Part shown: positions 1 through 64,000 of the stretch, piece by piece
Numbering within the stretch: the stretch's first letter is position 1
Layout of the letters: the number at the start of each line of letters is the position of its first letter
Source of the DNA: Candidatus Undivivens industriae
GTDB taxonomy: Bacteria > Omnitrophota > Gorgyraeia > Gygaellales > Profunditerraquicolaceae
Reading direction: 5' to 3'
NCBI GenBank assembly: GCA_012514745.1
Contig: JAAYZR010000015.1
Span: 7,479-71,478 of the forward strand
Length of the DNA stretch: 64,000 nt
Program-made: the position numbers and the translations under genes
Notes under the pieces: model-generated
What the model was told of the DNA's origin: nothing
The model's database searches: none
The model's input: the letters and a program-made list of their open reading frames with translations, nothing else

Positions 1-977
1 AACCCGCAGGAAACCCCGATGTTAATCAACGCCCTGATGCAAAGTAAAGAGACCAGTCCGAGGCTGAAAAAATAACTGAACTTATCGGGCGAATTCTTTA
101 TTATCTTGACGCCCTGCAGTATAAATACCATGAACAAAAGCACCACCCCCACCGTTCCTATAAGTCCGAGTTCCTCTCCCATAATGGAAAAAATGAAATC
201 CGTATGAGCGGCCGGAAGATAAAAAAGCTTCTGTTTGGAATGCCCCAGCCCAACCCCGAAGAAACTGCCGGACCCCAGAGCGACCTGCGACTGTATGATC
301 TGGAAACCGGTGCCGCGCGGGTCGGCCCAGGGATTGAGGAACGCCAGTATGCGCATCTTGCGGTAAGGCACCCGGAAGATCAACAGATAGAGAGCCGGTA
401 TGGACGCCAGGAACAACGACAATAAATAAGATACCCTTGTCCCGGCGACGAAAAGCATGATAAGCACGGTAGCAGCCAATGCCACCACCGTTCCCAGGTC
501 CGGTTGGGCGAGTATCAGCACCACCGTGCAGCCCATCGCCGCCATAGGAGGAAAGAAACCTTTCCAGAACGAACGTAGTAGATTATCCTTGCGGGCGATA
601 AAATCGGCTATATATGCTATCAGCGCCAAATTGGCCAGCTCGGAAGGCTGGAAACTTATAAACTTGAAACGGAACCACCTGCGCGCGCCGGAGACCTCGC
701 GGCCGAGTCCGGGGACCAGTACCAGCAACAGCAGAAACAAGCAGACCAGAAGCAGAGGTTTGGAATAACGTGAAAATTTCCGGTAGTCGGAGACCATGGC
801 CAGAAACGCCAGCAGCATCCCGAACAGCAGAAAACAAATGTGCCTCTTCACGAAGAAAAGGCTGTCTTTATACCTGTCCAGCGCGTAGATACTGGAAGCG
901 CTGTAGATCATGACAACGCCGATGCATATCAAGGCCAACGTCACGGCAAAAAGCGTTATCCTGATATTCCTTATCAT
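1..977 (-). CDS. ftsW: Cell division protein FtsW/RodA (SEDS family), partial (runs off window start)
   Basis: Manual translation of the minus strand from ATG at 977 gives MIRNIRITLFAVTLALICIGVVMIYSASS…PDLGT…IINIGVS, a polytopic SEDS protein. The ATGA overlap with the murD stop (974) matches the dcw cluster position. It was not in the ORF track because it has no stop inside the window. Confidence 0.8.
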   Translation of the reverse strand, partial: MIRNIRITLFAVTLALICIGVVMIYSASSIYALDRYKDSLFFVKRHICFLLFGMLLAFLAMVSDYRKFSRYSKPLLLVCLFLLLLVLVPGLGREVSGARRWFRFKFISFQPSELANLALIAYIADFIARKDNLLRSFWKGFFPPMAAMGCTVVLILAQPDLGTVVALAATVLIMLFVAGTRVSYLLSLFLASIPALYLLIFRVPYRKMRILAFLNPWADPRGTGFQIIQSQVALGSGSFFGVGLGHSKQKLFYLPAAHTDFIFSIMGEELGLIGTVGVVLLFMVFILQGVKIIKNSPDKFSYFFSLGLVSLLCIRALINIGVSCG

Positions 978-2239
978 AGCCGTTCCCCCAGCGCGGAGAA
1001 TTCCGCCTTGAACGCCCGCCCCCGCTCTTCATAATTGGTAAACATGTCGAAACTGGAGCACATGGGAGACAACAGCACATAATCGCCCGCAGAAGCTTCC
1101 CGGAAGGCCTTTTGCACGGCGTCCGGCATCCCGGAGGCGTATTCCACAGGCACGCACCCGCCCAGGCAATCCCTTATCTTGTCTTTCGCTTCGCCTATCA
1201 GCAACAGCTTTTTCACCTTTCCCTTCGCGGCTTTGGCTATCAAAGAGTAATCGCATCCCTTATGCCTGCCGCCGGCGATCAGGAACACCCGCCCATTTAT
1301 GTTGTTCAGGGCCCACAGCGCAGATTCGGCGGTGGTCGCTTTGGAATCATTGATAAACTTTACCCCGCGCTTCTCCCCCACGAATTCGAAACGATGCTCT
1401 ATGCCGCGGAAATCTTGAAAGACCTTAACGCAGAGATCCGGGGTTATCCCGAGCAATGAAACTGCGGTCTTTACCGCGCTCTGATTCGGATTCAATCCTT
1501 CTTCCTCGCGGAAATAAACGGCCCTGGATCGCGCCTCTTTTTCCAATCCGCGCAAATACCGGTCCGACGGATTGAGCAAAAGAAAGTCTCCGTCTCCCTG
1601 GTTCAAATAAATACGTTTCTTCGCCTCGAGGTATTCCCTCATCCCCGGGTACCTGTCGAGATGATTCCTGTTTAAGTTCAATATCACAGCTATCCATGGC
1701 CTGAAATCGCGTATCGTCTCCAATTGGAAAGAACTAACCTCAAGACAGACAAAATCTTCGGCGGCCATTTTTTCCACCTCTCCGCAGAAAGGAGCTCCGA
1801 TGTTGCCGCAGACGAAAGCTTTCTTCCCGGAAGCCTTAATGACTTCCCCGATAAGAGTGGTAACAGTGGTCTTGCCGCTGGAGCCGGTGACCGCGATCAC
1901 CCTGGCCGGACAAAGCATATACGCGGCTTCTATTTCCCCTATCACCGGTATGCCGGCCTGCGCGGCGAAACCGAAAACCGGGCTTTGCGGGCCCACCCCC
2001 GGAGACACCACCACCATTTTGCTCCCGTCAAGAAATTCACGCGTGTGCCGCCCCAATTCGACCTCGATATCAGGAGAACAGAGTCCGCCCGCCGCCGTCC
2101 TGGTGAGCATACTGTCGCAGGCGTCGGTCACTCCTACGCGCGCGCCTATCCTGTATAGGAGATTGGCGCAGGCGACGCCTGAACGCGCCAGTCCCGCTAC
2201 CACGATTTTCTTCCCCTTGAAAAACTCCTGGTTTTTCAT
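974..2239 (-). CDS. murD: UDP-N-acetylmuramoylalanine--D-glutamate ligase
   Basis: 421 aa with an N-terminal Rossmann motif (KKIVVAGLARSG) and a Mur ligase ATP-binding motif (GSSGKTTVT). It lies between mraY and ftsW. Confidence 0.9.
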   Translation of the reverse strand: MKNQEFFKGKKIVVAGLARSGVACANLLYRIGARVGVTDACDSMLTRTAAGGLCSPDIEVELGRHTREFLDGSKMVVVSPGVGPQSPVFGFAAQAGIPVIGEIEAAYMLCPARVIAVTGSSGKTTVTTLIGEVIKASGKKAFVCGNIGAPFCGEVEKMAAEDFVCLEVSSFQLETIRDFRPWIAVILNLNRNHLDRYPGMREYLEAKKRIYLNQGDGDFLLLNPSDRYLRGLEKEARSRAVYFREEEGLNPNQSAVKTAVSLLGITPDLCVKVFQDFRGIEHRFEFVGEKRGVKFINDSKATTAESALWALNNINGRVFLIAGGRHKGCDYSLIAKAAKGKVKKLLLIGEAKDKIRDCLGGCVPVEYASGMPDAVQKAFREASAGDYVLLSPMCSSFDMFTNYEERGRAFKAEFSALGERL

Positions 2240-2286
2240 CTCCCGTCTTTCATCCTTGTGTTCTTAATGCTTGAGGACCGAAATCA

Positions 2287-2354
2287 GACCATCTCGCCGA
2301 CTTTTCAGCGGCGGATTCTGTGCGCTGTTTAAAGAACTTATTTAACAGCGCACT
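2287..2354 (+). repeat. Family-2 partial copy (right-end module plus terminal hairpin) in the murD–mraY intergenic region
   Basis: GACCATCTCGCC…GCGGCGG…GTGCGCTGTTTAAAGAACTTATTTAACAGCGCACT has an 11-bp perfect stem. It aligns with the right ~70 bp of copy A. Confidence 0.8.
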
Positions 2355-3444
2355 ACCTCAACTTCAGCGTTACCAGCGTCAGCAGCGCCAGAAGTCCGGC
2401 CACTATCCAGAAACGCACGATCACCTTGCTCTCCTGCCAGCCGAGAAACTGAAAATGGTGGTGCAGCGGGGCTATCTTGAATATGCGTTTGCCGGTCAAT
2501 TTGAAAGAAGCCACCTGCAGTATCACCGAAAGCGCTTCCAGGACGAACACGCCACCGATGACGACCAACAACAGCTCTTTCTTTATCAACAGCGCGACCG
2601 TTCCCAGCGCTCCGCCCAGAGCCAGAGATCCCACGTCGCCCATGAATACGGACGCGGGATAACAATTGTACCATAAAAAACCCAGCCCGGCGCCGAGTAT
2701 GGCGGAACAAAAGACCGACAGCTCCCCGGCGCCTCTTATGTAGGGAATGAAAAGATAACTGCTGAAACGTATATTGCCCGCGACGTAACTCAATATCCCC
2801 AGCGCCAGGGCGGCCATGACCACGTTCCCGGCGGCAAGTCCATCCAGCCCGTCGGTAAGATTAACCGCGTTGGATGACCCGGCGATGACCAGCGCGGCGA
2901 ATAATATATAAAACACACCCAGGTCTATTGTGACCTCCTTCATAAAGGGGATGTCCAGGGCGGTCCCGTACTGGCCGTCTAAAAAAATAACTGCCCCCGC
3001 TATCAACCCCAACACCAGCTGGCTCGCGAGTTTCTGAGCCGCGCTCAGGCCCTTGGAACGCTTTCTGACCTGCTTCAGATAATCGTCCGCGAAACCGGTA
3101 AGCCCGAGCCAGAGAGTGACCGTCAGAGCGATGATAATGTTCTTGTTAAGCGCTTCCGACCAGAGCAGCGTGGAAATAAAGACAGCCGCCAGTATAAATA
3201 TCCCGCCCATAGTGGGCGTATCCTGCTTGTTTATCTGCAGTTTGTAAAGTTCGCCGCTCTCTTTATTATTGCGGATGTTCTCCCCTATCTTTTGCCGTCT
3301 GAGCATGTTTATTATCCGCGGGCCGAGAATCAAACTGAGCAGGAACGCGGTCAAAGCCGCCATCGCCGCCCTGAAGGTGATGTAACGGAATACGTTGAAA
3401 AGAGCTATTTCTCCATGCAGGGGATAAAAAAGGTAGTATAACAT
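2353..3444 (-). CDS. mraY: Phospho-N-acetylmuramoyl-pentapeptide transferase
   Basis: MLYYLFYPLHGEIALFNVFRYITFRAAMA… is the canonical MraY N-terminus and the protein is polytopic. The track ORF begins at a TTG (3480) inside a REP copy. The likely true start is ATG 3444, preceded by GGAGG. Confidence 0.9.
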   Translation of the reverse strand: MLYYLFYPLHGEIALFNVFRYITFRAAMAALTAFLLSLILGPRIINMLRRQKIGENIRNNKESGELYKLQINKQDTPTMGGIFILAAVFISTLLWSEALNKNIIIALTVTLWLGLTGFADDYLKQVRKRSKGLSAAQKLASQLVLGLIAGAVIFLDGQYGTALDIPFMKEVTIDLGVFYILFAALVIAGSSNAVNLTDGLDGLAAGNVVMAALALGILSYVAGNIRFSSYLFIPYIRGAGELSVFCSAILGAGLGFLWYNCYPASVFMGDVGSLALGGALGTVALLIKKELLLVVIGGVFVLEALSVILQVASFKLTGKRIFKIAPLHHHFQFLGWQESKVIVRFWIVAGLLALLTLVTLKLR

Positions 3445-3465
3445 ATGCCTCCGTGTATTCTTCTT

Positions 3466-3536
3466 ATTCCGGGGACACAATACTTAATTCACGCCCGGCT
3501 GTGTTTATGATAATTAAGTATTGTGTCCCCGGAATT
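3466..3536. repeat. REPIN: inverted pair of 25-bp REP (AATTCCGGGGACACAATACTTAATT) with a 22-bp spacer, in the murF–mraY junction
   Basis: Forward copy at 3466..3489, inverted copy at 3512..3536. It contains the murF stop codon. Confidence 0.9.
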
Positions 3537-4950
3537 CAAACACTTTCTCCATCCGCATCCCGCGCGAACCTTTGACCAACACGAGGTCTCTGCGGGTAAC
3601 CTTAAGCGTATCGCGCAGAATACCGGCTGCTTGCGCGGAATCAGCGCAGCAGAATACCTTGTCCGCCGCGAACCCGGCATCCAGCGCGGCCCCGGCGGCG
3701 GCGCGGGCGAGCCCGCCGACAGCCACGAGGACATCGCATACCCCGGCGGCCCGCGTTCCGGCCAGGCGGTGAAACTCGCCGGAGTCCGGCCCCAATTCCA
3801 GCATATCCCCCATCACCAGCACTTTCCTGCCTACGGCGGTTATCGCCCCCAGAGCCTCGACGGCACGCTCAAACGAAAGCGGATTGGAATTATATGTATC
3901 GTCTATGAACACCGTCACATCGCTCTTGAACAGGCTCATCCTGCCGGACGGAAAATCAAAACCGCCTAATTTAGCGCATATCCGATCGTAATCTATACCG
4001 AGTATCCTGCCGACCGCGGCCGCGGCCAGGGCGTTATAAACGTTATGCGCCCCCACGGTCTTCAACCGGCATGGGATTTTCCTCCCGCGCCCGAGCAGAA
4101 ACTCCACTCCGCGCCGCGTGGTTTTTATCCCGGAAGCGATAAAATCGGCTCCCGGAGACATCCCGTAACCGAATGCCCGGCGCCTCTTGACCAGCGGAAA
4201 CAGCATTTTATCGTCGGCATTAAGTATCGCTGCCCCCGGGCGGCGCAGGAATTTCAACAGAGACGCCTTTTCCTTCAGAACCCCGTTCAAACTGCCGAAA
4301 TGTTCCAGGTGAGAAGGCCCTATATTGGTAATAACGGCCATTGTCGGCCTGCAGACCGCGGCAAGATAAGCGATCTCGCCCGGGTGGTTGCTACCCAGCT
4401 CAAAGACAGCCGCCTGGTGCGAGGCCTTCAACTCCAGCAACGCCAGCGGCATTCCTATATGATTATTCCTGGTGCCCCGGTTTTTCAACACCCTGTAACC
4501 GGCGGAAAGCGCGCAGGCGATCATATCCTTGGTTGTGGTCTTGCCGTTAGAACCGGTCACGGCGACCACCGGTATATCGAAACGCATTCTGTGGAAATGC
4601 GCGATAGCGGCAAGCGCCCTGACCGTGTCTTTGACCACAACCACGTCCGGCCCTGACGGTATCCCTGAAAGGCCGCGCCTTGCCGTAACCAGACAGGCAG
4701 CGCCTTTGCGCGCCGCCTCCGCCAGAAAATCATGCCCGTCGAAATGCTCCCCTTTAACCGCGACAAAAACCTGACCCGGCACTACAGAACGGGAATCTAT
4801 AGAGACACCGCGCATACTCCTCTCAACGCTGCCGGGACGTACCAGTCCCCTACTGGGACGTGCCAGCCCCCTACTGGGACGTGCCAGTCCCGTACAGGGA
4901 CGTGCCAGTCCCCCGCCGGTAGCCTTCAGGATCTCTGAGAGCGTAAACAT
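3514..4950 (-). CDS. murF: UDP-N-acetylmuramoyl-tripeptide--D-alanyl-D-alanine ligase
   Basis: 478 aa with Mur ligase motifs (GSNGKTTTK). The last 7 codons and the stop lie inside a REP copy. The N-terminus contains 4×21-bp tandem repeats (4834..4917). Confidence 0.9.
   Translation of the reverse strand: MFTLSEILKATGGGLARPCTGLARPSRGLARPSRGLVRPGSVERSMRGVSIDSRSVVPGQVFVAVKGEHFDGHDFLAEAARKGAACLVTARRGLSGIPSGPDVVVVKDTVRALAAIAHFHRMRFDIPVVAVTGSNGKTTTKDMIACALSAGYRVLKNRGTRNNHIGMPLALLELKASHQAAVFELGSNHPGEIAYLAAVCRPTMAVITNIGPSHLEHFGSLNGVLKEKASLLKFLRRPGAAILNADDKMLFPLVKRRRAFGYGMSPGADFIASGIKTTRRGVEFLLGRGRKIPCRLKTVGAHNVYNALAAAAVGRILGIDYDRICAKLGGFDFPSGRMSLFKSDVTVFIDDTYNSNPLSFERAVEALGAITAVGRKVLVMGDMLELGPDSGEFHRLAGTRAAGVCDVLVAVGGLARAAAGAALDAGFAADKVFCCADSAQAAGILRDTLKVTRRDLVLVKGSRGMRMEKVFEFRGHNT
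4834..4917. repeat. Intragenic 4 × 21-bp tandem repeat in the murF 5′ coding region
   Basis: GGGACGTRCCAGYCCCCTACT ×4. It encodes the N-terminal (T)GLARPSR heptapeptide repeats of MurF. Confidence 0.85.
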
Positions 4951-6395
4951 TCCCTCACGACCTCCCTGTCGTCGAAATGCAGTTTTTCCGCGCCGATTAT
5001 CTGGTAATCCTCGTGCCCTTTGCCGGCGACCAGCACGATATCCCCGGCCGCTGCCATCTTCAAAGCCGCGGCTATCGCTTCTTTCCGGTCGGGCACCACT
5101 CGGTAATTATCGCTTTTCATACCCTCTTCTATGGCGGAGATTATCGAAGCCGGACTTTCGGAACGCGGATTATCATTGGTAACCAGCGCGTAGTCGGAAA
5201 GTTCCGAGACTATCCCTCCCATAAGAGGCCGCTTCTGCCTGTCCCTTTCCCCCCCGCATCCGAACACGGTAATGATGCGTCCGGAAGAGAATTGTCTGAG
5301 CGACGAAAGGACCTTTTCCAGCGCGTCCGGAGTATGGGCGTAATCCACGTAAACGGAGTAGCCGCGCGGAGAATCAATACGTTCCATCCTTCCGGGGACA
5401 TAAGAGAAACTCTCCAGCGCGGTTTTGAGCGTTTTCCTGTCTATGCCGGAACACAGGGCCCAAACGGAAGCCGCCAGCGCGTTGTAAACGTTGTGCCGGC
5501 CTACGAGAGCCGTCCGAAACGACTCCCCGCAGTCCGCGCCTTGCGCCGTGATCCTGAAACTGCTCTCCTGCCCGGAAAGCCGGATATCCACGGCTCGAAA
5601 ATCGGAGCCTTCCAGCAGGCCGTAGCCGTTCACCGCGGCCGCGGTCATCCCGGCCAAGCTGCGTCCGCGTTCGTCGTCGGTGTTGATGACGCAAAACGCC
5701 TTGTCGGAAAGCCCGGAGAACAACAGCGCCTTGGCCCGAAAATATTCTTCTTCCGTTTTATGGTAATCAAGATGATCCCGGGTCAGGTTCGTGAAGACGG
5801 CGGAATGGAATTCCACACCCTCCGTCCTGCGCTGATCAAGCGCGTGTGAGGAAACCTCCATAACCGCGTAAGACGCCCCCTTTTCACGCATGGACGATAA
5901 AAGTCTCTGCAGTTCCACGGCGCCGGGGGTGGTGTTGGTAGAAGGCAGGACTTCTTCTCCCATCCTGTAATTCACCGTGCCTATCACGCCGGCCTTGCCC
6001 CCGGAACAGAAAATGATATGCTCCAGCAGATATGTCAGGGTAGTCTTGCCGTTGGTGCCGGTTATTCCCGCCACCTTGAGTTTCGAAGAAGGCTCCCCGT
6101 AAAAACGCGACGCCAACCTGCCCGCGGCAGTTCTCGGATCTTCCGTTACCAGGCGGGCCACGCCCGCCGGCAGTCCCTCGAGCGCTTTGACATTTCCGGC
6201 TACGACGGCCGACGCGCCTTTGGAGACCGCTTCCGGGATGAACCTGTGCCCGTCCGTTCCGCAGCCGGGCACCGCGATGAAAAGCTCCCCCTTGATAACG
6301 CGCCTGGAATCCACGCATATCCCGCGGATGTCGCGGTCCGGGCCTTCGTCAATCCTCGATACCGCCGTTCCCGAAATCAATCTGCTTAACTTCAT
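4926..6395 (-). CDS. murE: UDP-N-acetylmuramoyl-L-alanyl-D-glutamate--2,6-diaminopimelate ligase
   Basis: 489 aa with the GTNGKTT motif. It overlaps murF by 25 nt and ftsI by 47 nt. Confidence 0.9.
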   Translation of the reverse strand: MKLSRLISGTAVSRIDEGPDRDIRGICVDSRRVIKGELFIAVPGCGTDGHRFIPEAVSKGASAVVAGNVKALEGLPAGVARLVTEDPRTAAGRLASRFYGEPSSKLKVAGITGTNGKTTLTYLLEHIIFCSGGKAGVIGTVNYRMGEEVLPSTNTTPGAVELQRLLSSMREKGASYAVMEVSSHALDQRRTEGVEFHSAVFTNLTRDHLDYHKTEEEYFRAKALLFSGLSDKAFCVINTDDERGRSLAGMTAAAVNGYGLLEGSDFRAVDIRLSGQESSFRITAQGADCGESFRTALVGRHNVYNALAASVWALCSGIDRKTLKTALESFSYVPGRMERIDSPRGYSVYVDYAHTPDALEKVLSSLRQFSSGRIITVFGCGGERDRQKRPLMGGIVSELSDYALVTNDNPRSESPASIISAIEEGMKSDNYRVVPDRKEAIAAALKMAAAGDIVLVAGKGHEDYQIIGAEKLHFDDREVVRECLRSQRS

Positions 6396-8097
6396 TTAAC
6401 TTCCATACCTCCTCGACAGACTGTTTTGTCTTCAGATACCGCAAAGTATCGGATACCACGTTCCTGAACACCGGGGAAGCGACCACTCCGCCGTAATAAT
6501 AGGGCCGCGGCTCGTCGAGCACTACCGCAACCACCAGCGCAGGTTCCTCGGCCGGCGCGAAGCCGACGAAAGAAGCGGTGAATTTACTGTGAGAATACCT
6601 GCCGTCCGGCTCCAGCTTCTGGGCGGTCCCGGTCTTTCCCCCGGCGGTAAAACCCGGGACCTGGGCGAGCTTACCCGTGCCGTGCTGCACCACCCCGGTG
6701 AGTATCTTGCGCATCCTGGCCGCCGTTTCCTGGGAGATCACCTGCCGGATCGCCTGCGGCTTGAACTCCTGGATGGCCTCACCATATTTGTCCCTCACCT
6801 CGCTTACCAGGTAAGGCTTCATCAAAGTCCCTCCGTTGGCGATAACCGAAAAAGCGCAGGCCAGTTGCAGAACGGTCACACCGATCTCCTGTCCCATCGG
6901 CATCGTGGCTATCGATATCTTCGACCATTGTCTCGGATTCTTTGCCACTCCGGAGATCTCTCCGGGGATATCCACTCCGGTCTTGGCGCCGAACCCGAAC
7001 AGCTTGATATAACGGTAAAACTCCGCCGGCCCGAGCTTCTGGGCGATCTTGGAAGTGCCGATGTTGCTCGACTGTTCAATCACCTCGCTGAAAGTGAGCC
7101 AGCCGTGCGAACGGTGATCGTGCAGAACGTGGCTGGCTATGCGGTAGGATCCGTTCTCACAAAAGAACTTCTCGTCCTCCCGGCTTCTCTTTTCTTCCAG
7201 CGCCCCGGCGGCCGCTACTATCTTAAAGACCGATCCCGGCTCGAACATATCGCATACCGCGCGGTTGCGCCTGCTGTCCTGGGAGGAAGACGAATACTCA
7301 TTAAGGTCGAACGTCGGCCTGTTTGCCATAGCCAATATCGCCCCGGTATGCGGATTCATCACCACGATACTCCCGCCTTTGGCGTTGCCCGACTCGTAAG
7401 CCTTCTGGAGTTCTCGCTCGGCGATATACTGGATCACGCCGTCGATGGTCATCACCACGTTGTCGCCGTCTTTAGGCAGGACCATGTTCTCCCATATCTC
7501 AAGCCGTTTCTGCCTGGCGTCGCGCAGGAAATAAGCCCAGCCTCCCTCGCCTTTGAGATATTTGTTATATAAAAGTTCGTTCCCCTCCAGCCCGTTATTA
7601 TCTATGCCGGCGAACCCTATCAGGTGGCTGGACAGGTAACCGTTGGGATAACAGCGCTTACTTTCTTTAACGCAGCCGATACCCTTGATGTTAAGCTTCT
7701 TCGCTTCTTCGCTCTGCTGAGGGGTCATTTTCCGCTGCAGCCAGATGAAATATTTTTTTCTCCCCAGGCGCTCGCTTAAATAAGAACGTTCGACTCCGAG
7801 TATAGGCGCCAGCTGTTTTATCGCTCGCTCCTTGTCCGCTGACGACATCCCCGCAGGCGAGGCGAAAAGCGAATCCGCCGGTATGTTGATGGCCTGCGGC
7901 CGCAGATTGATATCGTATATCGTCCCGCGGCGCGGTTCGAGCTCGACGTAAAGGTTATGCTGTTTACGGGCTATCGAGGCGAGGTATTCTGAGCGAAAGA
8001 ACTGGATGAATAACAATCGTGCTACGCAGAGAAAAAGAAAGAAGAAAAACAGAAAAAAGACCGCATTGAAGCGGCGGCGGTAGGTGGCTATATACAC
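6349..8097 (-). CDS. ftsI: Penicillin-binding protein transpeptidase (FtsI/PBP3-like)
   Basis: 582 aa with an N-terminal TM helix, a PBP dimerisation region and a transpeptidase domain. It has the SxxK-type motif context (GSVFKIVAAAGALE), KTGTA, and a dcw position. Confidence 0.85.
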   Translation of the reverse strand: MYIATYRRRFNAVFFLFFFFLFLCVARLLFIQFFRSEYLASIARKQHNLYVELEPRRGTIYDINLRPQAINIPADSLFASPAGMSSADKERAIKQLAPILGVERSYLSERLGRKKYFIWLQRKMTPQQSEEAKKLNIKGIGCVKESKRCYPNGYLSSHLIGFAGIDNNGLEGNELLYNKYLKGEGGWAYFLRDARQKRLEIWENMVLPKDGDNVVMTIDGVIQYIAERELQKAYESGNAKGGSIVVMNPHTGAILAMANRPTFDLNEYSSSSQDSRRNRAVCDMFEPGSVFKIVAAAGALEEKRSREDEKFFCENGSYRIASHVLHDHRSHGWLTFSEVIEQSSNIGTSKIAQKLGPAEFYRYIKLFGFGAKTGVDIPGEISGVAKNPRQWSKISIATMPMGQEIGVTVLQLACAFSVIANGGTLMKPYLVSEVRDKYGEAIQEFKPQAIRQVISQETAARMRKILTGVVQHGTGKLAQVPGFTAGGKTGTAQKLEPDGRYSHSKFTASFVGFAPAEEPALVVAVVLDEPRPYYYGGVVASPVFRNVVSDTLRYLKTKQSVEEVWKLNEVKQIDFGNGGIED

Positions 8098-8316
8098 AAC
8101 TATATAATAAAGATTATACCGGCGCCGGGTTCTGCGCCGCGCCGGTTTACCGGGGAAGGGCCGTTTCTTCTCCTCCAGCCGGTAATCGTCTGATTATCGG
8201 AATATCCGCCCGCCGGGCCTCCCAGGGCCGCGCGGCGAGATATCTGTCCCGGATGTAAACGCGGGATCTTATACAATAATTGCTCCGGATTGCACTGCCT
8301 GCCGCAAAGCGGAAAG

Positions 8317-8685
8317 TCAATGCTGGATCGTGTGCGCTTCCGCCTGTCTCTTTATGCTGAATATCCTGGAAGCCAGCGTGAAAACACCGCCCTCTTCCCG
8401 GCCGGCCGGCGTTCCGCTCGCAACGGAGCCCACTTTCACCACCCGGCAGGTATCCGGCATCTGGAACTGATCGTCCCTGGAGACCTTATTCCCTATCCGT
8501 ATCAGGGAAGCGCTCTTCTCTATATTGTAACGCAGAACGTTGTTCTTATCGAGAAGTTCCTGGAAGGCTGATTGTTTCCTCTCCCCCTCGTAAGCCAGAC
8601 GAAAGATCTCCGCCTGTTGATAAACGTAGAGAACGGAAAAGACCGTACCTAACAATATGACGACTATTAATCGCGATATTCTCAT
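8317..8685 (-). CDS. ftsL: Cell division protein FtsL-like (bitopic)
   Basis: 122 aa with a single N-terminal TM helix followed by a coiled-coil-like region. It sits between rsmH and ftsI. Confidence 0.65.
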   Translation of the reverse strand: MRISRLIVVILLGTVFSVLYVYQQAEIFRLAYEGERKQSAFQELLDKNNVLRYNIEKSASLIRIGNKVSRDDQFQMPDTCRVVKVGSVASGTPAGREEGGVFTLASRIFSIKRQAEAHTIQH

Positions 8686-8686
8686 T

Positions 8687-9610
8687 TTACCGCCTTTCCG
8701 CCACCCGCAGCTTGGCGCTGCGGCTGGGAGGATTATCCTTTATTTCGCAAGTGGTAGGAGTCAAAGGTTTGTGCGTTATTATATCAATCTTCCCCGCCGA
8801 AGCAAGCTCCCGGAAAGCCAGCTTTATCGTCCTGTCTTCCAGGGAATGAAAAGAGATAACGCAGAGCCTGCCGCCCCGCTCAAGCAGGTCCACGGCTTTG
8901 TTCACCGCGCTGCCCAACACCTCCAGTTCCCTGTTGACGGCGATTCTCACCGCCTGAAAAGTGCGGGTGGCCGGATGCAGACGCTGATGGCGGAACCTGC
9001 CGGGGATAGCCCGGAGCACGATATCGCTCAACTGACGCGTCGTGGAGATCGGAGATTTCTGGCGTTCGCGCACCAGCAGGCTGGCTATGCGGTTGTGCCA
9101 CCTCTCCTGCCCGAAATTCCGCAACAGCGACGATATCTCTTCCTCATTCAGATTGTTCACCAGGTCGTAAGCCGAAATATAACTATTCCTGTCCAGCCGC
9201 ATGTCCAACGGCCCGTCGTTCTGAAAGCTGAAGCCGCGCTGGGGATTGGAAAGTTGATAGGAAGAAATGCCCAGATCCATCAGTATCGCGCCTGCGCCGG
9301 TCACGCCGAAAGAAGCCGCCACCTTGTCGATATCGTAAAAATTGCTGTAAGCGAGGTCGAAAGAACCGCTGTAAGCCTCCAGCCTTTGTCCGGCTATCCG
9401 CAGCGATTCCTCGTCCCTGTCTATGCCGATCAGCCTTCCTGCCGGCATGATGCGCTCCATAAAGGCCAGGCTGTGTCCTGCCGTACCCACGGTGCAATCA
9501 ATGACCGTCATCCCGGATGCCGGACGCAAATACTCCAGGACTTCGTTAAGCATAACCGGATGATGAATTACTGGCTCCATAACCTGTTCCTGCATTACGC
9601 CTGTGATCAA
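8687..9610 (-). CDS. rsmH: 16S rRNA (cytosine1402-N4)-methyltransferase RsmH (MraW)
   Basis: 307 aa: HxPVMLNEVLEYL…VIDCTVGTAGHS…GIDRDEE SAM-methyltransferase motifs. Confidence 0.9.
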   Translation of the reverse strand: MITGVMQEQVMEPVIHHPVMLNEVLEYLRPASGMTVIDCTVGTAGHSLAFMERIMPAGRLIGIDRDEESLRIAGQRLEAYSGSFDLAYSNFYDIDKVAASFGVTGAGAILMDLGISSYQLSNPQRGFSFQNDGPLDMRLDRNSYISAYDLVNNLNEEEISSLLRNFGQERWHNRIASLLVRERQKSPISTTRQLSDIVLRAIPGRFRHQRLHPATRTFQAVRIAVNRELEVLGSAVNKAVDLLERGGRLCVISFHSLEDRTIKLAFRELASAGKIDIITHKPLTPTTCEIKDNPPSRSAKLRVAERR

Positions 9611-9611
9611 C

Positions 9612-10049
9612 TTAACTCCCTATCAATCTCTCGGCGATCTGTTCAAAAGCCGGCTGGGAATTCCGGCAGAATTCCTGCCATCTTTCCTTGTCCCATATTT
9701 CTATGCGGGTAGAGACGCCGACTAACACGACTTCGTTTTTTATTCCGGCAAAATCCTTGAGGGACGCCGGCAGGAGTATGCGCCCCTGTCCATCCGGCAC
9801 CACTTCAAAAGCTCCGGAGAAATAAAGACGGTTGAAGGTCCTGGCTTCCTGTCTGGTAAAAGAGAGTTCTTTCAGGCGGGACTCGTTGATGCGCCATTCA
9901 TCCTCCGAGAACATAAAAAGACATTTCTCGAAACCGCGGTTCAGGAAAAATTTCTCTATAGAATTGGCTTTCGCCGTTTCGCGAAATTTAGACGGCAGGA
10001 TAATACGCCCTTTGCGGTCTATGGAGTGTTGATATTCTCCGTAAAACAT
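9612..10049 (-). CDS. mraZ: Transcriptional regulator MraZ
   Basis: MFYGEYQHSIDRKGRIILPSKFRE… has two MraZ repeats. The start was chosen at ATG 10049 (RBS AAGGATGG). The track ORF extends further into the promoter. Confidence 0.85.
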   Translation of the reverse strand: MFYGEYQHSIDRKGRIILPSKFRETAKANSIEKFFLNRGFEKCLFMFSEDEWRINESRLKELSFTRQEARTFNRLYFSGAFEVVPDGQGRILLPASLKDFAGIKNEVVLVGVSTRIEIWDKERWQEFCRNSQPAFEQIAERLIGS

Positions 10050-10061
10050 AGACCATCCTTT

Positions 10062-10095
10062 CCACTTTAAGCCACTTTGTTCCACCAGTATCCAC
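10062..10095 (-). promoter_or_regulatory. Putative MraZ operator: 4 direct GTGG repeats at exact 10-bp phasing
   Basis: CCAC (plus strand) lies at 10062, 10072, 10082 and 10092, between the -10 element and the mraZ start codon. Confidence 0.55.
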
Positions 10096-10096
10096 A

Positions 10097-10124
10097 AGTA
10101 TAACAAATTGCCTTTTAATGTCAA
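10097..10124 (-). promoter_or_regulatory. Sigma-70-type promoter of the mraZ/dcw operon (-35 TTGACA, 16-bp spacer, -10 TATACT)
   Basis: Read on the minus strand: TTGACA (10119..10124) and TATACT (10097..10102), both near consensus, in an AT-rich intergenic stretch. Confidence 0.55.
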
Positions 10125-10300
10125 GGCAAAAATGCATAGAAAAGTCCTTTTTTTATTCTTGTTAATCGAAGCAAAAGTTAGTTGTAGAAACAAATTCTAC
10201 TTCCTGCAAACAAACGGAAGGGACCGAGAAAAAACCTTTTATGTCCGGAGCGGGGATCCAGTCTCTCGGAGCTGATCCTTCAACACATCCTGGTATGGGC

Positions 10301-11338
10301 CTATCGGGTTACTTCGGATGAACTGCGGATAAGAGATCTTTTATTGCGGCTTCCGGCTCCTCGATTTTTCTTACTTTTACCAGCGCCGTTAACACGACAC
10401 CCGGGAGCGGTTTTTATATTGAGTTTCCCACGAAAAAACCCTCTTGCTTTCTCCACATCCTTCGCTATCTGTTCTTTCAACGCGGCAACGGAAGGAAATT
10501 TTCTGTCTCTACGCATCATACGGAGAAAATTTATCGAAAGATCATATCCGTAGAGGTCACGCGCGCAATCGAAGATATACACCTCGATGCGTCTTTCGCT
10601 CCCCTTCCCCAGAGTCGGCCGCCTGCCGATATAACAGAGGCCGTTGAGCGGCCGTGACCGGCCGGGGATGTCCGGCAGGACATTCACCGAGTATACGCCG
10701 GCAGGAGGGAGTATCTCGTGATGAGGATCTATGTTCGCCGTCGGAAAACCTATCCGCCTCCCGAATCTGTCCCCTTTTATCACCGTCCCGTATACGCTCA
10801 CCGGCCTGCCCAGCATACGCTCCGCCTCGTTCAGCTTCCCTGCCAGGATGAATTTTCTTATCAACGTGCTGCTGACCGGCCTGCCTCCGCAACGCATCCT
10901 TGGGAACACGCGCACCCCGAAACCCAGTTTTCGGCCGAAGGCTCTCAACAAACCGACTCCGCCGGCCGCGCCTCTGCCGAAACGAAAATTATCGCCCACG
11001 TAAACATGGCGCGCGTTCAATCTCGCATATATGATATCCTTGAGGAACTCTTCCGCCGTAAGCGCGGAGAAGGCCGAAGAGAAATCCAGCACGACGCAGA
11101 CGTCTATGCCGCATTCGGCGATAAGCTTTATCCTGTGCGCCAGCGAATAAAGACTTTTTTGGCTCTGCGGATGGGGATAAAAAGTCAAGGCCACCGATGT
11201 CCCGCCGGACGCCCCGGCCTTTTTCGCCGCCGACTCCAGTATGCGGCGGTGGGCAAAGTGCACCCCGTCGAAAACCCCTATCGCCACAACCGGGGAGGGA
11301 CGACGAAAAAAACGCGGCAGGCCCGAAAAAACCTTCAT
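10301..11338 (-). CDS. ribF: Bifunctional riboflavin kinase / FMN adenylyltransferase
   Basis: VAIGVFDGVHFAHRRIL… (FAD synthetase) plus a C-terminal riboflavin kinase region. ATGA overlap with nrnA. Confidence 0.85.
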   Translation of the reverse strand: MKVFSGLPRFFRRPSPVVAIGVFDGVHFAHRRILESAAKKAGASGGTSVALTFYPHPQSQKSLYSLAHRIKLIAECGIDVCVVLDFSSAFSALTAEEFLKDIIYARLNARHVYVGDNFRFGRGAAGGVGLLRAFGRKLGFGVRVFPRMRCGGRPVSSTLIRKFILAGKLNEAERMLGRPVSVYGTVIKGDRFGRRIGFPTANIDPHHEILPPAGVYSVNVLPDIPGRSRPLNGLCYIGRRPTLGKGSERRIEVYIFDCARDLYGYDLSINFLRMMRRDRKFPSVAALKEQIAKDVEKARGFFRGKLNIKTAPGCRVNGAGKSKKNRGAGSRNKRSLIRSSSEVTR

Positions 11339-12300
11339 AAGATCTTCCCTTTTACCGCCGATAGAACTTTTCTCACCGCTGCTTTCATTCCCCCGGCGAC
11401 GGTGCAGCCGCTGGCAGTGGCGTGCCCGCCGCCGCCGAACATTCCGGCGATATTATTCACGTCTATCCTGCCGCGCGAACGGAAGTTCACGCGGATACCT
11501 CCTTGGACGCCGAAATTCTCCCTGAAAAGCACGACCACCTCCGCCTCTTTGACGGAACGCGCGTAGCTCAATATCTGCTCGGTCAGATCCATTGACATCC
11601 TGCGCCTGGGCATCATGCTCCTCTCCACCGCGAACCAGACAAGTTTACCCGATTGGTCTTTCTTCATCGTGCCCAGGATGCGCGCCAACGCCTGCATATC
11701 GGAAAAAGAAGACGCCTCATAGATCCTTCTGTAAACGTCGGCGGGGGCTGCCCCGCAACGCATCATCTCCGCCGCAGCGAGATGGGTCCTGTCGGAGGTG
11801 TTCGTGTAACGAAAAGAACCCGTATCGGTCATTATCCCGGTGTATAAAAGCAGGGCGCTGTCTCTATCGAAAGGAACTTTCATTTTGCGGTAAAGATCGT
11901 AGATCATCTCGCTCGCCGACGAGCTGGAAGGATCCACCCAATTGACGCTGCCGAACTTCACGTTGCTGACGTGGTGGTCTATGTTCAGGACGCACTGCGC
12001 GCCGCGCGCCGCCTCCCCCGCCTTACCGCACCTCTTGAGGTCGGAACAATCCACGGCGACGAAACAGTCGAAACCTGAAAGCGGGCGTGCCGGCGTCCGC
12101 GTTATGCGCGAAGTCCCGGGCAGAAACGAATAAACCTGGGGAACGGGATCGTCGTTAATCACCGCCGTCTTCTTCCCCAGTTTCTCCGCCAGCAGGCAAA
12201 ACGCCAGGGCTGCCCCCACCGCATCCCCCTCCATATTCACATGCATGGTAACCAGGAAACTCTTGTTATCCCGTATGCACTCAACAGCTTTTTTCATCAT
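11335..12300 (-). CDS. nrnA: DHH/DHHA1 family phosphoesterase (NrnA-like nanoRNase/pAp phosphatase)
   Basis: DHH motif (DHH in …NIDHHVSN…) and DHHA1 GGGGH motif (…FGGGGHATASG…). Confidence 0.8.
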   Translation of the reverse strand: MMKKAVECIRDNKSFLVTMHVNMEGDAVGAALAFCLLAEKLGKKTAVINDDPVPQVYSFLPGTSRITRTPARPLSGFDCFVAVDCSDLKRCGKAGEAARGAQCVLNIDHHVSNVKFGSVNWVDPSSSSASEMIYDLYRKMKVPFDRDSALLLYTGIMTDTGSFRYTNTSDRTHLAAAEMMRCGAAPADVYRRIYEASSFSDMQALARILGTMKKDQSGKLVWFAVERSMMPRRRMSMDLTEQILSYARSVKEAEVVVLFRENFGVQGGIRVNFRSRGRIDVNNIAGMFGGGGHATASGCTVAGGMKAAVRKVLSAVKGKIL

Positions 12301-12640
12301 CTTTACGCCCTTTCAATTCATTCAATATCTCCTCGATATGCATGCTGTATTCGCTGGAACGATCCACCTTAAATACCATCTCCGGGCTGAAACGCAATTT
12401 AATCCTCTCGGAGACCAGCTTGCGGATGAACCCCAACGCAGACTCAAGCGCTTCGCCGCTCTTTTTGCGCGTCGCCTCTTCTCCCAGCACGCTGTAAAAG
12501 ATCTTGGCAAAACGCAAGTCGTCGGTAAGCTCCACCCTGGTGATGGTGATAAACCCCAGCCTGGGGTCTTTCATCTCGTTATGTATTATGTTGCTCACTT
12601 CTCTCTTTATCGCCTGGGAAACTTTATCGCTCCTGCTCAT
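12281..12640 (-). CDS. rbfA: Ribosome-binding factor A
   Basis: 119 aa: RVELTDDLRFAKIFYSV… is typical RbfA. Confidence 0.85.
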   Translation of the reverse strand: MSRSDKVSQAIKREVSNIIHNEMKDPRLGFITITRVELTDDLRFAKIFYSVLGEEATRKKSGEALESALGFIRKLVSERIKLRFSPEMVFKVDRSSEYSMHIEEILNELKGRKDDEKSC

Positions 12641-13952
12641 TTCGGCCCGCTCCTTTCACTTCCCTGTCCGCGGCGGCGTACCTGCGTATCAAACTGCGCG
12701 CCAGGGCCAGTTCATCCTGCCTGCTTTGCACTTCTCCGTTAAGCCTGGCCTCGAGCACGGCGGAAAATATCCGCTGGTAAAGCGGCCCCGGCCCGCAGCC
12801 AAGCTGATGTATATCCCTGCCGTTTATACGAATGGGCATCCCGTTATAAAAACAGAGAAAGTCTTCTATGTTTTTTCTGAACTGCCCGCCGCCGTGTTTT
12901 ATGCTCAAGAAAAGTATGCTTTCGTAACTCAACGGCTCGAGTATCGAATATATTTCCGACGGCCTGGCGCGCGCGGAATGAAGCCGCTTCAGGCGCGCCG
13001 CGCCGAGCTGTTTGACTGCCAGGACTCTTTTTTCGTCGCCTCGGCGCATGCCGAACCTGCGGCAGAATTCCACCGTCTGGGCTGCCGTTAAGGCGTCCAG
13101 AAGGATCATCAGATTGACCACCCAGATATCCGGACGCCTGCGGTGCGGCAGTCTTAGGCTGAACCAGGCGTCCCTTGCAGGGACGCGCCTGAATAAAGAA
13201 CATTCTTCCCTGCCGAGGGAAACCCGCGGATGCAGAAAATCCAAACCCGCCGTGCGTTCAAGCCTGCGCAGTTGTCTGCAGGGGGACTTCTCTTTAAGCA
13301 TCAACAGCAGTTCGTCGCGCAGCCTGTGCGGATGCACGGAATGGAGCATCCCGGCACCGGCGGATTTTTTCAATAAGGACAGTGTTCTCGGCTCTATCCT
13401 GAAACCATACCTCTGTTCGAACCGGACGGCACGCAGGATGCGGGTCGGATCGTCAATAAAACTCTCCTTATGCAATACCCGTATCTTCCCTGCCTTTAAG
13501 TCGCTCAGCCCGCCGAAGGTATCGATCAACCTGCCGAAATCACCATCGTTTATGCTGGCCGCCATGGCGTTGATCGTGAAATCCCTGCGGTAAAGATCGT
13601 CCCCTATCGTCCCCGGTTTGACCGAAGGCAGGGAAGCCGGCACCGGATAAGTCTCGGTCCTGGCGGTGGCCACGTCGACCTTCAGGCCGCCGTGCGCGAC
13701 GGTCGCGGTCCCAAACCTGTGGTGGTGGACAACATTTCCCTTGAGCAATACCGCCAATTTCCGCGCCGTTTTCATCCCGTCTCCCTCAACTACGAAATCG
13801 AGGTCGTAACTGTCGGCACGCAATAAAAGGTCCCGCACGCAACCGCCTACCAGGAATATTCTGCCGCCGCTGTCTTCCGCCGCTGCGGCCGCGAGGCCGA
13901 TCGCATCCCGGGCATCCTCAGGTAATTTTAACAGAAGCCGGTCAATCTTCAT
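12624..13952 (-). CDS. cca: tRNA nucleotidyltransferase (CCA-adding enzyme) / poly(A) polymerase family
   Basis: GGCVRDLLL…DLDF is a head-domain motif of the Pol-beta nucleotidyltransferase family, plus an HD-less bacterial CCA architecture. Confidence 0.75.
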   Translation of the reverse strand: MKIDRLLLKLPEDARDAIGLAAAAAEDSGGRIFLVGGCVRDLLLRADSYDLDFVVEGDGMKTARKLAVLLKGNVVHHHRFGTATVAHGGLKVDVATARTETYPVPASLPSVKPGTIGDDLYRRDFTINAMAASINDGDFGRLIDTFGGLSDLKAGKIRVLHKESFIDDPTRILRAVRFEQRYGFRIEPRTLSLLKKSAGAGMLHSVHPHRLRDELLLMLKEKSPCRQLRRLERTAGLDFLHPRVSLGREECSLFRRVPARDAWFSLRLPHRRRPDIWVVNLMILLDALTAAQTVEFCRRFGMRRGDEKRVLAVKQLGAARLKRLHSARARPSEIYSILEPLSYESILFLSIKHGGGQFRKNIEDFLCFYNGMPIRINGRDIHQLGCGPGPLYQRIFSAVLEARLNGEVQSRQDELALARSLIRRYAAADREVKGAGRNEQER

Positions 13953-14046
13953 ATTCCCCCCAGTCTAATACATTGTTACAAAAGTTTTCTTAGTGTTTGA
14001 TAATCGAAAGCAGAAAGTCGACCGCAAACGAGAACTTCCATCTAAG

Positions 14047-14160
14047 CGGAGCCCCTCGGGCTAAACAGGCCGGGGATTTCCGGGCGAGGGGATTAAATCT
14101 CGATTTTCTACTCTCCATTACTCCGTGCGCTGTTTAAAGAAATTATTTAACAGCGCACTA
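14047..14160 (+). repeat. Composite repeat: GGAGCCCCTCGGGCTAAA + CCGGGGATTTCCGGGCGAGGGGATTAAAT module + family-2 terminal hairpin
   Basis: The hairpin at 14125..14159 is identical in its stem to the 2325..2359 copy. The left modules recur at 49401..49429 and 49689..49720 (inverted). Confidence 0.8.
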
Positions 14161-15045
14161 CGGCCTGGGATGGAACATCTTGTGCACAGATTTCAGCCGG
14201 TCTTTATTGATATGCGTGTATATCTGCGTCGTGGAGATATTCGAGTGCCCCAGCATCTCCTGAACCGAACGCAGGTCCGCCCCGCGCTCAAGAAGGTGCG
14301 TGGCGAAGGAATGCCTCAACAGGTGCGGTTTGATCTCTTTCTTGATGCCCGCCTTCAAGGCGTAGCTTTTGATCATCTTCCAGACCGACTGCCTGGAGAG
14401 GCGCCGCCCCAATCTGCTGACAAACATATAATCGCTCTGTTTCTTCCCAAGCATCTTCCGGCGGCTCTTCTCGAGATAAAACCTGACGCTCTCGACCGCC
14501 TTACCGCCGAGAGGCACAACCCTTTCCTTGTTGCCCTTGCCGATACAACGCAGAAACCCGACATCCATGTTCACCGACCCGGTCTTGAGATCGACCGCCT
14601 CGGAAACGCGCATGCCTGTGGCGTAAAGCGTCTCCAGTATTGCCCTGTCTCGTATGCCGCGCGCCCTGCGCAGGTCCGGCTGCGCCAGCAGAGCCTCCAC
14701 TTCCTCCACGGAAAGAGTATCCGGTATCTTCTTCCAGAGTTTCGGGGTATCTACCAACCCCGAAGGGTCATCCTTAAGCACCCTCTCCCGCACCAGAAAA
14801 CGGTAGAACATCCGTATCGCCGCCAGCCGTCTCGCGATGGAATTGGAAGATATGCCGCGCGCCTTCTGGGCAGACATAAACTCCACGATATCGCTGCGCG
14901 TAACCCCGGATAACGCGCCGGCGGAACGCTCGGATAAAAACGCCGCATATTTCTTAAGATCTCCCCGGTAGGAAACGAGCGTATTGAAAGACAGCCCGCG
15001 TTCCACGGAAAGATAATTCAGAAAGGTTTCCACCAGCTCTTTCAT
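14158..15045 (-). CDS. Tyrosine site-specific recombinase, XerC/XerD family
   Basis: 295 aa with R…HxxR…Y catalytic residues (HSFATHLLERGADLRSVQEMLGHSNISTTQIYTH). The stop codon lies inside a family-2 repeat hairpin. Confidence 0.85.
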   Translation of the reverse strand: MKELVETFLNYLSVERGLSFNTLVSYRGDLKKYAAFLSERSAGALSGVTRSDIVEFMSAQKARGISSNSIARRLAAIRMFYRFLVRERVLKDDPSGLVDTPKLWKKIPDTLSVEEVEALLAQPDLRRARGIRDRAILETLYATGMRVSEAVDLKTGSVNMDVGFLRCIGKGNKERVVPLGGKAVESVRFYLEKSRRKMLGKKQSDYMFVSRLGRRLSRQSVWKMIKSYALKAGIKKEIKPHLLRHSFATHLLERGADLRSVQEMLGHSNISTTQIYTHINKDRLKSVHKMFHPRP

Positions 15046-15078
15046 ATCGTGATTTTAGTCCCGGGCGATATCACCTGA

Positions 15079-15699
15079 TCAGCGCAAAAAAGGATTCTTC
15101 CTTTTCTCCTCGCCTATGGTAGTGCTTTCCCCGTGACCGGGATAGACCGGGGTGTCTTCGGAGAGCGTCAATATCCGCTCGCGCAAAGACTCCAGCAATG
15201 CATCCCCGTCGCCGCAGGGCAGGTCGCTCCTGCCTATACTTCCGCGGAACAGGCTGTCGCCGCTGAAAAGGATCTTCCGCCCTTCATCTTCGCAAAGAAG
15301 CGCTATACCTCCCGGTGTGTGACCGGGCAGATGGATCACGCGCATCTCAACTCCGCCGGCGGTAATGACCTGGTTATCCTCGAGTTCCCTTATCTCCGCG
15401 GTAACGCTGAAAGGACTTCCCAGCGCAGCGGACATATTCAGCTCCGGTTTAAGCAGAAAAGCCCTGTCGAGCATGTGCACGTATACCGGCAGACCAAACT
15501 CGTTGTCACAGCCGATATGATCGGCGTGGCCGTGCGTATTGATCACGCATTCCGCCGACAGCTTGTGTTTTTCCAGCCGGCGCTTGATAACCCGGATATC
15601 CGCCCCGGGGTCTATCACCGCGGCCTTGCCTCCGGAATGCGCGGCCACGACATAACAATTGGAATCGAGTTCCCCCACCACTATGCGCTCAATCAACAT
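15079..15699 (-). CDS. MBL-fold metallo-hydrolase (glyoxalase II-like)
   Basis: HxHxDH motif (INTHGHADHIG). Confidence 0.75.
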   Translation of the reverse strand: MLIERIVVGELDSNCYVVAAHSGGKAAVIDPGADIRVIKRRLEKHKLSAECVINTHGHADHIGCDNEFGLPVYVHMLDRAFLLKPELNMSAALGSPFSVTAEIRELEDNQVITAGGVEMRVIHLPGHTPGGIALLCEDEGRKILFSGDSLFRGSIGRSDLPCGDGDALLESLRERILTLSEDTPVYPGHGESTTIGEEKRKNPFLR

Positions 15700-16192
15700 G
15701 CCTTGGGCCCTCTGCGGCGGGAACCATACTGTTGAGATAAACCGATATTTCTTTTTTCAATACTTCAGCCGGATTCCTGAAACTTTCCACCCTATTGCCG
15801 TAAATATCCGACTCGACCCCGCCGCGCAATTTCAAGATCCTGTTTACATACTCCCGTGCGGCAGGCTCTTCGGCGGCACCGGCGATGCCGATACAGGCGC
15901 GCAAATGTTTCAATGATTCATCGAGACAATATAACTGCCGCTTACGGTTCCCTCCGGGAGAAAGCGCGGAAAGGAATTCATCGTACCAACTCCTCCAATA
16001 TAGAAGGTTCTGGCGGTAGAGTTCCTGCGGATCCTGTCCCGGCGCGGAGTACTCCTCCGGAGCCAGCACCATCTCCACCTCGCGCTCCGCGCTCTTTTTA
16101 CGGGTAAACTTCCTGGAAAACGATTCGCAGCCGGCCGTCAATAACATAACCGCGGCCATAACGAACGCTAATACGCGATCGAACGAACGCAT
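15689..16192 (-). CDS. Hypothetical lipoprotein
   Basis: Signal peptide with lipobox LTAGC. No recognisable domain. Confidence 0.45.
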   Translation of the reverse strand: MRSFDRVLAFVMAAVMLLTAGCESFSRKFTRKKSAEREVEMVLAPEEYSAPGQDPQELYRQNLLYWRSWYDEFLSALSPGGNRKRQLYCLDESLKHLRACIGIAGAAEEPAAREYVNRILKLRGGVESDIYGNRVESFRNPAEVLKKEISVYLNSMVPAAEGPRHVD

Positions 16193-16220
16193 CGACTACC
16201 TCCATTTAGTAAACGGTGAA

Positions 16221-18511
<2,291 letters not shown>

Positions 18512-18638
18512 AGGACCACCCCGGATTTTAATTATAACACGATAATTATGCGAAGAGAAATCAATTCGGAGCGCCCGGCTAAAGGCCGTGGTGCGCTTAT
18601 GATTTTTACAGGTAACTCTTGAAGGGAAGTAAGATCGG

Positions 18639-18962
18639 TCAGAAAAGAAGGGCCAGCGCCTGTTTCACCGTCTGGCCTGCCGCTATACCGAGCTCGGCGG
18701 CTGCCGGACTGCATTCGCTTACTTTGGCTTCCAGGGCCTCCTCTATGGAAGCCGCGCCGGAAAATTTAAAGGCGGCGTCGCCGAATTTAACGACGGCGCC
18801 CATATCCAAATAACCGCACATCCCGTAGCCTTTATTCGCTTTGAGAACAATAAGATTCCTGCCGCCCAGCGGCAGCTGCAAGGCGGTTATTTTATACTTT
18901 GACGGAGCTAAAACCGCGCCGAATTGATCCCCGTTAATGCATATCTCTTTGCTTATCAGCAT
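18639..18962 (-). CDS. DUF1805 (YunC-like) domain protein
   Basis: About 107 aa. …LIVLKANKGYGMCGYLDM… resembles the YunC/DUF1805 family. Confidence 0.5.
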   Translation of the reverse strand: MLISKEICINGDQFGAVLAPSKYKITALQLPLGGRNLIVLKANKGYGMCGYLDMGAVVKFGDAAFKFSGAASIEEALEAKVSECSPAAAELGIAAGQTVKQALALLF

Positions 18963-18996
18963 ACCGAAATATCTACGCGGATGACATTATCTCCGT

Positions 18997-19713
18997 TTAA
19001 GACTGCTCCTCGCTGGATATGCAGGATAAATTACGTTCGATGAAACTTATCAGCTTTTCCTGTCCGGAGCAGGAAAAATTGCAAAACTCCACACCCATGC
19101 CCGGGAATATGTTCTTCTGTATCTGCTTATCCGGCAGCCATACCACCTTGGCCTCCAGTTCCAGATCCTCCTGTTTCGGCGGCAGCTTGATCTTAAGGAC
19201 GACCGCATCCCCCAGCTTTAACTTGTCCACGCCGTACACATAAGCGCCCACCGCGCTGAGATTAAGTATATCCACGTGCGCTTTACCGCCGGCGTATTCC
19301 AGTTCCGCCTTTATATCCAGCGGCAGGCGTTTAAACCTCCTGCGCAGCTGCATCTTCTTTATCTTCTCTATAATACGATCCTCGCGGAAGCTGTTTTCCG
19401 CCAGATCCAGAGAAGGGTACATCTCTATCGTTCTGTCCAATCCGGAGACCGAGAAAACGTTCTTCAAGTGCGAAGGGATACAGCAAAAACGCATCCTGCC
19501 GTTGTTGTTCACCACTTCCTTATAGGCGATGATGACTACGGAAATCCCCATATAATCCACCGATTCCACTTCCTCGAAATTACAGAGGATGTCGGTATAC
19601 CCGTCTCTCAGGCATTGCCCGACGGTCTCGATGAAATTGGCGGAATCGACGTCCACCTTGCCGATCAACTCCATTAGGATTATCCCGTTCTTAAGCCCGA
19701 CGCGTATGTCCAT
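18997..19713 (-). CDS. STAS-domain (anti-sigma-factor antagonist-like) protein with C-terminal PilZ-like domain
   Basis: The N-terminal 100 aa are SpoIIAA-like STAS (…VDYMGISVVIIAYKEV…). The C-terminal half resembles a PilZ c-di-GMP-binding barrel (…RRFKRLPLDIKAELEY…). Confidence 0.5.
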   Translation of the reverse strand: MDIRVGLKNGIILMELIGKVDVDSANFIETVGQCLRDGYTDILCNFEEVESVDYMGISVVIIAYKEVVNNNGRMRFCCIPSHLKNVFSVSGLDRTIEMYPSLDLAENSFREDRIIEKIKKMQLRRRFKRLPLDIKAELEYAGGKAHVDILNLSAVGAYVYGVDKLKLGDAVVLKIKLPPKQEDLELEAKVVWLPDKQIQKNIFPGMGVEFCNFSCSGQEKLISFIERNLSCISSEEQS

Positions 19714-19800
19714 GATTGTCTCTCCCGAGAGCTTAACGGCTGCCGCCGTATGTTGAAAGGTTACCTCGTATATCTAAATTATAACACAAAAACTCCGCTT

Positions 19801-20181
19801 TCACCGTTTCTCCCGCACGAAGAATTCCGCGGCGGCGGCGGCGATCTCCGCCTTTTCGCGGTTGAACACCTCGACCTGCAAGGTCACGATATTCTTGCGC
19901 ACGCGGATTATCCTGGCCTCGGCAAAGATATCACCCAGCGCCTGTTTCAGGAATCTGATGGTAAACTTCACCGTGAGGAAACTGCTCCCGGCATACCTGA
20001 CCAGCAGAGCGTTGGCCGCGGCGGTGTCGGCTAAAGCGGCTATGGCCCCTCCGTGCAAACTGCCGTGCGGATTGGTAAACCTCCGGCGGAAAGGAAGCTT
20101 CAGCAGGGCCCGCCCGTCCTCCAGTTTCAGCACCTGTATGCCCAATAATCTCTCGAATTCAGCCTGGACTTTCTTTTCCAT
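19801..20181 (-). CDS. PaaI/hotdog-fold thioesterase
   Basis: …HGSLHGGAIAALADTAAANALL… is the PaaI-family signature. Confidence 0.75.
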   Translation of the reverse strand: MEKKVQAEFERLLGIQVLKLEDGRALLKLPFRRRFTNPHGSLHGGAIAALADTAAANALLVRYAGSSFLTVKFTIRFLKQALGDIFAEARIIRVRKNIVTLQVEVFNREKAEIAAAAAEFFVREKR

Positions 20182-20187
20182 ATTCTT

Positions 20188-21193
20188 AATTCCGGGGACA
20201 CAATACTTAATTCAAGAAAACGACAAGAAATCGTGTTAGATTTTACCATTTTCTTGCGTCTATTATAAGAGAATAGAATTATAGCATAAGTTTCTAATTC
20301 CGGGGACACAATACTTAATTCCCCTTCTCAAATTATACGGCTCCGCGGGATACCGTTTGTTCTCGGAAGGATTTTCTTGAGATAGCGGCCAAACCTCATC
20401 TGCTCCATAAATGGCGCGCTTTTTGTATAAACCAACAAGAAGGAGGCTTTCAATGGCAAGGATAGCGAGATTAGTCGTGCCCGGAATCCCCCACCACATT
20501 GTGCAGAGAGGCAACAGACGCCAAGATGTTTTCTTTAACGACGATGACAGAAGGGCCTATCTTAATTATCTAAAAGCATACGCTATTCCTTCTGGGATAG
20601 AATTCCTGTCATATTGTTTAATGGATAATCACGTGCATATTATTGGTATCCCGAGTAACAAGGATAGTTTTGCCGACGGTTTCGGAGAAGCACATCGCAG
20701 GTACACAAGAATGATCAATTTTAGAAAAGGATGGAGAGGATATTTGTGGGAAGGCAGATTCAAATCGTACCCCTTAGGGGGCGCTTATTTATATGCCGCG
20801 CTTCGTTATATAGAAATGAATCCTGTAAGAGCGGAAATGGTGAAGAACGCCTGGGACTATCCATGGTCAAGCGCAAAAGCACATGTCTTGAACCACACTG
20901 ACATTTTACTAACAAATAATTGTATCGCTTCGGAAGTGGAGGACTGGAGATCTTTTCTTTCCGAAGATGACAAACAAGATCACGCCGACTTATTAGAAAC
21001 GCATTTGATGAGCGGACGGCCGTTGGGAGATAATAAATTTATCGAGAAGGTAGAAAGATTAACCGGCAAAATACTGTATAAGCAGAAACCGGGACCGAAG
21101 AAGGCTGAGGATTAATTATACGGGGATACGATACTTAATTATCGCATCTCCGGCATGAGCTGCTTAATAATTAAGTATTGTGTCCCCGGAATT
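20188..21193 (+). mobile_element. RAYT/REP locus: REP-associated tyrosine transposase gene flanked by REP copies (2 direct upstream, one REPIN downstream)
   Basis: REP at 20188..20212 and 20296..20320. RAYT CDS. Degenerate REP 21116..21140 plus inverted REP 21169..21193. Confidence 0.8.
20453..21115 (+). CDS. REP-associated tyrosine transposase (RAYT, TnpA_REP; IS200/IS605-like Y1 HUH transposase)
   Basis: MARIARLVVPGIPHHIVQRGNRRQDVF…, HUH motif in …LMDNHVHIIG…, catalytic Tyr region …YLYAALRYIEMNPVRA…. Start set at ATG 20453 (AGGAGG 7 nt upstream). The track start 20411 is an upstream in-frame Met. Confidence 0.85.
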   Translation: MARIARLVVPGIPHHIVQRGNRRQDVFFNDDDRRAYLNYLKAYAIPSGIEFLSYCLMDNHVHIIGIPSNKDSFADGFGEAHRRYTRMINFRKGWRGYLWEGRFKSYPLGGAYLYAALRYIEMNPVRAEMVKNAWDYPWSSAKAHVLNHTDILLTNNCIASEVEDWRSFLSEDDKQDHADLLETHLMSGRPLGDNKFIEKVERLTGKILYKQKPGPKKAED

Positions 21194-21196
21194 ACG

Positions 21197-21270
21197 CGCG
21201 CCTGGCAGGACTCGAACCTGCAACGCCCAGCTCCGAAGGCTGGCGCTCTATCCAATTGAGCTACAGGCGC
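21197..21270 (-). tRNA. tRNA-Arg (anticodon TCG)
   Basis: Hand-folded cloverleaf: acceptor GCGCCUG/CAGGCGC, D-arm GCUC…GAGC, anticodon stem CCAGC/GCUGG with loop CUUCGGA (anticodon UCG), T-arm GCAGG-UUCGAGU-CCUGC. CCA is not encoded. Confidence 0.8.
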
Positions 21271-21454
21271 ATAATTAATGTGTACTTGCGCAATTCCTCA
21301 TAAGCGCAAGGTGCGCATAATTAATGTGTACTTGCGTAATTCCTCATAAACGCAAGGTACGCATAATCAATGTGTACTTGCGCAATTCCTTACAAGTGCA
21401 AGGTACGCATAATTAATGTGTACTTGCGCAATCCCTTACAAGTGCAAGGTACTC
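21271..21454. repeat. Tandem repeat, 4 × 46 bp, directly abutting the 5′ end of tRNA-Arg
   Basis: Units at 21271, 21317, 21363 and 21409 (about 90 % identical). Each unit contains the inverted repeat CTTGCGC…GCGCAAG. Confidence 0.85.
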
Positions 21455-21559
21455 AAAATCCAAATCTTCAGCGGCGGGCGCATAAGCGCAACGCGCGCGC
21501 ACACACGGTACTTTCATTTTTCCAGGAATCTATAACCCCGCACCCAGGGCCCGCTTGTA

Positions 21560-22294
21560 TTACACCGCCTCCGCCGACGGCCCGAGGACGCGCATAATTT
21601 CTTCTATCCTCTGTTTGTCCAAAGGAACAACGCCTTCTTCCGCCGGCTTGCGCACCGGGGAATTAACCTGTATTTTGTCCGGCTTTATGCGTTCCACGGC
21701 CTGCTTCAACCCGGCGATATCCTCCGGCGAGTCGTTAAGGCCGCGCACAAGCATTATTTCCAGCCAGATCTTACCGGGATATTCCTTCCGGAATTCCTCC
21801 AGAGCGTTTATTATATCCGTTATCCTTGTCCCGGGGACCGGCCGGTCTATCTTTTCGAAGGTTTCCTGCCTTGCCGCATCCAGGGAAGGCACCACAAGGT
21901 CGGCTGACAGGAGCTCTTTACGAACTGAAGGCGACACCAGCATGGAGGAATTGGTGATCACCGCCACCGGCAGATCTACCATTTTCTTTATATCTAAAAT
22001 CATCTCCCCCAGCTTATTGTTAAGACAGGGTTCGCCTGTGCCGGCGATGGTCACGTAACTCAGTTTGGCAGCGGTATCTTTATGCTCATCAAGCCACTCC
22101 CGCAGAGCGGAAAGTACCTGCCCGGCGGAAGAATATTCTTTTCGTTCGCCGGTCCTCATAGTCGTCCTGCCCGCCTGGCAATATACGCAGTCAAAACTGC
22201 AGGTCTTGTAAGGAGTAAGATTAATCCCCAGAGAAAGACCGAGCCTGCGGGAGTTTATCGGACCGTAGATATACAAGTTTTTGCCGCGAATCAT
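21560..22294 (-). CDS. Radical SAM domain protein (function unknown)
   Basis: CxxxCxxC motif (CSFDCVYC) near the N-terminus, about 244 aa. Confidence 0.65.
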   Translation of the reverse strand: MIRGKNLYIYGPINSRRLGLSLGINLTPYKTCSFDCVYCQAGRTTMRTGERKEYSSAGQVLSALREWLDEHKDTAAKLSYVTIAGTGEPCLNNKLGEMILDIKKMVDLPVAVITNSSMLVSPSVRKELLSADLVVPSLDAARQETFEKIDRPVPGTRITDIINALEEFRKEYPGKIWLEIMLVRGLNDSPEDIAGLKQAVERIKPDKIQVNSPVRKPAEEGVVPLDKQRIEEIMRVLGPSAEAV

Positions 22295-22457
22295 GATAAA
22301 TCCGGGTTCCGGGTTATAGACGCCGGGTTCTGAAATACCGACGCACGAAAGAGGATGGGTAAGAACCGTTTCTAAACCAAAGGCATACCGGGAAGCTGTC
22401 GTTCTTCATCTGTATCAGGCTTATTGTTTACCGCGCCCCCTGTCGTTAATGAAGCTC

Positions 22458-22521
22458 TCTATATAAAAAGAACCCCCCGGCATCCTTGGAAGACTTGAGT
22501 TTCGCATAAGGAAGCCGGGGG
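22458..22521 (-). terminator. Rho-independent terminator downstream of the CBM48 gene
   Basis: On the minus strand: GC-rich hairpin CCCCCGGCTTCC…GGATGCCGGGGG followed by a TTCTTTTTATAT U-tract. Confidence 0.5.
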
Positions 22522-22526
22522 ATGAA

Positions 22527-22802
22527 TTACTTTACTTCTATTACGGAATTCTGCGTACCGAAAGAATTTACTGCTACCGCGTTGTTATTGGGATCATTGA
22601 TCCAGTTGCCGTCCACAAAGAACTTGTATTCGTACCTGCCGGGTTTAAGCGATATTTTCGCAGACCAATTACCCTTGCTGTCTTTCTTGGCTGCCGCACC
22701 TTTCAGGTTCCAGCTGTTGAAATCTCCAGCCAAATTGACCTTCCTCGCTTTCGGCGCGTAAATCTTGAATTGTGTCGGCTTCGTTGCAACTTTTCTGACC
22801 AT
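22527..22802 (-). CDS. Glycogen/starch-binding domain protein (CBM48 / AMPK-beta-like GBD)
   Basis: …FKIYAPKARKVNLAGDFNSWN…GNWSAKISLKPGRYEYKFFVDGNWINDP… is typical CBM48. Confidence 0.7.
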   Translation of the reverse strand: MVRKVATKPTQFKIYAPKARKVNLAGDFNSWNLKGAAAKKDSKGNWSAKISLKPGRYEYKFFVDGNWINDPNNNAVAVNSFGTQNSVIEVK

Positions 22803-22913
22803 CTCTCCCTCCTTTTATGGATTTAATTTACACGAGTATGAGGTGGATGTCAAGATTTTTTCACCGGCTCCGCGCAGCGCAAGTCGGTGTCTCGTCTATA
22901 ATAAAGAAAAAAC

Positions 22914-23717
22914 TTATACGGCGGTGATAATAAGCCCCTTGCGCTCGGCAAGGGCGAGAGAAGCCTCCTTGTCGATAAAAAGCGTCTTGCCGGCTTCTAT
23001 CGCCAGGCACGCCGCGCCGCAGCGCAGCAATGTTTTCACGGTGCACAGGCCCACCACCGGGACGTCGAACCTGGGGTCCTGCCTGGGTTTGCTCACCTTA
23101 ACCACGGTAAAACCGCGGCCGGCTATTTTCCCGGCGCGGCGGATAAGATTATCCGTGCCTTCAAAGGCTTCCACCCCCACTATCGCACCGGATTTAACGG
23201 CCACGGTCTGCCCTATATCGAGACCGGCTACTTCTTTGGCCAGTTTAAAACCGAATTCAATATCCTTGGACTGCTCGCAGGAAGGCTCAGAGCCGCAAAG
23301 CAGGCCGCGCCCCGGCATCATCTCCCCGAGGAACGCGGTGGAATCGAGAAATTTTACGCCCGATTTCTCCAGATGCCGTATAACCGTCGAGAAAATGGTG
23401 TCCGCCCTTTTATCTTTCATGCCGGCAAACACTTCACGCAGCCCGGCGTCGCGCATCACCTCGGAGCTGAAAAGACGACCGGGAGAGATCTGCCCGGCCA
23501 TGACGACTTCATTTATACCCTCTCTTTTCATTATATCGCCGAGCCTGCCGAATTCCCGCAAACGCAGCCATACCACTTTGTCCGCGCACTTGTTTATAGC
23601 GCGCCAGGCGTCACCTTTAACGGCAAAAACGACAACTTTATACCCCCTGTCCCGCGCCGCCCGCGCGAATATGAGAGGGAATTTTCTGCTTCCTGCTATT
23701 AAACCGAGTTCGGACAT
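22914..23717 (-). CDS. lpxI: UDP-2,3-diacylglucosamine hydrolase, LpxI family (DUF1009)
   Basis: LpxI-like N- and C-domains (MSELGLIAGSRKFPL…), located in the lpx cluster. Confidence 0.65.
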   Translation of the reverse strand: MSELGLIAGSRKFPLIFARAARDRGYKVVVFAVKGDAWRAINKCADKVVWLRLREFGRLGDIMKREGINEVVMAGQISPGRLFSSEVMRDAGLREVFAGMKDKRADTIFSTVIRHLEKSGVKFLDSTAFLGEMMPGRGLLCGSEPSCEQSKDIEFGFKLAKEVAGLDIGQTVAVKSGAIVGVEAFEGTDNLIRRAGKIAGRGFTVVKVSKPRQDPRFDVPVVGLCTVKTLLRCGAACLAIEAGKTLFIDKEASLALAERKGLIITAV

Positions 23718-23826
23718 ACTTTATATAAATAAGTGTAGCTATGCTTTATCATGTTCCGCGCTTCACGCCGCGCGCCGTTGGCTTTTTACCTTTTACGCGC
23801 CAAGGAGCTATTTCCCATATGTTAGA

Positions 23827-24648
23827 CTACGAATTAATCTTCTCTGTCTCATCTGCGGCGGAATGCGCCGTGCGGCAGGAACGGGCTACGCCTCTCTGCG
23901 AATTCTTTATGAAATCGATGAGGTAAGCCGTTTCTTTGGAGAGGGTGTTTTCCGCTTCGAACTTGATTGCTGCCTTGCGCAGCGGCATCCCGGAATAGAA
24001 AATTGCCCGGTAAGCCTTGTTAAGTCCGCCGACGGCTTCTCTGTGGAATCCGTTCCTGCGCAGGCCGATAAGGTTCAAGCCGTAAACGCGCGCCGGATGC
24101 CCGTCGCAGGTGGAATAAGGAGGTATGTCCTGGATCACCTTGGAACATCCGCCGAGAATGGAAAACATCCCCACGCGCACGAACTGGTGAACGGCGGTTA
24201 TGCCGCCGATTATGGCCTTATCTTCCACGCACACATGCCCGGCAAGGGTCCCGTTATTGGCCATGATACAGCCGCTGCCCACACGGCAATCGTGCGCAAC
24301 ATGGCAGTAGGCCATAAGTAAGTTGCCGTCTCCGACGACGGTCTTGCCGCCTTCACCAGTGCCGGGGTTCAAAGTGCAGTATTCCCTGATGATATTCCTG
24401 TCGCCTATAATAAGGTAACTCTTCTCGCCCTTGAATTTAAGGTCCTGGGGCCTGCTGCCGACCACCGCCCCGCTGAATATTTCGCAATCCCGGCCTATGG
24501 TCGTATTACCTTCAATGACGCAATGCGCCCCGATCCTGGTGCCCGGGTTGATAGTCACATTATCGCCGATAATGGAAAATGGTCCGACTTCCACGTCTTC
24601 AGCGAGCTTTGCCTTATCTGAAACTATGGCGGTGTTGTGTATTGACAT
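23827..24648 (-). CDS. lpxA: Acyl-ACP--UDP-N-acetylglucosamine O-acyltransferase
   Basis: Left-handed beta-helix hexapeptide repeats with an LpxA N-terminus MSIHNTAIVSDKAKLAEDVEVGPFSIIG. Confidence 0.9.
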   Translation of the reverse strand: MSIHNTAIVSDKAKLAEDVEVGPFSIIGDNVTINPGTRIGAHCVIEGNTTIGRDCEIFSGAVVGSRPQDLKFKGEKSYLIIGDRNIIREYCTLNPGTGEGGKTVVGDGNLLMAYCHVAHDCRVGSGCIMANNGTLAGHVCVEDKAIIGGITAVHQFVRVGMFSILGGCSKVIQDIPPYSTCDGHPARVYGLNLIGLRRNGFHREAVGGLNKAYRAIFYSGMPLRKAAIKFEAENTLSKETAYLIDFIKNSQRGVARSCRTAHSAADETEKINS

Positions 24649-24686
24649 ATATGCACCTTCTATATCCGGTTGTTACGCCGGGGCCC

Positions 24687-25988
24687 TTATCCGAAAGCAA
24701 ACATCAAGGTGGCTTCGGCCACCACTTTTCCATCCACGTAAGCCTTGCCGTAAACCTGCCCGGTCCTGGATTTCACTTTACCTGCCGCGACCTCCATCAC
24801 CAGCCTGTCCCCGGGCACCACTACCTTGCGAAACTTCGCGTCGTCTATAGCCATGAAATAAGCGAGCTTGCCGCGGTGCTCCTCCGAAGAAAGCATCATC
24901 ACTCCGCCGACCTGGGCCATCGCCTCCAAGATAAGCACGCCCGGCATCACGGGTTTACCGGGGAAATGCCCCTGAAAAAACGCGTCGTTGATGGTAACGT
25001 TTTTTATTCCGACCACCCGTTTGCCTTGCTCCAGATACGTAATCCTGTCCACAAGAAGGAACGGGAAACGGTGCGGCAGCACATCCATTATCGCCTGCAC
25101 ATCCATCACGCAGCCTTCTCCGGAACAAACATTCGCGCCTGCCAAGCTTTTCTGCTTTTGCTGTAATATCGACTTGACCATCCTGGCGTTAAGAGAATGG
25201 CCGCTCTTGACCGCAATTATGTGGGCCTTCAAAGGCTGTCCGAGCAGACTGAAGTCTCCGATAAGGTCGAGGACCTTGTGCCTGACGAACTCATCCGGAA
25301 ATCGCAGTGTATTGCCGACGACACCTTTTTCTCCGACGACAAGCGTGTTCTCGTAAGTCGCCCCCTTGCCCAGCCCCTGCTTCTTCAGCTCCTCGGCCTC
25401 CTCTTCCAGGCAAAAAGTCCTTGCGCCCGCAATGCCGTCGCGGAAGGACTTCTCCGTGATCTCCATATCGAAAAACTGGGAAGCCAGCATGGAATGTTCA
25501 TAATTGAGGGTGTAGGAAACCCGGAAAGTTTCGCAGGGCACAGCTACCAGGGAGACTCCGGATTCGTTAATATAAATCGGTTCCGTCAACGAATAATAAT
25601 CCCTTGGTTTGTCCAGCGTCTGTATGCCGGCTCTGTCCAGCGCCTTCAGGTATTCCAGCGCGCTGCCGTCGAGGCCGGGTAATTCCTCGCCGTCGAGTTC
25701 TACCACAAGATTGTCTATGCCGCAGGCCGACAAAGCGGCCATCATATGCTCCACGGTATGTATGCCGGCGACGCCGCTGCCGATAGTGGTGCGGCGCTTG
25801 CTGCGAGGATAAGACGAAACGCAGTCAACGCTGGCCTTCATCTCCGGCCTATCCGGCAGATCGGTCCTCACAAAGGTAACGCCGCTGTCGGCAGGCGCCG
25901 GCTTAAGCGTAACGGCGGCCTTATTTCCCGTATGCAGGCCTACGCCTGTAATAGTAATCTGCCCTTTTATAGTCTTCTGTAGATCCAT
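24687..25988 (-). CDS. lpxC-fabZ: Bifunctional UDP-3-O-acyl-GlcNAc deacetylase / 3-hydroxyacyl-ACP dehydratase (LpxC–FabZ fusion)
   Basis: The N-terminal ~280 aa are LpxC (GVGLHTG…, [10 protein letters not shown]). The C-terminal ~150 aa are FabZ hotdog (…[13 protein letters not shown]…[16 protein letters not shown]…). Confidence 0.85.
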
Positions 25989-26095
25989 TTGTCTCCCCGC
26001 CGGTTATACCTTGACGGCGTTCAAATCGCGCCTTTTATGGCGCGGATAATATAATAATAAGCAAGCCGCGGTCTTCAGACCGTGGCGGGCCGGAT

Positions 26096-27130
26096 TTATT
26101 TCAGTCTCGACTCCAACTCTTCTATCTTTTTTTTCAACTCCGCTACGGTCTTGGTGAGCTTCGGAAGGTTCTGCGCGCAGGCATTTATTCTCTGCGTGGA
26201 CATAAATTCTCTTGCCGGATACCCCGAAACCATCGTCCCCGGAGGCACCGACTTGGAGACCCCCGCCTGGGCCGTGACTATCGCTCCCTCCCCTATAACG
26301 AGGTGCCCGGCCAGCCCCGCCTGCCCGGCTATTATGGCGCCGTCGCCTATCCTGGTGCTGCCTGAGATCCCGGCCTGCGCGATGAGCAGCACGTTACTGC
26401 CGACGTTAACGTTATGCGCTATCTGCACCAGATTGTCGATCTTGGTCCCGCTGCCGATCACGGTCTTGTCGAAACGCGCGCGGTCGATGGTAACATTGGC
26501 GCCTATCTCGACGTCGTCTCCGATCACCACCGTCCCGGTCTGCGGTATTTTATGATGCGCTCCCTTCACGGTAACATATCCGAACCCATCAGAGCCGACC
26601 ACTGTCCCGCTGTGGATGATCACCCTGTCCCCGATGACGATATCTTCTCTGACCGTAACATTGGGATACAGGAGACAGCGGGCCCCGATCTTGGCCCCGT
26701 AACCGATATAACATCCGGAGTAAACAATAGTGTCGTCGCCGACGCTGGCGCCGTCTTCTATAACGGCGTAAGCGCCGACGGTAACATTCTTGCCCAGGGA
26801 CGCTCCGGGGGAGACCGCCGCCGCCGGGTGTATTCCCCGGGGATGGCGCGCTTTATTCTCTCCGAACAACTGGACTACCTGCGTGAAAGCCAGTGAAGGA
26901 TTCTCCACCCTGATCAGAGCCGCGCGCTTCGGGGGAGAGACTTGGGGAGAGGTTATTACCGCCGACGCGCCGGTTTTTTCCAGAAACGGCGCGTATTTGG
27001 GATTGGATAAAAAAGCTATGTCCCCCGGGCGTGCCTCTTCTATCCCGGAAAACCCGGTTATCTCCAGGTCTGCCGGTCCGATTACTTCGCCGCCGATAAT
27101 CTCGGCGATTTCTTTGAGGGTCTTACGCAT
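26096..27130 (-). CDS. lpxD: UDP-3-O-(3-hydroxyacyl)glucosamine N-acyltransferase
   Basis: 344 aa with an LpxD N-terminal domain and hexapeptide repeats. Confidence 0.9.
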
Positions 27131-27184
27131 AAAGCCGGGAGAAAACCCTGCGGGAGAGGGCGCCGCCCTCTCCCGCGCGGGATT

Positions 27185-27694
27185 TTATTTCTTTGTGTTG
27201 CCTTTATTGAGGGCGGCTATTATCTTATCGCTGATCTCCAGGCTCTTGGTCTGGTAAACAAGCACCCTGTCGTTGAAAACGAAGGTATATCCTTCTTTCT
27301 CCGCGTAGGCCTTCACCGCGTTCTCTATATCCTTGAGGATCTCCTTCATCTTTTCATCTTGCTCCTTGCGCAGGTCCGTCTGCTTCTGACGGTCGAATTC
27401 CTGCAGGGCCTTAACCTTGGTCTCGATGTCGCCCTTTTTGGATTCCTTCTCCTTATCGCTGAGAAGGTTGATTTTCTCCTGGAGCTGTTTGATTTCGTTG
27501 ACCTTTTTTGTCCTTTCGGCGTCGTAGGCGGACTGTTTGTCGCCGAGCACCTTATCGTAATCCTTGGTTTTGTAATACTCGTTGAATGTGCGGCTCAAGT
27601 CGATATATCCCAGTTTATCGGCTGCCGAGGCGCTGCCGGCTAACATGGCCAACACGAAAAGTCCCCCAAGAACAACCCCTATTCCCTTTTTCAT
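27185..27694 (-). CDS. skp: Periplasmic chaperone Skp (OmpH)
   Basis: 169 aa with a signal peptide and a K/E-rich coiled coil. It sits between bamA and lpxD as in the canonical locus. Confidence 0.8.
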   Translation of the reverse strand: MKKGIGVVLGGLFVLAMLAGSASAADKLGYIDLSRTFNEYYKTKDYDKVLGDKQSAYDAERTKKVNEIKQLQEKINLLSDKEKESKKGDIETKVKALQEFDRQKQTDLRKEQDEKMKEILKDIENAVKAYAEKEGYTFVFNDRVLVYQTKSLEISDKIIAALNKGNTKK

Positions 27695-27789
27695 TTCCCC
27701 TCCTCCTTTTTTTATCCTTTGATTGTTTGTTTGGCAAGGATAGTGCCGAATTGTTTGATTACATTGTTATACAAGTTTCTGATAAATGA

Positions 27790-27892
27790 GAATCGGGATT
27801 AGACCGAAATCGAGAACTTTCATCGAACAAATCTCGGTTTTCGATTCTCGATTACTCCGCGCGCCGGCTAAAAAAATTATTTAACAGCGCAT
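27790..27892 (+). repeat. Family-2-related partial element (TTTCGATTCTCGATTACTCCG module plus half-hairpin) at the bamA 3′ end
   Basis: Shares AATCTCGRTTTTC…ATTACTCCGYGCGC…AATTATTTAACAGCGCA with the 14100..14160 copy. Confidence 0.7.
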
Positions 27893-30300
27893 TAGAACCC
27901 GTGGCTCATATTGAAATGGAACCTGCCGTCGCCTCTCGAGTCCTCCCCCGAAGCCTTGTTGAGCGGGATACCGTAATCAAGCATGATCGGGCCGATAGGC
28001 GTCTTGATGCGGAAGCCTATACCAGTGCCTGCTTTCAACCCGCCGCTGCCCAATTCGTTGGCTTTTTCCCAAACATTGCCGATATCGTAGAAAAACGCCA
28101 CGCGCAGGAAATTCATCAGCGGATACGTGTATTCGGCGTTGGCAACCATTATCGCCTGACCGCCCTTAGGGTCATCATTTCCGTAGTGCGGGCCGATCTT
28201 GCGTTCCTTGTAGCCGCGGATGGTGTTGGCGCCTCCGGCGAAGTATCTTTCGTAGATCGGCACGCTGGTGCTGTCGTCATAAGGCTTAGCCACGCCCGTG
28301 CGCAGCCTTAATTCTATCACCGACTTCATGAACAGCGGCTGATAATGCGACATCCTCAAGAAAAGCTTGTAGAAATCTTTGTCTCCTCCGAACGGGCCGC
28401 CGGCGACGTCTATAGTGCCGCTGACAAGGTCCCCCCTGCGCGGGTCGAACACATTGTCCCTGCTGTCGTAGGTGAGGCCGTAACTCGTGCTACTGATATC
28501 ATATTTCCCCATTTCTTCTTCTACAAATTCTGTGTTTTTATTTAAGTCGTCGCTGGGATTACTGATCTTGATCTGCTCATACTTATACATCACGCTGCCC
28601 TTGAGATACTCGCTCAACTCCTTAGTCAGGCGCAGGTCGCCGCCGGTGACGTCTTCATCGTAGCCGTAACCGGAGTCGGAATCGCGCTCGTGCGTGCGCT
28701 TGTAAATATCGAAACCGAAAGAAACCGGATAATCGAATATCCAGGGCTGGGTAAAGCTAAGTTCATATCCCTGGGTCAGGCTGCCGATAGAGGCCCTGAT
28801 CTTCAAGTCCTGCCCGCCGCCGGTGAAATAGGGGAAATTCTTCCAGTCGAAATTCCGCTGTTCTATCTCCACGAAACCGATGAATTGGTCCACGCTGCTG
28901 TAGCCGCCGCCGAAGCTGAACATACCGGTCTTCGACTCTTTCACATCCACCACCAGGTCTTTGCGGTTAGGGACATCGGTATCATCGGTATCGTAGCTGA
29001 TCTCTTCGAAAAACCCGAGGTTCTGCAGCCTTTCCTTGCTCCTGCGCAGCTTGTCTCCGTCGAAACGGTCGCCGGGATGTATCCGCAGTTCACGACGGAT
29101 GACAATATCCCTGGTCTTGACGTTGCCGCGTATCTTGATCTTGTTCACGTAGGCGATATCGTTCTCGACTATACGGTAAAGGATATCCACGTTGCCGTTT
29201 ACCAGGCTTAAGGACGTGCTTTCCAGCACCCCGGCAAAGATGTAGCCTTTGTCGAAATACAGACCTTGGATGGAAGCGATATCTTCGTGCATCCCCTCCT
29301 GGCTGAACACCTTGCCCGGCGCGCAAACCTTGATCCTCTCCATTATGTCTTTCTGCGCGATCTCTTTGTTCCCTTCTACCTTCACGGAACCCACGAAATA
29401 TTTCCTGCCCTCGTTTATGGTGACTATGACCGACAGGGTATTACGGTGTTTGTTCGGGACCACTTCGTAGGAGACCGTCATATCGGCGTAGCCGCTGCGC
29501 CTGTAGAAATCGCGCAGCCGGTCCATATCTTCCTTTATCACTTCTTCCTTAAGTATACCGGAATTGAAAAGCCAGGCTCGCCTGGTCTTCATTATCTTTA
29601 ATATCTTGCCTTTTTTGTAGGCCTTGGCGCCGCGGACGAAAATGTCCCGTATCTTGGTCCTGATGCCTTCTTCCACCTTGAAAATGACCAGCGCCTTGCC
29701 GTTTTCTTTGTTAAAATCAACGGAATATTCGACTTTAGCGCTGCTGTAGCCGCGTTTCTCGTAAAGCGCCTTCAACGTCGCGCTGTCATCGGTCAATGTC
29801 GGATGGTCGAGATACTGCGCTTCTTTGGACTTTATCATCCCTTTAAGCTTATCCTCTTTCATACGAAGGGTTTTTACCCCTGAAAAAGAGATTTTTTCTA
29901 TAAGCGGACGCTCGTTGACTGTTATCACGAGCTTGAGCCCGCCGTTATAAGGCTTGACGTCGGTATTGATATCACTGAAAAATCCCAGCAGATACAGCCT
30001 CTTGATATCGTCGCTTACAACGTTCTCCTGGTAAAGGCCGCCGACTTTCGTTTTTATTTTGGCTATTATGGTATTGGTGCTGATGGTCTTGTTGCCGGCG
30101 ACTTCTATTGCAGTAACCTTGGAATCCGGGGATATTGTCGGAGAGTTCTCTGCCGGGGGAAGCGCTGCGGCCGGAGAAGGAGCGGCCTGCGAAACGCCGC
30201 TGCCGGCAGACTGAGAATCCTGCGCGAATACGGCGGCCGCCGTGAAAAAGACGAGAACAAAAGGTATTGCCCGGAATACATTCTTATGCGTCATATTCAA
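27892..30300 (-). CDS. bamA: Outer membrane protein assembly factor BamA
   Basis: 802 aa with a signal peptide, POTRA repeats and a C-terminal 16-strand barrel ending in an aromatic residue (…HGF). Confidence 0.9.
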   Translation of the reverse strand: MNMTHKNVFRAIPFVLVFFTAAAVFAQDSQSAGSGVSQAAPSPAAALPPAENSPTISPDSKVTAIEVAGNKTISTNTIIAKIKTKVGGLYQENVVSDDIKRLYLLGFFSDINTDVKPYNGGLKLVITVNERPLIEKISFSGVKTLRMKEDKLKGMIKSKEAQYLDHPTLTDDSATLKALYEKRGYSSAKVEYSVDFNKENGKALVIFKVEEGIRTKIRDIFVRGAKAYKKGKILKIMKTRRAWLFNSGILKEEVIKEDMDRLRDFYRRSGYADMTVSYEVVPNKHRNTLSVIVTINEGRKYFVGSVKVEGNKEIAQKDIMERIKVCAPGKVFSQEGMHEDIASIQGLYFDKGYIFAGVLESTSLSLVNGNVDILYRIVENDIAYVNKIKIRGNVKTRDIVIRRELRIHPGDRFDGDKLRRSKERLQNLGFFEEISYDTDDTDVPNRKDLVVDVKESKTGMFSFGGGYSSVDQFIGFVEIEQRNFDWKNFPYFTGGGQDLKIRASIGSLTQGYELSFTQPWIFDYPVSFGFDIYKRTHERDSDSGYGYDEDVTGGDLRLTKELSEYLKGSVMYKYEQIKISNPSDDLNKNTEFVEEEMGKYDISSTSYGLTYDSRDNVFDPRRGDLVSGTIDVAGGPFGGDKDFYKLFLRMSHYQPLFMKSVIELRLRTGVAKPYDDSTSVPIYERYFAGGANTIRGYKERKIGPHYGNDDPKGGQAIMVANAEYTYPLMNFLRVAFFYDIGNVWEKANELGSGGLKAGTGIGFRIKTPIGPIMLDYGIPLNKASGEDSRGDGRFHFNMSHGF

Positions 30301-30422
30301 AGTGGGATTTTATACCGCATACACGTTGATCCCGGCCGCATCACCGTCTCAAAATACACGGCCGCAACAATTTGTTTCAGTATAACACACCGCGTTCAAA
30401 AAGCAATAGAAAAATCTTTTGC

Positions 30423-30475
30423 TTCCGGGGACACAATACTTAATTATAATAATTAAGTATTGTGTCCCCGGAATT
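30423..30475. repeat. REPIN (5-bp spacer) at the dnaB 3′ end
   Basis: Forward copy 30423..30445, inverted copy 30451..30475. The dnaB stop TAA is at 30474..30476. Confidence 0.9.
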
Positions 30476-31820
30476 AAAACTCTACCCTGGCGTAATTTTC
30501 AAAACGGGTATATTCTTTTATAAAGGAGAGTTTGACCGATCCGACCGGGCCGTTGCGTTGTTTGGCGACTATGATTTCGGCGATACCTTGATTTTCCGGG
30601 GTGGGATTATAATATTCTTCCCTGAGAATAAGCACCACCACGTCCGCGTCCTGCTCGATGGCTCCCGATTCCCTCAAATCCGATAACTGCGGGCGGTGAT
30701 CGTCGCGGCGCTCCACGGCGCGCGAAAGCTGGCTGATGGCGATAACCGGCACGTTCAGCTCTCTGGCCAGCGCCTTCAAAGAACGCGATATCTCGGATAT
30801 CTCCTGCTGTCGGCTCTCGTCCGAACCGCTGCCGCTGCCGCGCATCAACTGCAGGTAATCCAGGATTATAAACTGGATATCATGGTGAGCCTTGAGCCTG
30901 CGCGCCTTGGCGCGCAGTTCCATTACCGAAATGCCCGGGGTATCGTCGATATAGATGGGCGCCTCGGAAAGCCGTCCGGCGGCCGCGGTGAGTTTGGGCC
31001 AGTCGGACGCGGAAAGGTATCCGGTCCTGACCTTATGGGCGTCAACCCTGGCGTGAGAACAAAGCATCCTTTGCACGAGCTGTTCTTTGGACATTTCCAG
31101 GCTGAATATAGCGGTGGGCACTTTGGCGGACACCCCGGCGTATTCGGCCATAGACAAAGCCAAAGCGCTCTTCCCCATGGAAGGGCGCGCAGCCACGATC
31201 ACCAGATCGGACGCCTGCATACCGGAGGTTATCGTGTCGAAATCCAGGAAACCGGTGGGGATACCGGTGACATGCGCCTTCTTCTGGTAGAGGCGGTCGA
31301 TATTCTCTATGCTGTCCTTGATGATCTCTTTCAGGTGGATGGCGCTTCCCCGGTGGCGGCGGTCGCTCACTTCGAAGATGAGTTTCTCGGCGTTATCGAC
31401 CAGCTCGCGGACGTTCCCCTCGTTCTCGTAACAGGAGGAGATGATGCGTGTGGCGCTGCTGATCAGCCCGCGCAGAACGCTTTTATCGCGCACTATCCCG
31501 CTGTAATGACGGATATTGGCCGCGCTCGGCACCGCATTGACCATAGACGCCAGATAACTGGCCCCGCCGGTCTCCTCGAGTATCCCCTTGCGGCGCAGTT
31601 CGTCTGTCAGCGTGATAAGATCAACCGCCTTGTTGACGTTGAAAAGATCCAGTATGGTTTCGAATATCTTGCGGTGGGAATCTTTATAGAAACATTCTTT
31701 GCCGAGGTGCTCCGCGGCGACCGCTATCGCCTCTTCATCCATAAGCATGGAACCGAGGACAGCCATTTCGGCGTCCAGGTTCTGCGGCGGGAGTTTCTCG
31801 ATGGAACTTTCCGTAGGCAT
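30474..31820 (-). CDS. dnaB: Replicative DNA helicase
   Basis: Walker A GKS/T motif (ARPSMGKSALALS) and a DnaB N-terminal domain (LPPQNLDAEMAVLGSML). The start is probably ATG 31820. The stop abuts a REPIN. Confidence 0.9.
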   Translation of the reverse strand: MPTESSIEKLPPQNLDAEMAVLGSMLMDEEAIAVAAEHLGKECFYKDSHRKIFETILDLFNVNKAVDLITLTDELRRKGILEETGGASYLASMVNAVPSAANIRHYSGIVRDKSVLRGLISSATRIISSCYENEGNVRELVDNAEKLIFEVSDRRHRGSAIHLKEIIKDSIENIDRLYQKKAHVTGIPTGFLDFDTITSGMQASDLVIVAARPSMGKSALALSMAEYAGVSAKVPTAIFSLEMSKEQLVQRMLCSHARVDAHKVRTGYLSASDWPKLTAAAGRLSEAPIYIDDTPGISVMELRAKARRLKAHHDIQFIILDYLQLMRGSGSGSDESRQQEISEISRSLKALARELNVPVIAISQLSRAVERRDDHRPQLSDLRESGAIEQDADVVVLILREEYYNPTPENQGIAEIIVAKQRNGPVGSVKLSFIKEYTRFENYARVEF

Positions 31821-31935
31821 GGTTTTACAAAATGGGACGAAAGCCGAAGGATGAAGCGCGGGGCGCGCGAACCGCGACGAAGAGCGAAGAGCATCTCTTT
31901 CGTCCTTCATTCCTCATCATTAGTCTTTCATTCAA

Positions 31936-32379
31936 TCACTTTTTGACCACCCATACCTTGACCTTACCTTCGACTTCAGGGTGGAGTTTGACCGGCACTT
32001 CGTAGATCCCGAGGGCCCTGATAGGCTCCTCGAGCAGTATGTCGCTCTTCTGCAGGATAATGCCCTCGTCTTTCAAGGCCTGCAGGATATCCACGGAGGA
32101 GATACCGGCGTACAGTTTATCGTCCTCCTGCGTGAGCACCGGCATGGTCAAAGAGAGAGCCTCAAGGCGCGCGCGCGTCTTCTCGGCTTCATTCTTCAAG
32201 GCCTCCAGTTCTTTGGCCTTTCTCTTCATTTTCGCTTCCAGCGCCTTCAGGTTTCCCGGAGTGGAAGGAACCGCCAGCTTCCTGGGGAACAGAAAATTAC
32301 GGGCGAACCCGTCTTTCACGTTAACCATAGTCCCCAGTTTGCCGATTTTCTCGATATTATCGGTAAGTATCACTTTCAT
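31936..32379 (-). CDS. rplI: 50S ribosomal protein L9
   Basis: MKVILTDNIEKIGKLGTMVNVKDGFARNFLFPRKLA. Confidence 0.9.
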   Translation of the reverse strand: MKVILTDNIEKIGKLGTMVNVKDGFARNFLFPRKLAVPSTPGNLKALEAKMKRKAKELEALKNEAEKTRARLEALSLTMPVLTQEDDKLYAGISSVDILQALKDEGIILQKSDILLEEPIRALGIYEVPVKLHPEVEGKVKVWVVKK

Positions 32380-32380
32380 T

Positions 32381-32650
32381 TTAAGCCCTCGAATAAGGTA
32401 ACAGGGCCAGGAACCTCGCCCTTTTGATTGCGGTCACAAGTCTCCTCTGATGCTTGGCGCAATTCCCCGAGAGACGGCTGGAAACAATCTTGCCCCTGTC
32501 CCTCATGAAGAATTCAAGCCTCTTGATGTCTTTGTAATCTATGTTTTCCATCTTGTCGGCGCAGAAACGGCAGATCCTCTTGCGGCCGGAAGAACCGGAA
32601 TCCTTTCTTCTCTTGTTTCTGTTAGGCGTTTTCCTGATTTTCTCTTTCAT
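32381..32650 (-). CDS. rpsR: 30S ribosomal protein S18
   Basis: …CRFC…[43 protein letters not shown]…. Confidence 0.9.
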
Positions 32651-33071
32651 TGAACTTCTCCTCGCTTTCTCCCATCCATTCAGCTTCAGTGGAATGTTCC
32701 ATATTAGTCTCTGCCGGCGCCGCCGCTCCGTCCCTGGCCCCGCCTCCGCCGAGGAATTGCACCCGCTCGGCCCTCACTTCTATCGTGCTGCGTTTTTGCC
32801 CGCTGGCGTCTTCCCAGGAACGCGACTGCAGGCGCCCCTCGATGAAAACCGGACTGCCTTTGCGCAGATACTGATTGCAAGTCTCGGCCTGCTTATCCCA
32901 GACTACCGCCGTCACGAAACAGGTCTCTTCTTTTAATTCCTGGTTCCTGTCCTTGAACCTGCGGTTGACCGCCAGGCGAAGGTTGACCACTCCGGTCCCC
33001 TGCGGGGTATAACGCAACTCCGGATCCTTGGTCAGATTACCGATAAGAAACACCCGGTTAAAATTAGCCAT
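32622..33071 (-). CDS. ssb: Single-stranded DNA-binding protein
   Basis: [22 protein letters not shown]… OB-fold, with a Gly-rich, acidic C-terminal tail. Confidence 0.9.
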
Positions 33072-33104
33072 ATCGCATCCTCCCCCGCCCGGCTAGAAAA
33101 GCAA

Positions 33105-33398
33105 TTACTTGCTCTCATGCACGGTTATAAGCGTCCTCAACACGTTATCGTTCAGTTTATACACCCCTAGTATCTTTTCTACAGCCCCGGGTGCAGCCGA
33201 GAAATCGATCAGATAATAAACGCCCTCCGCGTGCTTCTTGATGGGGAACTGCAGTTTCTTGCGCTCGGCCCAGACTCCCGCCTGCGCCACGGTACCCGTG
33301 TTTGCGGTTATCGTATCCGTAAGCTGCGCCAGAACGGCCTTCCTCTCGTCTTCGGAAAGTTCCGGCTTCATAATCACCATAGCTTCATACTTATTCAT
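33105..33398 (-). CDS. rpsF: 30S ribosomal protein S6
   Basis: MNKYEAMVIMKPELSEDE…, in the rpsF-ssb-rpsR-rplI order. Confidence 0.85.
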   Translation of the reverse strand: MNKYEAMVIMKPELSEDERKAVLAQLTDTITANTGTVAQAGVWAERKKLQFPIKKHAEGVYYLIDFSAAPGAVEKILGVYKLNDNVLRTLITVHESK

Positions 33399-33448
33399 CC
33401 TGTCTTGCTCCTTTTCTATTCTTACTGTTATCCGGCCCCGCCTGGCTG

Positions 33449-33478
33449 AGGTAAAACCGGCTTAAGACCCCGGGATTT
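33449..33478 (+). repeat. Third copy of the CCGGGATTTCCTGGCGGAGGGGATTGAAA module, between rpsF and pth
   Basis: Compare 14070..14098 and 49401..49429 (inverted). Confidence 0.6.
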
Positions 33479-34049
33479 CCTGGCGGAGGGGATTGAAACG
33501 ATTCATCGCCTTCTCCGTTCCTTCCGTAAGCCAAGTCTTGCAACACTCTATAGCCGTCTCCAGTACTCCCGGCAGGGAGCCCTTTTCAAACGGACCGAAT
33601 TTCTCAAGAACGTATACGGCAGCGTCGGTCCCGGCGGACGGCCTGCCTATTCCCATCCGCAGACGGCAGAAGTCTCCATTCCCCAGGGATTCGATTATCG
33701 AAGCTATCCCCTTATGCCCTCCGGAGGACCCGCCGCGCTTGATCCGAAGCGTCCCGAAATCGAAATCCATATCGTCGCAGACGACCAGAAGTTCGTAACC
33801 GCCCTTGCCGTATTTGGCGGCCATGGCCTTCACCGCGCGCCCCGATAAGTTCATATACGTGTACGGCAAGCCCAGGACGACTTCCTCTCCGCAGAAAGTT
33901 CCGCGGGCGATAAATGAATACACGCCGCTGTCCCGCCTGAAAGACAGTCCGGCCTCGCATCCCAGCGCCTGCACCAGAAAGTTACCCAGGTTATGCCTGG
34001 TATTCACGTATTCTTTCCCGGGATTCCCCAGGCCGACGATGAATTTCAT
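33462..34049 (-). CDS. pth: Peptidyl-tRNA hydrolase
   Basis: MKFIVGLGNPGKEY…TRHNLG…. Confidence 0.9.
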   Translation of the reverse strand: MKFIVGLGNPGKEYVNTRHNLGNFLVQALGCEAGLSFRRDSGVYSFIARGTFCGEEVVLGLPYTYMNLSGRAVKAMAAKYGKGGYELLVVCDDMDFDFGTLRIKRGGSSGGHKGIASIIESLGNGDFCRLRMGIGRPSAGTDAAVYVLEKFGPFEKGSLPGVLETAIECCKTWLTEGTEKAMNRFNPLRQEIPGS

Positions 34050-34053
34050 CGGT

Positions 34054-34734
34054 TTACTTCTTCTCTTTGTCCTTGGATTCTTCCGCGGGCGTTTCTTTTT
34101 TCTCTTTTATGACTTCCGGCTCGGCCTTCGCTTCACCCTCCGCCGCCGCTTCTTCCTCCGCCGCCTGCACCGTCGGAGCCGCGACCGTGAAGAGCACGCT
34201 TTCCGGTTCGGTCAGGGCCTTTACCCCGGACGGAAGATTCAGATCCTTGACGTGTATGGATTCGCCGAGTTTCAGTCCGCTGATGTCCACTTCTATCTTT
34301 TCAGGGATATCGGTAGGAAGACACTCTACCTCTATTTCCCAGAGGATATGCTCCAGCGACCCGCCTTCCTGCTTTACACCCGCAGGTTCGCCGTTACCGA
34401 TGATCGGCACGTTCAAACGCAGTTTTTTGTCCATCGAAATAGAGTTGAAATCGACGTGGATGATATCCCCGTGCAGCGGATCCAGCTGTATGTCTTTCAT
34501 AAGACAGGGCTTTTCCGCCTCGCCTTCTATCTTCAAGGTCACGAGCGCATTCTCCAGCCTGTGTTTATGCACCAGGTCGAAAAGCTGGCGCATGGAGACC
34601 TGCACGGAGCGCCCTTCCTTGCCTTCTCCGTAAATGACCGCCGGAATAAAACCTTTATCGCGGAGCGCCTTGACCTTGCTCCTGCCGGTCTCGGCCCTGA
34701 CCTCGACGTTAAGAAACATTTTTTCCATTACCAC
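34054..34734 (-). CDS. rplY: 50S ribosomal protein L25 / general stress protein Ctc
   Basis: N-terminal L25 domain (RAETGRSKVKALRDKGFIPAVIYG) plus a Ctc-type C-terminal extension with an acidic/K-rich tail. Confidence 0.85.
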   Translation of the reverse strand: MVMEKMFLNVEVRAETGRSKVKALRDKGFIPAVIYGEGKEGRSVQVSMRQLFDLVHKHRLENALVTLKIEGEAEKPCLMKDIQLDPLHGDIIHVDFNSISMDKKLRLNVPIIGNGEPAGVKQEGGSLEHILWEIEVECLPTDIPEKIEVDISGLKLGESIHVKDLNLPSGVKALTEPESVLFTVAAPTVQAAEEEAAAEGEAKAEPEVIKEKKETPAEESKDKEKK

Positions 34735-34858
34735 TACCTCTCTTCCTTATGCAGTACTGCCTTGTGCTTGAATACCGGAGTAAAGCCCGCCGCGGCTGCC
34801 GCCCGGCGGACATTGGCCTGCTTCCGCTGATCGGCGGCCTGGACGCTCGGGGGAAACT

Positions 34859-35797
34859 CTAATCGAACAGAGAGCTTACCGACTCCTCGTTATGTATCCT
34901 TCTTATCGCCTCTCCCAATAGAGCCGCGACCGACAACGTTCTTAACCGCGGATGCGTCCTGTTACCTCCGGAGGGGATACTGTCTGTGATAACCAGTTCC
35001 TCGAGCCAGCGGCAGGCATCCAGGCGCTCCATAGCCGGACCGGAAAGCACCCCGTGGGTAATGCCCGCCCTGATCGACCTGGCTTTATGCTTATGCAATA
35101 TCTCCACTGCTTCGAAAAGCGAACTGCCGGTGGCGACCAAATCGTCTACGATAAGAACATCTTTTCCTTCCACATCGCCCAATATATGCACGACCTCGGC
35201 CTTGTCCGGCGATACCCGCCTTTTGTCTATAATTGCCAGCGACGCCATCAGCCTCTTGGCATACGACCTCGCCATTTTTATGCTGCCGACATCGGGAGAT
35301 ACCACCACGACATTCTGTAATCCCAGGCTCTGAATGTAATCTATGAAAACCCCCACGGCGAACAGATGGTCCACCGGGATATCGAAAAATCCCTGTATCT
35401 GCCCGGCGTGCAGGTCCATTGTCAGCACCCTGTTTGCCCCGGCGGTTGTCAAAAGATTAGCCACGAGCTTGGCGCTGATGGGAACGCGCGGCTGGTCTTT
35501 CCTATCCTGCCTGGCGTAACCGAAATAAGGCATCACCGTGGTTATGCGCTGGCTGGATGCCCTCTTGAGGGCATCGATCATCACCAGCAGCTCTACCAGG
35601 TTCTCATTCACCGGAGGGCACGTCGGCTGAACGATAAAAACGTCCTTGCCCCGGATATTGTCGTTTATCTTTACCCTTACCTCGCCCTCGCTGAATCTGC
35701 CTACCATCGCATCCGAGATATCTATCTTGAGGTAATTGCAGATGTTCTTAGCCAGTTCAGGATGAGCGTTACCGGTGAATACCGCGAGTTTATTCAT
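34859..35797 (-). CDS. prs: Ribose-phosphate pyrophosphokinase
   Basis: 312 aa with the PRPP-binding motif DLVATGSSL and an N-terminal Prs domain. Confidence 0.9.
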   Translation of the reverse strand: MNKLAVFTGNAHPELAKNICNYLKIDISDAMVGRFSEGEVRVKINDNIRGKDVFIVQPTCPPVNENLVELLVMIDALKRASSQRITTVMPYFGYARQDRKDQPRVPISAKLVANLLTTAGANRVLTMDLHAGQIQGFFDIPVDHLFAVGVFIDYIQSLGLQNVVVVSPDVGSIKMARSYAKRLMASLAIIDKRRVSPDKAEVVHILGDVEGKDVLIVDDLVATGSSLFEAVEILHKHKARSIRAGITHGVLSGPAMERLDACRWLEELVITDSIPSGGNRTHPRLRTLSVAALLGEAIRRIHNEESVSSLFD

Positions 35798-35886
35798 CTC
35801 TCTCCGATTCCTCCGTATGGCAAAAAAAACTTGGTCTTGGAATGAAGTCTCCCCGGCTTGAACGCCGGGGATCTCTGCGCCGCGAT

Positions 35887-37155
35887 TTACCGCCGCTTAC
35901 TCCTGTTCAAAACCCTCGCCGGCACTCCCGCCACCACTCCTCCGTCCGGGACGCTGCGCCCCCTGGTGACTACGGAACCGGCGCCGGTTTTCGCGCCCCT
36001 GCCTACGCGGACCGGGGCGATCAACACCGTGTCCGAACCGATGAAGGCGTTATCTCCTATCACCGTATTGTGCTTATTGGCGCCGTCAAAATTAGCGGTC
36101 ACCGTTCCGGCGCCGATATTGGCGCCGCGCCCGACGCGCGTATCGCCAAGATAGGAGAAATGCTTCACAAAAACGTTTTTTCCCACGTCGGCGCGCACCA
36201 TTTCTATAAAATTCCCGGCGCAGACATTGTCCGCCAAACGAGTCCCTTCACGCAAATGCGCAAACGGCCCTATCGAACAGTTTTTCCCGATTTTAACATC
36301 CCTTTCTATGACTGTAAAGGGATAAATAACGGTGTCTTCGCCTATCTTCGTGCCGTGATTGATGAAGACCGTCTCCGGCGCCGTCAGGCTGACGCCCTGC
36401 TTCATATAGCTCTCGTTCAGGCGCGCCTGCATTATAACGTTTGCGGCCGCCAGCTCGACTCGAGAATTGACTCCCATTCCCTCGCGATTATCCTTGAGAC
36501 GCATCCCGCCGATCGCCTTGCCCATCGAATACAATATCCCTATGCAATCGGTGAGATAATACTCTTTCTTGCGGTTACGCGGCTTTACCTTCTTCAGGCT
36601 CGCAGCCAGGCAGTCTTTGTCGAAACAGACTACCCCGGTATTGATCTCCTTGATCTCTTTCTGGTAACCGTCGGCCTCCGCCGCTTCCACGATGCCGCTT
36701 ATGGCGGAATACTCGTCCCTGACGATCCTTCCGTATTCGGCCGCGTCCTCCACCACCGCGGTCAGCACCGTGACCGCGGCCCCGCTCCTGCGGTGTTCCG
36801 CGGCCAGCTTCTTCAATGTGTCCGCCTTAAGCAAAGGCATATCGCCGTAAAGCACGATGACGTCGCCGCTAAAGTCCTTAAGCAGACCAAGCGCCTGAGA
36901 CACCGCGGAAGCCGTGCCGTTTATCTCTTTTTGCACGGCGATACGGACATTGCCGGACAGACAGGCGGCGACCTGCTCGTGCTTGTATCCCAAGACGGCC
37001 ACGCATGGTCCGGTCTTGAATTCATCGGCCTGATCCAAAACATATCCCAGCATCGGCCTGCCGCACAGAGGATGCAGCACTTTCGGCAGGCTCGAACGCA
37101 TGCGCGTGCTCTTACCGGCGGCAAGAATTATACAAGCTGTTTTCCGTGAGCTCAT
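35887..37155 (-). CDS. glmU: Bifunctional UDP-GlcNAc pyrophosphorylase / GlcN-1-P N-acetyltransferase
   Basis: N-terminus LAAGKSTRMRSSLPKVLHPL plus a C-terminal hexapeptide-repeat acetyltransferase. Confidence 0.9.
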   Translation of the reverse strand: MSSRKTACIILAAGKSTRMRSSLPKVLHPLCGRPMLGYVLDQADEFKTGPCVAVLGYKHEQVAACLSGNVRIAVQKEINGTASAVSQALGLLKDFSGDVIVLYGDMPLLKADTLKKLAAEHRRSGAAVTVLTAVVEDAAEYGRIVRDEYSAISGIVEAAEADGYQKEIKEINTGVVCFDKDCLAASLKKVKPRNRKKEYYLTDCIGILYSMGKAIGGMRLKDNREGMGVNSRVELAAANVIMQARLNESYMKQGVSLTAPETVFINHGTKIGEDTVIYPFTVIERDVKIGKNCSIGPFAHLREGTRLADNVCAGNFIEMVRADVGKNVFVKHFSYLGDTRVGRGANIGAGTVTANFDGANKHNTVIGDNAFIGSDTVLIAPVRVGRGAKTGAGSVVTRGRSVPDGGVVAGVPARVLNRSKRR

Positions 37156-37339
37156 GCTTTATTCCGGATCCAAATTAAGAGCTTTTTACCGTCATCGCGG
37201 GTTAAAGGCGAAGAACCAGGCTTCCGCCGGGAGTTTTCCTCGTCCGCCGCTGAAACACCGGCGAGACCCCGTAATCCGCCTTTTCAACTCTCTATTTTCG
37301 ACTTTCGATTCTCTATTTTTTTCGCCGGAGGCGAAAAAA

Positions 37340-37410
37340 TTGCCCGGTGAGGACTCGAACCTCAACGCTCAGACCCAAATTCTGATGTGCTACCATTACA
37401 CTACCGGGCA
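37340..37410 (-). tRNA. tRNA-Gln (anticodon TTG)
   Basis: Hand-folded: acceptor UGCCCGG/CCGGGCA, D-arm GUGU…GCAC, anticodon stem UCAGA/UCUGA with loop AUUUGGG (anticodon UUG), T-arm UGAGG-UUCGAGU-CCUCA. Confidence 0.75.
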
Positions 37411-37487
37411 GTAGGTTCGTTCCTCCGCAGTGATGCGTAAAAACGCGATTCCCCCGGGATAGGTGTATTTAAAGGCGGCTTCGGGGT

Positions 37488-37910
37488 TTATTCGACGCTG
37501 AATTCCTGATCCGCGCGCATTCCTGTGCCGTCCCGTCTCCTCTCCTGCTCATAGATATCCAATATCTTCTTCTGGAGATATTCCCTGAAGGATTGAGTAA
37601 TGGGATGGGCTATATCTTTATGTTCCGACTGAGCCCCGCCGGCCGCGTCGGTTTCCGCCGGAGCGGAGGTAAAAGGCAGCTGCGCTCCGCACTGGTTGCA
37701 ATATTTACTGCGAATTTCATTCTTGAAACCGCATTTCGGGCAGGCGAATTTAAGCTTACGCGACGGCATGGCGATGAAAACACCGTTATTGCCCTCTATA
37801 ACCTTGATATTCCTGACAACGAACGCGTTATCAAAAGTTACCGTGGCATAAGCCTTGAGCTTCTTGTCGGGCGAGTCTTTCAGGAAGACTCTTACTTCGG
37901 TGATCTCCAT
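37488..37910 (-). CDS. spoVG: SpoVG-family protein with an inserted C4 zinc-ribbon
   Basis: [13 protein letters not shown]…[34 protein letters not shown] is the SpoVG core. It is followed by CPKC…CNQC. Confidence 0.8.
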
Positions 37911-38881
37911 CGGCCTACCTCCTTATGCTGTTGCTTCCGGGGTAACGCAGTCCCCGCGGTCCAAACACGCCACCGGCGGTTCATTCCGCTAATCAGACGC
38001 GCCAAATTAGAAGCCTCACGATGTGAAGATACCACGGCGAACACGCAAGAACCGCTGCCCGACATGGCATTAGCTTCTATCCCAAGGCGCGCAAAAGATT
38101 CTTTTACGCGCCTGACTTCCGGATATAAGTCAACAGCAACACTTTCCAGGCCGTTGAATAACTCGCCATTATAGCCGGGAAAAACATGCCGGCTATAACC
38201 TGAATTTATTATTTTAACATTATTTAAAGATTTTGTCAATACGTCTTTCTTGCGGAGAGAGCGCTTTCTATCCCACTCCCGGTAAGTCAAAGGAGTAGGC
38301 GCGCTTACGGAAGGAAAGACCAGAACGTGATAAAAAAACAGTTTGTCCAGCCTGTGTAATGGTTTGATTTTTTCTCCTCTGCCTGTCCCAAGCCCGAAAG
38401 GACATTCGTGAAGAAAAAAGGCCGTGTCCGAACCGATAGAGGACGCTATCCCGTATAACTTGCTGAATGGTAACTTCAAACCGGCCATACGGTTCAACCC
38501 CAGTATCACCGCCGCCGCGTTTCCCGAACCGCCGCCCAAACCCGCGCCGGGTGGAATGTTCTTGCGTATGCTGATATCCGCTCCGGCCTTATCCCGAACG
38601 CCGCAAAGTTTGAATAACTCATCGGCGGCCCGATAGGCCAGGTTGCCTTCATCCTGCGGAACCCCCGGATAACCGCAGGAGACCTTGATAACGCCGTCAT
38701 CTCGAAGCCGGACGCTAATCTCGTCGCACAAATCTATGCACTCGAAAAGAGTGCGGATATCATGATACCCATCCCTGCGCCTGCGCAGGATCTCCAGATA
38801 AAGATTTATCTTGGCGTATGAGGGAAAAACCGCCCGGATCCCCGAGGGTATCTTCCGTAAAAACATGGGTTTGCGCCTCAA
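37892..38881 (-). CDS. ispE: 4-diphosphocytidyl-2-C-methyl-D-erythritol kinase
   Basis: GHMP kinase motif [15 protein letters not shown] and an N-terminus …AKINLYLEI…. The start is uncertain (Met 38881 or 38866). Confidence 0.85.
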
Positions 38882-39813
38882 CCGCGGATGCTTTCCAAAG
38901 CCGCTCTTTCCACGTCTTCTGCGGTAAGTTTATAGCTTTTGATCAGCTCATCCGGATCGCCGGACTGCCCGAACCTTTCCTTTATAGCGACAGCGGCCAC
39001 CCTGCCGCAATAACCTTCTTCCTGCAAGGTTTCCGCGACCGCCGAGCATAACCCGCCGACTATAGAATGTTCTTCACAGACCACTATGCCGCGAACCGTC
39101 CCCGCCGCCTCTTTCACCGCGTCCGCGTCGAAAGGCCTCAAGGTATGCATATTGATCACGCGCGCCCGCACGCCTTTGCCGGCCAGCTTTTCCGCGGCCT
39201 TCAAGGCGTTACCTACCATCATACCGCAGGCGATAATGGCGACATCGCCGCCTTCCCGGAGCACCTGCGCCTTGCCCAGGCGAAAATCCTCCGTTCCCTC
39301 TATCGTCGGGACCTTCGCGCGGCCCAGGCGTATGTAAAAAGGCCCCGGGGTCTCCGCTGCCGCCAGCACCGCCGCTTTAGTCTGCGGACCGTCGCAGGGA
39401 ACGACCACGTTTATTCCAGGTATCACGCGCACCAAAGCCAGATCTTCCAGCGCCTGATGGCTCGCCCCGTCAGGCCCGACCGTCAATCCGGCGTGAGTGG
39501 CAACTATCTTAACATTCAAATGATTGTAGCATATCCCGTTGCGCACCTGGTCCCAGGCGCGGCCGGTGGCGAAGATGGCGAAAGTGGAAGCGAATACCGT
39601 TTTGCCGGACACCGCCAGCCCGGCGGCGACGCCCATCAGGTTTTGCTCCGCCACCCCCATATTGAAAAACCTCTCCGGGAACGCCTTGGCGAACAGACCG
39701 GTCCTGGTGGAGCTGGAAAGATCCGCGTCCAGCACCACTATATCCGGATTCTTGCCGCCCAGTTCCACGAGAGTCTTGCCGTAAACATCCCTTTGATAGA
39801 ATAATTCAGCCAT
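38878..39813 (-). CDS. Transketolase, C-terminal (pyrimidine-binding) subunit
   Basis: 311 aa from a split transketolase. …FNMGVAEQNLMGVAAGLA…. Confidence 0.85.
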   Translation of the reverse strand: MAELFYQRDVYGKTLVELGGKNPDIVVLDADLSSSTRTGLFAKAFPERFFNMGVAEQNLMGVAAGLAVSGKTVFASTFAIFATGRAWDQVRNGICYNHLNVKIVATHAGLTVGPDGASHQALEDLALVRVIPGINVVVPCDGPQTKAAVLAAAETPGPFYIRLGRAKVPTIEGTEDFRLGKAQVLREGGDVAIIACGMMVGNALKAAEKLAGKGVRARVINMHTLRPFDADAVKEAAGTVRGIVVCEEHSIVGGLCSAVAETLQEEGYCGRVAAVAIKERFGQSGDPDELIKSYKLTAEDVERAALESIRG

Positions 39814-39833
39814 AGAATTTTTCTCCGCGACGG

Positions 39834-40655
39834 CTACGCCAATTCCTTCAACGCCTGTTCCGTCTCTTCTTTAGTGGGCGCGCGCCCGTGGAACTCCACG
39901 TTATTTTCCATGAAAGAAACGCCTTTACCTTTTATGGTATGGGCGATAATCACGCTCGGCCTTCCTTTTACTCCGGCGGCTTCTTTATAGGCGCCGAGAA
40001 TCGCCGCCATGTCGTGCCCGTCTATTTCGATCGCGTGCCAGCCGAAAGCCTCCCATTTGGCCTTTATCGGCTCAAGGCCCATTATATCCGACGTCCTGCC
40101 GTCTACCTGCAGCCCGTTATGATCGACTATGCCGCAAAGATTATCGCATTTGTAATGAGCGGCGGACATCGCGGCTTCCCAGATATTGCCTTCCTGTGTC
40201 TCGCCGTCTCCCATCAACACGTAAATCCTGCTTTGTCTGCCGTCCAGCCGCGCCGCCAGCGACATACCCACACCCACGGAAAGCCCCTGCCCGAGAGACC
40301 CGGAGGACAATTCTACTCCCGGAGCGCGCCTGTCCGGATGACCCTGCAGTATGGAGCCGAATTTACGCAAAGTGGACAGCTCGCACTGCGGCATGTAACC
40401 GTCCGCCGCCAACACCGAGAACCAAAGCGGACAGCAATGCCCTTTTGACATATGGAACCTGTCTCTGTCGGGCCACGCGGGATCGGACGGGTTATGCCTC
40501 AGCACGGAAAAATAAAGAGCGGTAACCAGATCCGCGGAAGAAAGACTTCCCCCGGGATGCCCGGAGCCGGCGGCAGATACCATCTGGATTATGCTTCTTC
40601 TGATCTGCCTTGCCTTTTCTTGAAGTTGCCGTATATCTAAAGTTTCATTTCCCAT
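39834..40655 (-). CDS. Transketolase, N-terminal (TPP-binding) subunit
   Basis: 273 aa with GDG…N TPP motif context (LMGDGETQEGNIWEA). Confidence 0.85.
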   Translation of the reverse strand: MGNETLDIRQLQEKARQIRRSIIQMVSAAGSGHPGGSLSSADLVTALYFSVLRHNPSDPAWPDRDRFHMSKGHCCPLWFSVLAADGYMPQCELSTLRKFGSILQGHPDRRAPGVELSSGSLGQGLSVGVGMSLAARLDGRQSRIYVLMGDGETQEGNIWEAAMSAAHYKCDNLCGIVDHNGLQVDGRTSDIMGLEPIKAKWEAFGWHAIEIDGHDMAAILGAYKEAAGVKGRPSVIIAHTIKGKGVSFMENNVEFHGRAPTKEETEQALKELA

Positions 40656-41673
40656 TTTTGACCGGTTCTCCGTTCTTCTCCGCCTGCCCGGACAGTTTTT
40701 CCAGTTTCGCTCTCACTTCTTCCTGTTCGGGGTCGAGCCGCAGAGACTCCCGCCATTCCTGCGCGGCTTTATCTTTATCTCCAGTCTTAAGATAGAAATC
40801 ACCAAGGTGGTCAAGTATCACCGGATCGTTCAACAGTGAAGCAGCTTTTCTCAATTCCCTGCCCGCCTCTTTTATCATTCCCTTCTTGAAATAAAGCCAG
40901 CCCAGGCTGTCGACATAAGCGCCGTTGTCCGGAGCCAGGGAAACGGCCTTTTTTATCATCGCCTCCGCTTCCCTGATGTGGCGGCCTTCCTCAAGGTACA
41001 TATACCCGAGATAATTAAGGGCCTGGTGGCAATCCCCGTTTAAAGCTATGGTCTTGACCAGTTCGGCCTCGGCGCCTTTCTTGTCTCCCAGACGGTAACG
41101 TATATCCCCGAGATAAAAATGCGCCTCCCAGGAAGAAGGCGACAGATTTACTATCCTGCGGAACACCTGCTCGGCCTGCTCCAGCTTACCGCGGTAAAGA
41201 TACAGCCGCCCCAGGCTGACGGATATCCTGGCGTCGTCAGGTTTGGTCTCCGCCGCCGCACGCAAGGCGCTTTCGTATTCCTGTATGGCTTTATCGGGCT
41301 CTTCCAGCAGATAATAGACCAGCGACAGCAAAGCGTGGGGTTCCGCCATCTCCGGGCGCAACTTTGCCGCCGACTGCAGTTCCACGACGGCGCCGGGATA
41401 ATCCTCCTCGCCCATGTAACAAACGGCGAGTTTCATGCGGATGTAAACGTTTTGCGGGTCGGCCTTGAGCGCCTTTTTGAATTCCCGTATGGAATTTTTT
41501 TGCTCGCCGCGGCGGTTGTAAATCAATCCGGTTATATAATGGCTCAACGCAGAGGCTTTCGCGCTTTCCGCCGCCCGGCAGGCGCCGGCGCAGATGAGGA
41601 CAAAGAACAACAATGCGGGTATTGAACCCCGGGAGATAAAACTCTTTATGCTGAAAGGTTTCGGAAGGGCCAT
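40645..41673 (-). CDS. TPR-repeat lipoprotein
   Basis: Signal peptide with a lipobox-like AGAC, then multiple TPR repeats. Confidence 0.65.
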   Translation of the reverse strand: MALPKPFSIKSFISRGSIPALLFFVLICAGACRAAESAKASALSHYITGLIYNRRGEQKNSIREFKKALKADPQNVYIRMKLAVCYMGEEDYPGAVVELQSAAKLRPEMAEPHALLSLVYYLLEEPDKAIQEYESALRAAAETKPDDARISVSLGRLYLYRGKLEQAEQVFRRIVNLSPSSWEAHFYLGDIRYRLGDKKGAEAELVKTIALNGDCHQALNYLGYMYLEEGRHIREAEAMIKKAVSLAPDNGAYVDSLGWLYFKKGMIKEAGRELRKAASLLNDPVILDHLGDFYLKTGDKDKAAQEWRESLRLDPEQEEVRAKLEKLSGQAEKNGEPVKNGK

Positions 41674-41703
41674 TTTTATCCCGGAACTCGCGCGTGACGG
41701 CGT

Positions 41704-41770
41704 AATTCCGGGGACACAATACTTAATTGTGTGTGCTTTTAGGAATAATTAAGTATTGTGTCCCCGGATT
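41704..41770. repeat. REPIN between the TPR lipoprotein gene and the small basic ORF
   Basis: Forward copy 41704..41728, inverted copy 41747..41770 (1-nt deletion). The spacer GTGTGTGCTTTTAGGAAT is homologous to the spacer of the 45427 REPIN in reverse. Confidence 0.9.
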
Positions 41771-41777
41771 ACGTTTA

Positions 41778-41879
41778 CTAATTCCAGTCTCTCTTCTTCA
41801 CGTGACGCAGACGGCGGCGCATTTTCTTGCGCTTATGCGTCCGTATCTTGATTCTTTTTCTTTTTTTGCCGCAAGGCAT
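41778..41879 (-). CDS. Small, highly basic protein (33 aa), co-transcribed downstream of hisG
   Basis: MPCGKKRKRIKIRTHKRKKMRRRLRHVKKRDWN. The RBS GGAGGAG lies 6 nt upstream and the gene is 13 nt after the hisG stop. It is below the ORF-track length cutoff. Confidence 0.45.
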   Translation of the reverse strand: MPCGKKRKRIKIRTHKRKKMRRRLRHVKKRDWN

Positions 41880-41892
41880 TTGACTCCTCCGC

Positions 41893-42792
41893 TTAATATA
41901 TTACTTTATTCAAAGGATATTCGATTATCCCTTCAGCGCCGGCTTTTTTTAAACCGGGTATCAACATGCGCACAACCTTCTCGTCGATAATAGTCTCCAC
42001 GGCGCACCACTCTTCCTGCGCCAGACCGGAGATGGTCGGCCTCTTGAGAGCCGGGAGGAGAGAGATGACTTTATTCAAGTCCTTCCTGCGGACGTTCATC
42101 TTCAAACCTACCTTTTCCTCCGCGTTTATCGCGCCCTTCAAAAGCATCGCTATCTGTTGCATTTTATCGTTCTTCCAGGAGTCCTTGAAGGCTTTCTTAT
42201 TGGCTATGAACTGAGTGGTCGACTCGCAGATAGTAGCGATTATCTTTAGCTTATTGGCCTTAAGGCTTCTGCCGGTCTCGGTCAAATCCACGATCGCGTC
42301 CACCAGCCCGGAATTCACCTTCACCTCGGTGGCGCCCCAACTGAATTCGACCTCGGCGTTAACTTTCTGCTCCTTGAGATATTTTCTGGTGGCGTTGGCC
42401 AGCTCGGTGGCGATACGTTTATTGTTCAACTGCTTTACAGAATCGATCCCCGAGCATTCCGGTACCGCCAGCACCCAACGCACCTTGCTCATACTCTGTT
42501 TGGCGTAAGCCAGGTCGGTGATCCTGACGACGTCGGACCCGTTCTCGATTATCCAATCCTCGCCGGTTATGCCGCAGTCAAGCACGCCTTCCTGGACGTA
42601 ACGAGACATCTCCTGGGCCCTGAGCAGTATCGCTTCTATCTCCGGATCGCCTGTAGAGGGGAAATAAGAACGCTCCGAAGGCAGGGTGACATTAAAGCCG
42701 GCTTTCCGGAACATTTTGAAAGTCGCTTCCTGAAGGCTACCTTTTGGCAAGCCGAGCTTTAAAACCTTATTCTGTTTTTTATTCACAACCAT
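41893..42792 (-). CDS. hisG: ATP phosphoribosyltransferase (long form with C-terminal regulatory domain)
   Basis: [22 protein letters not shown]… The start was chosen at ATG 42792. The track ORF has a 30-aa N-terminal extension. Confidence 0.85.
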
Positions 42793-43349
42793 ACTGCCTC
42801 CGATAAATGCGGTCATTCTTTCCGGACTCCCCTGAAGCCCACAGGCAAACGCCGGGCAGCCGGAAAGAACAGAAAGAAACACCTTTATTGTAGAAAGAAT
42901 TAAGCTCCCCAGGCTTTAGACCGTGGTAATGCTTAGACAAACCACGAATAAGTTTACCCTCATACCGGCCACAACAATAACCACGGGGAAAACGCAAAAA
43001 ATATCCTTTTATGCTCCTTTTTTAGAAGCACTTCCGGAATAGTTTCTTAATTATACAGATGGAAAAGCCTTTTGTAAAGCAACTAATTGATTAAAACATA
43101 AGCTGGATCCCGTGCCTCAGGTCGTCCTTGCGGGGAACAAAAAGGCAAAGCAACCGTTCCCCGCCGGATCACTCCGTAAAAAAAGCCTGCAATGACCATA
43201 TATCCTAAGAAGTATTGCTCGGGAGGACAAGATTCCGAGGCATTTTCTTGCTCCCGCCTTTGCTTTTATTTTTGCTGTCCCGACATTTCAAATATTAATT
43301 ATTGTCTCTACGGTTCGAAAAGAGTATAATTGGATAAAAGGATAACGAT

Positions 43350-43589
43350 ATGGCGATAATTATACGCAATATCTTCACGCTCACGTTCATAGCCTGTTGC
43401 TTTTATTATCTCTATATCTTCCTTTTTCGCAAAATAAACGACCTCTCCGGCTTCTCCAGCGGAGAGGATATCTGGAACCACCCCGAAGCCTATTTCGATC
43501 CCGAAGTTTGCAAATACATACATGTCCCGGCCTATATAGCGGTCTTTAGTTGGTGCGCGGCTGCGCTCATCCATCTCGTCACCGCTTAA
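43350..43589 (+). CDS. Hypothetical small membrane protein
   Basis: 79 aa and hydrophobic, with an AAAGGA RBS. It lies just upstream of the ppiD-like gene. Support is weak. Confidence 0.3.
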   Translation: MAIIIRNIFTLTFIACCFYYLYIFLFRKINDLSGFSSGEDIWNHPEAYFDPEVCKYIHVPAYIAVFSWCAAALIHLVTA

Positions 43590-43625
43590 GTAACCCGGCA
43601 CAATCCCCCTGCGGAGGTTAATATC

Positions 43626-45044
43626 ATGTGGAGCAAAAGAACAAAAAAAACCATCTGGATCATACTTTTGATAGCCATTTTGCCGGGTTTCGTTCTCTGG
43701 GGATTTTTCGATTCCATAAAGAAATCCCCCGGCCAAAGCCACTACGCCGGCAGAATATACGGCAGGAAGATTACCAGCCGGGAATACCAGTCCGCTCTCC
43801 AGGCGGTTAATACGGCTGCCGCTATGCGTCTCGGAGATAAACTCCAGCAAATGCAACAGTATCTCAACCTCGAAGGGCAAGCATGGCAGCGTCTGCTCAT
43901 GCTTGAAGAAGCATCCCGCCGCAGAATAAGAATCCCGGACAAGGAAGTGGTGAGAACGATTCGGAGTTATTCTTTTCTGCAGAATAAAAAGGGAGAATTC
44001 GACGAAAAGCAATACCGGCAGGTTCTGCGCTACGTATTCCACGTCCCCGCCAGAGCTTTCGAAGAGCAGGTGCGCGGGGACATAGCCATAGAGAAGCTGT
44101 TTCAAGAGGTGACCGCCGGAATCGAAGTCGGGGACACCGAGATAAAAGAATCCTACAACAAGGCCAACGAAGAAATAAGCGTCAAATACATAGCGGCCCT
44201 GCCCGCGGAGATAGCCGCCGATTTTTCCGTGCCGGATGAAGAAATAAAAGCCTATTTCACCGCCAACAACCTGCTTTTCAAGAAACCGCTCACCTACAAC
44301 CTGGAATATGTTATGCTCGGGGCGGACGCGCCGGAGAATAAGATACAAGAAACCCTGCAGCGTTTCGTCAAAGCCGCCGATCTCAGGGATGAGGCCAAGA
44401 ATATGGGACTTGAGGCCAAGGAAACCGGACTCTTCGCCGAGAACGGCCCTATCCCGGGAATAGGCTGGTCGCAGAAATTGATGGAACGCCTCACCAACTC
44501 CTCCGCCGGTAAATTCCTGCCGCCGGTCAAAACCTCTACCGGGATCTTCCTGCTCAAAATCAAAGAAAAAAAAGAGCCGTATATCCCTCCGTTTGAGGAG
44601 ATCAAAGACGAAGTGAAGAAAAAGATGGTATCGCAGAAGTCCGTCCAGGAAGCGAAGAAAAGAATAGAAGAATGCCTCTCAAAGATCAAAGCCGCGGCGG
44701 CAGCCAAAGAACCGGTGTCGCTCGAACAGCTGGCTAAATCCCTGTCGCTTAAGTCTGGCAAGACCGGGGATTTTAAATTCGGCAGTTATATCGAAGGCAT
44801 CGGGGCCTCCGACGCTTTTTACACGGAAGCGAAGAAACTTTCGCCCGGACAATACAGCGGCGTGATAAAGGCCTCCTCCGGTTTTTATATCATCTCTCCG
44901 GATTCGTTCAAGCCGGTGGATGAGAATAAATTCGCCCAGGAGAAAAAAGAGTTCGCCCGCGGCCTGCTTTTCAAGAAACAGAACGAAGCCTTCGATCAAT
45001 TCATGCGGGAAGTAGAGAAGAAATCCGCGGCGAAAAAGTTCTAA
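43626..45044 (+). CDS. Membrane-anchored periplasmic chaperone / PPIase, PpiD/SurA-like
   Basis: N-terminal TM helix (TIWIILLIAILPGFVLWGFF) followed by a SurA_N-like domain. 472 aa. Confidence 0.65.
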   Translation: MWSKRTKKTIWIILLIAILPGFVLWGFFDSIKKSPGQSHYAGRIYGRKITSREYQSALQAVNTAAAMRLGDKLQQMQQYLNLEGQAWQRLLMLEEASRRRIRIPDKEVVRTIRSYSFLQNKKGEFDEKQYRQVLRYVFHVPARAFEEQVRGDIAIEKLFQEVTAGIEVGDTEIKESYNKANEEISVKYIAALPAEIAADFSVPDEEIKAYFTANNLLFKKPLTYNLEYVMLGADAPENKIQETLQRFVKAADLRDEAKNMGLEAKETGLFAENGPIPGIGWSQKLMERLTNSSAGKFLPPVKTSTGIFLLKIKEKKEPYIPPFEEIKDEVKKKMVSQKSVQEAKKRIEECLSKIKAAAAAKEPVSLEQLAKSLSLKSGKTGDFKFGSYIEGIGASDAFYTEAKKLSPGQYSGVIKASSGFYIISPDSFKPVDENKFAQEKKEFARGLLFKKQNEAFDQFMREVEKKSAAKKF

Positions 45045-45058
45045 AAAACGTCCGCAAT

Positions 45059-45091
45059 GAAAATCCCCGGGGTTGAAAGCCGGGGATTTTT
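45059..45091. terminator. Bidirectional rho-independent terminator between convergent ppiD-like (+) and ferredoxin (−) genes
   Basis: Symmetric AAAATCCCCGG-GGTTGAAAG-CCGGGGATTTTT. A second hairpin lies at 45105..45133. Confidence 0.55.
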
Positions 45092-45155
45092 GCGGTTTGA
45101 TTTAGAAGCCCCGCATGCAAACGCGGGGCTTTTAAATCGTTATTCGGTGTTCTGA

Positions 45156-45338
45156 TTACTCCACTTTGATGGCGCTGACCGGGCACTGCTCGGCGATCTC
45201 GCTTATATTATGCGTATTGCAGGTATCCGCCTTGCTATGCGCGACACCGTCAGCCTGAATCTCGAATACCTCCGGGCACAACTGCTCGCACAATCCGCAG
45301 CCCACGCACACGGAAGCGTCAATAGTCACCTTTGCCAT
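45156..45338 (-). CDS. 4Fe-4S ferredoxin
   Basis: 60 aa with two Cys clusters (CVGCGLCEQLCP … C…C). Confidence 0.8.
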   Translation of the reverse strand: MAKVTIDASVCVGCGLCEQLCPEVFEIQADGVAHSKADTCNTHNISEIAEQCPVSAIKVE

Positions 45339-45426
45339 TTTTCATTCCTCCTGAATGGAACCTTGGAACTAAAACCAGAGGCCCCTGTTTTTTCCGGCGA
45401 AGCTCCGGCTCCCCCGGTACATGGTC

Positions 45427-45492
45427 ATTCCGGGGACACAATACTTAATTATTTCTAAAACCACACACAATTAAGTATTGTGTCCCCGGAAT
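45427..45492. repeat. REPIN between the ferredoxin and rubrerythrin-like genes
   Basis: Forward copy 45427..45450, inverted copy 45469..45492. The rubrerythrin-like stop abuts it. Confidence 0.9.
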
Positions 45493-45493
45493 C

Positions 45494-45973
45494 TTAGCGC
45501 TCCATAAGATTCTCAAACATCTCTTCGTGTTCGATTTCCTCGGCGAGTATATGCACAACCAACTGATAGGTTACGTGGTCCTTACCGAACGTCTTCTTAG
45601 CGATCTTGTTGTAAACATCTATCGCGGAAGCCTCGGCTTCGGTAACGATGCGGATTATACGGTTGATATCCGCTCCGTTCTTGGGAGGCATTATGTAAGG
45701 CGCGTTGGCGTTTTTTTCAAGTTCCATCGGATTGGCTATCGGGACACCGCCCAGTTTCGTGATCAGGTCGGCCAGTTCTTCAGCGTGTTCCTTCTCATCC
45801 GCGGCGATTTTCTTCAGCAATTCCTTCATATCCTCGTAGGCCTTGCCGCAGACTATCTGGGCCATATACCAATAAAGATAATGCGCCAGCCATTCGTCGG
45901 CGTAAGCTTTCGTCAGGTCTTTGACGATATCCTTAAGTGGAATTTCCGTTATCGCCCTTGCCTGCTTTCCCAT
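45494..45973 (-). CDS. Ferritin-like diiron protein (rubrerythrin/bacterioferritin superfamily, no rubredoxin domain)
   Basis: Paired E…ExxH motifs (EKEHAEEL … EEIEHEEMF). Confidence 0.6.
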   Translation of the reverse strand: MGKQARAITEIPLKDIVKDLTKAYADEWLAHYLYWYMAQIVCGKAYEDMKELLKKIAADEKEHAEELADLITKLGGVPIANPMELEKNANAPYIMPPKNGADINRIIRIVTEAEASAIDVYNKIAKKTFGKDHVTYQLVVHILAEEIEHEEMFENLMER

Positions 45974-45989
45974 GACCTACCCCCTTCCG

Positions 45990-46877
45990 CTAATTCCCGG
46001 AGACCTGGTCCCTGAGCCCGTATTTCCTGACATTATTGTCAGCGATCTCCTGGATCTTCTTTATTTCCTCGGCGGCACCTGTGAGGTGCTTAAACCTTCC
46101 CTGCATTTTCAGGTACTCTTCCACAGGTTTGGCCTGTGTTAGTTTACGCACGGCGGAGAGCTGTCCATTCTCATACTCAAACAGCGGATAAAGACCGGTT
46201 TCTACGGCTGCTTTCGCCACGGTAAGGGTAAGGCTCGAATCGTGCCTCCACCCGAGCGGGCATGGGACATGTATCTGCATATATTTGGGGCCTTTTATTG
46301 AAAAGGCTTTCTTGACCTTTCTCTGGATGTCCTGCGGGAACGCTACCGAGGCCGTCGCTACATACGGGATGCCGTGCGCCACGGCTATCTCCGGCAGGGC
46401 TTTCTTGGGCCGCAAATTGCCGAAAGACTGTTTGCCGGCCGGGCTGGTGGTAGTGTTGGAATCGAAAGGCGTCAGGCCGCTGCGCTGGACACCGGTGTTC
46501 ATATAAGCTTCATTATCGTAGCAAACGTAGAGAATGTCGTGACCGCGTTCCAGCATTCCCGAGAGAGCCTGCAGGCCGATATCGGCGGTCCCGCCGTCGC
46601 CGGCCTGGGCAATAACGTTGATACCGTCTTTCTTGCCCAGGAACTTGAGTGCGGATTCGACTCCGGAAGCCACTGCCGCGCAGTTCTCGAATAAAGAATG
46701 GATAAACGGGACCTCCCAGGCTGACTCCGGGTATTTCGTGGAAAACACCTCCAGACAGCCGGTGTTATTGACTACTATAGTGTTCGGCCCGCCGGCGTCT
46801 ATGACAAGTCTCGCCGCCAAAGACTGGCCGCATCCCGCGCAGGCGGTATGACCCGAGACAAAAAGGTTCTTATTCAT
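45990..46877 (-). CDS. porB: Pyruvate/2-oxoacid:ferredoxin oxidoreductase, beta (TPP-binding) subunit
   Basis: …GHTACAGCG… N-terminus and the TPP-binding GDG motif (AQAGDGGTADIG). Confidence 0.85.
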   Translation of the reverse strand: MNKNLFVSGHTACAGCGQSLAARLVIDAGGPNTIVVNNTGCLEVFSTKYPESAWEVPFIHSLFENCAAVASGVESALKFLGKKDGINVIAQAGDGGTADIGLQALSGMLERGHDILYVCYDNEAYMNTGVQRSGLTPFDSNTTTSPAGKQSFGNLRPKKALPEIAVAHGIPYVATASVAFPQDIQRKVKKAFSIKGPKYMQIHVPCPLGWRHDSSLTLTVAKAAVETGLYPLFEYENGQLSAVRKLTQAKPVEEYLKMQGRFKHLTGAAEEIKKIQEIADNNVRKYGLRDQVSGN

Positions 46878-48051
46878 AACTCTCCTTTAGAAGTTCCGGC
46901 TTCAGGTCTATGAACTCGCCGTTTCTTTCCCTGCCGTTTAGTAATTTTATCACTTCCCTGATCGAGTCTTTGGTAATGTCCCTGCCGCCGAGCCCGACCA
47001 CGAAACTGCTGATCACAGAAGGGGCCTTTTTCTTGCCGAAGAAAGCCGCTTTGACTTCCGAAGCCAGCGGGGCGGTCGACCCCAGAGACAACGCCCTGTC
47101 TATCACGGCGACCTTGGAGGCGCCTTTGAGCGCGTCGTATATTTGCTGCGCCGGGAACGGCCGCAGACAGGATACTTTCAACATTCCTATCTTCTTGCCC
47201 TTCGCCCTGGCTTCGTCTATGACTTCTTTGATGGTGCCGCAGACGGAGCCGATGGCGACGATCACCTTTTCGGCGCCCTCGAGATGATAACCTTCCACCA
47301 ATCCGTTATACTTTCGGCCGAAGGTCTTGGCGAACTCCGCGGTTATCTGAGGGAGCATATCCAAAACCTTCTTGTGCGTCTCCTGCAGGGCATAACGCGT
47401 CTCCGTGTAATATTCCGGATCCACCAGCGGCCCCATGGTCACCGGGGCTGCCGGGTCGAGCTTATACGGAGCGATATATGGAGGCAGGAAACTATCCACC
47501 ATCGCCTGCTCGGGGATATCGACCGTCTCGATCCCGTGAGTAAGGACAAATCCGTCCATGCAGACCATAACCGGGAGCATGATCGATTTATTCTCGGCGA
47601 GTTTGTAAGCTATAAGGTGCAGGTCCACCGCTTCCTGAATATCTTCGGCGTGCAGTTGTATCCAGCCGCTGTCGCGCAGGGATACCGCGTCTTGCTGATC
47701 GTTCCAGATATTAATGGGAGCCGAAACAGCCCTGGCCGCGCAGGTCATCACCACCGGCAATCTCATCCCGGCGATGTTAAAAAGCACTTCGAACATATAA
47801 AACAATCCCTGGGAACTGGTCGCGGTGTAAGAGCGCACGCCGGTAGCCGACGCCCCCAGCACCACGGAGGCCGCGGAATGTTCCGATTCCACGTTCACGG
47901 TCTGCGCCGCGAGTTTCCCGTCGGAAACAAACTGCGCCAAGTCCTCTACGATGTGCGTCTGCGGGGTTATGGGATAGGCGGATATCACGCCGGGTTTGCA
48001 TTGGCGCACGACCTCCGCTACTGCGTGTGAACCTTCAACGAACTCTTTCAT
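46870..48051 (-). CDS. porA: Pyruvate/2-oxoacid:ferredoxin oxidoreductase, alpha subunit
   Basis: 393 aa with PorA N- and C-domains. It overlaps porB by 8 nt. Confidence 0.85.
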   Translation of the reverse strand: MKEFVEGSHAVAEVVRQCKPGVISAYPITPQTHIVEDLAQFVSDGKLAAQTVNVESEHSAASVVLGASATGVRSYTATSSQGLFYMFEVLFNIAGMRLPVVMTCAARAVSAPINIWNDQQDAVSLRDSGWIQLHAEDIQEAVDLHLIAYKLAENKSIMLPVMVCMDGFVLTHGIETVDIPEQAMVDSFLPPYIAPYKLDPAAPVTMGPLVDPEYYTETRYALQETHKKVLDMLPQITAEFAKTFGRKYNGLVEGYHLEGAEKVIVAIGSVCGTIKEVIDEARAKGKKIGMLKVSCLRPFPAQQIYDALKGASKVAVIDRALSLGSTAPLASEVKAAFFGKKKAPSVISSFVVGLGGRDITKDSIREVIKLLNGRERNGEFIDLKPELLKESYE

Positions 48052-48083
48052 AGCTATTCCTTTTCAGTATAGGGATGACGCGG

Positions 48084-48341
48084 TTAGTTTTCCTCTTTAA
48101 CCATTTCGATGTCCTGTTTAGGACAAACGGAGGCGCAAAGACCGCACCCCTTGCAGAAATCCGGGTCGAATCTGTAGGTATTCTTCCCTTCTCCTTCTAT
48201 GCAGGCTTCGGGACAAACCAAAAGGCACATACGGCAGGCGATGCAGTTCTTCTGCAGGTATTTCGGCCTTTTTTCGGTCCGCCATGAACCTGTTTTATTA
48301 TTTTTGCTGGAACCGGGCTTGGAAATAAGTGGACCGAACAT
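48084..48341 (-). CDS. porD: Pyruvate:ferredoxin oxidoreductase delta (2×4Fe-4S ferredoxin) subunit
   Basis: 85 aa with two CxxCxxCxxxCP motifs. Confidence 0.8.
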   Translation of the reverse strand: MFGPLISKPGSSKNNKTGSWRTEKRPKYLQKNCIACRMCLLVCPEACIEGEGKNTYRFDPDFCKGCGLCASVCPKQDIEMVKEEN

Positions 48342-48901
48342 TATTTTACCTCGTTATATTTATGTTTCACGTACTCAAACCCCTCTTTTACCGACGCTAT
48401 ATTCCCATCCAACGCTTTACCGCTGAATCTCTTCTTGATCGCCTCCAGCAGCGCCTCCTGGCTGAACTCTCCGGTGGCTGCGGCAAACGCGCCAAGCAGG
48501 GCCGTGTTGGCCAGCGGCCTGCCGATAGTCTTCATGGCTATATCCGTCGCCGGAACCAGCAAGGCCTTCTGGCGCGCCGACAGTTTCGGGATTTCCACTT
48601 CGCCGTCCTTGCCGTTTATCACGGCGATGCCGGCGTCTTGCAGACCGGAAAAACAGTTGAACCCGCGCATCAGAGTCGGATCAATCACCAGCAGATAATC
48701 CGGTTCGTAAATTTGGCTGCGCAGGCGCACGGGTTTGGAATCCACCCGCACATACGCGTTCATCGGCGCTCCCATACGCGCGGCCCCAAAATTCGGAAAG
48801 GCGTAAGGATACATCCCCTGCAGGGAATAAACATACCCCAGCAACGAAGCCGTGGTAATGGCGCCCTGCCCCGCCCTTGCGTGAATACGTATTTCTTTCA
48901 T
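48341..48901 (-). CDS. porC: Pyruvate:ferredoxin oxidoreductase gamma subunit
   Basis: MKEIRIHARAGQGAITTASLLG… The start is at ATG 48901 (RBS AAGGAG). The track's longer ORF runs into a repeat element. Confidence 0.8.
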   Translation of the reverse strand: MKEIRIHARAGQGAITTASLLGYVYSLQGMYPYAFPNFGAARMGAPMNAYVRVDSKPVRLRSQIYEPDYLLVIDPTLMRGFNCFSGLQDAGIAVINGKDGEVEIPKLSARQKALLVPATDIAMKTIGRPLANTALLGAFAAATGEFSQEALLEAIKKRFSGKALDGNIASVKEGFEYVKHKYNEVK

Positions 48902-48973
48902 TATGGTTGCTCCTTGAGGAATGGAACTTCCCAGGCTGGTCCTTCGACTTTGCTCAAGCCCGGCACCCTGGGG

Positions 48974-49104
48974 TACATTCGGGATGAAAGACAAGTTGGG
49001 TTCTGTTGGTTACTGTAACCGAAAATCGAAAGTTGACCGTCTCGCCACTGAAGCGTTGGCGGTTTCGTGCGCTGTCCAAAAAACTTACTGAACAGCACAC
49101 TCCC
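48974..49104 (+). repeat. Family-2 mosaic intergenic element (about 131 bp), full copy A
   Basis: About 85 % identical to the reverse complement of 52335..52474. It contains GGTTACnGTAACC and GCCRCYGAAGCGTTGGCGG inverted repeats and the terminal hairpin GTGCGCTGT…ACAGCACAC. Confidence 0.85.
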
Positions 49105-49400
49105 CGGAATTCAAGAGGTTTTGTAGTATTTTACTGCCGCCCTCCGGGGCTGTCAAACATTATTTTTAAGACATAGGTGTAACTTGCTGCGGCAATTAAA
49201 GTTATAGCATACAGCCATCAAAAGGGCCCGGCAGGCGATTTCTACAGTAAAAGGAACGGATCTAAGCAGTTCAACAGTTTCACTACAAAGGGTTGTCGAA
49301 GGAGTCAACCGCGGCGCGCCGGGTAGATTGCTTCAAGAAGGACGGCCGACTTTCATCCGGCTTACCGCCTCCACTAACCGGGCCCCTCATAATGCGTTAT

Positions 49401-49720
49401 ATTTAATCCCCTCGCCCAGAAATCCCCGGGTTTTAACCCGGGGGTACCTTAGCCTATAGGATGGCTAAGTATTCACCTGTGTGTTATACCTTAGCCTATA
49501 GGAATAACACCCTGCCTTAAAGGAAAGGCAGGTGTTCACCAGTGTGAAAGTATTCGCTCGTGCGTTATACCTTGGCCAATTGGGATAACACCCTGCCTTT
49601 AAAGGAGAGGCAGGTGTTCACCAGTGTGAAAGTATTCGCTCGTGCGGTACACCTTAGCTTATTGGAAAGCTAAGTGTTCGCTCGTGCGAAGGAGCCGCGG
49701 GCTTTAGCCCGAGGGGCTCC
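49401..49720. repeat. Composite repeat region: 28-bp GGATTAAAT/CCGGGG module (inverted), a CCCCGGG hairpin, about 3 tandem ~82-bp units (49446..49688), and a GGAGCCGCGGGCTTTAGCCCGAGGGGCTCC hairpin
   Basis: Units: 49446..49487 (partial), 49488..49568, 49569..49650, 49651..49688 (partial). Each full unit contains CTGCCTTAAAGGAAAGGCAG and TTCACCAGTGTGAA hairpins. Confidence 0.8.
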
Positions 49721-49839
49721 ACAATAGTTACAACGCCGGATCTTTAAGTTCCTTGATCTCCAAACCCGAGAAGCTGATTTCCAGCGGACTGTTGATTTGC
49801 TGCGGTTTGATTAATTGGTACTGTGCGCTCGGCTCTGTT

Positions 49840-51132
49840 TTAGCGCCCTATTCCTTTATATAGGAATCCGAATCGCTCCATTGTCTCCGGATTAAAAATG
49901 TTCCTGCCGTCTATGATAAACCGGCTGCGCATCACTTTTTTAAGTTCGGCCGGGTCAAGGCGCCGGAATTCCTCCCATTCAGTAACTACCAGCAGACAAT
50001 CCGCTCCTGTGGCGGCGGCGTAGGCGTCACGGCAGAACTTCACCCCCTTTAATTCCCGCGCGGCTTTAGGCATCGCGTGCGGATCATAAGCCCGGATCCT
50101 GGCGCCTGAGCGCTGCAGCGTAACTATGAGCTCAAGAGCGATGGAATTACGTATGTCATCGGTGTTCGGTTTGAAGCTTAAGCCCAGCACGGCGATGGTC
50201 TTGTTTTTTATTTTACCGAGCCCAGCTTTTACTTTCTTGAAGACGACTTTCTTCTGCTCCTTGTTTATACTGCGCACTGCTTTCAGCAATTCAAAGTTAT
50301 AGCCTTTTTTCTGGGCGATATGAATAAAGGCGTCCAGGTCTTTGGGAAAACAATACCCCCCGAACCCGGCCCCGGCGTCGAGAAAAGAGGCGCCGATGCG
50401 CTTGTCGAGCCCCATGGCGTGCGCCACCTGCTTGACATCAGCCCCGACAAGCTCGCAAAGATTGGCCACGGCGTTTATAAAGGATATCTTGGTGGAAAGA
50501 AAACCGTTGCAGGCATGCTTGATGATCTCCGCCGTGGGAATATTGGTCACTACAACCGGGGCATTGATCGGGGCATAGAGCCTGCGCATTATCTTCCCGG
50601 CCTTCTCGCTTTCCACCCCTATCACAATGCGGTCGGGATGCATGGTATCGGAAATGGCCTGCCCCTCACGCAGGAACTCCGGGTTGGAGGCCACGTCGAA
50701 TTCGTATTTGCCGCGCGTTAACCTTTCCACGGTCTGCCGGATACGTTCCCCGGTCTGTACCGGGACCGTGGATTTAGCGACGATCACTTTGTAGCCGTTC
50801 ATAGACCCGGCGATCTCCTGCGCCGTATATTCCACCGCCGAAAGGTCCGCGCCGCCGTCAGCGTTGGCCGGCGTGCCCACGCAAATGAAAATAATATCCG
50901 ACTTGCGCGCGGCTTCTTTGATGCTGTGAATAAACCCTATCCTGCCGGACTTTCTGTTCTTTCTTATCAACTCATTCAGCCCGGGTTCATAAATGGGAAC
51001 GCCGCCTTTCCTCAGTCTTTCCAGTTTCCCGCGGTCGTTGTCCACGCAGAGCACTCTATTGCCGATCTCCGCTAAGCACGCCGCCGTCACCAATCCTACG
51101 TATCCGGCACCTATCACGCAGATGTTATACAT
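49840..51132 (-). CDS. ugd: UDP-glucose 6-dehydrogenase
   Basis: MYNICVIGAGYVGLVTAACLAEIG… with a catalytic Cys region (GFGGYCFPKD). Confidence 0.9.
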   Translation of the reverse strand: MYNICVIGAGYVGLVTAACLAEIGNRVLCVDNDRGKLERLRKGGVPIYEPGLNELIRKNRKSGRIGFIHSIKEAARKSDIIFICVGTPANADGGADLSAVEYTAQEIAGSMNGYKVIVAKSTVPVQTGERIRQTVERLTRGKYEFDVASNPEFLREGQAISDTMHPDRIVIGVESEKAGKIMRRLYAPINAPVVVTNIPTAEIIKHACNGFLSTKISFINAVANLCELVGADVKQVAHAMGLDKRIGASFLDAGAGFGGYCFPKDLDAFIHIAQKKGYNFELLKAVRSINKEQKKVVFKKVKAGLGKIKNKTIAVLGLSFKPNTDDIRNSIALELIVTLQRSGARIRAYDPHAMPKAARELKGVKFCRDAYAAATGADCLLVVTEWEEFRRLDPAELKKVMRSRFIIDGRNIFNPETMERFGFLYKGIGR

Positions 51133-51137
51133 TTAGA

Positions 51138-52148
51138 TTACTCCTTATCCTTCTTGCGTTTAGCGCCCTTCGAGTTCTTCTGCTGCCATTCCCACGCCGA
51201 GGATATTATCTGTTCCAGGCCGAGCTTGGGCCTCCAGCCAAAGAGTTCTTCGGCTTTAGCGTAGGAGGCCACCAGTTCCGCGGCGTCCCCGGGCCTGCGC
51301 GCGGCTATTTTGACCGGGAGGGGACTGCCGGTGATTTTTTCGACGGACGAGACCATTTCTTTGACGCTGTATCCCCTGCCGCTGCCCAAGTTTAAGGCGG
51401 CGTTTTTCACGCTCTTGTCCAGCGCCTCCAAGGCCAGTAAATGCGCCCGGGCCAAATCCATCACGTGTATGTAATCCCTGATACAGGTACCGTCGCGCGT
51501 GGGATAGTCATCCCCGAAGATGTTCAATGCCGGGATATCACCCGCCGCCGCCTTCAGCGCGTTGGGAAGTAGATGCGTCGCCTCTTCAAGCGGCTGCCCT
51601 ATCCTGCCGCTCGGGTGCGCTCCGGAAACGTTGAAGTAACGCAAAGCCAGATAATCCATCTTTCCGGCGGCGGCGCAGTCACGCAATATCTGCTCCACCA
51701 TCATCTTGGAAGTTCCATAAGGGTTCTCCGGCCGCAGGGGGGCTTCCTCGTTCACCGGCACCAGCTCCGGCTGTCCGTAAACCGCGGCCGAGGAAGAAAA
51801 AATGAATTTGCGCGCGCCGTGCTTCAGGCAATGTTGAAGCAGGTTGACAGATCCCCAGACGTTGTTGTCGTAGTACTTCAACGGCTCGCTCACCGACTCC
51901 GGGACCACTATCGAGGCCGCGAAATGCAAGACGGCATCGAAGCGGAAGCGCGAAAAAAGATTCTCCAGATCCTGCGCGGACCGCAGATCGCCCCGCACGA
52001 ATTCCACGCCCTCCGGGACGCGCTCCCTCCTGCCGGTAGATAGATCGTCGAACACCACCGCTTCTCTTCCCTGCTCAAGCAAGAGGCTCAACATATGCGA
52101 ACCGATATACCCGGCACCGCCGGTGATCAGAATGAGGTCATTTTTCAA
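51138..52148 (-). CDS. galE: UDP-glucose 4-epimerase (NAD-dependent epimerase/dehydratase)
   Basis: ITGGAGYIGSH…YxxxK. The likely start is TTG 52148 (GGAG RBS). The track ORF's first 13 aa derive from a degenerate REP. Confidence 0.8.
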   Translation of the reverse strand: MKNDLILITGGAGYIGSHMLSLLLEQGREAVVFDDLSTGRRERVPEGVEFVRGDLRSAQDLENLFSRFRFDAVLHFAASIVVPESVSEPLKYYDNNVWGSVNLLQHCLKHGARKFIFSSSAAVYGQPELVPVNEEAPLRPENPYGTSKMMVEQILRDCAAAGKMDYLALRYFNVSGAHPSGRIGQPLEEATHLLPNALKAAAGDIPALNIFGDDYPTRDGTCIRDYIHVMDLARAHLLALEALDKSVKNAALNLGSGRGYSVKEMVSSVEKITGSPLPVKIAARRPGDAAELVASYAKAEELFGWRPKLGLEQIISSAWEWQQKNSKGAKRKKDKE

Positions 52149-52160
52149 CGTTAACTCCGT

Positions 52161-52185
52161 AACTCCGGGGACACGATACTTAATC
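52161..52185. repeat. Degenerate single REP (AACTCCGGGGACACGATACTTAATC) at the galE 5′ end
   Basis: 3 mismatches to the consensus. Confidence 0.7.
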
Positions 52186-52334
52186 AAGCCGCAGAATGCG
52201 GCGCAGGTTACCCCGTAGAGTGCCGGGAAAATGTCGAAGAGATTTCCCCGGTATCTTACGACATGGGGTTAATTTGGGAAGCTCCCCAAGGGGAGCTTCA
52301 TTACTCGGTAACGCTTACGGTCACGAAGCCCGTT

Positions 52335-52474
52335 AGTGCGCTGTTTGATAAGTTTTTTACAGCACACAGAGGCCGCCAACGCTTCGGCGGCGGGACGGTC
52401 AAATTTCGCCTTTCGATTTTCGGTTACGGTAACCAACAGAACCCAACTTATCTTTTTCCCCGAATGGGTCCCCC
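52335..52474 (-). repeat. Family-2 mosaic intergenic element, full copy B (inverted relative to A)
   Basis: Hand alignment with copy A across its full length. Terminal hairpin GTGCGCTGTTTGATAAG…CAGCACAC. Confidence 0.85.
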
Positions 52475-52727
52475 TCCGCTTTTTCCTCCCCTCGATGAGG
52501 AGGATTTAGGAGAGATATTAATCTTCCCTGTCCTCCGATGGAGAGAATGAAGGAGGGGTACAAGACTAAAAACAAGGGCATTGTAACCGGGAAACGACAG
52601 CCGAGATTTAATCAAACCGCAGAAATCCCTGCTTTTCAAGCCGGTTATAAGAAACAATCTTAAGGATTGGAGCCGGATTTTTCAATGCTTATTTTGAACA
52701 TAAAGGATATTTGCTGCTTAATATTCT

Positions 52728-53858
52728 TTATCTTACCGCTTTTTTAAGCAGTAGCAGGGCGAGACGAATGCGGTTTTTCATCCCGCGGTTCCGCCAGACG
52801 CAAAGCAAATAATGCATGAACACAGGTAATATGCCCCGTACCGGAAGGCCGAATATTATCCCGCAGGCCCGGTCGTTTGCCATCGGGATGATATAGCCCG
52901 GGTCAAAAGTCCGGTATTCCCTCGGCGGAAGCGAATCCATATCGTTTAGGATATTCCTGGCGCAGGATTCGCCCTGGGTGATGGCGAATTGCACCGACAT
53001 ACGTAAACAACCCTGCCCTGCGGATAAACAGGCGTTGTCCCCGGCGGCAAAACACGTCCGGGATATCCGCAGACACTCATCTACCTTCAGTCTGCCTTGC
53101 GGCGTGCGCCGCGCGGGAATACGGTCTATAAAATCCGGCGTCTTTACCCCGGCCGCCCAAACCACGATGCTTTTGCCGAAAACACTTCCGTCGGAAAGCA
53201 CGCTCCTGCCGGCGCGCGTCTCAGTAACGGAAAGCCCCGTCTTCACTTCTATCCCGCAGGCGGCGAGATCGTCCTTAACGTAAACCTTCATCCATTCCGG
53301 CAACGGGCCCAGGATCGACGGGGATTTTTCTACGATGATTATCCGGCTCCTGCGCCGTTTTTCGCGCAGGAAAAGCGAAAGATTGGAAGCGATCTCGATG
53401 CCGGTATAACCTCCCCCGGCAACCAGGTAATTATCATAACAACCGATTTCGAGGGCCTGGCGGAGTTTCAGGGCGTCGGAAACATTGTCAAGTTTATAAG
53501 TTGACTCGGACAGGGAGACATTCCCGTGGAAATCGGTTTCCGTGCCGCAGGCAAGCAGGAGATAATCGCAGTCGATATTCAGCCCGCTTCCCAGGTGCAG
53601 GCTTCTGCCGTCGGGTGAGACCGCCTGGGCGATATCCTGAATGAAACGCGCCTTTAATCCCGAACAGATATCCTTAAAAGGATATGCCATCAGCCCCGCC
53701 GGGATGCCTCTACCCAGAACGTCCGGCAGCAGAGGCAAGAAATTAAAACACTGTCTCCTGTCCACCAGCGCCGTTTCCAGGTTTTTACCGCGGCGGGACA
53801 ATATCCCGGCAGCAGCCAGCCCGGCGAATCCTCCCCCGACTATCACTACTCGTTTCAT
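52728..53858 (-). CDS. FAD/NAD(P)-binding oxidoreductase, NDH-2 (type II NADH dehydrogenase) family
   Basis: MKRVVIVGGGFAGLAAAG… and a second dinucleotide-binding motif (YLVAGGGYTGIE). Confidence 0.7.
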   Translation of the reverse strand: MKRVVIVGGGFAGLAAAGILSRRGKNLETALVDRRQCFNFLPLLPDVLGRGIPAGLMAYPFKDICSGLKARFIQDIAQAVSPDGRSLHLGSGLNIDCDYLLLACGTETDFHGNVSLSESTYKLDNVSDALKLRQALEIGCYDNYLVAGGGYTGIEIASNLSLFLREKRRRSRIIIVEKSPSILGPLPEWMKVYVKDDLAACGIEVKTGLSVTETRAGRSVLSDGSVFGKSIVVWAAGVKTPDFIDRIPARRTPQGRLKVDECLRISRTCFAAGDNACLSAGQGCLRMSVQFAITQGESCARNILNDMDSLPPREYRTFDPGYIIPMANDRACGIIFGLPVRGILPVFMHYLLCVWRNRGMKNRIRLALLLLKKAVR

Positions 53859-53985
53859 AACACAGATTCTATCATAAACTTCCTTTGAGCTTAAGGTATA
53901 TTTATTCCCCGGCCCGGATACCGGAGCAAATATACATCCTTTTTAAGAAAGCCGGTATTCAGCATGGCGTATAGAACGAACACCT

Positions 53986-55485
53986 TTAAGGCTGGGCCAT
54001 GCTTCTATATGTTCCGGAGAGGATCCTTCTGCAGGCGAGGTCGGCGCTGATCAGGCACATCGGCACGCCGATGCCGGGGAGAGTGTTGCCTCCGGCATAG
54101 AACAGGTTGCGTATTTTCCTGCTCCTGTTAGCCGGCCTGAACATCGCGGTCTGCCCGAGAGTGTGCGCCAGCCCGAGCGCGGAGCCGCGGAAACTGTGGT
54201 AACGCGAAACGAAGTCCTTCACGCAAAAATGATGTTTGACCTGCAGTCTTGACCGCAGAGACGGGATATTCATTTCTTTTTCCATCATGTGCAGTATCCT
54301 GTCCGTATAGGCGGACAATTCCCCGGGCCCGTATTCCAGCCCGGCAGGGATCGGCACGAAAACGAACAGGTTCTCCTTGCCGCGCGGCGCGACGGCGGGG
54401 TCGGTTTTGGAGGGGCAGCAGACGTAGAAAGAGGGATCCCGCGGCCAGCGCGGCTCGTCGAAGATGTCGGAAAAGTTCTTCCCCCAGTCCGCGCTGAACA
54501 ACAGGTTGTGATGAGCGAGCGAAGGTATCTTGTCTTTCACTCCCAGATAAAGCACAAGCCCGGAAGGAGCGACGACCCGCGTCCGCCAGTAACGCCGGCT
54601 GTAACTGCGCAGACGCTGTTCTTTGATCAAATCCGTCTCGGTATGATAAATGTCCGCGTTGGAGATGACGACATCCGCGGGCACCTTATCCCCGGCTGCC
54701 AGCTCGATGCCGTCGGCCAGGCTGCCATAGGTCAGTATGCGCGAAACGTCCGAGTTATAATGGAACTGCGCCCCGGAGCGGGCCGCTATTTTTTCCAACG
54801 CCTCGACGATCTTGTAAAGCCCTCCCTGTGGATAGAAAACACCCATATCCAGGTCAACGTGGCTCATGATATTGTAGAATGCCGGGGTGTTATACGGAGA
54901 ACTTCCCAAAAACACCAGCGTGTACTGGGCGACCTTCTGCATCTGCGGACTCTTGAAGAACCTGCCGACATAATCCTGCATACGGCTGAAAACTGAAAGC
55001 TTGACGCCCTGACTGAGCATGCGCCAGTTGAAAAAATCCAGCGGCGAGTCGTAATTACGCCAGACGAACTTACCCATGGCGATATTATACTGGTAAGCGG
55101 CCATCTTCAGGTATTCGCGCAGCCTCTGCCCGGCTCCCGGTTCCAGAGAATCCGCCGTCTGCGCGTCGCGCGCGAGGTCGGAGTAGAAATCCACCTGCCT
55201 TCCTCCCTTAAAAAAGACCCGGTAAGAAGGGCTCAATTTCACCAGTTCCAGGTGGTCATCCACACGCTCATTGAGAAGCGCGAAAAATTTCTCGAAGATG
55301 TCCGGCATAAGGTACCAGGACGGCCCCATATCATAGACAAAACCCTGGGCCTCCATAATATTGCAGCGCCCGCCGGCTTTGCGGTTATTGTCGAACACTT
55401 TCACATCCCACCCTTCTTTGGCAAGGATGCAGGCTGACGCCAGGCCGCCGATGCCGGCCCCGATGACCGCGGCTTTCTTCTTCAT
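53986..55485 (-). CDS. crtI: Phytoene desaturase family protein (CrtI/CrtN-like)
   Basis: AAVIGAGIGGLASA…GGRC…, 499 aa, with a C-terminal FAD motif …YAGGNTLPGIGVP…. Confidence 0.8.
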   Translation of the reverse strand: MKKKAAVIGAGIGGLASACILAKEGWDVKVFDNNRKAGGRCNIMEAQGFVYDMGPSWYLMPDIFEKFFALLNERVDDHLELVKLSPSYRVFFKGGRQVDFYSDLARDAQTADSLEPGAGQRLREYLKMAAYQYNIAMGKFVWRNYDSPLDFFNWRMLSQGVKLSVFSRMQDYVGRFFKSPQMQKVAQYTLVFLGSSPYNTPAFYNIMSHVDLDMGVFYPQGGLYKIVEALEKIAARSGAQFHYNSDVSRILTYGSLADGIELAAGDKVPADVVISNADIYHTETDLIKEQRLRSYSRRYWRTRVVAPSGLVLYLGVKDKIPSLAHHNLLFSADWGKNFSDIFDEPRWPRDPSFYVCCPSKTDPAVAPRGKENLFVFVPIPAGLEYGPGELSAYTDRILHMMEKEMNIPSLRSRLQVKHHFCVKDFVSRYHSFRGSALGLAHTLGQTAMFRPANRSRKIRNLFYAGGNTLPGIGVPMCLISADLACRRILSGTYRSMAQP

Positions 55486-56372
55486 ATATTTCCTCCGGGC
55501 AAAGTTAAAAGCGTTCTTAAAGCCAGAACCGTTTTCTCGGCCGTCCCGCTGCGGGCGCGGCCCAGGAATATGTTATAATCCATCTGTTTTATCTTCACCA
55601 GGATGCGGCTGTAGAAAGCCGAGGCCACGCGCACCGCCAGCCTGCCGCGCTTGTCCAGCATGGCGATCCCGGGCTGGGCGCGGCGGTAAAGCCCCGCAGA
55701 ACGCTCTACCTGTAATTTCATAAAATCCCGGAATGCCGGCGAGAAACGCCTGCGCGCGATGTCTTCACGCGAAAGCCCGCAGGCAGCCAGCTCGTCGCGC
55801 GGCATGTATATCCTTCCCCTCTGCCGGTAATCCTCGTCTATATCGCGCAGAAAATTGGTCAGCTGCATCGCTTCTCCCAGGCAGGAGGCGTATTCCAGCG
55901 CGCGCGGGTCGTTGAAACCGATGATATAACAAAGCATCAATCCCACCACGCAGGCCGAGCCGTACATATATTCGCGCAATTCTGCGTAATTCGCGTATTC
56001 CCGCTTCTCGCTATCCATGAACATCGAGCGGAAGAAATCCTCGCTGTAACCATAGGGGATATTATGTCTGCGAAACGCGCTCAGCGCCGAACGCAGGACA
56101 GGTTCATCCGAAACATCCTTGCGGCAGGCGACGCGCCATTTCCCCAGCCAGGCGGAAAGCTCTGCCTTTATGCGCTCTTCGCCGCCGGAACGGTTATTGT
56201 CCGCGATCTCATCGGGGACGCGCAGAAAGGCGTAAAGCGCATAGACGGAACGGCGCAATTCCGCCGGGAAAAAAGCGGCGGCGTAATAATAATTCAACCC
56301 GTGCTTTTTGTTGAGCGAACGGCAGATCCGCAGATCCTCTTTTTCCGTGCCGGAAACTACAGACATATTCAC
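55482..56372 (-). CDS. crtB: Phytoene/squalene synthase family protein
   Basis: …YYYAAAFFP…YAFLRVPDEIAD… and a second Asp-rich motif (RDIDED). Confidence 0.8.
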   Translation of the reverse strand: MNMSVVSGTEKEDLRICRSLNKKHGLNYYYAAAFFPAELRRSVYALYAFLRVPDEIADNNRSGGEERIKAELSAWLGKWRVACRKDVSDEPVLRSALSAFRRHNIPYGYSEDFFRSMFMDSEKREYANYAELREYMYGSACVVGLMLCYIIGFNDPRALEYASCLGEAMQLTNFLRDIDEDYRQRGRIYMPRDELAACGLSREDIARRRFSPAFRDFMKLQVERSAGLYRRAQPGIAMLDKRGRLAVRVASAFYSRILVKIKQMDYNIFLGRARSGTAEKTVLALRTLLTLPGGNI

Positions 56373-56662
56373 CGATTTTGCGCTTTTTCCCAGACGATCA
56401 GGCAGAAGCCGACCATACTGAAACCGAAGAGAAAATCCTCCAACGGGATGCTCCCCAGCCTTATACCGGAGAACATCGCCGGGTTATAGATAACTATTAG
56501 TCGCGAGGTAAGATATCCGTTCACCAGCAGTTTAAAGAAAAAAATCACCGCCAGGAAAACGTAAAAGAGGCGGTTCTTCATCAGCCCGGTCCGGAAGATC
56601 CTGTCCATTACCGGGATCGCCGCGGCAAAAATGATTGCGAGCAGGGTATATTCCCGCATCAC
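56369..56662 (-). CDS. Lycopene cyclase domain protein (heterodimeric CrtYd-type subunit)
   Basis: 97-aa membrane protein with a lycopene_cycl-domain-like PLEDFLFGF motif. Confidence 0.6.
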   Translation of the reverse strand: MMREYTLLAIIFAAAIPVMDRIFRTGLMKNRLFYVFLAVIFFFKLLVNGYLTSRLIVIYNPAMFSGIRLGSIPLEDFLFGFSMVGFCLIVWEKAQNR

Positions 56663-56973
56663 GCCTTCCTGTATTTGCGTTCCAGATACTTGAGAGTTTC
56701 CCAGGTAAAAAGACAGCAGAACGGTATGACCACAAAGAAAAGTATTTCCTCAAGCGGGAGGCCGAGGAAACGGAACGGCCGCACCGCCTCCTGACGAAAA
56801 GACCAATGGCCGCGAGCGGCCGCCAGGACATCCCAGCCGCCGAAAACCAGCAAAGTAGCGCCTATCGCGGCGGTAAACGCCGAAAAACGACGGTAGAATT
56901 TTAAAGGAGGCCAGAAACTAAGAAGCAGCGGCAGGGAAAGGGAAATCAAAAGAACCGCCATGTATTCCGACAT
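56659..56973 (-). CDS. Lycopene cyclase domain protein (heterodimeric CrtYc-type subunit)
   Basis: 104-aa membrane protein with a …LGLPLEEILFFVVIP… motif. It overlaps its partner by 4 nt. Confidence 0.6.
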   Translation of the reverse strand: MSEYMAVLLISLSLPLLLSFWPPLKFYRRFSAFTAAIGATLLVFGGWDVLAAARGHWSFRQEAVRPFRFLGLPLEEILFFVVIPFCCLFTWETLKYLERKYRKA

Positions 56974-57230
56974 GACCTTATTTTATCCTAACCGCCGAAT
57001 ACGTCAACAGTATTTAAAGGTCTTGTGTCTTGTGCCGTATCTTTGTCTTTTTTGTCGAGCGTTTCATCATCACACAATCGAACACTTGACAATCCAATAA
57101 GCTAAGGTGTAGGCCCGACACCTCAAAAATGCATGGCGTTTTAGACTATTCGGGGGAGGCACTTATGCCGCAGCTCTCTGCGGCAGCTAAAATAAAAGAC
57201 ACCCGGGGCCGCGACGGGACAAGACAATAA

Positions 57231-58286
57231 TCAACAGGCGAGCAGACGTTCGGCGTAATCGGCAAGGGCCGTTCGGCAGGTTTGGCGCATACGCAGTGAA
57301 TTACCTATCTTCACGGCCTTTTCGCGCAAGGCAGAAACTTCTTGTTTGACGCGTTCCAGTGCGCCGCAGCCGGCGATAATCCCGCGCATCCGTTCCAGAT
57401 CGGCGGCGGTGACCAGTCTTTTTGCCAGCACGGCCTTGATCTCGGCGCGCTGACCGGAATTCCCCATGCGATAGGCGTAATACATCAACACCGTCTTCTT
57501 GGCTTCCTGAAGGTCGCTCAAGGAAGGTTTTCCGCTTTCATCGGAGTTCGAGAACATACCGATAATATCATCCTTAATCTGAAAGGCCCTGCCGAGGCAG
57601 ATGCCGTATTCGTCAAGTTTTTTTATTTCGGACGCGGGAGCGTTAGCCAGGATGGCGCCCACGGACAACGGGCAGGAAAATGTGTAGTAAGCGGTCTTGT
57701 AATCGTAAATCTTGTATATGTCCGCGAGTTTGACACGGCTGAGTTCTTCTCCCCCCAGAAGCAGTTCAATGAATTCCCCGGCGCCGGTATAAAGCGCGGC
57801 GTCCACGAATTTGCGCAGGCCCTGTTCTTTATATTTCATATCCACCTGGACCTCCAGGAAGGCGTGAATGGCCATGGCGTAAACCACGTCGCCGGCAACG
57901 ATCGCCAGATCCTGCCCGCTGAATTTGACCTTAGAGGCGCCTCTGATACCTTTACGCAGGAGGACGTGCATCGCCGGTTTACCGCGCCGCAGGTCTGATT
58001 TATCGATGATATCATCGTGGATAAGCATGAAATCGTGCAACAGCTCGATGGAGAGAGCCGAGGTATACAACCCCGGCGCCGGTTTTCCGGCATAGCCGAG
58101 ATAGCCTATCACGAGCATTATCGGACGGATGCGCTTGCCGTCCCTGCCGATGAACTCGCTAATGGCCCGCTCAAGGGAAGGTGATACTGCTTTTAGACTG
58201 CGGAAACGCCCGCTTCTCAGGAATTTTACGAGTTCTCCGTCGATTTCTTTTTTCAGGATTTCAAACATCTCTGCCTCTTTCCGCAA
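57231..58286 (-). CDS. Polyprenyl synthetase (GGPP synthase-like, CrtE/IdsA)
   Basis: First DDxxD (LIHDDIID) and second Asp-rich motif (FQIKDDIIG). Confidence 0.85.
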   Translation of the reverse strand: MRKEAEMFEILKKEIDGELVKFLRSGRFRSLKAVSPSLERAISEFIGRDGKRIRPIMLVIGYLGYAGKPAPGLYTSALSIELLHDFMLIHDDIIDKSDLRRGKPAMHVLLRKGIRGASKVKFSGQDLAIVAGDVVYAMAIHAFLEVQVDMKYKEQGLRKFVDAALYTGAGEFIELLLGGEELSRVKLADIYKIYDYKTAYYTFSCPLSVGAILANAPASEIKKLDEYGICLGRAFQIKDDIIGMFSNSDESGKPSLSDLQEAKKTVLMYYAYRMGNSGQRAEIKAVLAKRLVTAADLERMRGIIAGCGALERVKQEVSALREKAVKIGNSLRMRQTCRTALADYAERLLAC

Positions 58287-58289
58287 TAC

Positions 58290-59204
58290 TCAATATCCGA
58301 GGTCCTTTAATATATACGGATCGTCTTGCCATCCCGCGCGGACCTTGACGTGCATCTGCAGGAAGACTTTTTTGTCCAGCAGTGTCTCCAGTTCGACGCG
58401 GGCCGTCTCCCCGGCTTTTTTCAAAACGCTGCCGCCCTTGCCGATGACTATTGACTTCTGTGAATCCCTCTCCACCAACACGACCGCGGAGATGAACATC
58501 ACTTTACCCCGCCTCTGCGCCGTCTCTTCCACATACACCGCCAGGGAATGCGGTACTTCATCTTTGAGAAGAAGGAAAAATTTCTCTCTAATGATATCGG
58601 CGATCGCCAGCTTCTGGGGAAAATCCGTAAGAACTTCCGGCGGGTAAAGCAACGGCGCTTCCGGCAGCAGTCCGAAGAGGACGTCCACCAGCTTGTCGGT
58701 ATTGATACCGGTCATCCCGGATACCGGCATAAGAACGAACCTATCCTCCGTCTCCGTCGCCGGCTTGCCGAGCGCCTTTTCCCATTCTTTGATGTAGCCG
58801 TCCATATAGGCGGCCTTGCGATCAACCTTGTTCATCGCCAGGATTACCGGAGTCTTCCTGCCGCTGAGTTTCTCTATGATCATGCCTTCTTCGCGGCCGA
58901 GCCGCTCGCAGGCGTCCACCAGATGGATTATAACGTCTGCCCCTTCAATGGCGCTGTCTATGTCGCTAAGCATGTGCCGGCCGAGTTTGTTGCGGGAAAG
59001 GTAAATCCCCGGGGTGTCGAGAAAAACGATCTGCCCGCGTTTTTCGGTGAGCACGCCGCGTACCTGGTAACGGGTCGTCTGCGGCACCGGAGAGACTATC
59101 GCCACCTTCTCCCCCAAAAGAGTATTCATCAATGTGGATTTTCCGGTGCTCGGCCTGCCGACTATGCAAACTACGCCGCAGCGTTGACCTTGTTGATCAT
59201 TCAT
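58290..59204 (-). CDS. era: GTPase Era
   Basis: G1 GRPSTGKST, G3 DTPG, G4 NKVD and a C-terminal KH domain. The start is at ATG 59204. The track ORF has a 29-aa N-terminal extension. Confidence 0.9.
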   Translation of the reverse strand: MNDQQGQRCGVVCIVGRPSTGKSTLMNTLLGEKVAIVSPVPQTTRYQVRGVLTEKRGQIVFLDTPGIYLSRNKLGRHMLSDIDSAIEGADVIIHLVDACERLGREEGMIIEKLSGRKTPVILAMNKVDRKAAYMDGYIKEWEKALGKPATETEDRFVLMPVSGMTGINTDKLVDVLFGLLPEAPLLYPPEVLTDFPQKLAIADIIREKFFLLLKDEVPHSLAVYVEETAQRRGKVMFISAVVLVERDSQKSIVIGKGGSVLKKAGETARVELETLLDKKVFLQMHVKVRAGWQDDPYILKDLGY

Positions 59205-59303
59205 AACCTGTTGAAAGATATAAGAAACGGGTTGAACAATAATATTCGCATCTCTGTCGGTGCCGTTATGATAACACAGCGGGGAAAACAAGGCAAACCT
59301 TTT

Positions 59304-59369
59304 AATTCCGGGGACACAATACTTAATTATTGTTGTCGCCTTACAATTAAGTATTGTGTCCCCGGAATT
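59304..59369. repeat. REPIN in the divergent era–mutS intergenic region
   Basis: Forward copy 59304..59328, inverted copy 59345..59369. Confidence 0.9.
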
Positions 59370-59380
59370 ACAGGTATAAA

Positions 59381-61978
59381 ATGTGGACTATGGAAAATTT
59401 GACCCCTATGCTTAAGCAATACCGGGAAATCAAGGCAAAATATCCCGATTGCATTCTTTTTTTTCGCCTTGGCGATTTCTATGAGATGTTCATGGAAGAC
59501 GCCAAAACCGCCAGCCCTATACTGGAGGTAGTCCTCACTTCCCGAGACGCCGGCAAGGCGGGCAGGATGCCGATGTGCGGGGTCCCTTATCATGCCGGGG
59601 ACAATTACGTGGCAAAATTGGTTAAAGCAGGTTTCAAAGTCGCTATATGCGAGCAGGTTGAGGACCCGGCACTCGCCAAGGGACTGGTGAAGCGCGAGGT
59701 GATCCGGGTAATTACAGCAGGCACTTTCATAGATGAAACCAGCAACGACCAGCGTTTCACCTGTTGTATATATCCTGGCACAGACGGTGTAGGCCTGGCT
59801 TTTTCTGAAGCGTCTTCAGGGGTGATCCAACTGGCGCGTTTTACCGGTAATGAAGCCGCGGTGACGGTAATGGCGAAACTACCTCTCTTGGAATGCCTTT
59901 TCCCTCAGCAGGATGAACAGCAGGTAAAAGAATTATTAGAGCACCCGCTATTGAAAAATAAAGGGCTCTCCCTCAGCCCTTATGAAAACTGGAATTTTAA
60001 CCCGGAGATCGCGGAAAAGAATTTAACCGAGCATTTCGGGACAAACAGCCTGAAAGGTTTCGGCATAGAGGAGATCTCCGCGGCGGTATCCGCGGCAGGA
60101 GCGCTTCTGGAGTATTTGAAAAGCGTGCACCGTTCTTCTTTGAAGCACATCGACCGCCTTGCGCTGTATTCCGAAACCGGCAGTGTATTCATCTCTCCCG
60201 CCGCCTGTTACGGTCTGGAACTGGAAGAGCTTTTCCAGACGCTCGACCGAACCGTCACTCCGCTCGGCAGGCGCATGTTTAAAGAGTGGCTCTACCGGCC
60301 ATTGAGCGATCTGGAAGAGATCAAAAAACGCCAGCAGGCGGTGAGCATCCTGAAGAACGATCCTATGCTGAGAGATAACCTGGGCAAGACGCTCAAGAAC
60401 ACTCCCGATATAGAAAAAAACCTTTCCCGGCTTAGCTGCGGTTCAGGAGGAGCTAAAGACCTACTGGCCCTGCGCAACGCGCTTAACCGCGTGCCGACAC
60501 TGCAATCGTTGCTCTCCGAAGCAGGCAAGGACACTGAATTACTCCGGCTCAAAGACGCCGCGCGCATAAGAGAACTGCTTGAACAAACCATCAACCCGGA
60601 GATGCCGCTTTCGCTCTCCGAGGGAAAAGTCATACGCCCGGGATACCACAGAGAGCTGGACGAATTGCGCGATCTGCAGGAAAACGGCAGACAATGGCTG
60701 CAGTCCTACCAGGCGCAGCAAGCCAAAGAAACCGGGATAAATTCCCTGAAGATAGGATTCAACAATGTGTTCGGTTATTATATCGAAGTCACGCGCGCTA
60801 ATCTGAAGAATACCCCGCCCCATTTCACGCGAAAACAGACCCTTGCCAACGCCGAGCGTTTTGTCACCGGAGAATTAAAGGAATTCGAGGAAAAGATCCT
60901 GACTGCTCAAGGAAAGATCGCGGCGATAGAACGCGAAATAGTCAACGGGCTCTGCTCCCAGGTATTGAAAGACGCGACTGCCCTGCATGAAACGGCCTCC
61001 GGCATCGCGTCTCTCGACGCCTTGTATTCGATGTCCGCTATCGCATCCCTTCCGGGATATATCATCCCGGAGGTGAACTCCGGCGAAGAGATTCACATTA
61101 AAGACGGACGCCACCCGGTAGTGGAAAAACTCACCGGCAACGCCTTTATTCCCAACGACACACTGCTCGACCGCAACGAGAACCAGCTTATAATACTCAC
61201 CGGTCCAAATATGGCCGGTAAATCCACTTATATAAGGCAGACCGCCTTGCTGGTTATTATGGCGCAGATGGGAGGAACGGTGCCGGCGGCAGAGGCGCGC
61301 ATCGGCATGGTAGATAAGATATTCACCCGCATCGGAGCGCACGATGAGATCAGCAAAGGACAGAGCACATTCATGGTGGAGATGACCGAGGCCGCCGGGA
61401 TATTGAACAATCTTTCCGAGCGCAGTCTGGTAGTTCTCGACGAAATCGGACGCGGCACAAGCACCTACGACGGGCTCAGCCTCGCCTGGGCAGTGGCGGA
61501 ATTCCTGCAGCAACGAAAAGTCAGGACGCTTTTCGCCACGCATTTCCACGAACTCACCGCGCTGGCCGAGGAATACCCTGGTGTGAAAAATTATAACGTC
61601 TCGGTAAAAGAATGGGACGACCGCATCATATTCCTGCACAAGATAATACCCGGCGGCAGCGACCAAAGCTACGGCATCTACGTGGCAAAGCTCGCCGGCA
61701 TCCCGAAGGAAGCAGTTTCCCGCGCCGGGGCGATACTGGCGAAGCTCGAGCTGCACGGCAGCCTGCAGGAAACCATCCGCCACGGCGGCAAGTCAACCGA
61801 ACGACAAATGGCGATATTCGAAAAGGAAAACAAAGAAGCACGGCGTTACGAGGAAATAGGCAGGGCGCTTGAAGAAACCGACATAGACTCCCTAACGCCC
61901 CTGGAAGCGCTGAACAAACTTCAACAGCTAAAAAGGATAGCGGAGAAAAATGGCAAAAGTTCACCAGTTACCTCCTGA
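59381..61978 (+). CDS. mutS: DNA mismatch repair protein MutS
   Basis: MENLTPMLKQYREIK…FFRLGDFYEMF (mismatch-binding Phe) and Walker A GPNMAGKST. The start is 59381 or 59390. The track start 59354 lies inside a REP. Confidence 0.9.
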   Translation: MWTMENLTPMLKQYREIKAKYPDCILFFRLGDFYEMFMEDAKTASPILEVVLTSRDAGKAGRMPMCGVPYHAGDNYVAKLVKAGFKVAICEQVEDPALAKGLVKREVIRVITAGTFIDETSNDQRFTCCIYPGTDGVGLAFSEASSGVIQLARFTGNEAAVTVMAKLPLLECLFPQQDEQQVKELLEHPLLKNKGLSLSPYENWNFNPEIAEKNLTEHFGTNSLKGFGIEEISAAVSAAGALLEYLKSVHRSSLKHIDRLALYSETGSVFISPAACYGLELEELFQTLDRTVTPLGRRMFKEWLYRPLSDLEEIKKRQQAVSILKNDPMLRDNLGKTLKNTPDIEKNLSRLSCGSGGAKDLLALRNALNRVPTLQSLLSEAGKDTELLRLKDAARIRELLEQTINPEMPLSLSEGKVIRPGYHRELDELRDLQENGRQWLQSYQAQQAKETGINSLKIGFNNVFGYYIEVTRANLKNTPPHFTRKQTLANAERFVTGELKEFEEKILTAQGKIAAIEREIVNGLCSQVLKDATALHETASGIASLDALYSMSAIASLPGYIIPEVNSGEEIHIKDGRHPVVEKLTGNAFIPNDTLLDRNENQLIILTGPNMAGKSTYIRQTALLVIMAQMGGTVPAAEARIGMVDKIFTRIGAHDEISKGQSTFMVEMTEAAGILNNLSERSLVVLDEIGRGTSTYDGLSLAWAVAEFLQQRKVRTLFATHFHELTALAEEYPGVKNYNVSVKEWDDRIIFLHKIIPGGSDQSYGIYVAKLAGIPKEAVSRAGAILAKLELHGSLQETIRHGGKSTERQMAIFEKENKEARRYEEIGRALEETDIDSLTPLEALNKLQQLKRIAEKNGKSSPVTS

Positions 61979-63779
61979 AGTAATCAGTAAAATAGCGGCC
62001 GGGGAAGTCATTGAACGCCCGGCTTCCGTGGTCAAGGAATTAATGGAGAATTCAGTGGATGCCGGCGCCGAGCGCGTCGAAGTCGAGATCAAATCCGCCG
62101 GAAAGGAACTGATCTCCGTGCGCGACGACGGATGCGGCATAGGGCCGGAAGACATGGACAACGTCTTCCAGCGGCACTCCACCAGCAAGATAGCCAAGGC
62201 CGAGGATATCTATATGGTCGGGTCTCTGGGATTCAGGGGAGAGGCCCTCTACAGCATCGCCTCGGTCTCGGACGTGCTCCTGCAAAGCCGGACAAGAGAC
62301 AACGACGCCGGATGGGAGATACACCTGCGCGGAAACAAACGCCTCAAATCGGCGCCTGCCGGGGTCTCCTACGGAACGACACTCGAAATAAGAGAGCTTT
62401 TTTTCAACACCCCGGCACGGCGCAAGTTCTTGAAGAGCGATACCACGGAAACTAACGAAATAATCGACGTTTTTATGCCTTACGCGCTGCTCTACCCCGG
62501 CAAGGAATTCAAGCTCGTATCCAACGGGAAGGTACTGCTGGAGCTCGAGAAACACGACAGCCACAGGCAAAGGATGGCGGCGGCCCTGAACCTCGAGTCT
62601 AAGAACCTCATCGAGACGGAAAAAATCTTCCCGCAGGAACGCTTGAACATACACCTTGTGCTGGGCAATATAAATCTTCAACGGAAACGGCGCGATATGC
62701 AGTTTATTTTTGTCAACGGCAGGCCGGTATCTTCGAAAGATATCTCCTTCCACGTCAACCAGGCTTATCGCCTGCTTATGCCGGACGGAGTTAACCCTAT
62801 TTTTTCAGTCCATCTGCGCCTGCCGCAGGAGAATATCGACGTTAACGTGCACCCCGCCAAACGCGAGATCAGGATCAAGGACGAACGCAACATCTTTCTG
62901 CTGCTAAGAAACTGCTGTGAGCATGCACTGATGAACATCTCGCCTGCCAGACAATTCGGACAGCAGATATCCAGTTTCCATTTCAACGGCGAACCGCCGC
63001 ATTCCCCCGGAGTAAACACTCCTCATCCGAGAGCGTCAGGAGAAAAAGAGGACAGGACCGCGGAAAGCGGGAAACCCTACCGGGTGCGGAGCGAATTCCC
63101 GTTCCCTTCCGGGGGACGTCCGCCGGCGATGGAACGCCAGAACGTGTTTTCGCAGGAGGAAAGCGCCATGCTCCTGCGCAAAGAAGAGATCGCTGCGGAG
63201 AAAAACGAAGACCTCAAGTCCACGCTCAAAAGCGCGCGCTTTATCGGTTCGCTGAAAAAGAAATATCTGTTATTCGAATCTACGGCCTCTCTCTTGCTGA
63301 TAGACCAGCACGCCGCGCAAGAAAGGATCACCTATGAAAAGCTTTCCCGTCAGATGGCAACCGGAAAAGTAGAAATACAGAACCTGCTGGCTCCGCTGAC
63401 GATACGACTCAACAAAAAAGAGATACTGGCCTGGGAGATATTGAAAGAAAAACTGGAGAAAATCGGTTTCTCAACCACGCTTTTCGACAAGGAGACCGTG
63501 GCGGTCCATTCGCATCCGGCGCTGCTCGCGCAACCCGAAGCGGCTGTGCGCGACATACTCTGCGATGAAGAATCAAAGATTTACGATACCGATATGCTGG
63601 CAAGAAGGGCATGCAGACAATCGCTTATGACGGGATACGATATGAAGGCCCAAGAAGCGGAGTATCTGGCAGAGGAACTGCTCAAATGCGCCGACCCGTT
63701 CACCTGCCCGCACGGCAGGCCTACGGTAGTGGAGATAACGATGCTTTCGCTGGATAAGAATTTCTTCCGAAGGCTGTAG
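61950..63779 (+). CDS. mutL: DNA mismatch repair protein MutL
   Basis: …ISKIAAGEVIERPASVVKELMENSVDAGA… is a GHKL ATPase. The C-terminal dimerisation domain ends FTCPHGRPT…. The stop lies inside a family-2 hairpin. Confidence 0.9.
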   Translation: MAKVHQLPPEVISKIAAGEVIERPASVVKELMENSVDAGAERVEVEIKSAGKELISVRDDGCGIGPEDMDNVFQRHSTSKIAKAEDIYMVGSLGFRGEALYSIASVSDVLLQSRTRDNDAGWEIHLRGNKRLKSAPAGVSYGTTLEIRELFFNTPARRKFLKSDTTETNEIIDVFMPYALLYPGKEFKLVSNGKVLLELEKHDSHRQRMAAALNLESKNLIETEKIFPQERLNIHLVLGNINLQRKRRDMQFIFVNGRPVSSKDISFHVNQAYRLLMPDGVNPIFSVHLRLPQENIDVNVHPAKREIRIKDERNIFLLLRNCCEHALMNISPARQFGQQISSFHFNGEPPHSPGVNTPHPRASGEKEDRTAESGKPYRVRSEFPFPSGGRPPAMERQNVFSQEESAMLLRKEEIAAEKNEDLKSTLKSARFIGSLKKKYLLFESTASLLLIDQHAAQERITYEKLSRQMATGKVEIQNLLAPLTIRLNKKEILAWEILKEKLEKIGFSTTLFDKETVAVHSHPALLAQPEAAVRDILCDEESKIYDTDMLARRACRQSLMTGYDMKAQEAEYLAEELLKCADPFTCPHGRPTVVEITMLSLDKNFFRRL

Positions 63780-63885
63780 TGCGCTGTTAAATAAGCTCTT
63801 TAGACAGCGCATTCCCCTCCTTCATCATCCCCATCGAGGAAAAGGAAGATTAGTTGAACTCTGTTGGTTCCCGTAACCGTTGCCG
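63776..63885 (+). repeat. Family-2-related rearranged element (terminal hairpin + CTGTTGGTTCCCGTAACC module) at the mutL 3′ end
   Basis: Hairpin AGTGCGCTGTTAAATAAGCTCTTTAGACAGCGCAT. …CTCTGTTGGTTCCCGTAACCG matches the core of copies A and B. Confidence 0.7.
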
Positions 63886-63908
63886 AATTAAGTATTGTGT
63901 CCCCGGAA
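63886..63908. repeat. Single inverted-orientation REP downstream of mutL
   Basis: AATTAAGTATTGTGTCCCCGGAA, adjacent to a family-2 element. Confidence 0.85.
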
Positions 63909-64000
63909 CCCGGAACCCGGCCTATCCGCACAATTCCTGCGACAGGTTCTCCACCTTGTAAGTGGGGCGTTTATAAATGGAACTCCCCGCTATCTTTAGC

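Follow-up and report, generated by a model that had tools for sequence, protein, structure and literature searches.

The repeats scattered between the genes of the window (the whole stretch of 64,000 nucleotides analysed here) are probably copies of a small, non-coding, MITE-like family of mobile DNA that has spread through Candidatus Omnitrophota. This palindrome element family is previously undescribed; our searches of the available literature, for repeats or MITEs of Omnitrophota as well as for the motif, returned nothing relevant. Its kind is that of an already known type of genome parasite and not a new class of RNA or regulator: in build and behavior it works like the Correia, ERIC/YPAL, and RUP elements, and it is unrelated in sequence to each of them.

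The copies share a palindrome, GTGCGCTGTT-N12-14-AACAGCGCAC, present at six intergenic sites in the window, four of which abut a stop codon (mraY, xerD-like, bamA, and mutL). A previous sequence-only reading of the window had already placed the copies between genes and four hairpins at stops, and the gene names that it used were confirmed by Pfam, which identified MraY, MurD, an XerD-like recombinase, a CCA/poly(A) polymerase-type enzyme, BamA, Skp, and MutL. Allowing at most one mismatch, the 10-mer GTGCGCTGTT has 10 occurrences in the window where 3.1 are expected, and none of 100 shuffles reached 10. The paired arms of the palindrome lie at 2320-2353, 14125-14158, 27861-27892 (with a decayed left arm), 49067-49100, 52336-52367, and 63779-63812. 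The nhmmer profiles that included copies from other genomes, or were built solely from them, recovered precisely the same six sites with no further significant match; the copy at 14125 was found as two profile segments because of a nested insert. The stretch at 37290-37330, which had been taken for a further recurrence of an internal module, has an E-value of 0.07 or worse and shuffled sequences score as high, which leaves no seventh copy.

Anatomy of the element and its spread in Omnitrophota

The canonical unit measures about 95-145 bp and is bounded by the terminal inverted repeats TGCGCTGTTAAATAAGTT / AACTTATGTAACAATGCA, between which lies one of two types of middle, while the flanking 4-mers have the form NTAG. 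Over all the copies, element length ranges from 76 to 229 nt, mostly 95-145 nt. The tips of the inverted repeats align exactly (left, TGCGCTGTTAAATAAGTT; right, as the reverse complement, TGCATTGTTACATAAGTT), and, read by eye, the left end agrees with the reverse-complemented right end at 17 of 21 positions (TAGTGCGCTGTTAAATAAGTT versus TACTGCATTGTTACATAAGTT). With the tips aligned from the first base (TGC...GCA), the element reads TGCGCTGTT....AACAATGCA. A repeat finder reported a 13-nt core arm pair, TGTTAAATAAGTT / AACTTATGTAACA, with 92% complementarity and 71-73 nt apart, and the core TGTTAMATAAGTT is found in inverted pairs in most copies. The left repeat is followed by a second, inward-facing repeat tip, AACAGCGCA, which gives rise to the palindrome of hairpin 1 (GTGYGCTGT..ACAGCRCAC, approximately 13-8-13 bp); this palindrome is in effect two repeat tips placed back to back. 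The sequence-only reading had given this hairpin an 11-bp stem, which we correct to 10 bp, or 13 bp with an imperfect extension.

The type 1 middle is AT-rich, reads CAATCGAGAGTCGAAAATCGAGATTTGATTCGAT..., and contains ..AATCGAGATTTGATTCGAT.., while the type 2 middle reads TCCGCCAAnGCTTyAGTGGCGGACGGTC and forms the CCGCCA..TGGCGG hairpin, referred to below as hairpin 2. A third inverted repeat, GGTTACNGTAACC, is present in two copies of the window, A and B. At one orthologous site (L014 versus L023), the same hairpin is accompanied by a type 2 middle in one species and a type 1 middle in the other. Modular shuffling of this sort had been considered unusual, but it is common: MITE subfamilies, BIMEs, and BOX elements as a rule combine conserved ends with swapped middles and form mosaic clusters. 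The only ORFs spanning A and B are short, overlapping, distributed over both strands, and without support, and we therefore attribute no coding capacity to the elements.

Contigs of MAGs that bear the name Candidatus Omnitrophota match the window at 92-95% identity, and a JGI metagenome contig is identical to it. The search beyond the window, which had been proposed together with the alternative that the copies are confined to it, shows that the family is not confined there and occurs in at least six other Omnitrophota species. In an exact-palindrome scan that considered one genome per species, 37 loci were found, of which 28 come from six Omnitrophota species; their G+C content goes from 44 to 55%, and one of them was labelled 'Planctomycetales' by its submitter. 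A single MAG contains at least 14 exact palindromes. The remaining 9 of the 37 matches fall in other phyla; they are single hairpins of high GC content whose loops are unrelated, and we take them as chance matches. The Omnitrophota copies have constant surroundings, namely NTAG-TGCGCTGTT-loop-AACAGCGCAC-RGAG, then one of the two middles, and then ..TCGATTATCAGAAACTTATGTAACAATGCA. The palindrome was also present in loci that had been retrieved via a different, unrelated module. Viral contigs gave no match to the hairpin pattern, and the 19-mer and 18-mer patterns of the repeat ends gave in them only chance matches inside AT-rich phage genes; BLASTN against plasmid and phage records gave no match to the family.

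The copies of the window

The copies and the features that accompany them are listed below.

2267..2356, minus strand: type 2 copy that fills the mraY-murD spacer and whose right end has decayed; hairpin 1 at 2320-2353 and hairpin 2 at 2293-2315
13964..14161, minus strand: full-length type 1 copy in the xerD-like/cca spacer; left core at 14140 and right core at 13974; E 5e-39
27755..27896, minus strand: full-length type 1 copy in the bamA-skp spacer; degenerate hairpin 1 (27861-27892); E 2e-39
48976..49101, minus strand: copy A, a chimera; nhmmer E 6e-18, model positions 2-94 of ~115
49010-49101, minus strand: type 2 left part of copy A, holding hairpin 1 and hairpin 2
48976-49020, minus strand: module Q of copy A, including the palindrome GGTTACTGTAACC (49008-49020); the canonical right inverted repeat is missing
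49128..49156, minus strand: sigma-70-like promoter TTGACA-17-TAAAAT (11/12 matches), directly upstream of A in the gene direction
52334..52466, plus strand: copy B, a chimera built like A; E 3e-18; GGTTACGGTAACC at 52422-52434
52197..52624, no strand assigned: strain-variable block of 428 nt containing copy B and two CCTCCCC..GGGGAGG hairpin modules
63776..63812, plus strand: hairpin 1 on its own, which begins at the stop TAG of mutL (63777-63779); profile match at 63777-63811, palindrome alone

The sequence-only reading took A and B as its two full-length copies, with about 85% identity over approximately 135 bp and three internal inverted repeats. Their resemblance is as described: when 48974-49104(+) is aligned globally with 52335-52474 in reverse complement, 110 of 126 ungapped columns are identical (87%), the alignment being interrupted by one 7-nt indel and a few small gaps, and BLAST gives E = 1e-16 for the 46-nt core. 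All three repeats are present in A and B, respectively: hairpin 1 at 49067-49100 and 52336-52367, hairpin 2 at 49043-49061 and 52372-52393, and GGTTACNGTAACC at 49008-49020 and 52422-52434. Neither copy, however, is full length, since both match the type 2 profile only through position 94 of ~115 and module Q replaces the canonical right repeat. A and B are chimeras in which a type 2 left part is fused to an unrelated module, and they are not the archetype of the family; they are degenerate and have probably lost mobility.

Module Q, whose consensus is CATTCGGGrdGAAAGAyArGTTGrryTCTGTTGGTTACnGTAACCG, also has other partners: in three metagenomic contigs and at 63814-63906 of the window it lies between a CCTCCCC..GGGGAGG hairpin and a RAYT-type REP, and in a relative with ~77% identity it is multicopy within another composite. 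The A/B form is rare, with one copy in a 98%-identical strain (L053) and none in other Omnitrophota loci; a metagenome scan with the A/B-specific module gave few copies, which indicates that the A/B form itself is not a large family. The orientation of B relative to its flanking minus-strand genes is the opposite of that of A. The 428-nt block that holds B is bounded by 17-nt direct repeats, TTAATCAA(G/A)CCGCAGAA, at 52180-52196 and 52608-52624. The promoter at 49128..49156 belongs to the context and lies outside the element; from its position, A is probably part of the 5' leader of the 2-oxoacid:ferredoxin oxidoreductase operon.

The remaining four sites, described previously as partial or rearranged copies, are real, but two of them (13964-14161 and 27755-27896) are full length. 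The mraY stop, TAG at 2354-2356, lies at the edge of the copy in the mraY-murD spacer, which has an ortholog in L040 (92-95% identity); its hairpin 1 is missing from the corresponding spacer of L054 (~77% identity). The xerD-like stop, TAG at 14159-14161, is at the edge of the copy at 13964..14161, inside which an unrelated 53-nt module is nested at 14046-14098, and the bamA stop, TAA at 27894-27896, is at the edge of the copy at 27755..27896. The solo hairpin at the end of mutL is followed by other repeat modules, namely a CCCCTCC..GAGG hairpin at 63814-63845, a Q-like module in inverted orientation at 63846-63879, and, at 63886-63906, a RAYT-type REP.

Evidence for mobility and the placement at stop codons

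Terminal inverted repeats and target-site duplications, which had been suggested as features to look for, were both found in the canonical copies, while A and B lack the right repeat. The flanking 4-mers are the same at both ends in 7 of 22 copies (for example, GTAG/GTAG, ATAG/ATAG, and TTAG/TTAG; permutation mean 2.9, p 0.008), and the variable first base of the 4-mer matches in 11 of the 22 (mean 5.9, p 0.012). This agreement beyond permutation points to a target-site duplication at NTAG. The left 4-mers of 43 copies are GTAG in 16 cases, TTAG in 10, ATAG in 5, and CTAG in 4, and the reverse-complement forms CTAC, CTAT, and CTAA together account for 5. We had also considered that the element itself donates the G of the TAG; the base that precedes TGCGC varies (C, T, and A in 7 copies), the bamA copy sits on CTAA, and, given this variable base and the 4-mers that match at both ends, the idea was replaced by one in which the TAG is part of the target and of its duplication. 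If NTAG is the duplicated target, the TAG belongs to the host gene and not to the element.

Comparisons between relatives provide several filled and empty sites. L013 carries an insertion of 115 nt, composed of a type 2 element and a flanking repeat, at a site that is empty in the window (19728-19747) and in L012; this cleanest of the empty sites is off by 3 nt from the prediction of a 4-bp duplication, and a duplication of TA or GTA fits it better, so that the duplicated target may measure 2, 3, or 4 bp. In L054, an element follows the stop of an ftsL-like gene, where the window counterpart (8282-8316) is an unrelated spacer. L015 has one copy upstream and one downstream of mtaB; a relative with a 96%-identical MtaB lacks the upstream one and shares the downstream one, and a relative with a 72%-identical MtaB lacks both. 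These two copies, 1.4 kb apart, share exact runs of 81 and 21 nt. The 428-nt block holding B is missing from L053, the 98%-identical strain. Tandem elements with a single common junction 4-mer occur in L011, L032, L008, and L025; the L032 site is orthologous to 27755..27896 and has two tandem elements, and, judging from the sequences, the bamA copy of the window looks like a fusion of the two. Taken together, the filled and empty sites, the tandem and nested copies, the near-identical pair, and the strain without the B block argue for mobility.

The 115-nt insertion of L013 also bears on the idea that the palindrome is the site of a tyrosine recombinase, Xer-like or integron-like, with a 13-8-13 layout resembling loxP or FRT and a position after genes resembling attC. 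The 13-nt arms, which are 92% complementary, and the 8-nt spacer agree with such a site, and the palindrome adjoins an xerD-like gene both in the window and in the distant relative L011; in addition, GTGCGC and TGTTAAAT partly resemble what we take to be the outer parts of E. coli dif. Nevertheless, we judge this explanation to be highly improbable. The L013 indel is an entire insertion bounded by the distant repeat and not a segment between palindromes, and the many copies per genome lie beside core genes in conserved order (mraY-murD, xerD-cca, and bamA-skp), which is not cassette-like. By its sequence, moreover, TGTTAAAT would point the wrong way for the XerD arm of dif, and no 6-bp central region appears to be in place. 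A dif/Xer site in particular was rejected because of the arm orientation and the copy number.

As the sequence-only reading had stated, we found no transposase for the family in the window. We looked for an autonomous element, both in the window and in about 50 Omnitrophota-related loci, as inverted repeats with a spacing of 0.6-3.5 kb, and found none with a cognate transposase; the unrelated RAYT was the only multicopy transposase-like ORF in these loci. The inverted pair of copies in L015 was rejected as an autonomous element, as the pair encloses the housekeeping gene mtaB and no transposase.

Other observations count against a MITE. The arms are identical and the element lies at the same xerD stop in a lineage whose XerD is only 65% and whose LigA is 55% identical to the proteins of the window; this could be due to repeated insertion, to exchange between copies, or to selection on the palindrome. 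At xerD-cca and bamA-skp, every strain retrieved has the copy, with no polymorphism.

In mraY, the xerD-like gene, and mutL, the stop codon is the TAG directly in front of TGCGCTGTT; in bamA, a TAA takes that place. The stop codons of the window are TAA (25), TGA (19), and TAG (8), and 3 of the 8 TAG stops have an element. Considering all loci, 18 of the 43 copies lie at a TAG that terminates, in frame, an ORF of 60 codons or more. TAG stop codons make up only about 8 of the approximately 190 TAG sites of the window that lie outside coding interiors, yet half of the copies are found at them, and hence we consider the enrichment at stops to be real. It presumably results from selection, insertion at these positions being least harmful where spacers are short, although it may instead have a mechanistic or functional reason. 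Where the neighboring genes are co-directional, 16 copies are oriented with them and 7 against them.

For the MITE-like family that we favor, the proposed mechanism is that a transposase encoded elsewhere would recognise the repeat tips and insert the element at NTAG tetranucleotides, most often at GTAG, with duplication of the target. An in-frame TAG can only be a stop codon, and an insertion there would keep the protein unchanged, so that copies would build up precisely at stops and fill short intergenic spacers. Once inserted, the elements would be co-transcribed and form stable RNA hairpins, which may incidentally influence mRNA stability or translation termination. Landing on NTAG, and hence on stops, would offer a small transposon a way to colonise compact genomes without gene breakage.

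The hairpins also lend themselves to a different explanation, in which the repeats are an RNA element selected by the host (a 3'-end stabiliser, a processing site, a translation-termination brake, or a small RNA) and mobility is merely apparent. The strong association with stop codons, the xerD-stop position kept in deeply diverged lineages, and the fixation of copies within species (xerD-cca and bamA-skp) are in line with such an element. The folds are stable in the transcribed direction, with a z-score of -5.1 for 2287-2356(-) and, for A, -3.1 on the gene strand versus -0.8 on the other, but this strand bias amounts to two cases and no rule. The five one-sided changes of hairpin 1 are all G-U in the TAG-first orientation; a mutation bias linked to transcription would also be expected to yield this excess.

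Compensatory changes speak for an RNA in 2 of the 8 pairs of hairpin 2, but in hairpin 1 none of the 10 pairs changed on both sides, the stems are conserved in sequence, and a loop-anchored search for copies with alternative complementary stems found none. The covariation that had been proposed as a check on the hairpins is not convincing: shuffles reach the observed values in 28 of 500 cases for paired cells, cells changed on both sides, and the covariation score, in 143 of 500 for pairs changed on both sides, and in 479 of 500 for further pair types, which is unconvincing for related sequences. Both orientations relative to the genes occur, A being opposite to B, and presence or absence differs between close relatives at several sites. 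Rfam returned only two tRNAs for the whole window at the gathering score, and nothing at E <= 1 across 48880-49860, the region of copy A. With no T-run, no terminator-like call in 48800-52800, and no Rfam family to support it, we regard a host-selected RNA as unlikely.

An intrinsic terminator was rejected on related grounds. Hairpin 1 is followed by RGAG.. or TA.. and by no T-run, it was not called when 48800-52800, the region with A and B, was scanned for terminators, and a terminator is further contradicted by the copy inside the dcw operon, between mraY and murD. Of the two possibilities given for the kind of element by the sequence-only reading, the likeness to MITE, Correia, and ERIC elements stands, on the basis of the inverted repeats, the flanking 4-mers, and the polymorphic sites, while the small RNA or terminator does not, given the missing T-run and Rfam family, the occurrence in both orientations, and the lack of compensation in hairpin 1.

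There is also a slim chance that the palindrome TGCGCTGTT-loop-AACAGCGCA (~13-8-13) is a phylum-wide cis-element, a domesticated and portable gene-end module whose arms are kept identical by selection and which would be used at TAG stops by a conserved Omnitrophota protein or by the ribosome/RNA-decay machinery. The identity of the arms across genomes of 44-55% G+C, the xerD-stop position at 65% XerD identity, the over-representation of TAG stops, and the tendency of the mismatches to be G-U on the sense strand are compatible with it. If it were true, translation termination would be coupled to the fate of the mRNA 3' end or to the expression of the next gene.

Considered as MITE-like elements, the copies account for many long spacers, contig breaks, and seemingly conserved intergenic hairpins in Omnitrophota MAGs, and their annotation as sRNAs, riboswitches, or terminators is to be avoided. 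The presence or absence of copies is a ready marker for strains and populations of this uncultured phylum, and the defined pair of ends is a handle for seeking the transposase.

Comparison with known systems

The Correia elements of Neisseria (NEMIS/CREE) are non-coding, approximately 100-160 bp long, and have terminal inverted repeats and a duplicated target that contains TA; their many intergenic copies are often located in operons, where they are co-transcribed and form RNA hairpins. The Omnitrophota family is like them in size, in being non-coding, in its inverted repeats, in the TA-containing duplicated target, and in its intergenic copies. It differs from them in that there is no sequence similarity, in the extra inward tip at one end that produces the 34-nt palindrome, in an apparent target of NTAG (4 bp) rather than TA, and in the strong enrichment at stop codons. 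ERIC/YPAL of the enterobacteria and RUP of Streptococcus pneumoniae are also small palindromic intergenic elements at TA-containing sites, polymorphic among relatives and transcribed with their neighbors. RUP is probably mobilised in trans by a transposase of the IS630 family, and we know of no cognate transposase for Correia or ERIC. Unlike ERIC/YPAL and RUP, to which it is unrelated in sequence, the Omnitrophota family has modular middles (two types with the same ends), and no partner insertion sequence was found for it.

With REP, BIME, and REPIN sequences the family shares short palindromes, an apparent GTAG-like head, mosaic clusters, and a frequent placement near stops. The 34-nt palindrome with its 5' (G)TAG head might be a REP that a RAYT (HUH-Y1) propagates and maintains by way of single-stranded hairpins, with the mosaics as BIME-like clusters. 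The palindrome is short and imperfect, and GTAG stands in front of it in 16 of 43 copies; it is found alone (L028 and 63776-63812 of the window) as well as in mosaics with other palindromic modules, and the window has a RAYT gene at 20453-21112 (Y1_Tnp, E 2.4e-10). This gene, however, is flanked by inverted CCGGGGACACAATACTTAATT repeats, and the entire island is missing from L012 and L013. Like the window RAYT, the homologues of three clades (P0026, P0075, and P0108; 59-68% identity) have inverted copies of another repeat on their flanks, CCGGGGACA..TTAATT, whose sequence varies together with the protein, and no GTGCGCTGTT was seen near any RAYT examined. REPs, moreover, are not expected to have a second inverted repeat at a distance, or to lie between 4-mers that agree in their variable base, and the elements show both. 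The first base of NTAG varies and tends to equal that of the 4-mer at the far end; it appears to behave as a target rather than as a REP head. An origin as REPs is therefore improbable in our estimation, and the RAYT was rejected as the mobiliser because of the different repeat that flanks its genes. The independence of the family from the REP/RAYT system, proposed in the sequence-only reading, is borne out by the same repeat. Should the hairpins prove to affect expression, the MITE-like family would correspond, in Omnitrophota, to the REP or Correia elements.

IS5 elements have a 4-bp target duplication centered on TA, YTAR. The first target base of the Omnitrophota family is not limited to C or T, and no IS5-like transposase was found between such ends; the 4-bp TA-centered target itself is like that of the IS5 family and its MITE derivatives, and this likeness is a lead only. 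Another lead of the same kind is that what we take to be the IS5 end contains GGTGCGAATAAG, which resembles GTGCGC..AAATAAG.

The RAYT island and its REPIN-like doublets

The RAYT gene of the window and the related repeats are located as follows:

20453-21112 (+), RAYT ORF, a REP-associated tyrosine transposase (Y1_Tnp), within an island spanning 20187-21194
3448-3544, 30404-30483, 41687-41779, 45409-45501, 59287-59377 and others, REPIN-like doublets of the RAYT-type repeat, built of two inverted 23-mers

Inverted CCGGGGACACAATACTTAATT repeats are found on both sides of the RAYT gene, and the RAYT homologues of other Omnitrophota have their own versions of the CCGGGGACACAATACTTAATT-type repeat, which co-vary with them. 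In two related species, L012 and L013, the entire RAYT island is missing from the orthologous site. The family of REPIN-like doublets is recently mobile, since the 66-nt doublet at 45418-45483 is absent from three strains (L004-L006) that are elsewhere 99.5-100% identical to the window.

Other small palindromic modules

52485-52558 and 63814-63845, hairpin module CCTCCCCTCGATGGGGAGG
45070-45102 and 52610-52642, module AATCAAACCGCAGAAATCCCTGCTTTTCAAGCC in inverted copies

The CCTCCCCTCGATGGGGAGG module, which is also present in L008, L033, L036 and L046-L058, repeatedly adjoins, in several species, either the palindrome (hairpin 1 of the MITE-like family) or module Q, the repeat module that replaces the right end of that family's chimeric copies A and B, and probably represents one more independent repeat family. 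The AATCAAACCGCAGAAATCCCTGCTTTTCAAGCC module is overlapped by the 17-nt direct repeats bounding the strain-variable block that holds copy B. In a related species, a 34-nt palindromic insert, CTTAACCGGGATTTTGCATCCTGCAAATTCCCGG (L032, 5461-5494), lies in the spacer between bamA and skp; the window lacks this insert, which is another small mobile palindrome.

The promoter upstream of copy A

49128-49156 (-), near-consensus sigma-70 promoter, TTGACA-17-TAAAAT

About 225 nt separate this promoter from the downstream start of the 2-oxoacid:ferredoxin oxidoreductase gamma-subunit gene, and copy A accounts for most of the inferred leader.

Tandem arrays and their variation

49405-49722, 318-nt segment of 81-82-nt tandem repeats (repeats at 49467-49689)
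21268-21497, array in which a 46-nt unit is repeated in tandem about 4.5 times, adjoining tRNA-Arg and the RAYT island
4829-4912, 21-nt tandem repeats within a Mur-ligase-like gene

The 318-nt segment, which matches no Rfam family, splits a 53-nt module that is unbroken at 14046-14098; strains L006 and L053 lack it and L004 has it with one repeat unit fewer, and similar units also occur in another species (L017, L023, L036). Every 46-nt unit contains GGTGCGCATAAT, an apparent match to the XerC arm of the E. coli dif site, and both the size and the content of this array are different in L012 and L013. The 21-nt repeats encode GLARPSR-type protein repeats near the N-terminus of the Mur-ligase-like product, and their copy number differs by 63 nt between the window and a 92-95% identical relative (L040).

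Follow-up and report, generated by a model that had tools for sequence, protein, structure and literature searches.

A tandem array between ugd and porCDAB as the probable interior of a modular mobile repeat element in Candidatus Omnitrophota

The conspicuous 82-bp tandem array that lies between ugd and the porCDAB operon is, with a probability that we put at about 0.7, the interior, and the variable part, of a non-autonomous modular mobile element of 315 nt, which is itself one member of a repeat family of Candidatus Omnitrophota. The family is an undescribed one of modular mobile repeats in an uncultivated phylum, the kind of element being already known, and no description of such repeats was found in full-text searches of the literature or in the papers on Omnitrophota consulted. 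The copy beside ugd and por is an ordinary genomic passenger and not a dedicated por regulator. Here, we describe the array and the element that encloses it, then the family and its internal grammar, the sites at which copies are present or absent and, finally, how the element might be mobilised and which known repeats it resembles. Throughout, 'the window' means the whole 64-kb stretch of DNA that was analysed.

The array and its element between ugd and por

The tandem array claimed in the first-pass annotation of the window is real, with TRF placing an 82-nt unit at 49467..49667 (period 82, 2.5 copies, 86% matches, score 309) and direct repeats recurring within it as 67-nt copies of 91% identity spaced 82 nt apart and 55-nt copies of 84% identity spaced 81 nt apart. 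The hairpins named there are likewise found in the sequence, namely CTTAGCC/GGCTAAG, TTCAC/GTGAA and CTGCC/GGCAG, the last as CCTGCC/GGCAGG, and both strands of the array fold much more stably than shuffles (z of -7.0 and -7.8). A CRISPR array, which needs identical repeats and unique spacers, had been dismissed from the outset and is dismissed here too, the units being contiguous and mutually similar.

The modules on either side of the array are rare in the window. The first, GGAGCCCCTCGGGCTAAA, has exactly two matches in the 64 kb (14048 on the plus strand and 49703 on the minus strand) where 0.06 would be expected by chance, and the second, CCGGGGATTTCYGGGCGAGGGGATTAAAT, also has two (14070, plus; 49401, minus, with one mismatch) for a chance expectation of 0. 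The two are adjacent at 14048-14098, as had been reported, the gap being 4 nt (CAGG) in place of the reported 3; at 49401-49720, they are inverted and separated, again as reported, by a gap that measures 273 nt, not ~245, of which the array makes up ~243. The proposal that the array forms the interior of a compact repeat element is borne out, since the end modules are contiguous in other copies.

The complete expanded element occupies 49408..49722 on the minus strand. Its 315 nt are absent precisely from contigs L054/L055 and its termini match those of a second filled/empty pair, described below. Read on the plus strand it runs 5'-TCCCCTCGCCC...GGGGCTCCAC-3', and on the minus strand, termed the T strand and being the sense strand of ugd and por, it runs from L1 through the cassettes to R. 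The L1 end module (49691..49722, minus strand; GTGGAGCCCCTCGGGCTAAAGCCCGCGGCTCC) carries a GGAGCC...GGCTCC hairpin at 49691-49720, set 2 nt inside the terminus. It is followed by a cassette chain (49446..49688, minus strand) of ~11 short hairpin cassettes, two 82-nt super-units among them, the types being ACTTTCACACTGGTGAAC, ACCTGCC-loop-GGCAGGGT, GTTATYCC..GGCYAAGGT, RTAACNCACNRGNGAAT and ACTTAGCY-loop-RGCTAAGGT. The R end module (49408..49443, minus strand; CCCCGGGTTAAAACCCGGGG ATTTCTGGGCGAGGGGA), which on the minus strand has the form CCSGG-loop-CCSGGGGATTTCTGGGCGAGGGGA, completes the element; its GC hairpin, at 49424-49443, is set in from the R terminus by 16 nt. Abutting the R end is a TTTAA flank (49403..49407, plus strand), a putative target or cleavage-site pentanucleotide that has no duplicate at the other end. 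The compact 47-nt copy at 14046..14092 (plus strand) consists of the L1 core and R with zero cassettes and has as neighbours xerD (14158-15045, minus strand) and a PolyA_pol-family gene (12624-13952, minus strand).

The genes on either side of the expanded element, ugd (49840-51132) and porC, porD, porA and porB (45990-48901), all on the minus strand, leave a ugd-porC spacer of 938-939 nt, in keeping with the ~940 bp first given. The array had also been assigned to the por leader, a placing that does not hold because a strong sigma-70-like candidate promoter for porCDAB (TTGACA-17-TAAAAT, 11/12; 49128..49156, minus strand) lies outside the element and ~250 nt downstream of it. Also outside the element, and downstream on the ugd strand, is a terminator-like hairpin (49345..49361, minus strand; GCCGGATGAAAGTCGGC then CGTCCTTCTT), on account of which the element is placed between the ugd stop codon and the likely ugd terminator. 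It is probably a passenger of the ugd 3' untranslated region, co-transcribed with ugd. Its likeliest effect there is an incidental one, through extra 3' hairpins, which may be exonuclease-resistant, and possibly through early termination at the R hairpin, which is followed by AUUUCU. Neither ugd nor por needs the element, as a sister strain manages without it.

That the array should be a cis-regulatory leader or riboswitch-like structure controlling porCDAB is suggested by its strong structure and its position in a long spacer upstream of porC, yet it stands upstream of the promoter-like site, and the strain without the element has the same ugd-por arrangement, promoter and leader. In that strain (L054) the promoter-like site is identical and the terminator-like hairpin is kept with a change in its stem. 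The same element moreover adjoins unrelated genes, such as xerD and the pair read from locus sequence as gyrB-gyrA, and no Rfam match supports a riboswitch, so that we regard such a role as extremely improbable. At gathering and permissive thresholds, the Rfam search of the window and seven loci returned only tRNAs and one fluoride riboswitch, all elsewhere, with scores of E 1.3 or worse at best in the array region. Two suggestions of the first-pass annotation find no support: that the array could affect por expression, given a promoter-like site and leader unchanged in the strain without the element, and that it is a structured RNA locus, given that no Rfam family fits and that the same element recurs in ~30 unrelated contexts. 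Three further readings were discarded, namely type III toxin-antitoxin repeats (no toxin gene is adjacent), an integron attC array (no adjacent integrase gene and no cassette ORFs) and a tandem promoter array (no hexamer pair with proper spacing).

A dispersed family with fixed ends and a variable interior

Nine metagenome contigs encode an identical Ugd, and the array is spanned by eight of them. The array is identical in all eight (from at least five samples), and the check for copy-number variation at this locus thus came out negative. The ninth contig, L005, departs from the ugd locus within the array and runs on into another, related and longer, next to a TatD gene; this is probably an assembly join across the repeat, and the switch of locus was the first sign that the array is a dispersed repeat.

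The L1 and R ends recur at ~30 distinct loci in Candidatus Omnitrophota contigs, enclosing from 0 to ~15 cassettes. Each of these fixed ends carries a GC-rich hairpin, that of R being followed across the family, in the minus-strand reading, by GGATTTCTGGGCGAGGGGA, and the two ends have a 7-bp inverted core in common (CCCCTCG/CGAGGGG). An optional module of 85 nt, L2, may stand between L1 and the cassettes or R, and the combinations seen among loci are L1-R, L1-L2-R, L1-array-R, L1-L2-array-R and R alone, an example of a solo R lying between the genes read as gyrB and gyrA. Elements with L1 at one end and R at the other are those at 49408-49722 and 14046-14092, those of L016, L017, L024, L026, L027, L030, L035 and L043, all eight of which are opened by the L1 end module, and that of L045. 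There are zero cassettes at 14046-14092, L045 and L023, ~11 at 49408-49722 and 3 to 15 elsewhere. The R module is represented by 30 non-redundant copies, either alone or closing arrays; its 21-nt pattern matches 31 metagenome stretches, two of these matches, in high-GC coding DNA, being apparently due to chance. A 21-nt piece of the unit, TTCACACTGGTGAACACCTGC, is matched in the species-representative genome set by six contigs, of which five belong to two Candidatus Omnitrophota MAGs and the sixth is binned, probably wrongly, as Anaerolinea.

The cassettes recur in varying order at 18 other arrays, and the types found across the family are ACTT-TCAC-ACTG-GTGA-AC, AC(C/T)T-stem-loop-stem-A(A/G)GGT, GTTATYCC...GGCYAAGGT and RTAAC-NCAC-NRG-NG-AAT. 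All stand in direct order, begin with ACYT or RTWAY and meet at constant junctions (GAAY-ACYT and GGT-RTWAY), the order of the cassettes varying from locus to locus. One locus, L017, which is on a different contig of the same metagenome as the ugd-por contig, has its cassettes in the same order as ugd-por, A-B1-C1-D-A-B2-C2-D-E-R. Aligned over 328 positions, the two elements agree at 268, the remainder being L2 and the first cassettes. Since L017 carries the same ordered cassettes, the tandem units were made before the insertion at ugd-por; the duplication that gave the two 82-nt units predates that insertion, and the units were inherited with the element. Within a single element, a gain or loss of array is evident from the comparison of L012 (L1-L2-array-R) with its orthologue L021 (L1-L2-R), where the array is the only difference and CCGG microhomology is present at both edges. 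The earlier idea of a minisatellite born inside a repeat element is therefore retained as regards array variation within an element (L012 vs L021) and dropped as regards a birth at the ugd-por locus.

The hairpins themselves are conserved. Among 36 distinct hairpins of one cassette class, 99% of stem positions are paired, a figure inflated by the pre-selection of hairpins for at least 6/8 Watson-Crick pairs, which leaves double changes unaffected. Compensatory double changes occur at 5/8 stem pairs (42 cells vs 13.7 in shuffles, with 0/500 shuffles reaching the observed value). The hairpins are real, and the check on structure conservation came out in their favour. An attempt to read the functional strand from the balance of G:T and A:C mismatches was abandoned, the signal being too weak: the counts are 11:3 in the one class, corresponding to ~7 vs 3 independent events, and ~12:5, again from few independent events, when other cassette classes are added by eye. 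The count, few events as it holds, favours the strand opposite the 'top' of the insertion model set out below.

These loops might be read as those of a titrating small RNA, the plus strand being a CsrA sponge of the CsrB/RsmZ type with GGA loops and the minus strand pairing with Shine-Dalgarno sequences through its UCC/CUCC loops. The plus strand does present six motifs, namely the loops UAUAGGAU, AAAGGA, UUAAAGGAG and AUUGGA and two GGA/GGGA in larger loops, and UAUAGGAU resembles the CsrA SELEX consensus RUACARGGAUGU. However, no conserved promoter precedes either end, with upstream flanks that differ at every locus, the plus strand has no T-run terminator, and common cassette variants, for example with the loop CTCAATTA, are devoid of GGA. 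With tens of dispersed copies in both orientations, moreover, and an element that is dispensable in the sister strain, a titrating RNA of either kind is very improbable. A tblastn search of the DNA at hand gave no match to csrA, which is uninformative for an incomplete genome, and a match to Hfq proved spurious, since it lies within the coding sequence that immediately precedes ugd, annotated in L001 as an NAD-dependent epimerase/dehydratase.

Empty sites, target and orientation

The first empty site is that of L054/L055, where Ugd is 98% identical, the flanks and spacer are ~97% identical and the ugd-porCDAB arrangement is kept, and from which exactly 49408-49722 is absent. The empty sequence runs ...GTAACTATT directly into TAAAATATAACG..., while the filled one, on the minus strand, runs ...GTAACTATT into the element (GTGGAGCC...GAGGGGA) and out of it into TTAAATATAACG; once its flanks are joined, the filled site agrees with the empty one at all but one base, with zero duplication. 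The second is that of L059 (XerD 87% identical), which is without exactly the 47-nt compact copy that the window and two close strains have between xerD and the PolyA_pol-family gene, and which reads GAGATTTGA followed at once by TTCGATGGAAG, the filled form being GAGATTTRA, the 47 nt and then TTAGATGGAA. The termini are identical in both filled/empty pairs and there is no target-site duplication in either. Compact and expanded elements are thus discrete presence/absence units. On the R-first strand, both the 315-nt and the 47-nt element sit directly 3' of TTTRA, the empty/filled sites reading TTTTA/TTTAA and TTTGA/TTTAA. At more distant ugd loci, L056 and L057 (81-82% identical), synteny with por is lost and the repeats are different ones, so that each presence/absence event may have been an insertion or a precise deletion.

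The empty sites also bear on whether the element is a classical MITE, derived by deletion from an insertion sequence of the DDE type and recognised via its terminal inverted repeats. It is small, non-coding, dispersed and polymorphic in presence, and its ends do hold the inverted 7-bp core (GAGCCCCTCGGGC vs the reverse complement of GGGCGAGGGGATT, 9/13), which could point to an enzyme recognising terminal inverted repeats. This inverted repeat is nonetheless short (7 perfect bp) and set in from the ends, which carry different hairpins, and no matching IS was seen in the DNA searched. The absence of a duplication at the two empty sites excludes the element from the DDE MITEs as usually defined, and an origin of this kind is improbable.

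Across the family, TTAA (mostly TTTAA) abuts R in 21 of the 30 non-redundant copies. Most copies lie between co-directional genes and just past a gene's stop codon, the R-adjacent TAA being the stop of an ORF of at least 100 aa in 10 copies. At ~21 of 28 loci, the neighbouring genes have the R-first strand as their sense, G-rich strand, a bias (~21:7) for which a binomial estimate gives p ~0.01, and the ugd-por copy is in the minority orientation. Such a bias is as expected from replication-coupled single-strand insertion (PMC6006769). GC skew was set aside as a guide to the replication strand, as it merely follows gene orientation.

The same placement could be taken as the mark of a REP-like cis element selected by the host, kept for a local action of its RNA or DNA and spread mainly by recombination and not by transposition. 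Possible roles would be mRNA 3'-end protection, termination or insulation between operons, effects on translation after the stop codon, or gyrase- or IHF-like binding. One in three R copies begins at the upstream gene's stop codon, most copies are between co-directional genes, R on the ugd strand is a 7-bp GC hairpin followed by AUUUCU and compensatory change keeps the stems; roles of this sort are known for REP/BIME (PMC2817692, PMC6006769) and have been proposed for BOX elements, which are transcribed as operon 3' extensions (PMC3049150). Yet the element is absent from close strains at both tested loci with the neighbouring signals intact, its orientation relative to genes is not fixed (~21:7) and the number and order of cassettes vary freely, while the placement at stop codons fits equally well a TTAA/TTTAA target, insertion at which is harmless only where a gene ends. 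We give host selection a minor chance, and a mobile element remains our preferred reading.

Possible mobilisation and known relatives

The window holds a gene for a Y1 (HUH) tyrosine transposase of the RAYT/TIRYT type (20411..21115, plus strand), which was first found by tblastn with a RAYT query and matches the Pfam family Y1_Tnp (PF01797; E 2.8e-10, 40.8 bits, cut-off 23). Its best NCBIfam match is REP-associated tyrosine transposase, at 51.5 bits, below the cut-off of 80. The translation shows the HUH motif as HVH and, within RYIEMNP, a tyrosine. Upstream of the gene lies AATTCCGGGGACACAAYACTTAATT and downstream of it the inverse, these being modules of a repeat, P (AATTCCGGGGACACAATACTTAATT), in which GGGGACAC fits GGGGWSAS, a motif known from the terminal repeats of TIRYTs (Di Nocera 2013, PMC3733652; Quentin 2018, PMC6006769). 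The window holds 15 copies of P, most of them in inverted dimers; P adjoins arrays at several loci, and a GGGGA..AC..ACTT string is common to P and the cassette junctions. Four homologues of the transposase (L047, L049, L051 and L053; 68-72% identity) are likewise flanked by P modules, with no cassettes beside the gene at any of the four loci; these homologues are mostly on 1-2 kb contigs. The enzyme is a candidate to act in trans on the element, its own repeats, judged from these flanks, being P and not the cassettes, L1 or R. The idea that the cassettes are the cognate REP of this transposase was discarded, as the four homologous loci show only P repeats.

A second array in the window (21268..21459, plus strand), made of 4.2 copies of a 46-nt unit with the related cassette ACTTGCGC-AATTCCTCACAA-GCGCAAGGT, is located ~150 nt beyond the Y1 gene, past a tRNA gene that it abuts. 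In the 0.49 Mb searched, there was no autonomous element with L1 and R ends, all L1-R pairs being less than 500 nt apart, and no tblastn match to IS200-type TnpA/TnpB (queries IS608 and IS200 TnpA and ISDra2 TnpB).

We propose that the element would move as single-stranded DNA, in the 'peel and paste' manner of IS200/IS605 or RAYT, mobilised in trans by a Y1/HUH transposase, for which the product of 20411-21115 is the sole candidate seen. Slippage or recombination at their near-identical junctions (GAAY-ACYT and GGT-RTWAY) would lengthen, shorten and reorder the arrays. The target of IS605 is TTTAA and that of IS608 is TTAC. Such movement is inferred because it is the known mechanism that combines a TTTRA flank, no duplication, hairpins and an orientation bias (PMC6006769). 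Against it stands the flanking of the sole Y1 gene seen by P, both in the window and at the four homologous loci. The occurrence of R alone is not explained by a two-ended transposition model by itself.

A more speculative proposal, to which we allow a slim chance, is that the cassettes are themselves mobile. Mini-hairpins bounded by GAAY-ACYT and GGT-RTWAY would be pasted singly, as single-stranded DNA, beside an existing cassette by a Y1 enzyme of the TIRYT/RAYT type, and an array would arise in this way through self-targeted insertion, with an L1-R element for 'landing'. There is also a second reading, in which the conserved loops, UCC/CUCC on one strand and GGA on the other, would give transcribed arrays a trans-acting RNA function. 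If true, cassette stacking would constitute a mode of HUH transposition and show by example how BOX-like repeats come to be assembled. To our knowledge, the mobiliser of BOX-like modular repeats has never been found.

Returning to the non-autonomous modular element as a whole, its closest functional analogue, by its A-Bn-C architecture, is streptococcal BOX. Three pneumococcal repeat families were examined by Croucher 2011 (PMC3049150), who describe modular A-Bn-C repeats with unknown mobilisers that are co-transcribed as 3' extensions of operons. BOX (boxA-boxB(n)-boxC; PMC3049150) resembles the elements here in having two different conserved ends around 0 to n internal modules, in being strongly folded and intergenic, with tens to hundreds of copies often downstream of genes, and in the mixing of several module types in S. 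suis; a dedicated transposase is known for neither. The likeness is one of analogy only, as no sequence similarity is apparent and host phylum and module sizes differ. Whereas BOX has one 45-nt boxB, there are at least five distinct hairpin cassettes of 17-29 nt here, in combinatorial order. The elements here also have empty sites next to TTTRA without duplication, while for one pneumococcal family a comparable empty site was not found (PMC3049150).

A second comparison is with REP/BIME/REPIN and their RAYT/TIRYT enzymes (Nunvar 2010, PMC2817692; Bertels & Rainey 2011, PMC3116915; Di Nocera 2013, PMC3733652; Quentin 2018, PMC6006769). In common with these, the elements here are extragenic palindromes in mosaic arrays with conserved linkers, present in many copies mostly downstream of genes, with compensatory change that keeps the stems and a single Y1/HUH gene in the genome. 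BIME palindromes, however, alternate in orientation, whereas the cassettes here are all direct and have no GTAG or CGTC tag; in a REPtron, the RAYT gene is flanked by its cognate repeats, inverted, whereas the Y1 gene here is flanked by P and not by cassettes, L1 or R; and the element here has defined asymmetric ends and moves as one unit. It is on cognate flank, tag and alternation that the element falls outside the REP/RAYT systems.

The third comparison is with IS200/IS605 and its miniature derivatives (PATEs), which similarly make no target-site duplication and are abutted on one side only by a conserved tetra- or pentanucleotide; hairpins lie at or near both ends here, as in PATEs, but these ends also have the 7-bp inverted core in common; the orientation bias seen here is compatible with insertion into the lagging-strand template (PMC6006769). 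The interior of a PATE is a tnpA/tnpB remnant, whereas here it is an expandable cassette array, with a short inverted core at the ends. The element agrees with an IS200/IS605 derivation in its target and its absent duplication, and an autonomous partner with the same ends was not found in the 0.49 Mb.

Several consequences follow for work on these genomes. A conspicuous structured array is explained without a por regulator. Repeats of this kind break or misjoin metagenome assemblies, as where L005 switches locus inside the array, and they give many genes their stop-codon-adjacent sequence, while the presence or absence of elements provides markers that separate close strains for strain typing. 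With clean empty sites and a Y1 transposase in the same genome, the family may offer a model for the movement and assembly of BOX-like A-Bn-C repeats.

The Y1 transposase gene and the P repeat

The window carries a gene for a Y1/HUH tyrosine transposase of the TIRYT type (20411-21115, +), flanked by inverted copies of the repeat AATTCCGGGGACACAATACTTAATT at 20187-20213, 20297-20323, 21113-21140 and 21167-21196, within which GGGGACAC matches the GGGGWSAS motif. Homologues of this transposase are numerous (n=5128 at E <=1e-10, on contigs mostly of 1-2 kb), and inverted flanking repeats are likewise present around those of 68-72% identity. The flanking module, referred to as P, is distinct from the L1 and R end modules and the hairpin cassettes of the element between ugd and porCDAB, and reaches a copy number of about 15 in 64 kb. 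Like REPINs, P copies form inverted dimers (3467/3514, 30423-30473, 41706/41749, 45428/45471 and 59306/59347), that at 30423-30473 being a perfect palindrome with arms of 23 bp; single copies are found at 52163 and 63888.

Further repeats and the surroundings of ugd

A further palindromic family, GTGCGCTGT-N(10-20)-ACAGCGCAC, is represented at 2320-2353, 14125-14158, 49067-49100, 52336 and 63779, and additionally in three of the compared loci (L011, L022 and L035). One copy lies directly 3' of xerD, and that at 49067-49100 falls within the presumed por 5' leader. Another recurring module, ATTAACCCCGTGTCGTAAGATACCGGRAAAATC, which frequently adjoins R or replaces L1 as the start of an array, is found at 52248 and in loci L017, L018, L022, L026, L029 and L032. 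The 21-nt unit GGGACGTGCCAGTCCCCTACT, a small hairpin (GGGAC-GTGCCA-GTCCC) repeated 3.8 times at 4834-4913, is unrelated to the L1/R cassette family.

Upstream of ugd is a carotenoid-type gene cluster (~53900-58700; 2865-7147 in contig L001), comprising genes for a polyprenyl synthase, two lycopene-cyclase domain proteins, a phytoene/squalene synthase and an amine-oxidase-type desaturase. In more distant relatives (Ugd 81-82% identical), where ugd does not adjoin por, it is followed by other repeated hairpins, of the GGCGGGCGAAGTCCGCCAAAG type (L056 4291-4580 and L057 4294-4582).

Cassette arrays near tRNA genes

An array of 4.2 copies of a 46-nt unit built on a related hairpin cassette (21268-21459) starts at the 5' end of a tRNA gene (21197-21270, -). 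Two typical cassette arrays are also located ahead of tRNA genes in L015 (CAYVRT010000071.1). This contig, whose bin is labelled 'uncultured Anaerolinea sp.', probably belongs to Omnitrophota and was mis-binned; that the repeat spread horizontally is less likely. In locus L024, a tRNA gene is followed by an L1-L2-R element, L2 being the optional 85-nt module.

Contigs that change locus at repeats

In contig L025 the left flank is that of L022 and the right flank that of L024, with the changeover falling exactly at the R module. Either R copies have recombined with each other or the contig is an assembly chimera. The ugd contig L005 (2530-2900) departs from the ugd-por locus partway through the array and enters a longer array beside TatD and ThiF genes; the assembly was probably joined across the repeat here. 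The case of L005 is a caution for binning and synteny analysis in this lineage.
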